A stretch of 64,000 nt of DNA from Utricularia gibba (taxonomy: Eukaryota; Plantae; Magnoliophyta), in the NCBI GenBank assembly GCA_002189035.1, contig NEEC01000004.1, forward strand, positions 3,596,001 to 3,660,000, read 5' to 3'. A program made the translations under genes and the position numbers. The notes below the pieces were generated by a model. That model did not search any database and was not told the DNA's origin. It was given only the letters and a program-made list of their open reading frames with translations. Within the stretch, counting starts at the first letter, position 1, and the number at the start of each line of letters is the position of its first letter. This document shows, in pieces, positions 1 to 64,000 of this stretch.

Positions 1-974
1 ACTAGGACTAACTCAGGACTACAACGAAATACAGTAAAGAAAAGTAACAAGTTTGGATTCGATAGTTTCTGGAATGGAATGGGTGATACCTTGGAACTCT
101 TAAGGGATGTATGCATATCACTAAACAAGCTCACATAAATCAAAAATCATTCAACTAACTCACAAGATCTAGGTCTACCCAGATTCTTGTTTTTCCCCCT
201 AATCTTTGGTCTACCTCTAATTAGGGTTGTTAGTTGGGTTTCACTACTTCCCCCTCCTGGATCTATCCTGCTTTGTTAAGGAAGTAGTGTGACTTATGAT
301 TTATTAGGTCTAAGGATGGATTAGCATATTTCTCCTCTTCTCACCCCAAGGCATCCCCCTGTAAGTGCTTAGCTACTCATGGTAATGGAAAGTAAAACAT
401 CTTCATAGCAGATACTGAGCAATATCTTGGCTACAAATGCTAAACAACAACGAGCAATATGAAGCAAAAGTAGGACAAACACTTCGTTCACATAGGAAAT
501 CCAAATCTAGTCTTAGCTAGGAATAGTAAACATGAAGAACGAAAATAATTTTTCAAGAGAAGCTGTGTTCTTCTAGTTCGTCGTCCCCTCCTTCTTCTTC
601 TCTTAGAAAAATCTCCAGAAACTTCTCTTGAAATCTCCAAAGGGAGATCTCCTTCTCTCTCCAACTTTCCTCCATTTTTGTTCAAAATCTTCCTTTTTCA
701 CCTCCTTGGACTTTGTGTGTACTCTTCTTCAAACTTCTGTCACCTTTCCTGCCACCACACTATTCATACTCGGCTCCCTTGGATTTGTGTTGCGACCCAT
801 GCTGCACTACTCGAAAGGAACTGTTAGAATTGCGATTTAGTCCCAACTAAGACTAAAAGTGCACTCCTACAATACTTATGTGCAAAAATATAGAAACAGG
901 CAATTAAGCTTACTTTTTGTAGCATAAAATGAGTAAATTCCATGCATTGAGCCACTAAAAAATGTGTTATCACA
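1..974 (-). mobile_element. Element-1 family LTR copy A (truncated by window start)
   Basis: Matches 23048-24021 and ends ...GTTATCACA followed by the same ATGCT flank. Confidence 0.9.
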
Positions 975-2029
975 ATGCTATCGGGATTTTGTCATTTTCC
1001 ATTTCAACTACTTTTTCATTTTTCTTGGACACTTCTTTTATTGCTTCAGGTTGGTTTGGGCAATATTAAACATAATATGAGTTGATGCTGTGACACGGAT
1101 TATAATAATTAGAAAACAAATTAAGTTTATAAACAATCAAAATTTGACTTATCAAAAAAATAATAAACAACCAACGTTTAATTTTTTCAATGTTTGACAT
1201 TCATTTTTATTTTATAATTTTATGTAATTTTTACATTTAACTTCTTTATAGGTTAAAGTGAGCAATATATTTGAAAATATTTGATTAAGAGAATCAATAA
1301 TAATAATAAGTTAATTTTATAAACGAATTGTGTATGAAATTGTTTTTTATAATTTTTCTAAACACAAAGATATTTTACATATTTTTAAAGAGGGGTAGAC
1401 TTAAAACTTATTTGCCGAAATTTAAAAATATATATATTATCAATGAAGAATTAATATAAATAAGAATAAAGTGTAAAATTATCTTTTATTAATTGGAATT
1501 AAACTATCTATTCTAAATATGCATGCTATTTTAAATATATATTGGTAAATATATATATTTTCATTATATACTACCTATTATTTAAATACAAAAAATTAAA
1601 TATTTAAAATACTCTTTCAAACGCAAACTGTTTATTTTAAAAAAACTCAGGTAAAATAATCGAGTGTGCCTTAATTGCTGTCTGGAAATTTAAACAATTT
1701 TATGAATTAGAAAAAAAAAAAAACGGAGATGCTTCTTCTTCTTCTTTTTTTGTTTTGTTTTGTTTTAACATGGATTGTGCATGAGACGGCAGGGCACCCC
1801 GCAGATTTGGGGAATGCTGTTTGAACCGTTCGTCATTCCATTTTTCTCTCGACCGATGCTCTTCACTTCTTCTCTCGTTTCTCTGCAATGCATTCCTCAT
1901 TTCTTCTCCATCACCTCGACGCTGAACCTTGTTTCTACCACATTTTCACCTAGAACAAAACCCATTTCTCCAACGGAGTGGTTGCTCTGTTGATCGGGGG
2001 TGCCATCACTCTCGTCTGTGGCCGGCGAT

Positions 2030-3527
2030 ATGGCTTCCGTTAACAACCATGCAATGGACGGCGACCACCCAGATATCGAGAATGGCGCAGATGACTGGCC
2101 CATCGACCCGGATTTCTCCGATCCCTTCGACATTGCCAACACCAAGAAGGCGTCGCGAGAATCGCTCAAGCGTTGGAGGGTAAGATTTCGAGCATCCTGG
2201 TTTTTATTGCAGGAACTCGTGTTTTTCTACCACCCGAACTCCTCTCATGTTTTTATAACAGCAAGCTGCGCTTGTGCTCAATGCTACCCGCCGGTTTCGA
2301 TACACGTTAGATTTGAGAAAAGATGAAGAGCAAGATAAGAGGAGGCGTATGATTAGAGCGCATGCTCAAGTCATTCGGGTGATGAAGTCTAAATGCCATC
2401 AACTACCATTTCATTCCTTTTTAACTTCTTGATGTTAAACTTGCAATTCCATCGTAGGCTGCTTTGCTCTTCAAATTGGCTGGGCAGAGAGCGATAGGTG
2501 CTTCTGTATTCTCTATCTTCTGCTTTTGTGATAATTCGAAAATCATCATCTTTAAATAGGGTTTCATTCAGTTCTAGGTACTTCAGTTTCTCCTCCCTCT
2601 CCAAGTGGGGAGTATGGCATTGCACTTGAGCAGCTTGCTTCAATGAATAAGGACCAGAATGTTTCTGCACTGGAGCAGTATGGAGGGGCAAGATGACTGC
2701 ATCCTTTATACCACTTTCATGTTTTTCTTGCAATGCGTGTACCCCACAAACTAATATCAACACAACTTCAGGTTAAAGGTCTATCAGAGATGCTGAAGAC
2801 AAACTCTGAGACAGGGATTGATGGAGATGATGTATTGGAAAGAAGGAAGGCCTATGGGTCAAATACGTATCCTGTGAAAAAAGGAAGAAGTTTCTTGGTA
2901 ATGATTCATTTGTATTCTATGGCAATAAGTCTTTTGTCTCTTCTATTGTATTTTGGAGCTTTTGTTCACATCTTTTTTTTTTGAACATTCCGTTTCTGCT
3001 CCTTACCCAGTTATTTTTGTGCAGATGTTCCTATGGGACGCTTGGCAAGATTTGACTCTCATTATCTTAATCTTTGCTGCTGTAATATCATTGGTTCTTG
3101 GAATAAAAACTGAGGTTATTTTGCCTTCTCGGAGATTCGACACACTGTTGTCTAGATCATGATGAACCTGAGCTGCAGTCATGCCTAATTTGAGTAATTT
3201 CTGTTGCGTTTATAGGGCATCCAACAAGGATGGTATGATGGGGGAAGCATTGCCTTTGCAGTTTTTCTGGTTATTTTTGTCACAGGTGATTCCAATTTAT
3301 TCTCCATCAAAGTTGCAAACATTCTGTTCTCCAATTTATATTTTCTTTTGACACCGAGGAAGTATTAACTATGAACTGTAATTTTTTAAAAGTGAGGCTC
3401 TTTTCTCAAATTTTTTCAGCCTAATGATTTTTCTGATTGGTGTGTTTGATTCATAAGTGATTTATTTGATTCTATTTTGATTGCATTCATTAATTTAAAA
3501 TTGATCTGTTAGTGATGATGCACATTC
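2030..3527 (+). pseudogene. ACA9: Truncated ACA9-like Ca2+-ATPase copy 1 (exons 1-7 and part of intron 7)
   Basis: [12 protein letters not shown]...[46 protein letters not shown]. Matches 25081-26577 and is cut off in intron 7. Confidence 0.9.
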
Positions 3528-3529
3528 AT

Positions 3530-4276
3530 AAAAATCCACCTGTTGCAGAGTCCACCAAGGCCCTATCTATGTATAGAAGACCATCATAAAAAATACTTGA
3601 TCAATGCATTGGTCTGAAATCCATGGTGTGGACAGGAGCCTAGCAGGTTTTTAAAGCGTTCCCAATATTCATGTAGAGATTCTCCACTGTTTGCTCAATG
3701 TCACTGATCTCCTTCCTTATTCCTCCAGCTTTTGAAGCAGGGAATTATTTGCTGAGAAATACATTCTTCATCCCACTCCAATCTGTGATACTTCCCGGCT
3801 TCAAAGAGTTAAACCATGTTTTTGCACTCCCTTCCAGTGTAAATTGGAATGCCCTCAAACAGATGGCATCCTCAGTCATACCAGCACTCTTAAAAGAGGT
3901 GCAAACAGCAGTCACGTTGTCAAGATGTTCATGGGTTCTCACCCACTTTTCCATAATACTTGGGCAGAAAATTAATCATAGCTGGCTTCAATTCGTTGGC
4001 TGTGTCATCAGAGAACCTAATACACAGCCCTCTGTACGTATGGTCAGCTGCATCAAGCTCATTCAGGGTCTTCTCCTATTCTGCCATATTGAAATTAGTT
4101 TGAGCAACAGCAGCGAGTCTGCTCAACCTTGCTGCTTCTCTCACTCTTGTGCGGTTCTTGCTGATAGTTCTCTCGATTTCTGGATGGAAAACAAGATCAC
4201 CTACACTAGAAGAACGCAAATGCATCAACCGAATCACAAAACAATTAAACACCGCTCCCCGGAAACGGCGCCAATT
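3530..4276 (-). mobile_element. Athila gag 5' fragment, leader and tRNA-Asp PBS (copy 1; PBS 4256-4273)
   Basis: Matches 22114-22860. Encodes MHLRSSSVGDLVFHPEIERT and LRAFQFTLEGSAKTWFNSL (retrotransposon gag motif). Confidence 0.9.
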
Positions 4277-5437
4277 TGATAAACGAAAAATTGTACAAGT
4301 CGTTAATTGCAAATTTTCCTATCAAATAAATTTATAACCTAACCCACATTCAAGTATAAAACAATTATGAGCATAGTGATTAGGGTCGAACACGAAGAGC
4401 AGGTGCTTGTCAAGTGATTAGCCAAAGCATGAAATCAGTGTCATGTTGGTAAAATTGGTCTTAACTAGGACTAACTCAGGACTACAACGAAATACAGTAA
4501 AGAAAAGTAACAAGTTTGGATTCGATAGTTTCTGGAATGGAATGGGTGATACCTTGGAACTCTTAAGGGATGTATGCATATCACTAAACAAGCTCACATA
4601 AATCAAAAATCATTCAACTAACTCACAAGATCTAGGTCTACCCAGATTCTTGTTTTTCCCCCTAATCTTTGGTCTACCTCTAATTAGGGTTGTTAGTTGG
4701 GTTTCACTACTTCCCCCTCCTGGATCTATCCTGCTTTGTTAAGGAAGTAGTGTGACTTATGATTTATTAGGTCTAAGGATGGATTAGCATATTTCTCCTC
4801 TTCTCACCCCAAGGCATCCCCCTGTAAGTGCTTAGCTACTCATGGTAATGGAAAGTAAAACATCTTCATAGCAGATACTGAGCAATATCTTGGCTACAAA
4901 TGCTAAACAACAACGAGCAATATGAAGCAAAAGTAGGACAAACACTTCGTTCACATAGGAAATCCAAATCTAGTCTTAGCTAGGAATAGTAAACATGAAG
5001 AACGAAAATAATTTTTCAAGAGAAGCTGTGTTCTTCTAGTTCGTCGTCCCCTCCTTCTTCTTCTCTTAGAAAAATCTCCAGAAACTTCTCTTGAAATCTC
5101 CAAAGGGAGATCTCCTTCTCTCTCCAACTTTCCTCCATTTTTGTTCAAAATCTTCCTTTTTCACCTCCTTGGACTTTGTGTGTACTCTTCTTCAAACTTC
5201 TGTCACCTTTCCTGCCACCACACTATTCATACTCGGCTCCCTTGGATTTGTGTTGCGACCCATGCTGCACTACTCGAAAGGAACTGTTAGAATTGCGATT
5301 TAGTCCCAACTAAGACTAAAAGTGCACTCCTACAATACTTATGTGCAAAAATATAGAAACAGGCAATTAAGCTTACTTTTTGTAGCATAAAATGAGTAAA
5401 TTCCATGCATTGAGCCACTAAAAAATGTGTTATCACA
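4277..5437 (-). mobile_element. Element-1 family LTR copy B (1161 bp)
   Basis: TG...CA termini, adjacent to the PBS, matches 22861-24021. Confidence 0.92.
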
Positions 5438-6496
5438 ATGCTATCGGGATTTTGTCATTTTCCATTTCAACTACTTTTTCATTTTTCTTGGACACTTCTT
5501 TTTATTGCTTCAGGTTGGTTTGGGCAATATTAAACATAATATGAGTTGATGCTGTGACACGGATTATAATAATTAGAAAACAAATTAAGTTTATAAACAA
5601 TCAAAATTTGACTTATCAAAAAATAATAAACAACCAACGTTTAATTTTTTCAATGTTTGACATTCATTTTTATTTTTATAATTTTATGTAATTTTTACAT
5701 TTAACTTCTTTATAGGTTAAAGTGAGCAATATATTTGAAAATATTTGATTAAGAGAATCAATAATAATAATAAGTTAATTTTATAAACGAATTGTGTATG
5801 AAATTGTTTTTTATAATTTTTTCTAAACACAAAGATATTTTACATATTTTTAAAGAGGGGTAGACTTAAAACTTATTTGCCGAAATTTAAAAATATATAT
5901 ATTATCAATGAAGAATTAATATAAATAAGAATAAAGTGTAAAATTATCTTTTTATTAATTGGAATTAAACTATCTATTCTAAATATGCATGCTATTTTAA
6001 ATATATATTGGTAAATATATATATTTTCATTATATACTACCTATTATTTAAATACAAAAAATTAAATATTTAAAATACTCTTTCAAACGCAAACTGTTTA
6101 TTTTAAAAAAACTCAGGTAAAATAATCGAGTGTGCCTTAATTGCTGTCTGGAAATTTAAACAATTTTATGAATTAGAAAAAAAAAAAAACGGAGATGCTT
6201 CTTCTTCTTCTTTTTTTGTTTTGTTTTGTTTTAACATGGATTGTGCATGAGACGGCAGGGGCACCCCGCAGATTTGGGGAATGCTGTTTGAACCGTTCGT
6301 CATTCCATTTTTCTCTCGACCGATGCTCTTCACTTCTTCTCTCGTTTCTCTGCAATGCATTCCTCATTTCTTCTCCATCACCTCGACGCTGAACCTTGTT
6401 TCTACCACATTTTCACCTAGAACAAAACCCATTTCTCCAACGGAGTGGTTGCTCTGTTGATCGGGGGTGCCATCACTCTCGTCTGTGGCCGGCGAT

Positions 6497-7994
6497 ATGG
6501 CTTCCGTTAACAACCATGCAATGGACGGCGACCACCCAGATATCGAGAATGGCGCAGATGACTGGCCCATCGACCCGGATTTCTCCGATCCCTTCGACAT
6601 TGCCAACACCAAGAAGGCGTCGCGAGAATCGCTCAAGCGTTGGAGGGTAAGATTTCGAGCATCCTGGTTTTTATTGCAGGAACTCGTGTTTTTCTACCAC
6701 CCGAACTCCTCTCATGTTTTTATAACAGCAAGCTGCGCTTGTGCTCAATGCTACCCGCCGGTTTCGATACACGTTAGATTTGAGAAAAGATGAAGAGCAA
6801 GATAAGAGGAGGCGTATGATTAGAGCGCATGCTCAAGTCATTCGGGTGATGAAGTCTAAATGCCATCAACTACCATTTCATTCCTTTTTAACTTCTTGAT
6901 GTTAAACTTGCAATTCCATCGTAGGCTGCTTTGCTCTTCAAATTGGCTGGGCAGAGAGCGATAGGTGCTTCTGTATTCTCTATCTTCTGCTTTTGTGATA
7001 ATTCGAAAATCATCATCTTTAAATAGGGTTTCATTCAGTTCTAGGTACTTCAGTTTCTCCTCCCTCTCCAAGTGGGGAGTATGGCATTGCACTTGAGCAG
7101 CTTGCTTCAATGAATAAGGACCAGAATGTTTCTGCACTGGAGCAGTATGGAGGGGCAAGATGACTGCATCCTTTATACCACTTTCATGTTTTTCTTGCAA
7201 TGCGTGTACCCCACAAACTAATATCAACACAACTTCAGGTTAAAGGTCTATCAGAGATGCTGAAGACAAACTCTGAGACAGGGATTGATGGAGATGATGT
7301 ATTGGAAAGAAGGAAGGCCTATGGGTCAAATACGTATCCTGTGAAAAAAGGAAGAAGTTTCTTGGTAATGATTCATTTGTATTCTATGGCAATAAGTCTT
7401 TTGTCTCTTCTATTGTATTTTGGAGCTTTTGTTCACATCTTTTTTTTTTGAACATTCCGTTTCTGCTCCTTACCCAGTTATTTTTGTGCAGATGTTCCTA
7501 TGGGACGCTTGGCAAGATTTGACTCTCATTATCTTAATCTTTGCTGCTGTAATATCATTGGTTCTTGGAATAAAAACTGAGGTTATTTTGCCTTCTCGGA
7601 GATTCGACACACTGTTGTCTAGATCATGATGAACCTGAGCTGCAGTCATGCCTAATTTGAGTAATTTCTGTTGCGTTTATAGGGCATCCAACAAGGATGG
7701 TATGATGGGGGAAGCATTGCCTTTGCAGTTTTTCTGGTTATTTTTGTCACAGGTGATTCCAATTTATTCTCCATCAAAGTTGCAAACATTCTGTTCTCCA
7801 ATTTATATTTTCTTTTGACACCGAGGAAGTATTAACTATGAACTGTAATTTTTTAAAAGTGAGGCTCTTTTCTCAAATTTTTTCAGCCTAATGATTTTTC
7901 TGATTGGTGTGTTTGATTCATAAGTGATTTATTTGATTCTATTTTGATTGCATTCATTAATTTAAAATTGATCTGTTAGTGATGATGCACATTC
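6497..7994 (+). pseudogene. ACA9: Truncated ACA9-like copy 2 (exons 1-7)
   Basis: Same sequence as copy 1 shifted by 4467. Exon 7 ends at 7752. Confidence 0.9.
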
Positions 7995-7996
7995 AT

Positions 7997-8743
7997 AAAA
8001 ATCCACCTGTTGCAGAGTCCACCAAGGCCCTATCTATGTATAGAAGACCATCATAAAAATACTTGATCAATGCATTGGTCTGAAATCCATGGTGTGGACA
8101 GGAGCCTAGCAGGTTTTTAAAGCGTTCCCAATATTCATGTAGAGATTCTCCACTTGTTTGCTCAATGTCACTGATCTCCTTCCTTATTCCTCCAGCTTTT
8201 GAAGCAGGGAATTATTTGCTGAGAAATACATTCTTCATCCCACTCCAATCTGTGATACTTCCCGGCTTCAAAGAGTTAAACCATGTTTTTGCACTCCCTT
8301 CCAGTGTAAATTGGAATGCCCTCAAACAGATGGCATCCTCAGTCATACCAGCACTCTTAAAAGAGGTGCAAACAGCAGTCACGTTGTCAAGATGTTCATG
8401 GGTTCTCACCCACTTTTCCATAATACTTGGGCAGAAAATTAATCATAGCTGGCTTCAATTCGTTGGCTGTGTCATCAGAGAACCTAATACACAGCCCTCT
8501 GTACGTATGGTCAGCTGCATCAAGCTCATTCAGGGTCTTCTCCTATTCTGCCATATTGAAATTAGTTTGAGCAACAGCAGCGAGTCTGCTCAACCTTGCT
8601 GCTTCTCTCACTCTTGTGCGGTTCTTGCTGATAGTTCTCTCGATTTCTGGATGGAAAACAAGATCACCTACACTAGAAGAACGCAAATGCATCAACCGAA
8701 TCACAAAACAATTAAACACCGCTCCCCGGAAACGGCGCCAATT
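7997..8743 (-). mobile_element. Athila gag 5' fragment and PBS (copy 2; PBS 8723-8740)
   Basis: Matches 22114-22860. Confidence 0.9.
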
Positions 8744-9904
8744 TGATAAACGAAAAATTGTACAAGTCGTTAATTGCAAATTTTCCTATCAAATAAATTT
8801 ATAACCTAACCCACATTCAAGTATAAAACAATTATGAGCATAGTGATTAGGGTCGAACACGAAGAGCAGGTGCTTGTCAAGTGATTAGCCAAAGCATGAA
8901 ATCAGTGTCATGTTGGTAAAATTGGTCTTAACTAGGACTAACTCAGGACTACAACGAAATACAGTAAAGAAAAGTAACAAGTTTGGATTCGATAGTTTCT
9001 GGAATGGAATGGGTGATACCTTGGAACTCTTAAGGGATGTATGCATATCACTAAACAAGCTCACATAAATCAAAAATCATTCAACTAACTCACAAGATCT
9101 AGGTCTACCCAGATTCTTGTTTTTCCCCCTAATCTTTGGTCTACCTCTAATTAGGGTTGTTAGTTGGGTTTCACTACTTCCCCCTCCTGGATCTATCCTG
9201 CTTTGTTAAGGAAGTAGTGTGACTTATGATTTATTAGGTCTAAGGATGGATTAGCATATTTCTCCTCTTCTCACCCCAAGGCATCCCCCTGTAAGTGCTT
9301 AGCTACTCATGGTAATGGAAAGTAAAACATCTTCATAGCAGATACTGAGCAATATCTTGGCTACAAATGCTAAACAACAACGAGCAATATGAAGCAAAAG
9401 TAGGACAAACACTTCGTTCACATAGGAAATCCAAATCTAGTCTTAGCTAGGAATAGTAAACATGAAGAACGAAAATAATTTTTCAAGAGAAGCTGTGTTC
9501 TTCTAGTTCGTCGTCCCCTCCTTCTTCTTCTCTTAGAAAAATCTCCAGAAACTTCTCTTGAAATCTCCAAAGGGAGATCTCCTTCTCTCTCCAACTTTCC
9601 TCCATTTTTGTTCAAAATCTTCCTTTTTCACCTCCTTGGACTTTGTGTGTACTCTTCTTCAAACTTCTGTCACCTTTCCTGCCACCACACTATTCATACT
9701 CGGCTCCCTTGGATTTGTGTTGCGACCCATGCTGCACTACTCGAAAGGAACTGTTAGAATTGCGATTTAGTCCCAACTAAGACTAAAAGTGCACTCCTAC
9801 AATACTTATGTGCAAAAATATAGAAACAGGCAATTAAGCTTACTTTTTGTAGCATAAAATGAGTAAATTCCATGCATTGAGCCACTAAAAAATGTGTTAT
9901 CACA
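8744..9904 (-). mobile_element. Element-1 family LTR copy C (1161 bp)
   Basis: Matches LTR B and LTR E. Confidence 0.92.
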
Positions 9905-10963
9905 ATGCTATCGGGATTTTGTCATTTTCCATTTCAACTACTTTTTCATTTTTCTTGGACACTTCTTTTTATTGCTTCAGGTTGGTTTGGGCAATATTAA
10001 ACATAATATGAGTTGATGCTGTGACACGGATTATAATAATTAGAAAACAAATTAAGTTTATAAACAATCAAAATTTGACTTATCAAAAAATAATAAACAA
10101 CCAACGTTTAATTTTTTCAATGTTTGACATTCATTTTTATTTTTATAATTTTATGTAATTTTTACATTTAACTTCTTTATAGGTTAAAGTGAGCAATATA
10201 TTTGAAAATATTTGATTAAGAGAATCAATAATAATAATAAGTTAATTTTATAAACGAATTGTGTATGAAATTGTTTTTTATAATTTTTTCTAAACACAAA
10301 GATATTTTACATATTTTTAAAGAGGGGTAGACTTAAAACTTATTTGCCGAAATTTAAAAATATATATATTATCAATGAAGAATTAATATAAATAAGAATA
10401 AAGTGTAAAATTATCTTTTTATTAATTGGAATTAAACTATCTATTCTAAATATGCATGCTATTTTAAATATATATTGGTAAATATATATATTTTCATTAT
10501 ATACTACCTATTATTTAAATACAAAAAATTAAATATTTAAAATACTCTTTCAAACGCAAACTGTTTATTTTAAAAAAACTCAGGTAAAATAATCGAGTGT
10601 GCCTTAATTGCTGTCTGGAAATTTAAACAATTTTATGAATTAGAAAAAAAAAAAAACGGAGATGCTTCTTCTTCTTCTTTTTTTGTTTTGTTTTGTTTTA
10701 ACATGGATTGTGCATGAGACGGCAGGGGCACCCCGCAGATTTGGGGAATGCTGTTTGAACCGTTCGTCATTCCATTTTTCTCTCGACCGATGCTCTTCAC
10801 TTCTTCTCTCGTTTCTCTGCAATGCATTCCTCATTTCTTCTCCATCACCTCGACGCTGAACCTTGTTTCTACCACATTTTCACCTAGAACAAAACCCATT
10901 TCTCCAACGGAGTGGTTGCTCTGTTGATCGGGGGTGCCATCACTCTCGTCTGTGGCCGGCGAT

Positions 10964-12461
10964 ATGGCTTCCGTTAACAACCATGCAATGGACGGCGACC
11001 ACCCAGATATCGAGAATGGCGCAGATGACTGGCCCATCGACCCGGATTTCTCCGATCCCTTCGACATTGCCAACACCAAGAAGGCGTCGCGAGAATCGCT
11101 CAAGCGTTGGAGGGTAAGATTTCGAGCATCCTGGTTTTTATTGCAGGAACTCGTGTTTTTCTACCACCCGAACTCCTCTCATGTTTTTATAACAGCAAGC
11201 TGCGCTTGTGCTCAATGCTACCCGCCGGTTTCGATACACGTTAGATTTGAGAAAAGATGAAGAGCAAGATAAGAGGAGGCGTATGATTAGAGCGCATGCT
11301 CAAGTCATTCGGGTGATGAAGTCTAAATGCCATCAACTACCATTTCATTCCTTTTTAACTTCTTGATGTTAAACTTGCAATTCCATCGTAGGCTGCTTTG
11401 CTCTTCAAATTGGCTGGGCAGAGAGCGATAGGTGCTTCTGTATTCTCTATCTTCTGCTTTTGTGATAATTCGAAAATCATCATCTTTAAATAGGGTTTCA
11501 TTCAGTTCTAGGTACTTCAGTTTCTCCTCCCTCTCCAAGTGGGGAGTATGGCATTGCACTTGAGCAGCTTGCTTCAATGAATAAGGACCAGAATGTTTCT
11601 GCACTGGAGCAGTATGGAGGGGCAAGATGACTGCATCCTTTATACCACTTTCATGTTTTTCTTGCAATGCGTGTACCCCACAAACTAATATCAACACAAC
11701 TTCAGGTTAAAGGTCTATCAGAGATGCTGAAGACAAACTCTGAGACAGGGATTGATGGAGATGATGTATTGGAAAGAAGGAAGGCCTATGGGTCAAATAC
11801 GTATCCTGTGAAAAAAGGAAGAAGTTTCTTGGTAATGATTCATTTGTATTCTATGGCAATAAGTCTTTTGTCTCTTCTATTGTATTTTGGAGCTTTTGTT
11901 CACATCTTTTTTTTTTGAACATTCCGTTTCTGCTCCTTACCCAGTTATTTTTGTGCAGATGTTCCTATGGGACGCTTGGCAAGATTTGACTCTCATTATC
12001 TTAATCTTTGCTGCTGTAATATCATTGGTTCTTGGAATAAAAACTGAGGTTATTTTGCCTTCTCGGAGATTCGACACACTGTTGTCTAGATCATGATGAA
12101 CCTGAGCTGCAGTCATGCCTAATTTGAGTAATTTCTGTTGCGTTTATAGGGCATCCAACAAGGATGGTATGATGGGGGAAGCATTGCCTTTGCAGTTTTT
12201 CTGGTTATTTTTGTCACAGGTGATTCCAATTTATTCTCCATCAAAGTTGCAAACATTCTGTTCTCCAATTTATATTTTCTTTTGACACCGAGGAAGTATT
12301 AACTATGAACTGTAATTTTTTAAAAGTGAGGCTCTTTTCTCAAATTTTTTCAGCCTAATGATTTTTCTGATTGGTGTGTTTGATTCATAAGTGATTTATT
12401 TGATTCTATTTTGATTGCATTCATTAATTTAAAATTGATCTGTTAGTGATGATGCACATTC
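10964..12461 (+). pseudogene. ACA9: Truncated ACA9-like copy 3 (exons 1-7)
   Basis: Same sequence as copy 2 shifted by 4467. Exon 7 ends at 12219. Confidence 0.9.
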
Positions 12462-12463
12462 AT

Positions 12464-13210
12464 AAAAATCCACCTGTTGCAGAGTCCACCAAGGCCCTAT
12501 CTATGTATAGAAGACCATCATAAAAATACTTGATCAATGCATTGGTCTGAAATCCATGGTGTGGACAGGAGCCTAGCAGGTTTTTAAAGCGTTCCCAATA
12601 TTCATGTAGAGATTCTCCACTTGTTTGCTCAATGTCACTGATCTCCTTCCTTATTCCTCCAGCTTTTGAAGCAGGGAATTATTTGCTGAGAAATACATTC
12701 TTCATCCCACTCCAATCTGTGATACTTCCCGGCTTCAAAGAGTTAAACCATGTTTTTGCACTCCCTTCCAGTGTAAATTGGAATGCCCTCAAACAGATGG
12801 CATCCTCAGTCATACCAGCACTCTTAAAAGAGGTGCAAACAGCAGTCACGTTGTCAAGATGTTCATGGGTTCTCACCCACTTTTCCATAATACTTGGGCA
12901 GAAAATTAATCATAGCTGGCTTCAATTCGTTGGCTGTGTCATCAGAGAACCTAATACACAGCCCTCTGTACGTATGGTCAGCTGCATCAAGCTCATTCAG
13001 GGTCTTCTCCTATTCTGCCATATTGAAATTAGTTTGAGCAACAGCAGCGAGTCTGCTCAACCTTGCTGCTTCTCTCACTCTTGTGCGGTTCTTGCTGATA
13101 GTTCTCTCGATTTCTGGATGGAAAACAAGATCACCTACACTAGAAGAACGCAAATGCATCAACCGAATCACAAAACAATTAAACACCGCTCCCCGGAAAC
13201 GGCGCCAATT
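12464..13210 (-). mobile_element. Athila gag 5' fragment and PBS (copy 3; PBS 13190-13207)
   Basis: Matches 22114-22860. Confidence 0.9.
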
Positions 13211-14370
13211 TGATAAACGAAAAATTGTACAAGTCGTTAATTGCAAATTTTCCTATCAAATAAATTTATAACCTAACCCACATTCAAGTATAAAACAATT
13301 ATGAGCATAGTGATTAGGGTCGAACACGAAGAGCAGGTGCTTGTCAAGTGATTAGCCAAAGCATGAAATCAGTGTCATGTTGGTAAAATTGGTCTTAACT
13401 AGGACTAACTCAGGACTACAACGAAATACAGTAAAGAAAAGTAACAAGTTTGGATTCGATAGTTTCTGGAATGGAATGGGTGATACCTTGGAACTCTTAA
13501 GGGATGTATGCATATCACTAAACAAGCTCACATAAATCAAAAATCATTCAACTAACTCACAAGATCTAGGTCTACCCAGATTCTTGTTTTTCCCCCTAAT
13601 CTTTGGTCTACCTCTAATTAGGGTTGTTAGTTGGGTTTCACTACTTCCCCTCCTGGATCTATCCTGCTTTGTTAAGGAAGTAGTGTGACTTATGATTTAT
13701 TAGGTCTAAGGATGGATTAGCATATTTCTCCTCTTCTCACCCCAAGGCATCCCCCTGTAAGTGCTTAGCTACTCATGGTAATGGAAAGTAAAACATCTTC
13801 ATAGCAGATACTGAGCAATATCTTGGCTACAAATGCTAAACAACAACGAGCAATATGAAGCAAAAGTAGGACAAACACTTCGTTCACATAGGAAATCCAA
13901 ATCTAGTCTTAGCTAGGAATAGTAAACATGAAGAACGAAAATAATTTTTCAAGAGAAGCTGTGTTCTTCTAGTTCGTCGTCCCCTCCTTCTTCTTCTCTT
14001 AGAAAAATCTCCAGAAACTTCTCTTGAAATCTCCAAAGGGAGATCTCCTTCTCTCTCCAACTTTCCTCCATTTTTGTTCAAAATCTTCCTTTTTCACCTC
14101 CTTGGACTTTGTGTGTACTCTTCTTCAAACTTCTGTCACCTTTCCTGCCACCACACTATTCATACTCGGCTCCCTTGGATTTGTGTTGCGACCCATGCTG
14201 CACTACTCGAAAGGAACTGTTAGAATTGCGATTTAGTCCCAACTAAGACTAAAAGTGCACTCCTACAATACTTATGTGCAAAAATATAGAAACAGGCAAT
14301 TAAGCTTACTTTTTGTAGCATAAAATGAGTAAATTCCATGCATTGAGCCACTAAAAAATGTGTTATCACA
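13211..14370 (-). mobile_element. LTR D: 3' LTR of element 1 and also the 5' LTR of the last array unit
   Basis: PBS and gag lie on its left and the element 3' internal region on its right. It differs from LTR E only by one C in a C-run near 13647. The terminal inverted repeat TGATAAC...GTTTATCA suggests the true end may be 14368. Confidence 0.92.
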
Positions 14371-15232
14371 TTATGCTACAACGACACTAGACTTGTCCTC
14401 AAGTCCTAACTAAAACTAATAGGAGGTAAATAGTCAATGAATCTCGTACAGAGCGATGTGGATGCTTAACATTCAGCTAAAAACGCATGAGTTGTAGGGT
14501 GCTAGTGTGCATGGGAGGGTGTCACTCAAGCATACATGACAATTTCATCTTGAAAGGTGCATTCGAAGATGAAATGAGCAAAAATGGCATGTGCTTACCT
14601 CCAAAGAGTGCTGATTGTCACTACTGTTTTTCTTTTCTTTTCTTTTCATTCTCTCTTTTCCCCCTTTTTTTTTCCTACAGAGATCGACACCAGGGGAATT
14701 TAGAGTTCAACTCAGGTAAACTGTTGCTTCCCCTCTTTGTATGAGACTGTGGGCAATGCACTCTCCTCCTTATTCCTCCAGGGGTGCATTCTACTCCTCT
14801 GAGTTGTTCTTATGACCTCCCTGTGCTCTTTACTCTGCTGTCTACACACGCTTTTTTGTTGTATGTTGCTTTTCAAGACTTGGGTCTCATCGCTTTTCTG
14901 TTGATGATGCTTTTCTTTTTTTGACCCATTTGTTTTTGCTATCTACAAATTTTGTGACTAGTCCCCCATGAAAAATCAACACATGCCAATCTACTAAAAA
15001 AAAATCTTGAATGCACCAATCTGACTACATTTAACATGTTGCTATCTCACAAAAATAATAGAAGGGAAAACATGCTCACTGGTTTATAAACTGGCCATAA
15101 CAAAACTCCTGCATTTCGTGCATCATGAAAAACATCCCATGCTTGTACGAAATTCCTCAACCATTCACAAAATCCTCTTGACCACAATGCCGTACTACCA
15201 AATTACTCCTAATTTAGACTAATGCCATAAAG

Positions 15233-15255
15233 ATAAAAATAAACATAAAAATAAA

Positions 15256-15286
<31 letters not shown>

Positions 15287-15312
15287 TAAAATAAAAATAA
15301 AAATGAAAATAA
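15233..15312. repeat. (AATAAA/TAAAAA)n low-complexity tract in the element-1 3' UTR
   Basis: Directly visible repeat just downstream of the env-like ORF stop. Confidence 0.85.
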
Positions 15313-15333
15313 AGATGAGGCATTGCAACGATG

Positions 15334-17126
15334 TTACTTGATCAGGGAGGAGTCCTTCACTCCCTGTTTCAGTTCTTTCACTTCCCTTAACAAATCCTCA
15401 AGTCTGTCATAAACCATGTCAATTTGCTCTTTGCAGCAGCAGCCCTTTTCTTTCGTTCGGTTTGTGAGTGTTTGAGTAGAATTTCCTCCCTTTTCCTTCA
15501 ATGGGGGTTCTTTCCTGCATAACCCTGCAAGAGACCTAAAGACAAACCCACTCCCTCGTGCCTGAATTAGTCCTGAAGTCTTAAGGAAATGAGCATTTAA
15601 AGGGACAATTTTTTGTTCAACATGAAACAATGTCAATTCTGTGATCCTATCCGCACACAGCACTCTAGCTAAGAATGTGACTACATTACCGAATCTGAGC
15701 TGATTGATGGTTCTACGCCTGTAGTCACGGTTCATCTGTTCTGCTAAAATTGCACCTAGGTTCAAAGATTTTTTGTGCAGAAGACACCACATAACAAACA
15801 GCTCACGCTTATACGAGGAATTGAACCCTATAACACGTCCGAACAGAACAGCAGAAATTAAGAGATGAACATATCTCGTGGCAGGATCAGTGAATAAATC
15901 TGCCTTGGTGCCCTTAGATTTAAACTCGATGACAAACTGATCAGTCAACAATCCATACACCTCCTCAGCATCAAACTCATCAGGATAATCAAATAATGAT
16001 GTAGCAAAAGCATGCGAGTTCACATCATGTTCTGAGCAGAATCCTAGCACAACATTCCATTCAGCAAGAGAGAACGAAAACTCTTTTCCTAGCAATCTAA
16101 ATGTCACAGCAGCAGGTGTCAAAACTGTCTCAGGTTTTTCAAATAAAAAGGTAGCAGCAAATTCATAGGTTAACTCGACATATGCAAGGTAGTTCATGTC
16201 ACACAATAATAACAGATTCGTGCCCTCCAACATAGAATAAACATTCTCAACAATTCCTAATTCAACTAAAATTTCATAATCAATTATATGACTATGTGTG
16301 ATTTATGTTTCTCCTCTCCTGCATGTTTTCCTGAACTTAAAAACAATGGAACCAGGTTAGGTAGATATTTCTCCCATTTTGTCTCAATTTCTACTTCAAC
16401 ATCCTCTTCCTTGTCCAACTCTTCTGCCTCTTGTTCAGGTTCTATTGTTTTCTTGGTTTTACTCCTCATCCTTCTTGCAACAAGGCCTCCATCACCATAT
16501 TCTTCAGTCATTGTTGCAACGTCTGTTGTTGCTTCTTCTCCTCCCTGTTGAACTTGCTCTTGAGTGCTGGGTTACACCTCTATTTCTCTAGCCACTTCTT
16601 CCATCTTTTCTGAAGTGTCCTCAGCACTTGCTGTCATCATTTCCACTTCGGGATTCGTCTACTCCATTTCGTCTACCATGATCTTTTCTGTTGTTGCCTG
16701 TTTGGTGGTTTCTGTTGGCTTCCTTTGGGCCTTTCTCCCTGTCTTTTTCTTTTGATAAACAATCTTCGGTTGCTTATCAGGTGCCTCCTCCATGACCAGT
16801 TTTCCTTTTCCCTTGTAACTCTTCCTCAATGCTTGCAATTTCTGTTGGAGGTCAGGACTAGCAGGAGACTTTAATCGTGGGCTTCTCCTTTCCATCACTG
16901 GAGTTCCTCCTGCTTTCAGAGAGGAAGTTCCACCCGATTTTGATGCATGCCGGAGAGCTTCCACACCCTGAAACGCTTCTTCAGCTGAGGTTGCGACTCT
17001 GGTTTGTTCCTGGTTAGGAGTAATAGTGACTGCCTTTTCAGTTTTCTTGCGTTTGCTGCTTTCAGCAGCGATCTTTCTGTCCGATTTTGCAGCAGCAGCA
17101 CTCTGATGTTGGTGTTTTGCAAGCAT
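15334..17126 (-). pseudogene. Athila extra 3' ORF (env-like / putative plant transposon protein), about 600 codons with 3 in-frame stops
   Basis: ORFs 16659-17162, 16284-16511 and 15334-16233 share one frame. YVELTYEF and FRLLGKEFSFSLAEWNVVLGF motifs are also seen in the element-2 counterpart. Confidence 0.75.
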
Positions 17127-17460
17127 CTTGTGAGATAATTTTTCTGCAACCCTCAAGAACACGATGAAGAGTTTTGAAACAAAGTGAACGTTACAAAGTA
17201 ATTTACCCCCAAATTTTCAAAAGGGTTTGGGGGCAGTTCTGTAAAATCCTAACAGTTAGTCACAACCCTTGTACTTTACTTTCCTATAACCGCAATGCAA
17301 CTCCCCCATTTTGCAAAAGGAACACGACACAGATTCTCCAAAATTACTTCTAGCTAAGTCTAAAAATGCAGAAGTAAAATAACAAGAAAATAAAACTAAC
17401 AGAAATTAAACTTGGGTTGCCTCCCAAGAGCGTCCTTGTTTTTAGTCCTGGACTAGACTT

Positions 17461-20400
17461 TCAGCAAATTCTACGTCGTTTCCATTTTAGAAATTCAACT
17501 TCTTCAGCAAACCTGTTTTGAAGATTTTCATAAAAAATCTTCAACCTATGTCCATTCAAAATAAAACTTGTGTTAGTCCCTCCATCATAAACCTCTACTG
17601 TTCCGTTTGGGAAAACTTCTTTCACTACAAATGGTCCAGTCCAACGAGATTTGAATTTCCCTAGGTGTAACTTCAGTCTGGATTGAAACAGCAACACTTT
17701 TTGACCAACTTCGAAGGACCTCCTGGAAATATGCTTGTCGTGGTAACTTTTAGTCCTTGCTTTGAATAACTTTGAGCTTTCGTATGCATCATTTCTCAGC
17801 TCTTCCAGTTCTGAGAGCTGCAATTTTCTTTGGCTTGCACTAAGACTTTCATCAAGGTTTAGCCTCTTCACTACCCACCAGGCCTTGTGCTCTAATGCAA
17901 CAGGTAACCTGCAGGGTTTTCCATAAACTAGCCTGAATTAAGAGGTCCCAATTGGTGTTTTATACGCTGTTCGGATTGCCCATAAAGCATCCCTCAGTCT
18001 AAGACTCCAGTCCTTCCTGTTCGGGTTTACCACTTTCTCTAAAATCTGTTTAATCTCCCTGTTTGATACCTCCGTCTGGTCATTTGTTTGTGGATGGTAT
18101 GCTGTTGATGGCTTGTACCAAACGTTGAACTGCTTCAATACACTTCTCAAGGCCTGATTATAAAAATGCGTACCTTGGTCACTAATCAGCGCCTTGGGAG
18201 TCCCATATCGCACAAAAATGTTATTACGCAGAAAATTTATCACTGTCTTTGCGTCATCTGTCCTGGTAGGAATGGCTTTAATCCACTTTGAGACGTAATC
18301 AACAGCTACTAAAATATAGTTGTAGCCTGCAGAAGTAGGGAATGGCCCCATAAAATCAATGCCCCAAACATCAAATAATTCACATATCAGGATTCCTTGC
18401 TGAGGCATTTTGTCCCAATTGGATAAATTTCCCACTCTTTGGTATGGCTCACAACCCTTGCAATAAGCGTAACAGTCTCTGAAGATGTGAGGCCAGTAGA
18501 ATCCACAGTCTAAAATTTTCCTGGCTGTACGGTTTGGTCCATGATGGCCACCAAACGGTCCTGCATGACAAGAATTGATAATTTTAGGAATTTCAAACTC
18601 ATGAACACACTTTCTAATGACACCATCATTGCATCTCTTCCAAAGGTAAGGATCGTCCCAAATATAATATTTGGCGTCACTCTTCAGTTTGTTCTTCATG
18701 TGATAATCAATTCCCGGCGGCATCACTCCTGCTGAAACAAAGTTAGCCAAGTCTACAAACCACGGTTCACGAATATTAGTCCTAACTAAGAATAATTGTT
18801 CATCCGGAAATGTTTCAGTGATAGGACTATTATTCTTCAGCCCTTTCATCCTGCTGAGATGGTCAGCGACCATGTTCTCTTTCCCAGGTCTGTCTTTAAT
18901 TTCCACATCAAACTCCTGAACAAGGAGAACCCATCTGATCAATCGTGGTTTGGTCTCCTTCTTCTCCATCAAATGTTTTACTGCTGAATGGTCTATGTAG
19001 ACCACAACTTTGCTCCCGAGAAGATAGGAACAAAATTTCTCCAAAGCAAAAATCACAGCTAAAAATTCTCTTTCAGTCACAGTGTAATTTTTCTGGGCAT
19101 CATCTAAAGTTTTGGAAGCATAAGAAATAACATGATGTTTCCCTTCAATTTTCTGTCCTAAAACCGCCCCTACAGCATGGCTACTAGCATCACACATAAT
19201 TTCGAAATCATACCTCCAGTTTGGTGGTTGAATCACAGGAGTAGTAGTCACAGCCTCTTTTAAGCAATTAAAAGCATTTTTGCATGAATCATCAAAAATA
19301 AATTCCACATCATTATGCAAAAGTCTACTAAGAGGCAAGGCAATCTTAGAAAAATTCTGAATAAATCTTCTATAAAAACCAACATGTCCCAGAAATGATC
19401 TCACACCTTTAACATCAATTGGATACGGTAACTCAGTCATAATTTCGATTTTTGTTTTGTCTACCTCAATTCCCTTCCTAGAAATAACATGGCCAAGCAC
19501 AATTCCATGATCAACCATAAAATGACATTTTTCAGAATTAAGAACAAGATTTTTTTCAACACATTTTCGCAAAACCTAATCCAAATGGTCTAAACATGAC
19601 TCATAATCCTCTCCATACACTGTAAAATCGTTCATAAAAATTTCTATGAAATCCTCACCAAAGTTTGAGAAGATGCTGATCATACACCTCTGGAAGGTAG
19701 CAAGGGCGTTGCACAACCCAAAGGGCATCCTTCTATAGGCATAAGTCCCAAATGGACAGGTAAAAGTAGTCTTATCTTGATCCGTACCTGAAATTGCAAC
19801 TTGGTTATATCCAGAATAACCATCTAAGAAACAATAAAAAGATTTTCTTGCTAATTTTTCGAGCATTTGATCAATGAAAGGTAAGGGGTAATAGTCCTTC
19901 TTGGTCACTTCATTTAATTTCCTATAGTCTATGCATACTCTCCATCCATTTTGAATTCTTTAAGGCACCAGCTCTCCCTTCTCGTTCTCCACCACTGTCA
20001 TACCAGTCTTCTTGCGCACCACATGGATTGGACTCACCCATTCACTGTCTGTGATGGAATAGATAATACCTGCATCATGGAGTTTTACAATTTCCTTCTT
20101 TACCACTTCCATCATATTTAGGTTGAGGCGTCTTTGTGGCTGGCGAACAGGTTTTGCTCCATCTTCTAATAAAATCCTGTGCATACATATAGAGGGAGAG
20201 ATGCCTTCAATATCTGCAAGAGTCCAGCCAATCGCCTTCTTATTCCTTATCAGCACGTCCAATAGTCGCGACTCTTGGTCTAAGCTAAGACTATTTGAGA
20301 TGATAATTGGGTTGTTCATTTCTTCATCCAAGAATGCGTACTTCAGGTGTGTAGGCAGTGGCTTCAGCTTAGCTGTCCTCTCCTCCAGGGTCTTGCCTTG

Positions 20401-22809
20401 CATAGCATTCACTTGTTCTGACCCCTTTTCAGCTTCCATCCTTGCAAAAAATGATTCTTCATGTTCTTCTTCCTTCTCTTGGATAGCCTTCTCAATATGC
20501 TCATCAACCAATTTATCCATCACGTCCACTGAGCATACACTCTCAAAATCACTGGGGTAATTTTTCACTTCCTTCATGTCCAACGTGATCTTTTCTTCAT
20601 CAAAGGATAACTCAATTGTACCCATCTTCACATTAATTATGGCATTGGAAGTGCTCAAGAAGGGTCTTCCAAGGATGATGGTCGTATCCCTTGAACTTCC
20701 AGCAGGCATATTTACCATGTAGAAATCTGCTGGAAACACTAGTTGCTCAATCTTCACAAGAACATCTTCAACCAAGCCCTTTGGAGAAATAACTCTTTGG
20801 TCAGCTAGTTCAATTTGCACTCCTGAGGCTTGTAGAGGTCCTAACCGGAGAGTTTCATATACAGAAAAAGACATCACGTTTATAGAGGCTCCCAGGTCAG
20901 CCATTGCTCTCCTGATGTTCAGGTCACCTATTTTGCAAGGAATAAAAAATGTTCCAGGGTCCTTGCGTTTTTCAGGTAATTTCCAAGTCAAAAGGGCTGA
21001 ATAACTCTCACTCAGCTTCACCTTGCCTTTTTCCTTCAATTTTGGCTTTGACATGCAGAGTTGCTTCAAGTACTTCCGCTCTTGGGCACCAAATCAATAT
21101 ACTCCAGCAATGTCAAATTTAATTGGGTATTTCCCAAGGCTCTCAACATCTTTTCTTTTTCATTTTGCTCTTCTCTTGCCTTCAGCCTTCCTGGAAATGG
21201 TGGTGGGGTCACTTTTACCACGAGAGGTTCAGTAGCAATCTCCACCTCCTGTTCTTCAGCATCTTCTTCCACCTCAACTTTAGACTCTTCTACCGTCTCT
21301 AAATTACTCTTAGGTAGGACTAATTCTCTGCCAGGCTTTTCTTTCCCGCTCCTCAATGTCATTGCGCTGATATTCTGTCCTCCCCCAGAGTTGGGATTCT
21401 GTTTGGCTTGCGATGGTAGGCTTTCTTTTTGCTTCAGCTCCCCAACCTCTGTTGCTAGCTGAGTAACTTGAATTTCCAAATTCTTGATAGCTTGTTGGTT
21501 CTCAGCTTGATTTTTGATTGATTGGGTCATGAAAGTCTTCAAAATATCCTCCAATGAAGTCCCAGAATTTCCTCCTGAATTATTCTGGTTTGGAGGCTGA
21601 AATTGCTGTTGCATCTGCTGGTTTGGCTTGCGAAATGGTGAAGCTTGATAAGAACGTTGCTGCTGCTCCTGGAAATTCTATTGAAATCCTTGCTATCCAG
21701 CTGATGAACTCTCACCCTTGTAAGGATTATCATTGTTACTCCATCTGAAATTTGGATGATCCCTCCATCCAGGATTGTAGGTGTTCGAGTAGAGATCATA
21801 TTTCTTCCTTTGTGGCTCCAAATATCCCATTGCCTTCACATGTTCTTCCTCCATCAATTCGGGACATTTATCAACGATGTGTCCCATTCTGTGGCAGTTC
21901 CCGCAGGGCATATTCTTAGCTTGGAATAAAAAGAGTTCCTTCATCATCTCAGACATGGCTGCCACATTTTTCGTCAGCTCATTTTCTGATGACTTTGGCT
22001 TGTATTCCAGCTCATATACTCTTCTATTCAAGGCCTGTTTTCTGATTATGTGCCTGGAATGCTCAGCCAACTCCTCAAGTAGCGCAAGAGCTTCTGTGGA
22101 AGTTTTTTTTCTCAAAAATCCACCTGTTGCAGAGTCCACCAAGGCCCTATCTATGTATAGAAGACCATCATAAAAATACTTGATCAATGCATTGGTCTGA
22201 AATCCATGGTGTGGACAGGAGCCTAGCAGGTTTTTAAAGCGTTCCCAATATTCATGTAGAGATTCTCCACTTGTTTGCTCAATGTCACTGATCTCCTTCC
22301 TTATTCCTCCAGCTTTTGAAGCAGGGAATTATTTGCTGAGAAATACATTCTTCATCCCACTCCAATCTGTGATACTTCCCGGCTTCAAAGAGTTAAACCA
22401 TGTTTTTGCACTCCCTTCCAGTGTAAATTGGAATGCCCTCAAACAGATGGCATCCTCAGTCATACCAGCACTCTTAAAAGAGGTGCAAACAGCAGTCACG
22501 TTGTCAAGATGTTCATGGGTTCTCACCCACTTTTCCATAATACTTGGGCAGAAAATTAATCATAGCTGGCTTCAATTCGTTGGCTGTGTCATCAGAGAAC
22601 CTAATACACAGCCCTCTGTACGTATGGTCAGCTGCATCAAGCTCATTCAGGGTCTTCTCCTATTCTGCCATATTGAAATTAGTTTGAGCAACAGCAGCGA
22701 GTCTGCTCAACCTTGCTGCTTCTCTCACTCTTGTGCGGTTCTTGCTGATAGTTCTCTCGATTTCTGGATGGAAAACAAGATCACCTACACTAGAAGAACG
22801 CAAATGCAT
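17461..22809 (-). pseudogene. Element-1 gag-pol (gag, aspartic protease, RT, RNase H, integrase), disrupted
   Basis: Motifs MADLGASINVM (PR), YPLPFIDQMLE and MPFGLCNA (RT), [17 protein letters not shown] (RH), [11 protein letters not shown] and WGIDFMGPF (IN). Several nonsense codons and at least one frameshift. Confidence 0.92.
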
Positions 22810-22839
22810 CAACCGAATCACAAAACAATTAAACACCGC

Positions 22840-22857
22840 TCCCCGGAAACGGCGCCA
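22840..22857 (-). other. Primer-binding site complementary to the tRNA-Asp(GTC) 3' end (TGGCGCCGTTTCCGGGGA, 1 mismatch)
   Basis: Lies 3 nt inside the 5' LTR. Matches the recalled plant tRNA-Asp 3' end UCCCCGGCAACGGCGCCA at 17/18. Confidence 0.9.
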
Positions 22858-22860
22858 ATT

Positions 22861-24021
22861 TGATAAACGAAAAATTGTACAAGTCGTTAATTGCAAATTT
22901 TCCTATCAAATAAATTTATAACCTAACCCACATTCAAGTATAAAACAATTATGAGCATAGTGATTAGGGTCGAACACGAAGAGCAGGTGCTTGTCAAGTG
23001 ATTAGCCAAAGCATGAAATCAGTGTCATGTTGGTAAAATTGGTCTTAACTAGGACTAACTCAGGACTACAACGAAATACAGTAAAGAAAAGTAACAAGTT
23101 TGGATTCGATAGTTTCTGGAATGGAATGGGTGATACCTTGGAACTCTTAAGGGATGTATGCATATCACTAAACAAGCTCACATAAATCAAAAATCATTCA
23201 ACTAACTCACAAGATCTAGGTCTACCCAGATTCTTGTTTTTCCCCCTAATCTTTGGTCTACCTCTAATTAGGGTTGTTAGTTGGGTTTCACTACTTCCCC
23301 CTCCTGGATCTATCCTGCTTTGTTAAGGAAGTAGTGTGACTTATGATTTATTAGGTCTAAGGATGGATTAGCATATTTCTCCTCTTCTCACCCCAAGGCA
23401 TCCCCCTGTAAGTGCTTAGCTACTCATGGTAATGGAAAGTAAAACATCTTCATAGCAGATACTGAGCAATATCTTGGCTACAAATGCTAAACAACAACGA
23501 GCAATATGAAGCAAAAGTAGGACAAACACTTCGTTCACATAGGAAATCCAAATCTAGTCTTAGCTAGGAATAGTAAACATGAAGAACGAAAATAATTTTT
23601 CAAGAGAAGCTGTGTTCTTCTAGTTCGTCGTCCCCTCCTTCTTCTTCTCTTAGAAAAATCTCCAGAAACTTCTCTTGAAATCTCCAAAGGGAGATCTCCT
23701 TCTCTCTCCAACTTTCCTCCATTTTTGTTCAAAATCTTCCTTTTTCACCTCCTTGGACTTTGTGTGTACTCTTCTTCAAACTTCTGTCACCTTTCCTGCC
23801 ACCACACTATTCATACTCGGCTCCCTTGGATTTGTGTTGCGACCCATGCTGCACTACTCGAAAGGAACTGTTAGAATTGCGATTTAGTCCCAACTAAGAC
23901 TAAAAGTGCACTCCTACAATACTTATGTGCAAAAATATAGAAACAGGCAATTAAGCTTACTTTTTGTAGCATAAAATGAGTAAATTCCATGCATTGAGCC
24001 ACTAAAAAATGTGTTATCACA
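22861..24021 (-). mobile_element. LTR E: 5' LTR of element 1
   Basis: Adjacent to the PBS and followed by the host ACA9 upstream region. Confidence 0.93.
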
Positions 24022-25080
24022 ATGCTATCGGGATTTTGTCATTTTCCATTTCAACTACTTTTTCATTTTTCTTGGACACTTCTTTTTATTGCTTCAGGTT
24101 GGTTTGGGCAATATTAAACATAATATGAGTTGATGCTGTGACACGGATTATAATAATTAGAAAACAAATTAAGTTTATAAACAATCAAAATTTGACTTAT
24201 CAAAAAATAATAAACAACCAACGTTTAATTTTTTCAATGTTTGACATTCATTTTTATTTTTATAATTTTATGTAATTTTTACATTTAACTTCTTTATAGG
24301 TTAAAGTGAGCAATATATTTGAAAATATTTGATTAAGAGAATCAATAATAATAATAAGTTAATTTTATAAACGAATTGTGTATGAAATTGTTTTTTATAA
24401 TTTTTTCTAAACACAAAGATATTTTACATATTTTTAAAGAGGGGTAGACTTAAAACTTATTTGCCGAAATTTAAAAATATATATATTATCAATGAAGAAT
24501 TAATATAAATAAGAATAAAGTGTAAAATTATCTTTTTATTAATTGGAATTAAACTATCTATTCTAAATATGCATGCTATTTTAAATATATATTGGTAAAT
24601 ATATATATTTTCATTATATACTACCTATTATTTAAATACAAAAAATTAAATATTTAAAATACTCTTTCAAACGCAAACTGTTTATTTTAAAAAAACTCAG
24701 GTAAAATAATCGAGTGTGCCTTAATTGCTGTCTGGAAATTTAAACAATTTTATGAATTAGAAAAAAAAAAAAACGGAGATGCTTCTTCTTCTTCTTTTTT
24801 TGTTTTGTTTTGTTTTAACATGGATTGTGCATGAGACGGCAGGGGCACCCCGCAGATTTGGGGAATGCTGTTTGAACCGTTCGTCATTCCATTTTTCTCT
24901 CGACCGATGCTCTTCACTTCTTCTCTCGTTTCTCTGCAATGCATTCCTCATTTCTTCTCCATCACCTCGACGCTGAACCTTGTTTCTACCACATTTTCAC
25001 CTAGAACAAAACCCATTTCTCCAACGGAGTGGTTGCTCTGTTGATCGGGGGTGCCATCACTCTCGTCTGTGGCCGGCGAT
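24022..25080 (+). promoter_or_regulatory. ACA9-like proximal promoter / 5' UTR (AT-rich, then CT-rich leader); duplicated in each array unit
   Basis: Position between the LTR and the ATG, with a pyrimidine-rich leader at about 24880-25020. The TSS was not determined. Confidence 0.55.
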
Positions 25081-28000
25081 ATGGCTTCCGTTAACAACCA
25101 TGCAATGGACGGCGACCACCCAGATATCGAGAATGGCGCAGATGACTGGCCCATCGACCCGGATTTCTCCGATCCCTTCGACATTGCCAACACCAAGAAG
25201 GCGTCGCGAGAATCGCTCAAGCGTTGGAGGGTAAGATTTCGAGCATCCTGGTTTTTATTGCAGGAACTCGTGTTTTTCTACCACCCGAACTCCTCTCATG
25301 TTTTTATAACAGCAAGCTGCGCTTGTGCTCAATGCTACCCGCCGGTTTCGATACACGTTAGATTTGAGAAAAGATGAAGAGCAAGATAAGAGGAGGCGTA
25401 TGATTAGAGCGCATGCTCAAGTCATTCGGGTGATGAAGTCTAAATGCCATCAACTACCATTTCATTCCTTTTTAACTTCTTGATGTTAAACTTGCAATTC
25501 CATCGTAGGCTGCTTTGCTCTTCAAATTGGCTGGGCAGAGAGCGATAGGTGCTTCTGTATTCTCTATCTTCTGCTTTTGTGATAATTCGAAAATCATCAT
25601 CTTTAAATAGGGTTTCATTCAGTTCTAGGTACTTCAGTTTCTCCTCCCTCTCCAAGTGGGGAGTATGGCATTGCACTTGAGCAGCTTGCTTCAATGAATA
25701 AGGACCAGAATGTTTCTGCACTGGAGCAGTATGGAGGGGCAAGATGACTGCATCCTTTATACCACTTTCATGTTTTTCTTGCAATGCGTGTACCCCACAA
25801 ACTAATATCAACACAACTTCAGGTTAAAGGTCTATCAGAGATGCTGAAGACAAACTCTGAGACAGGGATTGATGGAGATGATGTATTGGAAAGAAGGAAG
25901 GCCTATGGGTCAAATACGTATCCTGTGAAAAAAGGAAGAAGTTTCTTGGTAATGATTCATTTGTATTCTATGGCAATAAGTCTTTTGTCTCTTCTATTGT
26001 ATTTTGGAGCTTTTGTTCACATCTTTTTTTTTTGAACATTCCGTTTCTGCTCCTTACCCAGTTATTTTTGTGCAGATGTTCCTATGGGACGCTTGGCAAG
26101 ATTTGACTCTCATTATCTTAATCTTTGCTGCTGTAATATCATTGGTTCTTGGAATAAAAACTGAGGTTATTTTGCCTTCTCGGAGATTCGACACACTGTT
26201 GTCTAGATCATGATGAACCTGAGCTGCAGTCATGCCTAATTTGAGTAATTTCTGTTGCGTTTATAGGGCATCCAACAAGGATGGTATGATGGGGAAGCAT
26301 TGCCTTTGCAGTTTTTCTGGTTATTTTTGTCACAGGTGATTCCAATTTATTCTCCATCAAAGTTGCAAACATTCTGTTCTCCAATTTATATTTTCTTTTG
26401 ACACCGAGGAAGTATTAACTATGAACTGTAATTTTTTAAAAGTGAGGCTCTTTTCTCAAATTTTTTCAGCCTAATGATTTTTCTGATTGGTGTGTTTGAT
26501 TCATAAGTGATTTATTTGATTCTATTTTGATTGCATTCATTAATTTAAAATTGATCTGTTAGTGATGATGCACATTCTCATGGCCATATTTTTGTCCCTC
26601 ATCTTCAGCAACTAGTGATTACCGGCAGTCTTTGCAGTTTCAGAATTTAAATGAGGAGAAGAGAAACATCCAAGTGGAGGTAATTTCGTTATCAGACTAC
26701 TACTTTCTCCCAGATTTCCTGAAAAGCACATGATTGCCGACTGCTACTTTCTTTTGAACATATTGTCTAGGTGATAAGGGGTGCTCGGCGGGAAAAAATC
26801 TCCATATATGACATTGTGGTTGGAGATGTTGTGCCTCTCAAAATAGGAGATCAGGTAAAGTACTTTCTTGCTTGAGTCGCTTGGTCACTTTTTAAAGCAC
26901 TATCTGAAAGCCTGATAATACTTAATTCCAGGTTCCGGCTGATGGACTGTTGATAAGTGGTCATTCTCTTGCCATTGACGAGTCTAGCATGACAGGAGAA
27001 AGCAAGACTGTAAGCTGGTTAGAATTTTTTGTACTGGCTATATATGGTCGTTGATCTTACATTTTTCATACAAAACATCATCATGTAGGTTCTCAAAGAT
27101 CAAAAATCCCCTTTCTTACTGTCTGGTTGCAAGATTGCAGATGGTGCAGGAACCATGCTTGTATGTCAAGAAAACTTTTACCTATGTTATTGAATTCTGT
27201 GATTTGATTCGAATTGACGGATGGTGTCATTCACCTTCAAAATGTGTCCTTTTCCATGATTTTTCTATCCATGCCGATTCTTTAATCTCTTCTTTGTTGT
27301 TCCCCATTTTTATGATATGATTACACTTTCAATAATTTGTTTCAGGTAACTGGTGTAGGAATTAACACTGAGTGGGGATTACTGATGGCCAGTATTTCGG
27401 AAGATAATGGTGAAGAGACGCCATTACAGGTACACTTCTCCTTGTCAATACATGATAATGAAATGCAAAAAAAAAGTATGGTGTATGATACATGCAGGTG
27501 CGCCTGAATGGTGTTGCGACATTTATAGGAACCGTTGGACTCATTGTGGCAGCTTCTGTTCTGATTATTCTCGTAGCAAGGTAGTTTGCATGATTTCCAC
27601 TGCATATGCATTGAAGCCAATTCCTGAATCACTAAACGCAGTTTACTTCAGATATTTCACAGGAACCTCAAGAAACCCTGATGGATCTGTGCAGTTTGTA
27701 GGTGGCCAGACAAGTGCCAGCAAAATCGCAGATGGACTTATCCATATATTAACTACTGCTGTAAGTCTTGGAATATGTAACAAGCTTTCATTCTTATGAT
27801 AAATCTTTCACTGAGTGATTTTTTTTTCAGGTCACTATAGTGGTGGTTGCGGTACCAGAAGGGCTTCCACTTGCTGTAACATTGACGTGAGTGGGGCATG
27901 ATATGATCCTTCCCCTCTAACACTCAACTTGTGACTTTGATTTTTGTTCTGATCTGTCTTCATTTTACAACAGACTAGCATACTCCATGAAAAAGATGAT

Positions 28001-31000
28001 GGCTGACAAGGCTTTGGTATACCTCTCTGTTGAGAACATGTGTTTCCTTGTAATTTTGTGTTATAGTTGTGACATCCATTTCTAACTGGCATTGATAAAT
28101 TGATCCAGGTGCGTAGACTTTCAGCCTGCGAGACAATGGGCTCTGCAACAACCATTTGCAGTGATAAGACTGGAACTTTGACTCTCAATCAGGTTGCATT
28201 AGTTGTCAAAATCTTAGGGATAATGAAATTTCTTGCTCCAGTGTCCTAACTTCTGCAAATCCCCGAAACGATACTGTGAGACAGATGACTGTAGTCGAAG
28301 CATATGTTGGTGGGCAGAGGATTGATCCCCCAGAAAATGTTTCAAACTTTCCACCATCAATTTCCTCTCTTCTTGACGAGGGAATAGCCCAAAACACTGC
28401 TGGAAGCGTCTTTCTATCCAAGGTTTTTCCTCTACAGATTAAATGCAATGTTGTTTCTAAACCTCTATGAAACAGTAGTAGATTCAAAAAATTTTTTATA
28501 ATGTTATATTTTCAATTTTGTAGGATGGTGCGGTGGAGGTCTCTGGATCTCCAACAGAGAAAAGTATCCTTCAATGGGGTGTCAAGGTAGTCATTTAAAA
28601 CTTTTTAATACGTATGAGGTGTACGTCGGATATCTCCGCCCTGACATGGGAAAACAAATTCCTTTGCAGTTTGGAATGAAGTTTGACATTGTGAAATCAG
28701 AGTCTATAGTTCTTCATATCTCCCCTTTTAATTCTACTAAAAAGAGAGGAGGCGTTGCTGTAAGAGGGAGGGTAATCACTTGTTTTTCTTTTCTCCCCTT
28801 TTCTTCCTAGTGGTAACTACATTCATAATTAATCTGCATACAAATTTTCGGTCCTGCTGGGATCTGTTTAGAATATTGTTCTTATTTATTGAACAGACTG
28901 GATCTAGAGTACATATTCATTGGAAGGGAGCAGCTGAAATAATTCTATCTGCTTGTTCACAATACATCGATGCAAATGGTTCCTTGAGGCCTATACATGA
29001 AGTGCAGGTGATGCTATTCCGTGGACTAAAAATCAAGATGACTTAGCCCCGAAATATTGCATGCATAAAAAATAGAAAGCATATGGAAACATTCAGAAGA
29101 AACTTCCCGTTACAGGCTTTCTCTAATGATGCCTTAATCTGGTGATCAACTTCCCCTACAGGTTTTCTTCAATGATGCCATCAATACCATGGCGGCAAAA
29201 AGCTTGAGATGTGTGGCTCTCGCTTATAGACATTGTGAAGCAGGCGAGGTTCCAACTGATGTACCACAGATGGCAGAGTGGGCATTACCTGAGGATAACC
29301 TCATTCTACTTGCTATTGTTGGTATTAAGGTAATTAACCTTTGTGTTAGGATATTTAGTAAGCAAATGATTTGGTAGTTTTTTGTTGCGTTACCAAATTA
29401 TGTTGATGTTCTCATGCACAGGATCCTTGTCGCCCTGGTGTCAAAGATGCAGTGGAACTATGCACTCATGCTGGTGTCAAGGTGAATAGCCCCCTATTAA
29501 TCAGTTTTGTAATTTTTTCCAAAGATCCTTTCCATTTTACAGTTGTTTTGATACAATATTTGCTGATGAGCTTCTTTCGCTTCCTGAGTTGCTTAGGTGA
29601 GAATGGTTACCGGAGATAACATTCAGACAGCAAAGGCAATTGCTATGGAGTGTGGCATCCTTCCCTCAAATGCTGACACTAATGAACCTTTTGTCATAGA
29701 GGGAAAAACGTTTAGAGAAATGTCTGAGAGTGACCGAGAGCATGTTGCCAAAATGATTTCAGTATGACTTAAAAGAAGAAACTTTTTTCTTTTTCAGCAT
29801 TCCACTTGCTTTACTGAGAAATGACTCATAGGCATCTGTTTTGATGTGTTCAGGTAATGGGGCGATCTTCTCCAACAGACAAGCTTTTACTTGTCCAAAC
29901 ACTGCGTAAATTTGGCGAAGTTGTTGCTGTAACTGGAGATGGTACCAATGATGCTCCCGCACTGCATGAGGTTTCTTCAGACCTGGGACTTGCATCACAA
30001 GATTTTTGGCTATTACTTTCCCACATGAAATGTTTAGCAGTTAACTGAAAACAATTTGGTAAAGACCAACTGCCTATATTCATTGTTAACCAATTTTTCT
30101 TTATCTGGATCTGTAGGCTGACATAGGTCTTTCCATGGGTATACAAGGAACTGAGGTCGCAAAAGAAAGCTCTGACATTATCATCTTGGATGACAATTTT
30201 GCTTCAGTTGTAAAGGTGAGGGTGCAAGCATAATGACTTGGAAAGCTCTCATGTTTTTAGCATGGAATCTGTGACAGTGGCTTTTGTAAACATCTTGTAT
30301 GACGTTCATTTGGATTTACTGGTGTAGGTTGTGCGATGGGGACGCTCTGTGTACGCAAATATCCAAAAATTCATTCAGTTCCAGCTCACTGTTAATGTTG
30401 CAGCTCTTGTAATAAATGTTGTCGCTGCAGTTTCCTCCGGGAATGTTCCTCTGAATACCGTACAGGTGCTTTTCTATCTTCAGAAACATTATCATTGTCC
30501 TTGGTGAGCATGCATGCATCGAGTACTCCTCTTCAAAATCATCCTTGCAATGGCAGAGAGGCTTTCTAACTCAGTCACATGATGAAGTATTTTTAAAGTG
30601 ATACATGTTCAAATTCATTGATATTCACCATCTCTGGTGCAGCTTCTGTGGGTTAATTTGATCATGGATACTTTGGGAGCTCTAGCACTGGCCACTGAGC
30701 CCCCAACTGATCATCTCATGGATAGACCTCCAGTTGGTCGCAGGTCCGAAATTTTTCCAAACCACAGCTGAAACTTTCCTACTGTGAATTCTAAAATATC
30801 ATTCCTGAACTGTTGTTGAATTGTAAAGGGAGCCGCTTGTCACCAATGTTATGTGGAGGAACTTGGCCATACAGGTACGCATCCTATCTGCTGTTGTGGA
30901 TATATTCAACACTCGGTGACTACTTTTCTGTGTTGCAGGCACTGTATCAAGTCCTGGTCCTCCTGATCCTCAACTTTGGTGGCATAACCATCCTTAACTT

Positions 31001-31609
31001 GAAAACTGAACCCCAGAACATGCCAATATGCTGAGGAGTACAATGGTCTTCAACGCATTTGTTCTCTGTCAAGTCAGTATAAATCAGGGAGCCTGATCCA
31101 AAATATGTTTGATGAATTTGGTAACTGACTCTTAAGTGCCTAACCCACAGATCTTCAACGAGTTCAATGCCAGAGAACCAGAAAAAATAAATGTCTTCTC
31201 AGGTGTGATGAAAAACCACCTTTTTGTTGGGATCGTCGGAACTACTCTGATACTTCAGGTCTGCACTTCATATCCGACGGCTTTTATTTGCCATTTGGGT
31301 GATGATCAGACCATTTGTACGTGTAACCCTTATCCAGATAATCATCATCAATTTCCTTGGGAAGTTCACCAGCACCGTCAGGCTTGATTTCCCTCAGTGG
31401 ATGATTTGCATAGTTATCGGCTTCATCAGGTCGGAGTTCTGTGCTACTGCTCTCATGTTTGGACTCCCCTTATGCAGGGCCTAACAAGTTTCTTGTGATG
31501 CAGTTGGCCTCTCGCTGTTGCTGGTAAGTTCATGCGGGTACCGAAAACACCTCTAGCCAAGGTGTTCATCAAGCCATACCAGAGATGCATTGCTTCCAGA
31601 AACGCCTGA
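25081..31609 (+). CDS. ACA9: Autoinhibited plasma-membrane-type P2B Ca2+-ATPase, ACA9-like, >30 short exons; two apparent 1-nt homopolymer frameshifts
   Basis: N-terminal calmodulin-binding [17 protein letters not shown], plus [18 protein letters not shown] (P-site, about 28157), [16 protein letters not shown] and C-terminal ...IASRNA-stop, all resembling Arabidopsis ACA9. Exons 1-8: 25081-25230, 25313-25429, 25509-25548, 25623-25738, 25823-25948, 26076-26165, 26267-26335, from 26609. Confidence 0.92.
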
Positions 31610-31798
31610 ATGTCCGCCAATCCTGTGGCTGCTTACTCGGAAAATATCAAGCTTTTACGAGGCAATATGCAGCTTACTTGACCACACACATCCATTGTTT
31701 TGATCCAAACAGGATCAATGAAATGAGTACAGTAATGTTTTTTCAAAGCCTATTATAGAGATAGAAAACACAGAATGGCACAGCTCTTTAGTTGTAGT

Positions 31799-33432
31799 TT
31801 AGCAGAAACAGGAGTAGGCCAAGTGATTCCTTTTGGAAACGTAATGCGATATGAGCTCCTTGGGATCTGAGGAAGCACCGGGAACCAGTATCTGAGTCTT
31901 CCCAGAAGCTATCCTCTTCCCAGCAACATTGGCGTAGAAGAGGCCTGATATTGCCGGCACAAACACATCACTCTCTGAACAAACGTAGAAGTCGATCACC
32001 TTCTCCAACTCTGAGCCGACAAAATCCTCCCTCTTCTCTGCTGGTAACACAGATTCCTGCAAGAAACTCAACTCAGTCATCCTGTGATCAGTAGTATAAG
32101 ATAACAGAGACCAGGGAAGAGGAGGCCACATCCTTGACCTTGGTGTAGGTATTAGGAAACACGTCCTTGAGAGCATTGAGACCACTCTCCCACTTTGTTT
32201 GAGTCACATACAGTGTGGTGTCTTTATCAAATCCAAACTTCCTCAAAAACTGGGCTATTTCCTTGGGATTGTAACAAGTCTTGGAACCAGACTCATCGCT
32301 GCGGCATCCCCTTTTCTCCAGCACCTCCATCCTGAGATCAATTGCCACAAAACGCCCATCGGATTTCCGGCTCAGGGATCTCAAGTGATCAACCATGGAG
32401 TCAACCACTTGCTGCACTTTTGACTGAAGAGCTAAGGTTCCAAACATGCCCAAACAGGCAACAGAATCTGCACTGCTCCTTTCTTCATGCTTTTTCATGT
32501 TGACAGATGGGAAGTATGTGACCAGCCTCATGTACCTCTTTTCTCTGAAAGAAGCTTCAATGTTCTCAGCGATGTAGTCCTGGGAGACCCGGTTTGGGAC
32601 CTTGACGACTGCAAGATTACGAGCGGATGCCCCGGCAGGAAGAGACTTGACCACTTCAACCACACCACCCAAGCTACCGATGAAATACTCAGCATCATAC
32701 ACCTCTTCAAAGTTCCTGAGGATCAACACCAGTCGTCCAGACTCATCAAATCACGCCATGAAACACAAGCAACAATCTTAACTTGAACAGTGTCTTCACC
32801 TCTTGTCTCCAGGTTTATTGCCTCGAATGTCGGGTATAACGAGTTTCGCTCGCAGATATCGAGCAACCACGACTGCATCCGCGATCTGAAGCAGGAGGCG
32901 CAGTAGATGAGCTACCGAACACAAAAGAAAATACAAACACATATCGGACGGTACCTGAGAGACATGGTATTCTGGACCATTGGTCAATGAGAAGGTAACA
33001 TAGCCTTTAGATTCATCAGCACCTAAAAGAGTAGCTAGCAGCTTCTGGTCAGCAAAAAGAAGAAAAAACATGAAAGCCTTAAGAGGAAACACTGACCGCC
33101 AAGTGGCTTCTCCCAACAGGGCTTCAAGCTCAACCCATCCTCCTTCCAAAGCCGATCAGCTCCTTCTGTCACTCTCTCGATAGCGAGCTCTGAAGCCTTA
33201 TTTGAGTTATGAATATGCGGCTTCCAAAACAAGCAAACAAAACTTCAACCGGAGATCTCGATTAAAGGCGGCAGAATGTAAATCTCAGATCCAGAACAAC
33301 AATGATTAACAAAAGCAGGAAATGGGGTACATGGGCAGCATCATAGTAGTCGCGCTTGACCATATCTCCGAGCATTATGAACATCGTGAGGGTGAGTACA
33401 CCGGCGACGATATGCCTTGGATCCACAGCCAT
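31799..33432 (-). CDS. MSR1: O-fucosyltransferase-family protein, MANNAN SYNTHESIS-RELATED (MSR1/2)-like, 6 exons
   Basis: Exons 33432-33331, 33220-33097, 33022-32955, 32885-32800, 32715-32139 and 32056-31799 join in frame with GT-AG introns. Motifs MAVDPRHIVAGVLTLTMFIML, KGYVTFSLTNGPEYHVSQ, SDVFVPAISGLFYAN and KRNHLAYSCFC-stop. Confidence 0.92.
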
Positions 33433-36400
33433 GGTTGCCTGAAATGGAGCAGATCTGCGGAAGTTGATGATTTAGAGGGGGAGGGAAAGTGGTCAGCGTC
33501 GTCGTTACGGAGTTACTTTCTACCATCCCTGCCGACACTTCCGCTTCGGCTACTTAAAACAAAGATCCTCCCTCAGCCCCAGAAGCCCAGTGAAAACGCC
33601 AGCCGCTTTTTGTCGATACTAACTGTTTACCATTTACAGTAGAATAAGTCAGAGAAGAAGGTTTTACAGCAGCACCCTAACGACCCCACATCCAGGAAAT
33701 TGAGGTAATCCGAAGACGATGACTTAATCCTCAGTTGACCGTTTAAACTGCTGAAACTTGTCTAGACAAAAGTTGCTGTCGAGTTATTTCTATTGGAGAA
33801 ATGGGGTCCAACGTAACTACAAACCGCAAATAAAAGAGTGAGCCACGCTTTTCTCCCTAATCCTTTGACCGTAACTTCTTTGTCTCCTTCTAAGGTCTAC
33901 CTGCTTACGGCGATCCTCAACGCTCCTCCATTGGCAAATATTTCTGAATTCTTTTTCGTTACTCCCAATTTAGATTTGAAACTAAGAAACTGATTTATAA
34001 TACCAAAATGAGTTGGGTCATTTGCAATTGAAATTATAGTTTTGTTGTCAATTTTCTATGTGTTTGAGGTAATCCCCAATCACATGGTACCTAACAAGGA
34101 TATGTTTTGATTTCCTAAAATGAGTATTAAAATTAAAAATTCGACGGGTCTAATGAGTTAACATGAAACTTAAATATACAAAAAATATGAATTATATTAG
34201 AAAAAATTAAATTCAACCAATTATTAATAATTTATATTTTTTTATATATTTGATTATGTTATTTTCATTTTCCGATATGAAATTACTTGTTCTATAATGA
34301 ATTGGCTCTTTTGCAATGAAATTGTGACTCTGTTGTTAATATTCAATAATGTGACCTATTGTTGTTTGAATCTAATTTCTTGAGAATCTATCTCAACCAA
34401 ATGTAATGAATGACAATTTGAGTCACTACGATATATTCAGATTGTATAAATGATTGAACAATCATATTTCATCATTTTATTTAGAATTTCCTCTTTTATT
34501 CATACCAAAACACATCTCATTATTTTCGTTTGATCAGTTGCATCATGTTCGCCATTTGCATCTATGAAATAAAGATTCATATCATTTTCTATAATAAATC
34601 ATTTATTTTCATCAAAGATAACTTGTTTACTAATTAAGGTAGTCCCAATCTTATTTAAATACACCTTATAACCTTTTATCACAATGTCTTGTCCCACAAA
34701 CACATCACAATGATATCAATTATCCAATTTGATGTAAAAATTAGGACATGATAAAGACTACCAAATATTCTTAAATGAGAATAAATAGGTTGTGTGTTGT
34801 GCCATAATTCATATGCCTAGAAATAGCTATAGATGACAGCCTACTTAACAAGCATATGACCATTTCTAACACAATTACAATTTTTTTAAATAGTCCATTT
34901 TGTTATTGAGAAGACAAGACAATTAATTTATGTGTAATATTCTAATCCTCATAGAATACTTTCACTGCATTTGGTAAGGTATTCATCTTCATTATCAAAC
35001 CTTAGGATCTTGATTTGCATATCACTTTGTTTTTGAACAAGAGATTTGAAACTATTAAATATATTGAAGATTTATGTCTACGACTTTAGAGGATATATCC
35101 AACAATATATTATGGAATCATCAATGAAAATAATAAGATACTTGCTACCCCCTAAAAAAGTTTGTTTAAAATGACTACTAAAATCAAAATATATCAAGTT
35201 TAATTTCTCACTTAATTTGTCTTCAGAATGTAAACAAAATTTCCTGACTTATTTTCCTTACTTGTAATGGTGGAATTAAGTATTTATCAAGGGATAATTA
35301 TCTTTTTTTTATGGAATTATTTAAAAATTCTGAATGATTAAATTCTTTTTTTTTCATCAAAGAGGGCCACAACTCAATTTTTCCTGACTAAATATTGCCC
35401 CTCCGCATTTGCAAGTTGTACATACCCGATTAACAAATTATATATCCCTAAGTTCTATGACTTCAAAAGCATTGCTCTTAATCACAAACTTATTTAATAT
35501 ACTCATGAGTGCTATGTGAATCACTTTAAAATTAACAAGCTTTTCTCTCTAAACTCTAATTTATCATTTTAGAAGTTCTGTCATATAGTTGCTCATTAAT
35601 GCCTCATGTTCCATTTTGTTTCTTTTAGACTCATCCAACATAATGTAAAGAAAAAAACTTTCTTGATTTCTCATCACTCATCAATTTCATTGAGGATATT
35701 CTAGATTTCTTTAGACATTGAATAAGATGCTATGTTATCAAACATAGGTTCTACATACTTGATGAAGTGTATTCAAAGTTTTTATCTTTCTATCTTAATC
35801 CTTATTGATGAATAGGAATTTTTACATTGTTGCATGAATTGCAAATTTTCATATTAAATAAATTTCTAAAACCTCATTCTCAATCAAACATACATCAAAT
35901 ATGAGTGTATAGAGAAATTAGGATTGAACATGAAAAACAAACTACTTGTTATATAAAAATTAATACATTATATTTTGTTAGGTGGGATATTAAATTTAAA
36001 TTATGACTAATATAACTCAAACAAAAATATATAATAGAAGCAATAGATTATAATCTAGAAGAAACTAATCCGATGTCTTAAGGTACCATGGGTGGTGTGT
36101 TTATCACTTCTCTCATTTCAATCCAATAGAAAATGGTAATCCCACAAAAGACTCAAGTCTACCTAAACGTTTTAATTGTGTTCTAACCTTTTGTCTACTT
36201 GTAGTTAGGTTTCTTAAAATAAACACATTACTCTTTTCCCCTCATGAATTTATTTGAGTTTGATAAAGAAAGAGTAGAAGATTTTGGTTGTTCTGGACTA
36301 AAGAACAATAAGCAAACTCATCCCTTTGTACCTCAATGCGCCACATTTTGCTTAGCTATTCATATTGTTCTAAAACAAGACAAACACATAAAATGACATC

Positions 36401-39400
36401 AAAGATATATCCATAGTAGCAGTTTACCAAACGAAAAAAAATTTTGAATGAAAGGTTAAATAGTTTGTTTTCAATTTATTCCTAACTAAGAGTAGCATTC
36501 GTACGAGAAAGTTATTCACATGATTTGAAAATCTATTTTCTTCTTTTGCTCCTTTTTTGGTCCTTTTTTTCCTATGTTCTTTAAGGGTTGTTCTTCAATT
36601 CATGTATGGATGATTTTTTCCCTCTGGTTTTCCAAAATTTCTTTTCTCTCTCATTTCTTTTCCACTTCTTTTGGATTCATATATACCTCATTTTTTTTCC
36701 TTTTCCATTTTTTTTCATTTTAGACTTCCATTTTACTGTCTTTGCTCTAGAATAGATTCAGTTATTTGTGGACTTTTAGGATGTGACTCCATGAAGTATG
36801 TTGCTTTGCTCAAATAAACAAAATTAGTTCATTGATTTAATCTCAATTTGGAGTAAAATAAGAAAAAAATGTGCTAACACTTCTAACAATAACAAAATTC
36901 ACATGAAAGTTTTAACTTTCGTATCAAAACAAATATATTTTATCAAGTCCAAAAGGATTCCATGTGTGAGTTCAAAATCTTTGCTAATTCCCATCCAAAA
37001 GTGCATATAATTCTTATGGTCCTCTTTATTCATTCTTTTTATTTTTATTGTGCTTTCACATTTCCATTCATGCAAGCAATCCTTTTAATTATTACAACAT
37101 ACTTTGGTATATCATAATTTATAAACCATAGATAATGTCAATGTTCCACTCACCATAATTCTAGCTTGCATGGAGACCACGTTTCGTTAAAATAATATAA
37201 GAAAATATAATATAAAAATATAAAAATAATATAAGAATCCAATATAATATAAAAATTCTAGCTAGCTTGCTCATTTGAAATTTCTATACAATAATATAAG
37301 AAAATATAATATAAAAATACATAATAATAAGATAATTCTATTTTCATATAAAAATAACTTAACTATAAATTAACACCCAAAAATATGTATTAAAATATAT
37401 AAAGAAATAATACTTAACACGAATAAATAAAAGAGATCCACATATAAATAAAAGTTAGATTCAAGTTGTGATCTAGTCTAGAGCAACAATAAAAAATGTA
37501 GGACTCAAGCCTACAAGTTATAAGCCCCAAATTATTATTGGGGTTAGGGTGGAAATACTTAATAAGCAATTGACTTGACATATATTTTATATTTTTTTGA
37601 ATATAAAAGATTGAATATTAATTATAAGTGCTTAGGATGGAAAGACCTAATGACATTATTAATTAATTATCCTATTAAATATTGTTACATGTCTTTAAGT
37701 AAAAAACTTTTCCCTTATCAATATGTTACAATTCAGTTGATACAATTAAATATTGTTGCATGTCCTAATAATTCAGTTGATACAACTAAAATAAGTTATA
37801 ATTGAAAAATAGAAATTAGTAATAGATTGTATTTTCATGAATTGGTATTTTACACCAATTTGTTCTATCCTATAACTAAAATTAAAACCCTTGAGTAATA
37901 ATTTGGGCACTATTGTATTTGTGATTGATGAGATGTTTCTATATAATTCCATCACTTATTTATTTTTTAAATGATGTAATAACAAATATTTTATGTAGAT
38001 GGATATAGAAACAACCAATGGATCTAGATTCCTCTCCTCCTCCCCTTTAATCTCCAGCAGTTTCTAAGGAGCGCATTTCTTGACTAGTCTAAATGACCAT
38101 CCCCTATTCCTTGATTGAGGGTTCCATGTTTTGATGCTCTCCAATGCCACTAAGTGATTATGAAATGCATAACAATGCTTTCTCATGGTGCTCATCTACA
38201 CCATTTGCAAACATGAAGTTTTATATTCACCATATCCATTACACAAAGTTGTTGAAATTGAATCCATCCCCTTCCATCTTGTTTCTGAAGGAAGTTTTGT
38301 TCTTGACTTCAGTTTCTCATTGTTAATGGTATCCAAATCTTTTGCATATTCTTCGGGAAAGCTGTGTTCATTGGAAGTCACTAGTTCCACAATTTATAAT
38401 GATTCAAACACACTTCAATTGTTTCTATTATCAGTTTTCTATTTTGCAATATAGAAGAGTGTGCAACAACGCTTTTTCTAGTAGCTATCTCTAGGGATTC
38501 ACGTTCTGTTAGTAAACTATCAATTTGTTTCAATGGAAGGTGACTTCATTTTCAATCATGTTATGAATGCAGCACACTAAATAATTTTATGAAAATTCCT
38601 GATATAATTTCTTGTAAGTAGGAGTCCTTCTGAAATGCTAATGTACACATCTTCTTTAAACTCTCTATTTAAAAGTACATTATTAATACCAAGTTTCTTG
38701 AGACCTTATACTGCATAGCAATGTCAACCACATTTTAAACATAAAAAACATAAAATACAACAAATCATAATACATATGTTGATAGCAGTGTAATCGGGCT
38801 GGGCCTTTATCGACTGGCCTGAAGCTCGATTGATATGAGCCCGAGCCTGAGCTCAATCCCAACCAGGCTCGATATGCCTAATCAGGCCAACTGAAAAGAA
38901 TTACCTTCATAATAAAGAATAAAACCCTTTACTAAGATATTATTAATATATACAAAGAGAAAAATTATCCTATCACCAACCACAAATACACATAAGCATG
39001 GATCACTTTTGCAGACAATACAACCAATAGATATTATAACTTCTATACATACTGCAATCATAAAGTCTATCTAAGTCCATACATAAATTTCAAGAGACCA
39101 TGAAAGAATACATTATTAACATTGAGGCACTCAAAAATCATGATGATTGAGCACCTAAAGCAATGAATAAGCAAACAATAGAAATTTTGGAAAGTGAAGC
39201 AAACATATCATTATATAGTCAATTTCTTGAATTGGACTTAAATCTCGAGTGACAAAATATGCCTTCTATTTGTTGATAGAGCCATTAATATTTAATTTGG
39301 ATTTATAGACCCAATCATAACCTATTTGCTATTTTTCTGATTGTAAATCAATAATCTCCCAGGTTCCTGTTCAATGTAACACATTGACTACATCATTTAT

Positions 39401-40345
39401 CGCCTTTACCCAACTAGAATCTTGAGAGGCGTCAAAACAATTTTCTGGTTTATGTAGACTATTAAGCTTAACCATAAAGGCTAAATCTACTTTGTCAAAA
39501 GATGGTGAACTCATGCCTAGATTGGGGTCATAGTACACCATCTTGATAACACATGGTATTGTAGTAAATTCTAATTAAAAAAAATATGTGTTATCTTATA
39601 GAAATTTGAATTTTATGTATTTGCATAATTTGTACTTTTTTTCAAAAATTTGAACTCAATCAATGATTTAATTTAAATCTTAATCTAAATCTACCCCTCT
39701 AAGGTCTATGCTAACCAAGTCTATCTTAGGAAAAGAGATACTAAAATGGAATTCTATGAGTCGAAAAAGTAGAGGACGGGAACATATCAGTAGAAAAGAT
39801 GGGATTTGGAAGGAGGAATCTTAAGGAAGAACATAAACTGTGTAAGAGGAAAATAGCATTCCCATATCAGTTGAAGAACACAGTCTTAGAAGCGTTACTG
39901 CTAGCTAAGAATAGCGTCTTGCATCAAGAACATATGTTTGAATTTATTGTTTATTCCCTACTCGATAGATTGTGATTATGAAGCTATTTTATCTATCCTT
40001 AGTATAAATAGATACTTTCATGATGCGTGCTGTTCCACAACAAATTTTAAAGATTTTTTAAAGCGTAAAACACAAAAGGTATAATAAGAGTGTTGATCAT
40101 AGAAAGTTGATTTTTGAGAGAATTGTGAGATTTGAACTAAATGCAAATTGTCATGATTTTATAAATAGGTTTGTAAAAGCAAATGGCACGTAAATAATGA
40201 AACTTGAGTAAAGAAATCACAAAACAAATTACAAAAGTGAACTTTATGGTGAACCTTAAATAAAAGAGTTTTCTGTAGGATTAGAATCTTGCCTAATTAC
40301 ATTCGTTGTATCTTCACTCTTCTCTATTCTTTTTGAGTACTCTAT

Positions 40346-41652
40346 TGTTGCGTATCGTTTCCTCAACAAATTTTAAATATTTTAAAACATAAAACACTAG
40401 AAAGCGTAGTACGAGTATCGATCTCAGAGAGTTGTTTTTCGTGAAAAGTGTTTGCAAGCAACTTCTACAAAATGTCACAGTTTTGTAAAAGGGGGTTTTT
40501 AAGATGTAGAAATGAAAGATACAACCTAAGTAATGGGCCTTGACTACGGGACGCAGTTCCTGGGAATAAGACTCCATCTCCTTCCTTTGTTCGTCCTTGC
40601 CTCGGTTTTCACTGATTTCTTCCGAATAGCTGGTTATAGGAGCAAGGAATAGCCTACTCTCCCTTACACTCTGATTGACAAGGAGGCACGGGAATAGCCT
40701 CATGTGATTCCCCCTTGGACGATTAGGAAGACAAGAGGATTGCCTTCGATTGCCTTCAAAACCGAATTGTGCGCGTGTGCCCAGCTGTTGCCAATGGCTA
40801 GTGGCAGGTACGAGGTCACAACCTATCCACTGTCGCGGTACCTAGGCCACAAACAATCTGCTACTTCCCTCGAACCAGCAGGGTTGGAGTTGGTGCTCTT
40901 CACCTTGATCTTCACCAAAATCCGCGAGAAGTGGCCTGCTACTCATGGACCTTGACTAAGAGTCGTTACAGAAAGACTGTAACAAGACGCGTGGAAGTAT
41001 GCGGAATCTGAATGGAATTCAGTGAAGAACCGAGTATATTGCTCAGGACTTGGAGGGAAACTTCATCTACTTTCCAAAAACTAAAGGTTTTAGCCCGAAA
41101 GGGCCATGGAAAACAGAAACAAAAGGAAACTAAGTGTTCTTCCTCCTTGAGGGGAGGAAGAACTCAAAAGTTCTAAGTACAAGAGAAAATGTTCAAAAGT
41201 TCTCAACTAAGTGCTCCAAGTGGCTTTTATATGACTTCCCACGTGCATTAACTCCTTTGGGTCCCCTTCCCATCATTCCTTCTGTCTTGCGTGTGCCAAC
41301 AGACTTTCTTTGCGTGCAAGTTTGCGCCCAATAATTGCAGCAGACTCTGACATGGCGTAAGTCATGGGCCTTGACCAATGTCAGTCTTCCGCCCACAATC
41401 ATTCCAACTTGCGTACAAGGCACGAAAACTCAGAGTTCGACCACCTGCAATACTCTTGCAATTCTCCTGACAGTCTCCTGACATGCCTCGGTCAAAGTGT
41501 GAGAAAAAATGCATAAAATATATACAAAATGGGAAAATAGGAATTTTCTAGTAAAAATCAAATACTTAATAATAAGACTCATAATTGGGCGACTTAGCAC
41601 TTAATTAATACATAATAATAACTAAATAATAACTAGAAAATGACACTTAACA
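40346..41652 (-). mobile_element. Element-2 3' LTR
   Basis: TGTTG...TTAACA on the plus strand, with the PPT immediately to its right. Confidence 0.93.
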
Positions 41653-41670
41653 TATTCCCCCACACTTAAA
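41653..41670 (-). other. Polypurine tract of element 2 (TTTAAGTGTGGGGGAATA)
   Basis: Abuts the 3' LTR. A second copy lies at 42441-42460. Confidence 0.85.
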
Positions 41671-42501
41671 TCATGCTTGTCCTCAAGTATGAAAATCATA
41701 GCAGTCCACGAAAAAGGGGAGAACCTAAGTCATGATGCATTACTAAGGTACACTCATTCCTAGAGCAGGTATTTACTCCAATTCTTTTCCTATCCTTCAA
41801 TCAAATCAAGGCAAGCCACTCAAGTTCACATGTATCAAAATAAGATTTTACCAATGACTACTTATACACTAACAATATCAAGGTAGAAGCAGCAAAGAAC
41901 ATACACTATAGTGATTCAAGACCTTTTTTTTTTTTTTTTTTGTTAGAGGTCCCCGCTTTGGGGAAGAATATTTGGATTACAAAACCTCATGTGTGGTGTT
42001 AACCACGGTTTCGCCAAACATCCTTACCTTTGGCACCCTTATTTTTTCTCTCTCTTTTTTTTTTTTTTTTTTCGGTCTGGTCACTATAGAAGCAGCAAAA
42101 GTTTATTCACAACATAATATATACAAGGACTGAAAATGTAATCATAGTCACGGTGTAATCTTTCCTAAAACATGCAACAAAAGTTTGATATCTAGGAAGA
42201 AAAATAATTGGAGTATTTTCCTACCAGCAAGGAATTCATGAACCTAAGCATGATCAATTCTGAAAATTCTAGCCTTATTCGTGGGAGCAAATGTACTTGA
42301 GGAGCATAGTGGGGATTTTTCACAAACAAAAACAAAAAGGAAAATCAAAACATGGAGCACGAAAACAGAAAAAAAATTCAACAAAGTTTCACATATACGT
42401 CCTAATGCCCAGAAAATACTAGAAAATAAAAAGAAACATAAACTCCTCCCCCACACTTAATTTTGAGGATGTCCTCATCATCAAGTGCAGCGGAGGGTAC
42501 C

Positions 42502-44187
42502 TTAATCATGGGGCATGCGGTAGTGTGAAGCAGTAGCCATAAGAGTGTCCAACTTCGTGGAAAGCGCAGAAACTTGTGCCTGGAGACTCTGAATAGCTAG
42601 CAGCAGGGTGTGCTTGGTGGGGCTGGAGGGTGCAGTGCTCAAAGGAATGTCTGTTGGCGTACCATATGGATTCACAATGGAAGGAGGCATAGAAGTAATG
42701 GTACTTTTGGTACCCGCTTGAACAAAAACGGCCTTCCCCTCAACCTCCTTCAGGTAGCTGCAAGAAAACAGGTCATCTAAATCTAGATAACGGAGATGAT
42801 TATCTACCTGAGGGGTCTATTTTTCCAGGTTCACTTTCAAGTGTTGGGCGAGCTTGGTGATGAGTGAAGCAAATGGGAGCACTCTTTCATTCTTGGCGGT
42901 GATGGAATGCATTTGAGTTGCAATCCACCATCCCAAGTTGATGGGGAGCTTCTTCATCATCGCCCACAGAAAGAACACGATCACCTTGGCAATGATGCTG
43001 GTGCCTTGTCGGGTTGCACTGTAACAGCCTCCCAAATACCTGTTCAACACTAAAAGAGCAAGGGCCCTCAAGTAATGGGCCTTGAGTTTGCGTACAGAAT
43101 ATGGGGGCTCACAGACAGACATTGAAGCATATGCATTCAGCACATTAAAATGTTCAAGATAATCACAGAAGGCTTGGAGGTAACGAGTAGTGACTAAATC
43201 AAATTCAGAAACGAAGCCTAAAGCCACATTAAAATCATTGATAGACATACGAAAATTTTTGCCTCCAAGGCGGAAAGAAATCAAATTTTCAGCAAGGGGA
43301 TTTCCAGCCACATCCTCAAACACAAAAGTAGTGTAAAATTCAAAAACAAGTTTGGGGTAAACTGGAAGACTAATTTCAGAAAATTGTCGCCACTCAGGAG
43401 AAGCATCAAATAAGCGATTAATATCAGCAAGTAGATTCAGATGCACCAAAGTAGGCGTATGCAACTTAAAATCAAACAAAATTCTGCGCGAGGTCAAGAG
43501 ATTAAATAGAAGTTGAGCATTCTTATCTGAAAATTTCACAGTGTTTTTCAGCTGAGTCCAAGAAGGGGACTCCAGTGCTCGGTCTCGCCAGAATTTTGTG
43601 CGACCGTGCTGTCCTTTACCTCGCTGTGTGGGCTGAGTTGCTTCATCTACATCCTGTTCTCCGGGAAGGAACTCTAGGCATGGCCCTTCATTAGCAGCAC
43701 GCTCCATTTCAGAAATCCAGAGATCGACCTCTTCGTCGATGTTGATCTCTTCAGGGGAATCTTCGTCCTGTGCTGGAGAAGGGGATGAGTGAATAATAGG
43801 AATTTCTTTTTCCGTACCTTTTTCTCCAGCAAGTTCTTCCGGTTGTATGGGCTGCGGGCTCTCGGGAGCAGAAATTGCTGTTGGGGAATTTGGTTCTGAG
43901 GACTCAGGTGCATCAGCAGCAACAGTAGCGGCAGCAGGGACTGGGTACCACTCCAGGTACAGCACCGGAGACACAATGGTAAGAGGCGTGGCTTCAATCG
44001 GAACAGACTCCGTCGTAGCGCCTAGAGATGGCTCATGAGCAGTGGGAACAGAAGCATCTGTTGGGTTGTTGGTGCGGCGACGCTGGGTTCTTCTGGATGG
44101 TCTAGCAGCAGCAGGTTGACGCTTTCGAGTTGCTGCCTTAGCAGCACTTGCGCTTCGGGTAACCGGAGATGTGGGGCGTCCAGACAT
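42502..44187 (-). pseudogene. Element-2 extra 3' ORF (env-like), one in-frame stop
   Basis: The 456-aa ORF and ORF 42502-42690 share a frame. Motifs VYPKLVFEFYTTF and SFRLGGKNFRMSINDFNVALGF. Confidence 0.78.
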
Positions 44188-44476
44188 TGTGGGTCGAAAA
44201 ATCAGAGAATTTCAGGCGAGAGAAGGAAGAATTGGAGCGTAGGCACAACAGCGAAGTGGGGTAACGGTCAGTAAAAATGGGAATGCCAAAAGAGAAAAAG
44301 GGAGATTGAGTGTAGAAACGGTTAAGAGAGTAAGTGGTGGCGTGGGCAGGTGAAAGTAAAGTCACTTGAAGTAGTAGGTGATAAAAACGAGGAAATAGTA
44401 ACGGTTACGAAATTAAAGTCATGGGTTGCCTCCCATGCAGCGCCAATTTACAGTCATTGGCCGACTGTGACATCTG

Positions 44477-47400
44477 TTAATGGCCCTCGACTAGCAGTAA
44501 GCTGCACACACTGTGCGGCTTAAAATTCTCATAAAATGGCTTCAATCGGTGTCCATTCACCTTAATGTTTTTCCCTGTCTCAAATGAGCGAATAATAATA
44601 GCACCAGAGGGAAAAACATTCACAACTTCATAAGGTCCAATCCACTTAGAACGCAATTTACCGGGAAAGAGTTTCAAGGTAGTATCAAATAAGAGAACTT
44701 TTTGACCTACAAAAAATTGCTTCCCATGTAACTTACTGTCATGGTAGCGTTTTACCTTTTCCTTGTGCAGGAGCTGGTTAGTGTAGGCATTGAGGCGAAT
44801 TTCATCCAGCTCATTTAGGTCTAAAAGTCTGTTCTCCCCAGCTTGATCACTAGTCAGGTTGCATGACTTGACGGCCCAGTATGCCCTGTGATGCAATTCA
44901 AAAGATAGATGACATGTCTTACCATAGATCATTCGGTATGGAGACATTCCTATAGGATTCTTGTAAGCTGTACGGTATGCCCATAGTGCATCATTGAGCC
45001 TTGAGCTTCAATCTCACCTATTTGGGTTCACGGTACGCTCCAAGATCCTTTTCACCTCTCTATTTGATATTTCCGCCATGCCATTTGTTTGCGGATGCCT
45101 AGCTGTGGACAGGCGGTGGTTGACTCCATATTTGGCCAATGCACTCTTGATGGCATGATTCACGAAATGGGTGCCACGATCTGAAATAATGATCTTGAGA
45201 TGTCCAAACCTAGGGAACAAAATATTAGTCAAGAAATTACCCACGGTTTTGGCATCATCCCTTTCACAAGCAATGGCCTCCACCCATTTAGAAACATAAT
45301 CAACAGCAAGAAGTATGTAGAGCTTCCCTTGAGAAGGCGGAAATGGTCCCATGAAGTCAATGCCCCATGCATCAAAGATCTCACACATGATAATGGGTTG
45401 AAGGGGCATTTGATCCTTGTATCCCAAATTTCCTCCTCTTTGACAATTTGAGCATGCCTTGCAATGAAGGTAGGCATCCTTGAATATGGTAGGCCAATAA
45501 AATCCAGCCTCCAGAACCTTCTTTGCAGTAACTTTTGCACCAAAATGTCCACCGCAAGGTAGCTCATGGCAATGTGAAAGAAGAGAGTGCACTTCATCTT
45601 GGGGGATCCATCTCCTAATAATCTGATCAGTTCCGATTTTCCAGAGGTATGGATCATTCCATATGAAATTCAGGCTATCACTCCTCAATTTCTCCTTCTG
45701 GTAGTGCTGGAAATCTGCAGGAAACTGTCCAGTCACTAAAAAATTAACAATGTCAGCGTACCAGGGACTCTCGTCATGAATCATGAATAAGTGTTCGTCC
45801 GGGAAACTGTCATCGATAAGATTGATTTTTCTCCAGAAGTTATGCGGCTGAGATGGTCTGCAACTAAATTCTCGCATCCTTTCTTGTCCTTGATCTCGAA
45901 ATCAAATTCTTGAAGCAATAAGATCCATCTTATGAGTCTAGGCTTCGAATCCTTCTTGGTGAGGAGATATTTCAGGGCGGCATGGTCTGAATAGACTATG
46001 ACTTTGGCTCCTAGCAAATAAGATCGAAATTTTTCCAAGGCAAACACAATGGCCAGCAGCTCCTTTTCTGTAGTAGTGTAGCTCTTTTGGGCATCATCAA
46101 GGCACTTGGACACATAGTGGATAACATGGGATTGTTTATCCACCTTTTGTCCCAAAACCGCACCTAGAGCTACATCACTTGCATCACACATTAGTTCAAA
46201 TGGTAGGCTCCAATTTGGAGCCTGAATAATGGGAGCGGAAACAAGCTTCTCTTTCAAAACATCAAAGACGTGCATGCATTTTTCATCAAAATGAAACTCA
46301 ACATCTTTATGCAATAAGGCACAAAGAGGAGATGCAATTTTTGAAAAATCTTGAATAAACCTACGATAAAATCCAGCATGTCCAAGGAAAGAACGTACAT
46401 CTCTCACACAAGTAGGATAAGGTAATTTTTGGATTACCTCAATTTTGGCCTTGTCAACCTCAATTCCCTTTTGGGAAACAACATGTCCTAAAATGATACC
46501 TTGTTCTACCATGAAATGACATTTCTCATAATTCAAAACAAGGTTAGTCTCTACACAACGTTTCTGAATCAAAGACAAATTAGCAAGACATTCATCAAAG
46601 CTATTTCCATGCATCTCTAAAATGTTGCTGTTGCATTGCAAAGTCCAAAAGGCATTTTATGGTAAGCAAAAGTTCCAAAAGGGCAAACGAAAACAACCTT
46701 AGATTGGTCCTCAAGAGCCACGGGTATTTGATGAAAACCGGAGTATCCATCCAAGCAGCAATAATGACTCCTTCCAGCAAGTCTTTCCAACATTTGGTCG
46801 ATGAATGGAAGTGGGTAGTGGTCCTTCTTGGTGGCTGCGTTCAATTTTCGGTAATCTACGCACATTCGCCAGCCATTTTGCACTCTTGTAGGCAGGAGTT
46901 CCCCTTGGTCATTGGCCATGACTGTGATACCTGTTTTCTTCGGGACAACCTGCACAGGGCTAACCCACTCACTATCAGAAATAGGATAGATTATACCTGC
47001 AGCCAATAACTTCAGAATCTCCTTCTTGACCACTTCAATCATAGGTGGATTCAATCTCCTCTGGGGTTGGCGAATTGGCTTTGTTCCCGCCTCCAAATAG
47101 ATGCGGTGAGTGCATATGGAGTGACTTATTCCTTTGATATCCGCCAATGTCCACCCAATTGCCTGTTTGTGCTCCTAGAGCACACTCCTGAGTTTTTCCT
47201 CCTGTTCCAGGGTTAGTGTACTAGAGATAATAACAGGTAAAGTCTCATTTTCGCCCAGAAATAAATATTTCAAATGTTTAGGCAGTGCTTTTAACTCTAG
47301 TAATGGGGCATGAATAACGGAAGGAATCAGCAGTTTCTCAGGCATTTCTAAACTCAAAAAAGCAACGTCAGAAAATTCAGGTTTTTCAGGAAAATAATCA

Positions 47401-49860
47401 AGATAATTTAAAAGTTCGGAATCAAAAAAAGAAATACGATCAGAATCAAAGTTTTCAGTAAGACATTTGAGCAAGGGATCTTGCTCATGGACCATCGCTA
47501 AGTGTTCTACATCTGCGTCAGATGTAGATATTGAGCAAATCTCGTTAATCTGGTCCGGATATTGCATGGCTTTGTCCAGGCTAAAGTCCAGCACTTGTCC
47601 ATCAAACTGTAGAGAAATCGTGCCGGCTTGGACATCAATTTTGGTGCCTGCAGTAGCCATAAACGGTCGTCCCAAAATGATGGACTCCGAAATCATGGGA
47701 TTTTCACTCTCCATGGGAATAACTAAAAAGTCAGTAGGAAAAATTAAATCTTTAACATGCACAAACACATCATCAACTCTACCATCAGGCTTCACATGTG
47801 ATCTATCAGCTAATTGACAAACAATACTAGTAGGCTCAAGTTTACCTAGCTTAGATGCAAGAGAAAGATAAAGAGATCTAGGCATAACGTTAATTGCTGA
47901 AATATTTTCAGTCAAGGGAATTACCTCTTCCACTTTTTCCTTCTTCTTGGGGTCACATAAATCCTTCAACATTTTCGCATATTTCGGCACTTGATCTATC
48001 ATGTCCAACAAGGGAATATTCACGTTCACCTTCTTCATCACCTCCATGAATGCTTTCAGTCCACGTTTGTCCTTATTTTTCCTGCGAAGTCTCATAGGAA
48101 AAGGAGGTGGAATGACTAGAGACTTGGGTTGATCAACTTCTTTCGACTCCTCTTCCTTCACTTCTTTAGGTGGCGTTGGTACAGGAGTGTTCTGGACTAG
48201 AGAATCATCAGGATGCTCTAAAATAATCTCCTCATCCACGTCATCATCGTCATCCAAGACTTCTAATTCTTTTTCGTCAGATCTGTCCACCTTAGTCATG
48301 AACCATGGGTAAGGTTCCGGTAGATCCTTCCCACTTCTTAAGGATATGGCGTTGATGTGCTCTGGGTTCTTCACTGGTTGGGATGGCAGTGCACCTTGCG
48401 TCTCCAGTCGGTTCATGGCTTGAACCAGCTGGGTAATCTGGGTTTGCATGCTTGTAATTCGTCCATCCATCTCTTTTTGCGCAGCATGCATTTTGGTGGT
48501 GCTTTCGGCAAGGGACTTCACCAAGGACTCCAGATTATGATTTGGCTGATAAGGAACAAGAGGTTGATCTGGAACTCCAGTGATTTGCAAAGGTTGAGGC
48601 GGAGCAGTGAGAGTTCTCTGAGAAACAGCAGAGGGGTTCTCTAGTGATGGGGCTTGACCAGGAGGCACTGGTTGTCTCTAGCGGAAACCAGGATGATCTC
48701 TTCGCGGCATTTGGTGGTTTCCGTAATTATAACTTCCTCCTTGGTTCTGGTAGAATGCATTCACCTCTTCTACTGGCATCTCGTGTATCATAGGTCCTGG
48801 ATCAGATAGATGAGAGGTTGAAGATCCGTGATACCTTCCTTGTTGTTGGTAGAGTGATTGGAAGCCAAGCTTCAAGGTATCACTCATAGCAGCAAGTTGA
48901 GCTAAAACTTCGAAATTATCCACTTCGTGCACTGATTTTACAGGCTGAGAATTTCCTCCAGGCTGAGAATTATGACTACAGGCTGAGTAGTCATAACGAC
49001 TGGAAGTAGAATAAGAGTTGGCAGTCATTTGTTCTATCAATCTGCGGGCATCAGCGCTGTGGCGGTTCTCTAGTAATGACCCATTACAAGCGGCATCCAT
49101 TTGTCCTTTGATCATGGGGGTTAGTCCTTCGTAGAAATGTTGTAAAATTTGACCTTCAGTAAGCCCATTTGTAGCATGGTAGCTAAAATTTGAATCTATC
49201 ATAATACTCCTGTAAATTCTCTCCTTCACTTTGTAGCATGGTAGCTAAAGCTCTTCTTCCCGCGGAGGCTCTTCCTAGGGGCGCATATCTATCAAGAAAC
49301 TTTTGAACCATTTGCTCCCAGGTAGCAATAGAGGATGGTGGTAGTCCATACAGCCACTCCAAGGCTCGCACAGTGAGACTGAAAGGGAAGACCCGCAGCT
49401 TGACTTGGTTCTTCGTAGCACCTTTTGGGCGCATGGATGCACAAGCCGTGTGCAACTCTCTAAGATGACGATTTGGGTCGTCATTTTCTCTCCCAGTAAA
49501 CTTAGGAAGTGTCTGGAACAAATATGGTCGCAGCTCAAAGTCCTCTTCCGCATCAAAGATGATAAAAAGTGGTCAGTCAGCATGGCTGGCGGTGATTTCT
49601 TCTTTTATTGTCCTTAGTGCTGGGCCATGATTAGTGATCGGTAGAACTGGAAAAAATTGCAGATGCTGTTGCTCCTGTTCTCCATGCATTGTGGGGACTC
49701 CAGTAGATGGTTGAGCATCCATTTCTTCGTCAAGAGATAGATTTGAAGTTAGTTCCCTCTTTTTCGCCAGAAATGTGCGCTCAATCTCCGGATCTAAAGG
49801 GCATAAGATGTCTCGGTATGATCTTAAGCTTCGGTGTCCTTTTGGTGGAGCTGAATGCAT
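44477..49860 (-). pseudogene. Element-2 gag-pol, disrupted by stops, frameshifts and deletions
   Basis: gag DPEIERT and [58 protein letters not shown] and WGIDFMGPF. Confidence 0.92.
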
Positions 49861-49970
49861 AAAAATAGAGAAAAACAACAGCAAAACGGAAATAAAAGAA
49901 AAACGAGAAGAAAGAAAGAAAAAGAAAAGAAAAAGAAAAACTATAAACACTAAACACAAAAATACACAAC

Positions 49971-49988
49971 TCCCCGGCAACGGCGCCA
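49971..49988 (-). other. PBS complementary to tRNA-Asp(GTC) (TGGCGCCGTTGCCGGGGA)
   Basis: 18/18 match to the recalled tRNA-Asp 3' end, 6 nt inside the LTR. Confidence 0.92.
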
Positions 49989-49994
49989 AAAATT

Positions 49995-51301
49995 TGTTGT
50001 GTGTCGTTTCCTCAACAAATTTTAAATATTTTAAAACATAAAACACTAGAAAGCGTAGTACGAGTATCGATCTCAGAGAGTTGTTTTTCGTGAAAAGTGT
50101 TTGCAAGCAACTTCTACAAAATGTCACAGTTTTGTAAAAGGGGGTTTTTAAGATGTAGAAATGAAAGATACAACCTAAGTAATGGGCCTTGACTACGGGA
50201 CGCAGTTCCTGGGAATAAGACTCCATCTCCTTCCTTTGTTCGTCCTTGCCTCGGTTTTCACTGATTTCTTCCGAATAGCTGGTTATAGGAGCAAGGAATA
50301 GCCTACTCTCCCTTACACTCTGATTGACAAGGAGGCACGGGAATAGCCTCATGTGATTCCCCCTTGGACGATTAGGAAGACAAGAGGATTGCCTTCGATT
50401 GCCTTCAAAACCGAATTGTGCGCGTGTGCCCAGCTGTTGCCAATGGCTAGTGGCAGGTACGAGGTCACAACCTATCCACTGTCGCGGTACCTAGGCCACA
50501 AACAATCTGCTACTTCCCTCGAACCAGCAGGGTTGGAGTTGGTGCTCTTCACCTTGATCTTCACCAAAATCCGCGAGAAGTGGCCTGCTACTCATGGACC
50601 TTGACTAAGAGTCGTTACAGAAAGACTGTAACAAGACGCGTGGAAGTATGCGGAATCTGAATGGAATTCAGTGAAGAACCGAGTATATTGCTCAGGACTT
50701 GGAGGGAAACTTCATCTACTTTCCAAAAACTAAAGGTTTTAGCCCGAAAGGGCCATGGAAAACAGAAACAAAAGGAAACTAAGTGTTCTTCCTCCTTGAG
50801 GGGAGGAAGAACTCAAAAGTTCTAAGTACAAGAGAAAATGTTCAAAAGTTCTCAACTAAGTGCTCCAAGTGGCTTTTATATGACTTCCCACGTGCATTAA
50901 CTCCTTTGGGTCCCCTTCCCATCATTCCTTCTGTCTTGCGTGTGCCAACAGACTTTCTTTGCGTGCAAGTTTGCGCCCAATAATTGCAGCAGACTCTGAC
51001 ATGGCGTAAGTCATGGGCCTTGACCAATGTCAGTCTTCCGCCCACAATCATTCCAACTTGCGTACAAGGCACGAAAACTCAGAGTTCGACCACCTGCAAT
51101 ACTCTTGCAATTCTCCTGACAGTCTCCTGACATGCCTCGGTCAAAGTGTGAGAAAAAATGCATAAAATATATACAAAATGGGAAAATAGGAATTTTCTAG
51201 TAAAAATCAAATACTTAATAATAAAACTCATAATTGGGCGACTTAGCACTTAATTAATACATAATTATACCTAAATAATAACTAGAAAATGACACTTAAC
51301 A
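49995..51301 (-). mobile_element. Element-2 5' LTR
   Basis: Direct repeat of 40346-41652 at offset 9649. Confidence 0.93.
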
Positions 51302-51569
51302 TTTATTATGTGACACTTCCTTGCAAAGAGGTACGAGAATTGTATGATGCTACTTTCCCTTAGACGAATGAGAAGATAAGAGGTTCATCTGTCATTATCC
51401 TCATGATCAAATTGAACATATGTGCCTGAGTGTTACCAATGAACAAATGAGTCCATATATGATGTCACTATTTGTACATTTAACTTAAAGTACGATCATA
51501 GATAAAACATTATTTTCCTCAAACTGAAAGGGTATGAGTTGATATTTTCAACCTTACTATTCTTTCAAA

Positions 51570-53949
51570 TAGTGTTAGGCATGGGTTAGGCCCAACAGGT
51601 TGTGGCCCAGGTCTCACGGGTTTGCCAACCCAACGGGTCCAACCTACGGGTCAAATTTTAGTTTGGACCCATATGTGAGTCAATCCCACGCGTTTCAATT
51701 AAACCCAACCCAACCCATGGCCCAAAGATCAATTAATGGGTTCATGATGGACGTCTCAATATTTTAAAACATATTTTTTAGATTTATATTTTTAGTTTTA
51801 ACTCAAATTATATTAAATAATTAAATCACAATAATTATAAAACTAATATATTTATAAAATATATAAAAATATGCCTCTCATTTTATTAATTTACCTTCAC
51901 TTTTGACGGAGGAATACCATACTACAAATACTTGAAAATAAAAATCAAAACATAACAAAAACTCTTAATATCTCATACTATTCGTCTTCTTCATATTCCT
52001 CTTCCAAACTTAATGCATAATCTTGAAATTTCTTCTTCCTCCTTACCACATCATTCCAATTCTTCAAATATACACATGCCTCCATTGTGTCAGGAGCAAA
52101 TTTTGATCCTTTCTTGATAAGCATTCTCCCACTAACACTAAATGCACTCTCCAAAGACACGGTTGAAACTGGAGGAGTAAGCACATCTTTGGCCATCTTG
52201 GCCAAGATTGAAAAATTTATAGCATTGCTTTTCTACCATGTTAGTATATCAAACAAATCATCATCATTACCTTCAACAATAGGCGTATTGTTGTACAAAA
52301 TATATTCTCCATGTGAGCTAGAGAATCAGGAGGATGAACTATGTTTACTACAAACTAAAGCAATAGGATTAATAGCAAAAGAGTATGAAGAAAGAGATGA
52401 AGGAATAGAAACATTTACTATAGACATATTTGATGCACCATGCTCAATTTCATATAATGAAAACACAGCTTGAATATTCAAAATTTCTTCTCTCTCCAAT
52501 TTAAGAACATCAATAACAAATACATCTTATGTATCAAAACAATGTGCAAACACATTAAGTAGAGTATTCAGTCTTTTTTCCTTTAATCTAGGATCCAAAA
52601 TGGTTGCAACAAAATATAATTGAGGAATTTCATGATAATACTTAAAAAAAATTTTTTACATATCACCTATTAATACTATCAAATGGAAGCTCTTGAGAGA
52701 AATTACAAAAAACATACAAAATGCGAACAAGTGCTTGAAGAACTAAATGTGAAGTAGGAAAATATGAAGGACTTCGCAAATTAGTACAAGAATAAAATAC
52801 TTCAAGCAAGTTAACAAGTTTATCAATAATAGAAAATGAATATTCATCAATCACTCCACAAACATCATACAAATTTTCACAAAATTGAATTAAAGGAATC
52901 TTATAACTAATCAACATTGCCAACATATCATAAGTTGAATTCCACCTAGTCTTACAATCAAGTTTAAAGCATTTAAAAGGTAAATTATGCAAAACAATAT
53001 TACGAAAAGGTTTAATAATATAATTTACAGTATTCAAACCATCTTGCACACATAAATTGAAAGCATGACACGTACATCTATTATGAAAAAAATTCCATCC
53101 GAAATCGGTAAATAATTTCCATTCAAAAGAGAGATAGCATTGTTGTTAGCTGAAGTATTATCTAAGGAAATTGAAAAAATGCAAGAAGAAATTTTGAATT
53201 TATGGCAAATATTCAAAATTACCTTGTAGATGGACGAACCTGAATGTGGAAGCTCCCAATGTTTGAAAATTAAAATTCTTTTCTCTAAATGCCACTCATT
53301 ATCAATCCAAGAACAAGTAAAACAATGAAGCTCTCATTACTGATTCCGGTTCAACTATCATATGTCAAAACAAACTTACAAAATAAAGAATCAAAGTTAG
53401 AAATCAACTTTTTTTTAAATATATTAAAGTCAGTCAAGGCCATATGACGAGCCTTCTTCCTAGAAAATCCTTTATAAGTCAGCTGCAGATAAGAACAAAT
53501 TAAATCATTAAAACCAACATCTTCAACAGCAGAAAGTGTAAATTCCATCGAAATCAACCAATGAACTAGAGCAACATGAAATTTATTAAAATCAAAAACA
53601 AAATTTCCTGCAAGTGACCCTCTAGTAACATGTATTTAGATTATTTATCTTTATGATCACGTTCCATATGCCTTTTCATATTTCCTAAATCCCAAGATTT
53701 ATCTTTTCCTTTTTTAACTAAGTATACCTTCCAGCAATATCCTTGTCGGAAAGGAATTTATGAGGTTTGAAATGGCTCTACCATATTGACTTTCTACCAT
53801 TAATAGATCGTTCAAGCAATGAAGAAGATCCTATTACATTCATATCGAAATCTAAAAAATAAAAAAAAACTCATATTTGCATATTCTTAATACTTAATTG
53901 AAGACTCATATTAATAAATTGAAGATTTTAAAAAAATCAAGTTAGATAT
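51570..53949 (-). mobile_element. Degenerate hAT (Ac/Tam3-like) DNA transposon; transposase remnant about 51978-53800
   Basis: BED-finger remnant (GNMKRHMERDH, about 53660-53700), SISLDNTSANN, LDCKTRWNSTYDML and the dimerization domain AKDVLTPPVSTVSLESAFS. Repeated CCCAAC/ACGGGT subterminal-like motifs at 51575-51730. The matching TIR was not found. Confidence 0.82.
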
Positions 53950-55760
53950 TGTTGGGGTCGAAAATTGGCACTAAGGTGGAGACCGATTTTCGGATCGCGG
54001 GTATAGCCAACGCATCGGATTCGATTAAGATATCAATGTGTCGGGTGATGTGATACATTTGATAGAAATAAAGAATGATATGGATTTTAACATGGAAACC
54101 GTCGGAAAATGGGAAAACCATGGAGCTATCGGAGCTTGCCGGAAAATGGTTTCATTAGATGGAGGTGGAGAAAAGATACAAGTGAGAAGGCTCGTAGTTC
54201 CACCCCTTCTTCTTCAGGATTTTTTATATTTATTGAAGAGGTTAGCCTGACTAAATTCAGAATTCTGTAGATGGCGGCCGCTTTCTGCGCTTGCCGTCTA
54301 TACTGTGGTCCTGATAATAGATAACTATCGGCTGTCCTAACATCGCTGAAATTCAACTACTTTTCAGATTGTCCAAAATGACCGCTGCTATCAAACCCTG
54401 ACACATATCTGTCTATTGACCATCAGCAACTTGTTAGGATACCTTTTGATTCCTTTTTCAGTAACCGATTAATTTTTCCTTGGGTGAATCAGAGAATCAG
54501 AATCACTGCCGTCTTTTCCATTCAATTTCGAGGATTTCAAGACTCTACTGGGCCTCCATTTACTCTAGGGTTTTCCCCCTCCTATTCTGAGTTCTTCTTT
54601 TTCCCGATTTCTTCAGTCGAAATGGGTAGGAAGTCTAGTGAGTTGAACATCTTTGCTATTCGGGCTAAGTACTCGAGCCCAGATGAGTACATCATCAGCC
54701 AGACTAGGGACAGCCAAATACCTTGGGATGCAGGAGAAAGACCCCTTCCTCGCTTCAGTCTTCCGATTCCCATAGCCTATATGAAAAGCAGTCTTCACTT
54801 TCCACTCCACCCCCTTATCGTCCAATTTTTGAATATGTTTGCCATTCTACTTTATTGCCTCTCACTAAACTCGATATTTTGTTTTGCCACTTTCCTCTTT
54901 TACTCGGCGGGCATGAATCCAAGTATGACGCTGGTGGACTTTTTTCAACTTTTCAAAGTTGCAGTCTGTAAAACTAAATGTTTGATGCATGGTTTTTCCC
55001 ACGTTGTTGACCGCATATCGGGTGGTGAAAAGCTGCACCAACTCCCGATAAAACCCCACGTTGCATGGTTCTAACTATTTGAACCAAATTTTCGCTCCCT
55101 TCTGGAGTGAACAAGTGAACAATTTGCATTTCATGGCCTCGGAATGTCGGATTCTCGCCATTCTCATGGGGTCACCCTTTCCATTGTATGTTGGTAGTCC
55201 GCCAGGGACCCTAAATCCCCTTTCCAGTTCTTCCCCGATAAACTTGTTCGAGAAGGGGTCAAAGTGCAGTACTGGGGTGCCTCTTATTCCTTTAACACTG
55301 CTTTTCAAGGCCAGTCAATGTTAGCCAAAACATTCCCTCTCCCGGTGCATAAATTCTGGTCGAATGCATCGCTGAATCCTCTGTTCTCTCTGGCCATGGG
55401 TGGTATTTGCCTGCCTACCACCCTTCTTTACTTGCGGATCTCGTCTAATTCTCTCTTCAGCTCCTCTTCTCTTTTTTCTAAGAGCTTGTTCGCCATATTT
55501 CCTCTCTATGTTCCTAGCTCATAAATTATTTGGTTGTGCCTCTTTCTTCGCAACATCTCTTCCTCAATTTCGGATTCGATCTCCATTTCTTGAAGGTATT
55601 CCGGCATCAATGGTTGCTTATCCGCTCTTTGTCCCATTTTTGGCATTCCCTCTGGCGCATTGGAGTTTAACCCCGAGGATGATTTAATGTTGGAAAATAT
55701 CTCCATCATGACGGCTTTGAGTTGTTCCCTATTGATGACCATGAGACCGGGTCTTGTACG
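53950..55760 (-). mobile_element. Truncated Tat/Retand-type gypsy remnant: putative LTR (about 53950-54403), antisense ORF (54484-55074, plus) and gag fragment (55075-55742, minus)
   Basis: An LTR-like end (TTTTCGACCCCAACA on minus), gag-like PFSNKFIGEELERGFRVPGGLPTYNGKGDP, and an antisense ORF with LHFPLHPLIVQFL..LSLNS. No pol, so internally deleted. Confidence 0.6.
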
Positions 55761-56006
55761 TTGGCGCTAGAGGTGGGTTTGGTTCCGAACCGTCGATTTG
55801 CCGTGGGCAACGATTTTGGTTTCGGTTCGTAACCGTATCCCGAAGGCTTGAACTGAACCGAAACCGGAACCGAACCGTGACCGGAACCACTGTTACTGTT
55901 TGTAGATAGTTTCCAGGCACCCATATGAATCATTATAGGTGTCTAGAATTGAAATATTTAATAAATATTAAATATTTAAAAAATTGATTTTTTATTTTAA
56001 ATAAAA

Positions 56007-56390
56007 TTAGTTATGTAGGTTTTGATAAAATCTAGTATTGTGTAATCCTTGAAAATACCATGTTCCAGTAGGAGTTTTTTTTGGAAAAGATAATGCAAAA
56101 AAATTTGACAAGGAAGGTTCTACATATTCTTCTTCATACAAATGTAATAATGCTAAGATAATACTATAGGAAGATGGTGCTAAAAACCCAATAGGCAATC
56201 TCAAGTAGGTGAGCATATCAAGAGCAAAGGAATGAATAGGTAGCCTAAGACCAACATCAAATGTTTTACAAGATACAAGCCAAGCATTGAGATGTTCATG
56301 AGGGGGATTTGCAACAAGAGGTATGTTTTGCGGAACATGAATTGTCAACCAATCCATTGGGATGAAATATTTAACACGAAATCTATCCAT
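56007..56390 (-). pseudogene. Second Tat/Retand-type accessory ORF remnant
   Basis: FDVGLRLPIHSFALDMLTYLRLPIGFLAPSSY..WYF resembles the GLRLPLHPF..L.P.QL.PNS motif of gypsy accessory ORFs. Confidence 0.55.
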
Positions 56391-57070
56391 TCCCTAATCA
56401 ATAAAGGATACATAATAAGAATGGAATTCTAAAAATAACGAAATGGAAAACAACAAAACAAATATGATATTAACGATGAAAAACGAAACTAAACCCAACT
56501 AAATATATAATTATATGAAAAGACAATTTTTAATAACTAAACCCAATTTAATATAAAATGCATACTGCAACAACAAATGATAGAATACATTTCACAAGAT
56601 TATCCGATTTTAAGTCGACGAATTCTGGGCTTTCAGGAGCACGACGACACTGATAAGAAGAGTCTTTGTATGCATCAAAAGGTGATGTAAACTAGGTAGA
56701 GTTGTACACTTATATAATGGATGCCAACTTTTAAAGAAAATCATATTGCATAGATTAATTCACATCCATATATAATCTATATCAATTATTTAAAATAATT
56801 AAAAAAATTGCAGCACCTACAAAATACTCATTATTTGATATGCCATCCCAAATTTCAAATTTTAAGTATTTTAAAAATTATAAACGAAAAAAGTTATGGA
56901 TGTATTTCAGCGACACCTATCCATTACGTGTGTTTGAATGTACCTTCTGAAAATCCAATTATTCTTACATTATTTTAAAAAATGACAAGAATGTATTACA
57001 CATTTAATTATCCTAAACCCTTAATTATACTACAAATTAAAAAGTTTTTGTAGTTTTTGTTCATAGTAAT

Positions 57071-57722
57071 TGTTACGTGCCGTTTCCTCAACAAATTTTA
57101 AATATTTAAAATATAAAACTCAAAAAAGTGTAGTACAAGTATCGATCTTAGGAAGTTGTTGCCAATGGCCAGTGGTAGGTCCAAGGTCATAACCTGTCCA
57201 CTGTCGCGATACCTAGGTCATAAACAATCCGCTACTTCCCATCGAACCGGCAGGGTTGGAGTTGGAGTGTCCTGCTACTCATGGACCTTGACTAGGAGTC
57301 GTTACAGAAGGACTGCAACAAGACGCATGGAAGTATGAAAAATCCGAAATGAATTCAGCTAAGAACCGAGTGTATTGCTTAGGACTTGGAAGGAAATTTC
57401 ATCTTCTCCCAAAAAGATTCAAAACTAAATACTCCAAGTAGCTTTTATATCACTCCCCACATGCATTAACTCCTTTTAGTCTCATTCTCATCATTCATTC
57501 TGTCTTGTGTGTGCCAGCAGCTTTCCTTTGCGTGCAAGTTAGCGCCCAATCAATGCTGCAAACTCTGACATGCTGTAAGTTATGGGACTTGACCAGTGTT
57601 AGTCTTCCGCCCACAATCGTTCCAAATCACGCACAAGGCACAAAAAGTCAGAGTCTGACCTCCTGCAATATTCTTACGATACTCCACGACAGTCTCTTGA
57701 CATGTCACGGTCAAAATGTATG
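57071..57722 (-). mobile_element. Diverged, internally deleted LTR of the element-2 family (solo/partial)
   Basis: Colinear similarity to 40346-41500 (CGTTTCCTCAACAAATTTTAAATATTT; TTGCCAATGGC.AGTGG.AGGT; CTACTCATGGACCTTGACTA), with many substitutions and a deletion of roughly 350 bp. Confidence 0.85.
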
Positions 57723-60488
57723 AAAAAAGACAGAAAAAATAAGATATTTATGGTTTACGACAGAAAAAATGTCACGGTCAAAATGTCTCTTGACCAGTGT
57801 TAGTCTTTCCTTTACGATATTTTTGCTAAAAATGTTTTAAATTAAAATGTGATTGATTTGTATGTCAACAACACATTTATAATTTTTTGTTTTAGTATAA
57901 AATTATTTATAATAATTATGCACGAAAAAATATTTTTTATATTATGGATGTGAATTTTAATTGTAAATCATTTAATAAACAATTTACATCCGTAATCAAA
58001 TTTAATAGTATTTTCATAAATTATTTTGGCGGCCCCTACAAGAAACACTTTTATATATGTGTCGTCCATATAAATTAATTTAAAAAATAAAAATAAGCAC
58101 GATACAATATAAATAAGTTATTTTATAGGTATTGTAATAATGTAATAATTTATTTTAAAATAAATTCGATGGGACAATCAAAATCTGACATTTCGTAAGT
58201 GTGTCTAATCGAAAATAAATGGGACGGCTCTTTATAAATTAGAGCCTCCTTCTAACAATCCTGTAGACATGCATAATACTCCCATAAGGCATGCTCCTCA
58301 CGTATGGGAGGTTGTCATATTCGATTCTCATTAACATAACTTGGAACATCATGAACATACCATAACCCTTCAAGGAAACTCCGTATATCACCATCAACAT
58401 TTAGTGATGTATAATCCTTATTAGTATGCGAATAGGGACTTGGAAAAACAATATTATTTTCTTAAAAATTAAAGGGTTTTGATGTATAACCAAGTATATG
58501 TTAGAGTACACTAGTAAAAATGACTTATGGGATTTTTCATTGACTTGTGAGGCGAATCATCAATTAATAAGGTATTGTGACGGTCATATCTTGTGTTCAA
58601 TCCATTGTTGACAGCCCAGCCCATACACGACTCAACTCCTTCATGTAAATCGCGTTACTAGGATTGTTGTGAACACATACGTCGGTGTCCGTAATTATGG
58701 TTTGGTCCCATACGAAAATGAGTTTATCGAATAACGAAGGTGGAAAGACTCATTTAGTGATTGCTTGTAGTTGCTCCCTACAAAATAAATCACTTGCAAG
58801 TATTTGCACAATTCTAAATACCAAAAAAAAAAAGATGCAGCACACGTACCCCCTACGCCCTAAACATTTTCTTCTCTCGTTCATATTCGCACCATGTTAA
58901 AATCTCCTATACAACACATGTATCCACTCCCATTATTGTACAATATTTCCAAATCTTCCTACAAGCGTTTTTATTTTTTGTCTTCCTATTGGAGCATAAA
59001 TATTTATCATACAATGCTTATAATCTATACCCTTCCATTTACCAACTACTATCATAAATTAATTGGCATCAAAAACATCTTCTTTACCAAACTGTTGCCG
59101 ATCTCAAATTGAAATCAAACCATTCAATCTACCTTGCAAACGATAGTAAAATCTCAATATTCCCACAAACTCGCTATTAATCTCTCTATTGTTTTCCTAA
59201 ATTTCATCTCATATATCATAGCATATTTAGTTTTTCATATTTTATCAGATCTTGAAAACACTATCTCTTTTTTCCTCTACCCAATTTTTACACGAAATTT
59301 AAGATAATATTTCATGAATCTCCTCAATATTTACTTGAAAATATAACTTTTTGAAACCTGATTATATAAAGTATTTAATACTTTAATTTACAAAAAATGA
59401 ATTAATGCATATAGAATTATGAACATTTTGGATTGATCAAATCATTATTTTGTAATTACATTTTAAAATCCAAAATCATAACTAAATGGATTAACATGTT
59501 TTTAAAACACAAGTGCAAGATATCAAATTGATTGCATTGGAAACAAAATGAATCAATTTATCAAAAGATTGCATAACATGTTGAGAAGAGCAATGAATGA
59601 AACATTATTTAACTAGTAGAGCTTGCCATGTTATCCATAGAAGGTGCAAATGAATAAACTGCATGCTGAACTGGAGGGAGAATATCATAAATATACAATA
59701 ATAAGCTGGTCTAAATAGTAGATGTTGGCTTCCCAGCTAATGAGTGGTGCTTGAGCTCACTAAATCATTTCTCATTCTCATCATCTTCTCATATACGATG
59801 TTTAGCAGCGTATCAAACCCCAAATGTGTGAATGCAAAACCTGGGTCTGGACCACCCAAATCCGAATGCACTGTTCCTGAACAAGAATATGGGTGCGAAA
59901 TATTCGCCAACATCCGTTTATGGAGCAGGACGAAGTCGGTGGGAACTTGGAGTTGGAGCAGCCAACCACCTGTAATAACGAAGGGCGAGTCCAGTGCAGC
60001 TCCATCCAGTGAATGTTACCGCTGCCGGCCAAGAATCAGATTGATATTTTTTCCCAATCAAGAAACCAATGCATGATGACAAAAAACTACATTCCAAAAC
60101 TCTAATGGTGCTTATTTCTACTCGAAATAGCATCTTCTGTCATCGCAAAAAATTGACTGGATGATGATGATGCTTGAGTTGTGTGGTATACCTTGCCCCT
60201 TGCCCCTGAATTTCAGTTCCTTGTTTATCTATAAAGGAAGAGCTGTGTTGGTGAAAACGCCAAGGGAGGGGTTCTTGGAATATCTGAATCAGCTTCGTTC
60301 TTCACCTTGGTTTTTTTCTTGTAACACTCATCTGGTGGTGTTCTCTTCTTTCCAGTTTTCACAAAACTACAGTCACCGCATTGATTTCCCACCATTCAGT
60401 TGTTACAAAAGACAAGAAAAGAAAAGAAAACCGATCCGATCGCTTTGCTTGCTTTTTGTCTCTCTGTACAGTTAACTATTCTGAGGCA

Positions 60489-61015
60489 ATGGGATTTCTC
60501 CACAAACTCTGGGACGAAACGCTGGCCGGGCCTGCCCCCGACTCTGGCCTCGGGAAACTCCGCAAGTGCAGCTCTCTGTCCGCCGAAGCTGAAGGTACGG
60601 CTGCACTGGCCCCTGTTTGCCGCAGCATGCCCACGGTGCGCACTCGCAGCGAGGGGGTGGAGTCTCCGTTGTCCGCTCCTGCCTCCCCTCTCGAATCCGG
60701 AACTCCGCGCTCGCCGTTTTCACGTGAGTTCGTTACTTGCTCACCGTCCAGTACTCACGCCTTTCTGATGACTCCCTTTCACTTCCATTCCCTTCCAGCG
60801 ACGACGCCCGGAGGGAATTTCAAGAAGTTCACGAGAAGGAAACCCGCCATCCACAACCCAGAATCCGAGTACAGGACTGGGTATGACTGGTTAGTAGTAA
60901 ACACACCATCAATTCAACACAAATGCATGCATATCCATGGCAACCGGCAACCCATGGCCTGAGTATTATAGTATGCGGCTGCAGGATCGTGATACAGAGC
61001 GCGCTGGATCATTGA
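60489..61015 (+). CDS. Dormancy/auxin-associated (DRM1/ARP family) protein, 3 exons
   Basis: MGFLHKLWDETLAGPAPDSGLGKLRK... Exons 60489-60723, 60799-60889 and 60985-61015 join in frame and end YDWIVIQSALDH-stop. TATA-like TCTATAAA at about 60227. Confidence 0.88.
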
Positions 61016-62602
61016 AGAAGGCTCTCTCTGGTGCCTCAGTCAGTAGCGTAGCAGACAGATCCCGCGCCATGTGTGCATACCTAGTAGTAGTCCGTGCAGG
61101 TGTAGGTAACTAAGCAGCAGAAAAAGCCCCACGGCCCCCACGGTCGTGTGTTAGAACCACGTGTCATCAAGAAACCACGTGCATGTATTCTGTAATATAC
61201 CCCCTAAATCCATACGGATGATTAAACCAACCTGTAATTATGCAACAAAAAGATAGTCGTTTCTGTCAACTTGGCTGCGTCGCCTTTTACATTTTTCAAC
61301 AATAAAAAGAATTGGTAAATCCAATAAAAGTAATTTATATTTAATTTAATTATCAATAGTTTTTTTTACTTTGGATTCTATAAATAATGAATTTCAATTT
61401 TTCATGATATTTTGTTTCTATTTCAAAAAATTTAAATTTTAATGAATTAGAATATTTTTAAATAAATAAAAAAAATTTTATGTGCGAGCAATGAGTTTTT
61501 TGTAATAAAGAATTGTAAATGATTGAATTTAATACTAATTTTTTAATAATTATATTACATTTTTTTATTTTAATTTTACAAGGATAATTTGGAATTTTTT
61601 TAAAAAAATGATTTTAAAGGTAGTAATTTTTTATTTCTGTTTTTTTTTGTTGGAAATGATAATTAAATCGTTTCTAAAAATAGTACTCCCAAAGGCGCTT
61701 TATGTTTTGATAGGTTGTCCAATTTTAGAAGTCGGTGAAGCTCAAGATGGCATAGGTTGAACCTGACGCTCAAATGGTGGTACCAACCAGGTTGCAGCCA
61801 TTGAGTTCAAGGTTGGTGACGTGTATTTGAACTCGTTTTTTCTTCGTTAGCTAACACTAAGCGTGATTATTTTTGTTGATGATAAAGCTTTGATGCAGTG
61901 TTGTCGGAGAAGAAAGCGCATAACAAAAGACCTTGCTTTCAGTGGACAGGGGAATAGGAAGGAATAAGAGAGGTCATGCTATCGCATTCAATGTAATGTA
62001 CAAGGTTTGAATTGTGGGTTTGGAAATCCGCCCAAGTGTTAATGCTGCTGTAGATCTACTCAAATGGAGGTCACGCCATGCCGTTGGCAATCAAATGCTG
62101 GTATGGGAATCTGTTTTTTCTGCCACTCCCATTCATTTCACTGCATTTGCTTGTATTCTTCTACTACCTCCTGCACGTTTCTCCGTCTTTTGCTCCTCTA
62201 GGGTTTTTCATTTTCTGTTCCTGGATTCTGTTTCTTTCTAGCCCTGCTTGAATGCGGCGCGGCGCTTCTTGTGGCTTGCCAACCCTTTTGCTGTTCTGCA
62301 TTACCCATTCTTTGCTCTTTCTTTCTTCTGCTGGGTGTGTGTATTGCCCAACTGGAAAGAAAAGCTACGGCTTTTAACTGGATTTTAGTCACCCAGAAAA
62401 AAATAAATAAATAAAAGCGTAGCTGGGTGGCAATTTGTGTCCCTATCTTAGTTTGCTTTTTGGAGTAGAATCGTGGCTCTACTTGCAAAGTGTCGACTTC
62501 ATTATGATTTACTTTTCTGTAGGAGATCGAGTTGAAGTTATGGTTATGAGAAATGAGATGTGTTGTTGCTGATCCTTTCAAGAAAAACAAAAAAAATAGG
62601 TT

Positions 62603-63995
62603 ATGGAATTCTTCAAGCTGAGTAAGTTCAGGAACGCTCACAATCCTGCTTCTGACAATGCGACCCAGAATCATCAACCAGTTCTCCAGCCTGATGTGGA
62701 GAGTGGGAGAGGCGTTTCCTATTTCGTTAGCAATTCTCATTCTGAAAATAATAGTGAGGTTAAAGACGAAGAGGATGATGACGATGATTTCATTACAAAT
62801 GAGGTCAAGAGGAGGCTGAAAGAGCTTAGGAAAAACAGCTTTATGGTTTTGATACCAGAAGAAACAGCTCTTGCTGATGACGAAGAAGAGGGAGACGAGG
62901 GGAGTCCAGCTCTAGTGAATGGAGGGATGTGGAATTGGAGGGGCGGCAGTTCTGGTCTGGATTTGATGCTGTATATGACATGTATTGTGAGCGCATGCTG
63001 TTCTTCTATCGTTCCAGTGTGCAGCATCTGCAGGAAGTTGGTAATTCTTTGCTATTGTTGAATCTGAAGCAGTTCCTTTATTTCTGTATTGTGCCTTTCT
63101 TTTGCATCATCCTTGTCTGCTGGGTTCCTTCTGATTACTCTGCTAGGAAGTAGTAGGGTAAAGCCGTACATGCATCATGTTTAGTTTGACGAGGTTCCCA
63201 TAGAAAACCAAAGACATGCCTGGTTTTGTCACCGAACCAGCTACTCATCTAAGACGTCCATCCATATATTGCTTTCTTTTGCCCACAATTAGAAAGATGC
63301 TTCACACTATGTGAAGATGGTTTTTTTGATATTATCGTGCTGATTCGGAGGATTGTGTCGGGGCTTAATATTTCTTAGGTCCACGAGCTGGCCCATAAAC
63401 AATTAATATCCTAGTTTTGCTGCCCGCATTTTGTAACTAGGGCAGTAGTATTATTTTTCCTAGTCATATCTGAACTTTGATGAGCCAGCATCGATGTTGT
63501 TTGTTCATGATTTGTTTCTGACTACATATGAACCAGGGGTAGCCCTGTTCTCAGTATATTCCTGAAACTCTAACCTTAAGTGTAAAATCCGCAGGTTTTC
63601 ATGTCTGTTCGACACCATCACCTCGATCTGCATCTAAAAAGCTTTCTTCACCTCTCGGATGCCTATTCTTGCGAAATTTTGATGCACAAGAAGAAACCCA
63701 GTGCTTGCAGAAGCCTGGTAGTGATCCTTGTCATGAGCTTGAAACTGCTTATGTTGCTCAAGTGTGCCTGACATGGAGGTCCTTCACTGTCAATATACCC
63801 AATTCAGTCAGAAAATATCCCAGCAGCCTGAAAGTCCTACTTCCTACAACCATAGTGCTCAGTTGTTCCAGCAGTTTCAGGTCTTGCTGCAGAGATTCGT
63901 TGAGAATGAACCATTTGGAGTTGGATCAAGGTCAGAAATTTATGCCCGAACCCGAATAGCATTACCCAAACTACTTCAGGTTCCAAAAATTCAAG
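62603..63995 (+). CDS. DUF1666-family protein, first two exons (continues beyond window); two apparent 1-nt G-run frameshifts
   Basis: DDDDFITNEVKRRLKELRKNSFMVLIPEE, ELETAYVAQVCLTW, FQQFQVLLQRFVENEPF and LPKLLQVP. Exons 62603-63040 and 63595-63995. Confidence 0.82.
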
Positions 63996-64000
63996 GTATG

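What the first reader, a model, noticed from the sequence alone, without database searches (positions are those of the whole stretch)
1..14370. Amplified chimeric repeat: a retrotransposon LTR fused to the 5' third of an ACA9-like calcium pump gene, in a near-perfect 4467-bp tandem array
Seen: at least three units, each holding an LTR, the ACA9 promoter, exons 1-7, then antisense gag and PBS. They copy segment 22114-26577, which spans the TE/gene boundary, and differ only by homopolymer indels. Inference: a very recent amplification that co-multiplied a host promoter, a regulatory-domain gene fragment and a retroelement promoter beside the intact gene. This is not an ordinary TE nest or gene duplication.
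Basis: partly seen in the sequence, partly recalled or inferred. Interest (0 to 1): 0.85.

Follow-up and report, generated by a model that had tools for sequence, protein, structure and literature searches.

The report
Young tandem retroelement–calcium-pump fragment array
A 4.5-kb piece made of the front end of a retrotransposon plus the promoter and first seven exons of a calcium-pump gene has very recently been copied head to tail beside the intact gene; independent read sets confirm the joint and one plant lacks it, but nothing shows that it does anything.

Summary
Window 1-14378 is a head-to-tail array with a period of about 4467 bp that copies 22114-26577. The copies show 0 substitutions and 12 single-base homopolymer indels. 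At least one of those indels is an assembly error.

Each unit holds three parts:
- 747 bp of antisense tRNA-Asp primer site plus the start of gag;
- the 1161-bp antisense LTR of an Athila-like Ty3/gypsy element;
- 1.06 kb of promoter and coding exons 1-7 (236 aa) of an ACA8/9/10-type Ca2+-ATPase, covering the autoinhibitory domain and TM1-2.

The only new joint links intron 7 to gag, with a 2-bp filler (AT). The LTR itself sits at its natural insertion site and is not fused to the gene.

Contigs built from public reads of two samples of a 2013 study carry exactly this joint. A 2019 sample of another haplotype runs straight through the breakpoint at equal depth, has no joint, and probably lacks the element altogether. 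So the amplification is real DNA, very young and polymorphic.

Copy number and the odd topology are not independently verified. The array sits on the far side of the element's internal region.

The most likely origin is one end-joining event followed by homologous unequal exchange. No function is shown.

The scan noted this same locus before, in this window and the neighbouring one, but not on other DNA. It is a new variant of known kinds and of moderate interest.

The parts
1..3529 (+). Array unit 0, cut by the window start. LTR part 1-974, promoter plus exons 1-7 975-3527 (ATG 2030, exon 7 ends 3285), AT filler 3528-3529.
   Evidence: six homopolymer indels relative to the other copies
3530..7996 (+). 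Array unit 1. Antisense gag start plus PBS 3530-4276, antisense LTR 4277-5437, promoter plus exons 1-7 5438-7994 (ATG 6497, exon 7 ends 7752), AT filler 7995-7996.
7997..12463 (+). Array unit 2. Antisense gag start plus PBS 7997-8743, antisense LTR 8744-9904, promoter plus exons 1-7 9905-12461 (ATG 10964, exon 7 ends 12219). The spliced exons give an open 236-aa N-terminus. AT filler 12462-12463.
12464..14370 (-). Last, incomplete unit: gag start plus PBS (12464-13210) and LTR (13211-14370). The LTR also serves as the 3' LTR of the full element.
14371..22113 (-). Rest of the internal region of the Athila-like Ty3/gypsy element: gag end, protease, RT, RNase H, integrase and an ATHILA ORF-1-like ORF. 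The reading frame is broken into at least 8 pieces. A tRNA-Asp 5'-end-like 15-mer at 14371-14385 stands where a polypurine tract is expected.
22114..22860 (-). Source copy: PBS (22840-22857, tRNA-Asp type) and the first part of gag. 22114 is the left breakpoint of the duplicated segment.
22861..24021 (-). Source copy: 5' LTR of the element (1161 bp, TG...CA).
   Evidence: the X5 contig aligns only from 24020 rightwards, which marks the element's edge
24022..25080 (+). Host DNA between the LTR and the ATG: the promoter and 5' UTR region of the Ca2+-ATPase gene.
25081..26335 (+). Coding exons 1-7: 25081-25230, 25313-25429, 25509-25548, 25623-25738 (GC donor), 25823-25948, 26076-26165, 26267-26335. 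Pfam finds CaATP_NAI in exons 1-2 and Cation_ATPase_N in exons 5-6. The source copy lacks one G at 26290, which is an assembly error.
   Evidence: table 4
26336..26577 (+). Part of intron 7 inside the unit. 26577 is the right breakpoint, 30 bp before exon 8 (which starts at 26608).
26578..31585 (+). Single-copy remainder of the intact Ca2+-ATPase gene, exon 8 to the last exon. It aligns to residues 241-1070 of a 1089-aa ACA10-like protein.

Best explanation
This is a real, very young and polymorphic tandem amplification.

Proposed order of events:
1. An Athila-like Ty3/gypsy element inserted in antisense orientation 1.06 kb upstream of the start codon of an ACA8/9/10-type plasma-membrane Ca2+-ATPase gene. 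The insertion is probably itself polymorphic.
2. One non-homologous end-joining or replication-switch event joined intron 7 of the gene (26577) to a point inside gag (22114) with a 2-bp filler. This made a 4467-bp direct duplication.
3. The identical units then multiplied by unequal homologous exchange.
4. An exchange between LTRs, or the collapse of a larger unit between the 1.9-kb gag+LTR repeats, left the array on the far side of the element's internal region.

Shown: the array, its content, the joint in independent reads, its absence in another haplotype, and zero substitutions.

Inferred: the order of events, the repair pathway, the true copy number and any effect on the gene. Each unit keeps a promoter and an open 236-aa autoinhibitory N-terminus, and it places an LTR so that it points antisense into the exons. 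No expression has been shown.
For: Array, period and zero substitutions.

The same junction three times and nowhere else.

All copy differences are homopolymer indels. The one at 26290 is contradicted by all three read sets, so the copies are effectively identical: and table 4.

The joint 26577->22114 with AT filler is found in contigs of X1 (751-bp contig, 92 nt beyond the joint, no branch to exon 8) and of X2: tables 5, 5c, 8.

Depth, all:
- X2: 18.5 over exons 1-7 against 9.0 over exon 8 onward.
- X1: 10.6 and 4.9 against nothing assembled.
- X5: one 7.1-kb contig crosses 26577 with 17 SNPs at uniform depth 41.6 and shows no joint.
- A further X5 contig stops matching at 24020, the LTR edge, which suggests an empty site.

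The junction has a 2-bp filler, no long homology and no LTR end, which is an end-joining signature.

Element and gene anatomy.

Tandem LTR-retrotransposon structures that vary in unit number through LTR exchange are documented in plants (PMC11899658).
Against: - X1 and X2 match the assembly exactly. They may come from the same plant or line as the assembly, so independence is of method rather than of individual.
- Contig depth is a poor copy-number measure. X2 gives only 2:1, where the assembly implies at least 6:1.
- Short contigs cannot test the order of array, internal region and source unit.
- The left end of the array lies outside the window. I know it only from an unchecked neighbouring note.
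- Polishing of identical repeats may have erased real differences between copies, so 'zero substitutions' may overstate how young the array is.
Confidence: 0.72

Rival explanations
1. Circle route. A 4467-bp extrachromosomal circle (gag start + LTR + promoter + exons 1-7) formed by end joining. It multimerised by rolling-circle replication and re-entered the chromosome by one homologous crossover in the element's other LTR. This would place the array on the far side of the internal region in a single step.
For: - The topology in the window is exactly what a single crossover of a multimeric circle into the left LTR would give.
- Rolling circles and re-insertion of circular DNA are among the proposed routes to tandem arrays (PMC3648361).
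Against: This model predicts that the array's left end is an LTR abutting the old flank, at about -7209 or -11676 in window coordinates. The neighbouring-window note puts the end at about -9862. That is within 9 bp of a gag-side unit start (-9871), not an LTR start. No circle has been observed.
Confidence: 0.12
2. The joint is real, but the assembled arrangement is partly artefactual. The plant may carry a simple array on the gene side of the element, possibly on one haplotype only. The assembler may have joined two haplotypes through the identical 1.2-1.9-kb LTR/gag repeat, or mis-estimated the unit number. That would duplicate the internal region and put the array on the 'wrong' side.
For: - Every local junction type in the window would also exist in a simple array, so short-read contigs cannot tell the two apart.
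- The X2 depth ratio is only 2:1.
- The assembly has many homopolymer errors, six of them in unit 0 alone.
- The array's left end at a gag-side unit start suggests a second copy of the internal region further left.
Against: - Long reads easily span a 1.2-kb LTR, so a gag-LTR-internal path without read support should not normally be assembled.
- X1 data fit many copies: the joint is present, exon 8 is unassembled, and depth relative to the LTR family is 3-10 times that of X5.
Confidence: 0.2
3. Reverse-transcription route. A read-in or read-through transcript covering the gene flank, LTR and gag start was copied with template switches, and the multimeric cDNA was inserted as a tandem.
For: - Insertion of tandem structures made during retrotransposition has been proposed for tandem LTR elements (PMC11899658).
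- The introns are kept, which fits an antisense transcript.
- Each unit is bounded by LTRs and keeps a primer binding site.
Against: - Every unit has the same breakpoint and the same AT filler. Repeated independent template switches would not reproduce that.
- The array is contiguous with its own source locus rather than inserted elsewhere with a target duplication.
- The element's reading frames are broken.
Confidence: 0.04
4. The whole array is an assembly artefact with no basis in the DNA.
For: Perfect identity except for homopolymer indels is what an assembler would make from repeated use of the same reads.
Against: The joint sequence, with its filler, is present in contigs made from other read sets of two samples. 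Those samples also show excess depth over exons 1-7.
Confidence: 0.03

Closest known systems
Tandem LTR-retrotransposon structures with shared LTRs (rice, Arabidopsis, almond, cotton; PMC11899658)
   Same: LTRs alternate with intervening segments, and neighbours share an LTR. The element is a gypsy element. Presence is polymorphic between accessions. Unequal LTR exchange is a proposed cause.
   Different: Here only the first 747 bp of the internal region is kept in the repeated units. The rest is replaced by 2.56 kb of host flank carrying a promoter and seven exons, through a non-homologous joint. Only one unit keeps the full internal region.
Long-monomer satellites born from an LTR plus genomic DNA, for example the 4.7-kb Sobo repeat of wild potato (as cited in PMC3648361)
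   Same: A monomer of 4-5 kb that combines gypsy LTR sequence with other genomic DNA. It lies at a single locus and was amplified recently.
   Different: Sobo spans about 360 kb in pericentromeric heterochromatin. This array is about 14-29 kb, lies among genes, and still sits beside the source copy, so it would be an earliest stage at most.
Ordinary tandem segmental or partial gene duplication by end joining followed by unequal crossing-over
   Same: One illegitimate joint, head-to-tail copies, and expansion by homologous exchange. The gene copies are truncated and keep their promoter.
   Different: The unit boundary lies inside a transposon. That transposon's LTRs have additionally recombined, so the array and the source unit are separated by the element's internal region.
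Autoinhibited type IIB Ca2+-ATPases of plants (ACA8/9/10 group)
   Same: The intact gene aligns along nearly the full length of a 1089-aa ACA10-like protein. It has the CaATP_NAI and Cation_ATPase_N domains.
   Different: The amplified copies encode only the regulatory N-terminus and the first two membrane helices, so they cannot pump. Orthology to ACA9 specifically was not tested.

Membership tests
Tandem segmental duplication / nascent long-monomer tandem repeat | Head-to-tail copies with one and the same junction in every unit | tested here: met
   three identical junctions, period about 4467 bp
Tandem segmental duplication / nascent long-monomer tandem repeat | The junction exists in sequencing reads that did not go through this assembly | tested here: met
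   the joint with AT filler is in contigs of X1 and X2; it is absent in X5
Tandem segmental duplication / nascent long-monomer tandem repeat | Excess dosage of the repeated part over the flanking single-copy part | tested here: inconclusive
   X2 gives 18.5 against 9; X1 gives 10.6/4.9 against nothing assembled. These are contig mean depths only, and the tool warns they are not copy numbers.
Tandem LTR-retrotransposon with shared LTRs | Alternating LTRs and complete internal regions of one element family | tested here: not met
   the repeated units keep only 747 bp of the internal region and then switch to host DNA
Tandem LTR-retrotransposon with shared LTRs | Target-site duplication flanking the whole structure | not testable with these tools
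   The left end lies outside the window.
Athila-clade Ty3/gypsy element | Domain order gag-protease-RT-RNase H-integrase, plus an extra downstream ORF of ATHILA type | tested here: met
   Retrotrans_gag, RVT_1, RT_RNaseH, Integrase_H2C2 and rve in that order on the minus strand. ATHILA ORF-1 scores 25.5 bits against a cutoff of 20.2. The protease match is weak.
Athila-clade Ty3/gypsy element | LTRs with TG...CA ends, a primer binding site next to the 5' LTR, and a polypurine tract before the 3' LTR | tested here: inconclusive
   TG...CA ends and a TGGCGCCGTTTCCGGGGA site are present. The tRNA-Asp assignment rests on my memory of the tRNA sequence. There is no purine tract; a tRNA-Asp 5'-like 15-mer stands in its place.
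Plant autoinhibited Ca2+-ATPase (type IIB, ACA8/9/10 group) | N-terminal autoinhibitory domain plus P-type ATPase core over the full length | tested here: met
   CaATP_NAI (31.2 bits in exon 2) and Cation_ATPase_N.: alignment to residues 35-1070 of P0062.: P0062 is named ACA10-like.
Plant autoinhibited Ca2+-ATPase (type IIB, ACA8/9/10 group) | Orthology to ACA9 rather than to ACA8 or ACA10 | not tested
   The labelled relatives retrieved were seeded by an ACA10-like protein. The N-terminus is 58-72% identical to them. Only a motif remembered from Arabidopsis ACA9 ([22 protein letters not shown]) points to ACA9.
Array derived from extrachromosomal circular DNA | Detection of the circle, and an array end at the crossover repeat | not testable with these tools
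   No circular-DNA data are available. The unchecked note places the left end at a gag-side unit start, against the prediction.

The most novel reading that the evidence does not exclude
Each unit may be a working LTR-bounded transcription unit: LTR, primer site, gag start, then antisense exons 7-1 and the promoter of the pump gene, ending in the next LTR. The array would then be both a source of antisense or small RNA, or of a free autoinhibitory N-terminus, that tunes the neighbouring Ca2+ pump gene in a copy-number-dependent way between individuals, and a caught-in-the-act first step of host-gene capture by an LTR retrotransposon.
Probability: 0.06. Interest if true: 0.8.

Novelty: new variant of a known kind. 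Interest (0 to 1): 0.42.

Why it matters
The locus shows a tandem array at birth. One illegitimate joint is still visible, the source copy lies next door, the copies carry no substitutions, and some plants lack the array.

It links two phenomena that are usually described apart: tandem LTR-retrotransposon structures and partial gene duplication. It also offers a concrete locus for studying how long-monomer repeats start and how LTR elements might come to enclose host gene fragments.

If the truncated copies or LTR-driven antisense RNA are expressed, copy number could modulate a Ca2+ pump of the group needed for pollen tube function. That would make the locus a natural dosage series.

As it stands it is a well-documented structural variant without a shown effect.

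Tried and rejected
- Tandem Repeats Finder reported nothing because its longest period is 500 bp. Self-BLAST was used instead.
- My first reading of 12464-14378 and 22114-24027 as a plain 1914-bp LTR pair was wrong. Reading the minus strand showed the repeat runs past the LTR into the primer site and gag.
- A multiple alignment that included the short last unit misaligned and flooded the output. It was redone region by region.
- ARAGORN found no tRNA gene in the window to check the primer site against.
- Attempts to learn what lies left of the window failed.
- The representative search with a 56-aa exon mostly returned fragments. One full-length protein (P0062) served as the exon-mapping reference.
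- ACA9 orthology could not be tested because a spliced protein cannot be handed to the search tools by reference.
- Considered and rejected: integrase-mediated origin of the joint. The breakpoint is inside gag, not at an LTR end.
- Considered and rejected: independent template switches. The filler is identical in all units.
- Considered and rejected: a pure assembly artefact. The joint is present in other read sets.
Full report
**1. What is in the sequence**

A self-comparison of the window aligns 1-9910 to 4464-14378 at 99.89% identity, with no mismatches and ten gaps. The segment 22114-26577 aligns to three places in the array, again without a single mismatch. Unit starts lie at 3530, 7997 and 12464, giving a period of about 4467 bp. 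The array ends at 14378.

Tandem Repeats Finder missed the array only because its longest period is 500 bp.

A region-by-region alignment of the copies finds twelve differences. All are one-base changes in homopolymer length, and six of them are in the first, cut unit.

One of these differences is a missing G at 26290 in exon 7 of the source copy. All three read sets that cover the place contradict it (table 4). These differences therefore look like assembly consensus errors, and the copies are in effect identical.

**2. Anatomy of the unit**

Reading the minus strand shows that the 1914-bp repeat 22114-24027 is not simply an LTR. It holds:
- an LTR of 1161 bp (24021 down to 22861, TG...CA);
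- three spacer bases;
- the site TGGCGCCGTTTCCGGGGA (22857-22840);
- a leader and the first part of gag, down to 22114.

I recognise the primer site from memory as the tRNA-Asp type.

The stretch 14371-22113 carries, on the minus strand, Retrotrans_gag, a weak aspartic protease match, RVT_1, RT_RNaseH, integrase, and a last ORF that matches ATHILA ORF-1. This is an Athila-like Ty3/gypsy element of about 11.6 kb. Its reading frame is broken into at least eight pieces.

To the right of the LTR lie 1059 bp of host DNA and then a Ca2+-ATPase gene. Exon mapping against a 1089-aa protein from the representative search (P0062) gives seven coding exons inside the unit, spanning 25081-26335. Exon 8 starts at 26608 and the gene runs on to about 31585. 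P0062 is named ACA10-like in Gossypium.

Pfam finds the Ca2+-ATPase N-terminal autoinhibitory domain across exons 1-2 and Cation_ATPase_N in exons 5-6. The spliced exons of array unit 2 give an open 236-residue N-terminus that ends after the second membrane helix.

The fragment is about 22% of the protein rather than a third.

**3. The one new joint**

The only junction that does not exist in the source locus joins intron 7 (26577, 30 bp before exon 8) to gag (22114). Two extra bases, AT, lie between them (table 5c). Alternatively it can be read as four more intron bases with a 2-bp loss.

There is no long homology at the joint and no LTR end. This is the scar of end joining or a replication switch, not of integrase or homologous recombination. 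The LTR itself is at its normal insertion site, so 'LTR fused to the gene' is not an apt description.

**4. Is it real DNA?**

Eight public runs hold the stretch or part of it. All are kept as contigs only. I laid four of them on 22050-28000.

- **X1 and X2 (two samples of a 2013 study).** Both contain the joint '26577 goes back to 22114' with the AT filler.
- **X1.** A 751-bp contig runs from exon 5 through the joint, 92 bases into gag, with no branch towards exon 8. Nothing to the right of 26626 is assembled. Exons 1-7 stand at depths 10.6 and 4.9.
- **X2.** The contig over exons 1-7 (depth 18.5) stops exactly at 26577. From there one path leads to exon 8 (a 5-kb contig, depth 9.0) and one into the joint.
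- **X5 (a 2019 study).** A 7.1-kb contig crosses 26577 with 17 substitutions relative to the window. Depth is 41.6 on both sides and there is no joint. Another X5 contig matches only from 24020 rightwards, and 386 of its bases do not match the LTR. Because 24021 is the last base of the LTR, this looks like an empty site, so the element insertion itself is probably polymorphic.

Reads with the junction exist, and depth over exons 1-7 exceeds that of later exons in the carriers but not in the non-carrier.

Caveats:
- X1 and X2 match the window exactly and may come from the assembled line.
- Contig mean depth is a poor copy-number measure, as the tool itself warns.
- X2's ratio of 2:1 is far below the 6:1 or more that the assembly implies.
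- When depth is normalised to the LTR family in the same run, exons 1-7 in X1 lie about 3-10 times above the X5 level, and in X2 about 1-2 times. This may mean the unit number differs between the two samples, but the estimate is rough.

**5. Extent and topology**

An unchecked note from the neighbouring window (s1-285355) gives the array 11,863 letters ending at my position 2000. That puts its start near -9862, within 9 bp of a predicted unit start (-9871). If so, the array has about 5.4 units plus the source copy.

The array lies to the left of the element's internal region, while the source unit lies to its right. The last array unit stops at the LTR end, and that LTR serves as the element's 3' LTR. 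A simple tandem duplication would put all copies on the gene side. Three routes could give the observed order:
- **(a)** An unequal homologous exchange between the element's far LTR and an array LTR, or the collapse of a larger duplicated unit between the 1.9-kb gag+LTR repeats.
- **(b)** Integration of a multimeric 4.47-kb circle by one crossover in the far LTR.
- **(c)** A mis-join of two haplotypes through the identical repeat.

Route (b) predicts that the array's left end is an LTR next to the old flank. The reported left end falls at a gag-side unit start instead, which fits (a) or (c) and suggests a second internal copy further left. I could not read that sequence. Short contigs cannot test the order, because every local junction is shared by the alternative arrangements.

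**6. Age**

About 18.8 kb of copies in the window show no substitution. Assume 1.3e-8 substitutions per site per year, a rate commonly used for plant LTR dating that I quote from memory. The 95% upper bound is then roughly 10^4 years. This holds only if polishing has not homogenised the copies. Presence in some samples and absence in another fits that age.

**7. What it may do**

Nothing is shown. By structure, each unit keeps 1.06 kb of promoter and an open reading frame for the autoinhibitory, calmodulin-regulated N-terminus with two membrane helices. That frame would run into intron 7 and stop after 27 more codons.

Each unit also places an LTR so that its transcript would run through the primer site and gag start into the antisense strand of exons 7-1 and end in the next LTR. 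Antisense or small-RNA effects, or a free regulatory domain, are therefore conceivable. Earlier notes proposed this (s1-257880). Another note reports an expressed 'half-pump' elsewhere in this genome (s1-299269).

No RNA run on record holds the stretch. The element's own frames are broken, and the native plus-strand priming motif is absent from the chimeric units except for six bases. Mobilisation of the unit is therefore unlikely.

**8. Comparison with what is known**

Tandem LTR-retrotransposon structures with shared LTRs are common and polymorphic in plants. Unequal LTR exchange and insertion of pre-formed tandems are both discussed as origins (PMC11899658). The present array shares the alternating, LTR-sharing build. 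It fails the defining feature of complete internal regions, because after 747 bp the unit switches to host DNA.

Long-monomer satellites that combine a gypsy LTR with genomic DNA are also known. One example is the 4.7-kb Sobo repeat of wild potato (about 360 kb; cited in PMC3648361). The present locus resembles a much smaller, earliest stage in a gene-rich setting. An O-fucosyltransferase gene and an auxin-repressed-type gene lie in the same window.

Partial gene duplication by end joining followed by unequal crossing-over is ordinary.

I therefore file this as a new variant of known kinds. The gene belongs to the ACA8/9/10 group. 'ACA9' in particular was not tested: the N-terminus is 58-72% identical to ACA8/10-labelled proteins, and only a remembered motif points to ACA9.

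**9. Verdict**

- Observation: confirmed.
- Interpretation: partly supported. The amplification is real, recent and polymorphic. The 'fusion' and the 'not ordinary' claim are overstated, and function is untested.
- Confidence that this is a genuine recent tandem amplification with the stated anatomy: about 0.9.
- Confidence in the full best explanation, including end joining followed by homologous exchange: 0.72.
- Interest: moderate, 0.42.

Noticed in passing
window 14371-14385 (minus strand GTCGTTGTAGCATAA, abutting the 3' LTR): Where a polypurine tract should be, the element has a 15-mer that resembles the 5' end of tRNA-Asp, the same tRNA its primer site matches. The tRNA sequence is from my memory. 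Earlier notes report the same motif in other elements of this genome.
   Followed up: partly
window 26290 (exon 7 of the intact gene): The source copy has GGGG where the three array copies and all three read sets have GGGGG. The assembly therefore puts a false frameshift into the intact pump gene.
   Followed up: yes
window 24020-24021: A contig of run X5 matches the window only from 24020 rightwards, and 386 of its bases do not match the LTR. This is a probable empty site, so the Athila-like insertion upstream of the pump gene is polymorphic.
   Followed up: partly
window 24022-24027: The six host bases next to the 5' LTR (minus sense TAGCAT) repeat part of the tRNA-like motif that abuts the 3' LTR. 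This may be chance, target choice or an odd cDNA end.
   Followed up: no
window 40345-51302; also 57069-57741: A second Athila-like element lies on the minus strand. Its LTRs are 1309 bp with 5 mismatches, it has a tRNA-Asp-type primer site next to 49994, and a purine-rich tract before its 3' LTR. A diverged fragment of the same LTR (83-88% identity) lies at 57069-57741.
   Followed up: partly
window 25739: Intron 4 of the pump gene appears to use a GC donor (GG|GCAAGA) rather than GT.
   Followed up: no
window 32091-32750 (minus strand); 60288-60959 (plus strand): Neighbouring host genes: an O-fucosyltransferase-family exon (PF10250) just downstream of the pump gene, and a dormancy/auxin-associated protein match (PF05564). 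The array therefore lies in gene-rich DNA and not in heterochromatin.
   Followed up: partly
run X1 against X2, window 24040-26577: Relative to the LTR family depth in the same run, exons 1-7 are several-fold more abundant in sample S1 than in S2. The unit number of the array may differ between the two samples.
   Followed up: partly

Follow-up and report, generated by a model that had tools for sequence, protein, structure and literature searches.

Related arrangements of genes and transposons

The closest described system to the locus reported here is the Su(Ste)/crystal array, which is directed against Stellate in Drosophila melanogaster. It consists of tandem target-homologous units, carries in each unit a transposon oriented for antisense transcription, and is linked to male fertility (PMC7874207). 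The same layout is found in a window of 64,000 nucleotides (the whole stretch of DNA that was analysed) from contig NEEC01000004.1 of Utricularia gibba, i.e. tandem units homologous to a neighbouring Ca2+-ATPase gene, each with a transposon antisense to the homologous part. Su(Ste) is an animal, piRNA-based, Y-linked and old system with hundreds of diverged copies, in which antisense transcripts and small RNAs have been demonstrated, whereas the present array is a handful of substitution-free plant copies that lie beside the target, in cis to it.

In plants, the Y-linked partial duplicates of ARR17 in poplar and OGI/MeGI in persimmon are comparable in that partial 5' copies could silence the intact gene via small RNAs and methylation (PMC7843427). 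As inverted repeats, the ARR17 and OGI loci encode a hairpin, whereas the array is strictly direct, without an inverted copy in the window, so that dsRNA could arise only by convergent transcription or through an RNA-dependent RNA polymerase. An inverted duplication of the target part, of the ARR17, OGI or PAI1-PAI4 hairpin type, was not found: no inverted repeat of at least 150 bp occurs anywhere in the window, nor did a search of 12000-27000 reveal one. A hairpin mechanism was rejected for this reason.

In wheat, read-out antisense transcripts from the LTR of Wis2-1A lower the expression of adjacent genes. There, too, an LTR promoter is aimed antisense into a neighbouring gene, but the Wis2-1A LTR reads into an intact gene, whereas the LTRs of the array read into truncated duplicates and the LTR upstream of the intact gene faces away from it. 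Direct tandem repeats near a gene are also known from maize b1 paramutation, where seven 853-bp repeats are transcribed on both strands and silencing is siRNA-dependent; unlike the array, these repeats are a non-coding enhancer about 100 kb upstream and depend on intact RNA-directed DNA methylation (RdDM). Transposon-bounded segmental tandem duplications and LTR-sharing element arrays resemble the locus in their single illegitimate junction, in a putative amplification by unequal exchange and in their shared LTRs. The interior of the pseudo-element is, however, a gene fragment with its own putative promoter and not retroelement coding sequence as in ordinary tandem LTR arrays.

Anatomy of the array

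The landmarks of the array were determined by self-comparison and from a k-mer map of the window. The repeat is far beyond chance. A unit of 4,467 bp recurs head-to-tail: it occupies 3530-7994 and 7997-12461 in full, and a further copy at 1-3527 is truncated by the edge of the window. The minus strand of each unit holds parts of a degenerate Athila-type element, namely a 1,161-bp LTR, a PBS and a gag fragment. The plus strand holds part of a Ca2+-ATPase gene of the ACA8/9/10 clade, from 1,060 bp of upstream sequence through coding exons 1-7 into intron 7, most of which is included.

The leftmost unit enters the window with the right-hand 974 bp of its LTR (1-974, minus strand; the remainder lies left of the window) and continues with its gene part at 975-3527 on the plus strand, i.e. 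the upstream region (975-2029), exons 1-7 (2030-3285) and the intron 7 remnant (3286-3527), followed by a filler dinucleotide AT at 3528-3529. The next unit has its gag fragment (Retrotrans_gag by Pfam) and PBS (4257-4273) at 3530-4276 and its 1,161-bp LTR, with TG..CA ends, at 4277-5437, all on the minus strand, and this LTR points leftward into the truncated gene copy of the preceding unit. Its own gene part is at 5438-7994 on the plus strand, with the upstream region, exons 1-7 (6497-7752) and the intron 7 remnant, and the filler AT is at 7995-7996. In the third unit the minus-strand part (7997-9904) holds the gag fragment, the PBS (8724-8740) and the LTR (8744-9904), and the plus-strand part (9905-12461) holds the upstream region, exons 1-7 (10964-12219) and the intron 7 remnant, with the filler AT at 12462-12463. 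A half unit on the minus strand (12464-14370) completes the array; it comprises a gag fragment, a PBS (13191-13207) and the last array LTR (13211-14370), which doubles as the 3' LTR of a complete element. The source copy of the retroelement part is found at 22114-24021 on the minus strand (5' part of gag, PBS 22841-22857, 5' LTR 22861-24021) and that of the gene part at 24022-26577 on the plus strand (1,060 bp upstream, exons 1-7 at 25081-26335, and the part of intron 7 before the breakpoint). The breakpoint at 26577, which matches the unit ends, lies inside intron 7, 31 nt short of the exon 8 acceptor.

An earlier sequence-only reading of this DNA had described units in which LTR, PBS and gag read leftward and the gene promoter rightward, and self-comparison, the k-mer map and Pfam all agree with it. 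It was also right that each unit runs into intron 7 and exons 7 to 1, as there are seven coding exons per unit and the break is within intron 7, and its limits of 2030-13210 are exact landmarks, namely the first ATG and the base preceding the last array LTR. The same reading spoke of built-in convergent promoters. The opposed geometry holds for all units in the window: each truncated gene copy has the LTR of the following unit aimed into it, convergent with the gene's upstream region, LTR and upstream region both being assumed to act as promoters. A built-in design, on the other hand, does not follow, since the layout is a by-product of the duplication end points. The element lies antisense to and upstream of the gene, so that a tandem copy across their boundary places an LTR downstream of, and aimed into, a truncated gene copy; as any boundary-spanning tandem copy would do so, no design is needed for convergence.

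Identity and age of the copies

The junction between intron 7, the filler AT and gag is letter-for-letter the same in all three junctions seen in the window. Over about 18.8 kb of aligned copies the differences consist of 10 single-base homopolymer indels, six of them concentrated in one copy, and there are no substitutions. Because the copies differ in homopolymer indels only, the array is extremely young, too young for any sign of selection; assuming 7e-9 substitutions per site per generation, a rough upper bound of its age is about 23,000 generations. The copy number is that of one long-read-type assembly showing homopolymer errors.

The Athila-type element

Two LTRs with TG..CA ends (13211-14370 and 22861-24021) enclose domains in the order gag-PR-RT-RH-INT. 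On the minus strand, Pfam detected Retrotrans_gag in the retained fragment and then protease, RT, RNase H, integrase and ATHILA ORF-1. The unique interior (14371-22113, minus strand) contains, from left to right, an ATHILA ORF-1-like ORF, integrase, RNase H, RT, protease and the rest of gag. The extra ORF beyond the integrase, within 15337-16302, matched PF03078 with 25.5 bits against a cut-off of 20.2. Judging by these domains, the element is a Ty3/gypsy LTR retrotransposon of the Athila lineage. A PBS-like 17-mer, which we take to match tRNA-Asp, begins 3 nt past the LTR; no tRNA gene was found within the window. No polypurine tract is evident beside the 3' LTR, and a target-site duplication is not readable there because this LTR is flanked by array sequence.

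The element has lost the coding capacity of an autonomous copy. It contains four in-frame stops, at 22329-22331 (in gag), 19960-19962, 19576-19578 and 17938-17940, and its gag is frame-shifted near 22515. In a motif search of the LTR, U3, R and U5 could not be assigned; its only TATA-like motif is about 60 nt from the PBS-side end, and its only AATAAA is upstream of that motif. With the four in-frame stops and no assignable U3/R/U5, the LTR may be inactive. No Rfam family was matched, and a bacterial-type promoter/terminator scan was disregarded as inapplicable to a plant.

The Ca2+-ATPase gene

An intact ACA gene follows the last unit at 25081-31609 on the plus strand, with 33 exons, canonical splice sites and a product of 1,071 aa; its exons 8-33 lie between 26578 and the last base of the stop codon, 31609. 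In the plus-strand exons Pfam detected CaATP_NAI, Cation_ATPase_N, E1-E2_ATPase and Cation_ATPase_C. The last three meet the Pfam cut-offs, and a Hydrolase match is below its cut-off. CaATP_NAI, i.e. the autoinhibitory, calmodulin-binding N-terminus, is located in exons 1-2, and exon 2 aligns with the calmodulin-binding region of ACA8 (PDB 4aqr_D, E = 2e-10, and 8qmp_A). The phosphorylation motif DKTGTLT is in exon 28109-28192, and a cotton ACA of 1,089 aa can be aligned with the 1,071-aa model over the whole length of both. By these sequence features, the gene is classified as a plasma-membrane autoinhibited P-type IIB Ca2+-ATPase of the ACA8/9/10 clade. In Arabidopsis this pump clade acts in pollen germination and fertility, and copines bind to ACA9 at its N-terminal segment (PMC6032332).

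The frame of the full-length gene is broken at two positions. The source gene copy alone is without one G at 26290 (G4, against G5 in the array copies), and a second 1-nt break is found in a C run near 31010. True pseudogenisation is unlikely, given that both are 1-nt homopolymer changes like those between the repeat copies. The only two frame breaks of the gene are of the same error class as the differences between the copies, an observation that fits a young structural variant.

The assignment to ACA9, which is the pollen pump of Arabidopsis and the name under which the gene was first read, is only moderately supported. In a maximum-likelihood tree whose sequences came from a search seeded with the cotton protein, i.e. 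only ACA10/8-named proteins and one Brassica ACA9-like sequence, none of them given the name ACA9 by a curated source, the gene was sister to the Brassica protein, which is presumably ACA9-like, with support 66/95.7 and with both branches long. A position within the asterid ACA10-named clade was rejected by the AU test (p = 0.02). By raw identity, the ACA10-named proteins are closer (70-75% vs 65-68%). A one-exon search of a representative library gave mostly fragments, and their names and pairwise identities did not separate ACA9 from ACA8/10.

Origin and possible function of the array

In our judgement the array is probably a very recent structural variant rather than an evolved device. An Athila-type LTR retrotransposon would have stood head-to-head with the ACA8/9/10-clade gene, with 1,060 bp between its 5' LTR and the start codon. 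A single non-homologous event would then have joined intron 7 to mid-gag sequence by way of the 2-bp filler AT and so have created the 4,467-bp unit, which leads from the gag fragment through PBS and LTR to the upstream region and exons 1-7 of the gene. This unit may then have been amplified by unequal sister-chromatid exchange or through a circular or rolling-circle intermediate, and the position of the array, left of the interior of the element, would result from homologous LTR-LTR exchange. The left end of the array, which bears on the choice between unequal exchange and circle integration, lies outside the window. The most likely outcome would be an ordinary young repeat next to a functional intact gene, any antisense or chimeric RNA being incidental. 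From its youth and geometry we infer that the array is neutral and serves no selected function. We note, nevertheless, that five or more promoter-bearing copies beside a gene could easily affect that gene.

The array, or most of its copies, might be absent from the plant if the long-read assembly had over-expanded a single duplication or a repeat-rich region. Copies that differ only in homopolymer length, a typical long-read consensus error, with 6/10 of the differences in one copy, would be in keeping with this, and the array including the part left of the window may exceed a typical read length. Such an artefact is nevertheless unlikely: tandem repeats are usually collapsed by assemblers, not expanded; copies that arise as missed-adapter chimeras are inverted, whereas those of the array are direct; the non-homologous join, which is specific and has a filler, is seen three times in the window; and the flanks are coherent on both sides, with a complete element and a complete gene. 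An exact look-up of three window ORFs in public assemblies gave no match, and neither did large protein searches in which the exon 1 ORF and a 193-aa ORF on the strand opposite gag were the queries. ORFs spanning the junction are at most 31 aa, too short for a protein-based look-up, and the 33-nt junction was absent from metagenome contigs, a collection not expected to hold U. gibba. The units might also express residues 1-234 of the pump. This stretch covers the autoinhibitory N-terminus that binds calmodulin, the beginning of the actuator domain and the initial membrane helices, and as a separate fragment it would inhibit pumps in trans or act as a calmodulin or copine sponge. Exons 1-7 of the array copies are in frame over 234 codons (261 aa with intron 7 retained), they encode CaATP_NAI with its similarity to the ACA8 calmodulin-binding region (PDB 4aqr and 8qmp), the full 1,060-bp upstream region is kept in each unit, and in ACA9 it is the N-terminal segment to which copines bind (PMC6032332). 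We consider this role very improbable, however, since with the exon 8 acceptor lost the transcripts would be without a normal 3' end and probably degraded, and since the intact frame follows from the newness of the copies and is hence no evidence of selection.

The sequence-only reading had proposed that the array may silence the neighbouring gene. Antisense RNA from the LTRs and sense RNA from the gene promoters would form dsRNA that Dicer cuts into siRNAs, whereby the full-length pump would be silenced post-transcriptionally or by promoter methylation and pollen performance altered. As an idea this is plausible from the sequence: the geometry is convergent in every unit, the 1,060-bp upstream region of the target and seven of its exons recur in each unit at 100% identity, and the PBS-gag stretch behind the LTR is without AATAAA. 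Athila elements become active again in the pollen of Arabidopsis, and this would have the two promoters at work in the same cells. The clade of the target has a pollen germination and fertility function in Arabidopsis (PMC6032332), and an array of tandem partial gene copies with antisense promoters supplied by transposons, Su(Ste), does act in this way in Drosophila (PMC7874207). As the explanation of the array we still regard silencing as unlikely. There is no hairpin or inverted copy as in the ARR17, OGI and PAI silencer loci, the element is degenerate with its four in-frame stops and the promoter activity of its LTR only putative, two AATAAA motifs stand on the antisense strand in the intron 7 remnant, ahead of exon 7, and the full-length gene appears intact, with its ACA9 orthology only moderately supported. 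Moreover, the RdDM arm of U. gibba is weak, with a truncated DCL3, 24-nt sRNAs making up only 14.4% of reads, and low CHH methylation (PMC8333044). By analogy, one may picture a newborn plant counterpart of Su(Ste), in which LTR antisense RNA through the promoter-bearing pump copies would lead to dsRNA and, with the 24-nt RdDM arm crippled, to 21-22-nt siRNAs, lower expression of the adjacent gene and altered pollen performance or transmission; we give this little credence. The flowers of U. gibba are bisexual, so that the sex linkage for which a test had been suggested does not apply.

If the array is real, it would be an unusually clean natural experiment, in which substitution-free, promoter-bearing partial copies, each faced by an LTR, lie beside the intact gene in a plant whose RNA-directed DNA methylation is reportedly weakened. 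The locus could reveal whether a brand-new direct repeat triggers silencing and by which small-RNA size class, with exons 8-33 as an internal control; if nothing is transcribed, the array is simply a young structural variant. The unaltered junction, for its part, records how a transposon-gene boundary becomes amplified.

Anatomy of the repeat array

Self-comparison of the window revealed a head-to-tail repeat with a unit of 4,467 bp, in which a retroelement part (gag fragment, primer-binding site and LTR) is joined to a truncated copy of a gene for an autoinhibited Ca2+-ATPase (ACA). The units u0 (1-3527, truncated by the window edge), u1 (3530-7994) and u2 (7997-12461) are followed by the half unit u3 (12464-14370), a unique stretch of 7.7 kb (14371-22113) and the source copy (22114-26577), i.e. 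the unit-equivalent sequence that is continuous with the remainder of the ACA gene. Landmarks were placed in each unit by exact k-mer mapping. The sequence-only reading had given positions 2030 and 13210 as its limits, and both proved to be real landmarks in this map: at 2030 the first partial ACA copy has its start codon, and 13210 directly precedes the last array LTR. Together with the alignment of the copies, the self-comparison and the k-mer map confirm the array in detail.

The ACA gene and its likely orthology

The gene model was guided by a 1,089-aa cotton ACA protein from a representative search and was built by local tblastn and a search for splice sites. The full-length model has 33 coding exons (25081-31609) and a product of 1,071 aa; the introns are very short (64-273 bp) and all GT-AG except for one GC-AG. 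The exon pieces match CaATP_NAI (the N-terminal autoinhibitory domain), Cation_ATPase_N, E1-E2_ATPase and Cation_ATPase_C above the Pfam cut-offs and Hydrolase below its cut-off, and exon 2 aligns with the calmodulin-binding region of Arabidopsis ACA8 (PDB 4aqr and 8qmp). The repeat unit holds seven of the coding exons and ends at 26577 within intron 7, 31 nt before the acceptor of exon 8, which agrees with the earlier numbering of the truncated part as intron 7 and exons 7 to 1. A gene of the GDP-fucose protein O-fucosyltransferase family (PF10250; 31799-33149, minus strand) is convergent with the 3' end of the ACA gene at a distance of about 190 bp. The short introns and this narrow gap would fit a compact genome.

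In Arabidopsis the ACA8/9/10 clade is located in the plasma membrane; ACA9 is mainly expressed in pollen and is required for pollen tube growth and fertilisation, and pollen germination is also defective in aca8 and aca10 mutants (PMC6032332). With the cotton protein as the query, 120 proteins were retrieved, most of those with names being ACA10 or ACA8. One Brassica protein of this set has an N- and a C-terminus that we take to be ACA9-like. A joined model of the window gene, taken from the window coordinates with an X at both frame breaks, was used for the reading-frame check and for the tree. In the maximum-likelihood tree the window gene is sister to the ACA9-like Brassica protein (support 66/95.7), and a tree constrained to place it in the asterid ACA10-type clade, a well-supported group in which an ACA10 orthologue of the mint order is expected, was rejected (AU test, p = 0.02). 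We therefore regard the gene as a likely ACA9 orthologue and go no further than this, because both branches are long and ACA10-named proteins have the higher raw identity to it.

The Athila-type element

The LTR next to the ACA gene (22861-24021, minus strand) is 1,161 bp long, begins with TG and ends with CA. Three bases beyond it lies a 17-nt primer-binding site, which presumably matches the 3' end of a plant tRNA-Asp. Retrotrans_gag matches follow on the minus strand (22332-22559 and 21696-22328; Pfam), and leftward of gag there are matches to protease, reverse transcriptase, RNase H and integrase and then an ORF that matches ATHILA ORF-1 above the cut-off. This domain content, together with the ORF-1 match, identifies the element, which extends from 24021 to 13211 on the minus strand, as an Athila-type Ty3/gypsy retrotransposon. 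Gag and pol are interrupted by four in-frame stops (22329-22331, 19960-19962, 19576-19578 and 17938-17940), and the frame of gag is also shifted near 22515; judged by these reading frames, the copy is degenerate.

The two LTRs of the element are identical despite the four stops. The 3' LTR, however, is that of the half unit u3, and its far side is flanked by a primer-binding site and gag, not by host sequence. The identity thus stems from duplication rather than from a recent insertion, and it does not help to date the insertion. Immediately interior to the 3' LTR, at the site expected for the polypurine tract (14371-14400, minus strand), there was no purine-rich sequence; in our reading this segment resembles the 5' end of tRNA-Asp. 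The motif search found a sole TATA-like motif in the LTR, about 60 nt from the end at the primer-binding site, and a sole AATAAA upstream of it, and U3, R and U5 could not be assigned from these motifs. A bacterial-type promoter scan was discarded as not applicable to a plant.

Copy identity and age

The alignment of all copies (about 18.8 kb) contains 10 differences, every one of them a one-base change in homopolymer length; there are no substitutions. Six of the 10 fall in u0, within 760 bp of AT-rich sequence (1035-1795), which suggests that this stretch was locally poorly polished. Such a pattern is characteristic of long-read consensus error, and the real divergence of the copies is therefore probably zero. 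The second LTR element of the window (40345-51302) serves as a comparison: between its LTRs there are five substitutions but no indels, i.e. real divergence in U. gibba looks unlike the differences between the array copies.

The same kind of change affects the full-length gene. At 26290 the source copy has GGGG, as opposed to GGGGG in all array copies, so that the frame of exon 7 is broken in the full-length gene only; a second break lies near 31010, where a C run has changed by 1 nt. Both are probably assembly consensus errors and not real mutations. We read the full-length gene as intact, since two errors over a coding length of 3.2 kb match the error density between the repeat copies. With zero substitutions and an assumed rate of 7e-9 substitutions per site per generation, the amplification would date to at most roughly 23,000 generations ago, and possibly far more recently.

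Origin of the array and of its convergent layout

All three junctions in the window are identical: the intron 7 remnant ends, an extra AT follows, and gag begins. This argues for one illegitimate joining event whose product was then amplified. Look-ups with ORFs close to the junction yielded no independent contig, and the ORFs that cross it are too small for a protein-level search; the junction sequence had no match in metagenome contigs, which carries no weight for a plant locus. The array is found on the left side of the element interior instead of separating the element from the gene, an arrangement that simple tandem duplication does not yield. An unequal homologous exchange between the 3' LTR of the element and an array LTR could have placed it there, or the unit may have integrated into the 3' LTR as a circular or rolling-circle copy. 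Both routes would fit, and they predict different left ends of the array, beyond the window.

At the source copy, 1,060 bp separate the LTR from the ACA gene, the two being head-to-head. The convergent geometry of LTR and gene that had been proposed for the repeat units was found by landmark mapping to be real in u0, u1 and u2. It is also automatic, because any tandem copy across the LTR-gene boundary puts the next LTR downstream of, and facing, the truncated copy. The intact gene is not in a convergent position: its nearest LTR is upstream and oriented away. A transcript started in an array LTR is predicted to run through the primer-binding site, 750 bp of gag, the intron 7 remnant, exons 7 to 1 and the gene upstream region into the next LTR. 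On this strand the motif search found no AATAAA across the primer-binding site and the 750 bp of gag, and two within the intron 7 remnant, ahead of exons 7 to 1. Most likely, the array is a newborn structural variant and its predicted convergent promoters are a by-product.

The earlier reading had gone further and proposed that RNA from the array may silence the intact ACA gene, which we regard as a reasonable but unlikely possibility. The geometry it builds on is real, the units are 100% identical to the target promoter and the first seven exons, and Drosophila Su(Ste) is a well-documented parallel: every tandem unit carries a hoppel transposon from which antisense transcription begins, and these transcripts give rise to the small RNAs that silence Stellate (PMC7874207). 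The plant examples, on the other hand, are of another kind: poplar ARR17, which had been invoked, and persimmon OGI are inverted repeats encoding hairpins (PMC7843427), and self-comparison found no inverted repeat of 150 bp or more in the U. gibba window. Moreover, the LTR may be inactive because the element is decayed, and the array is too young for any trace of selection. Flowers of U. gibba are bisexual, so that sex linkage, suggested earlier as a test, does not apply to the array.

The RNA-directed DNA methylation half of the silencing proposal is weakened by what is known of this species, which has a truncated DCL3, a low level of CHH methylation and a small-RNA pool in which 24-nt RNAs make up 14.4% of reads versus 52.8% for the 21-nt class (PMC8333044). 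A post-transcriptional route with 21-22-nt RNAs may still operate. The locus is worth checking in long-read, RNA-seq and small-RNA data of U. gibba, since the test is simple: exons 1-7 against exons 8-33 of the same gene.

Other features of the window

The stretch at 34001-38000, in the interval from the O-fucosyltransferase gene to the second retrotransposon, is very AT-rich (26% G+C). This retrotransposon (40345-51302, minus strand) has LTRs of 1,309 bp that show no similarity to those of the Athila-type element, a tRNA-Asp-type primer-binding site beside the right LTR, an integrase and a 456-aa ORF that matches Transposase_32. Farther to the right, an ORF on the plus strand (60381-60962) matches the dormancy/auxin-associated protein family (PF05564).
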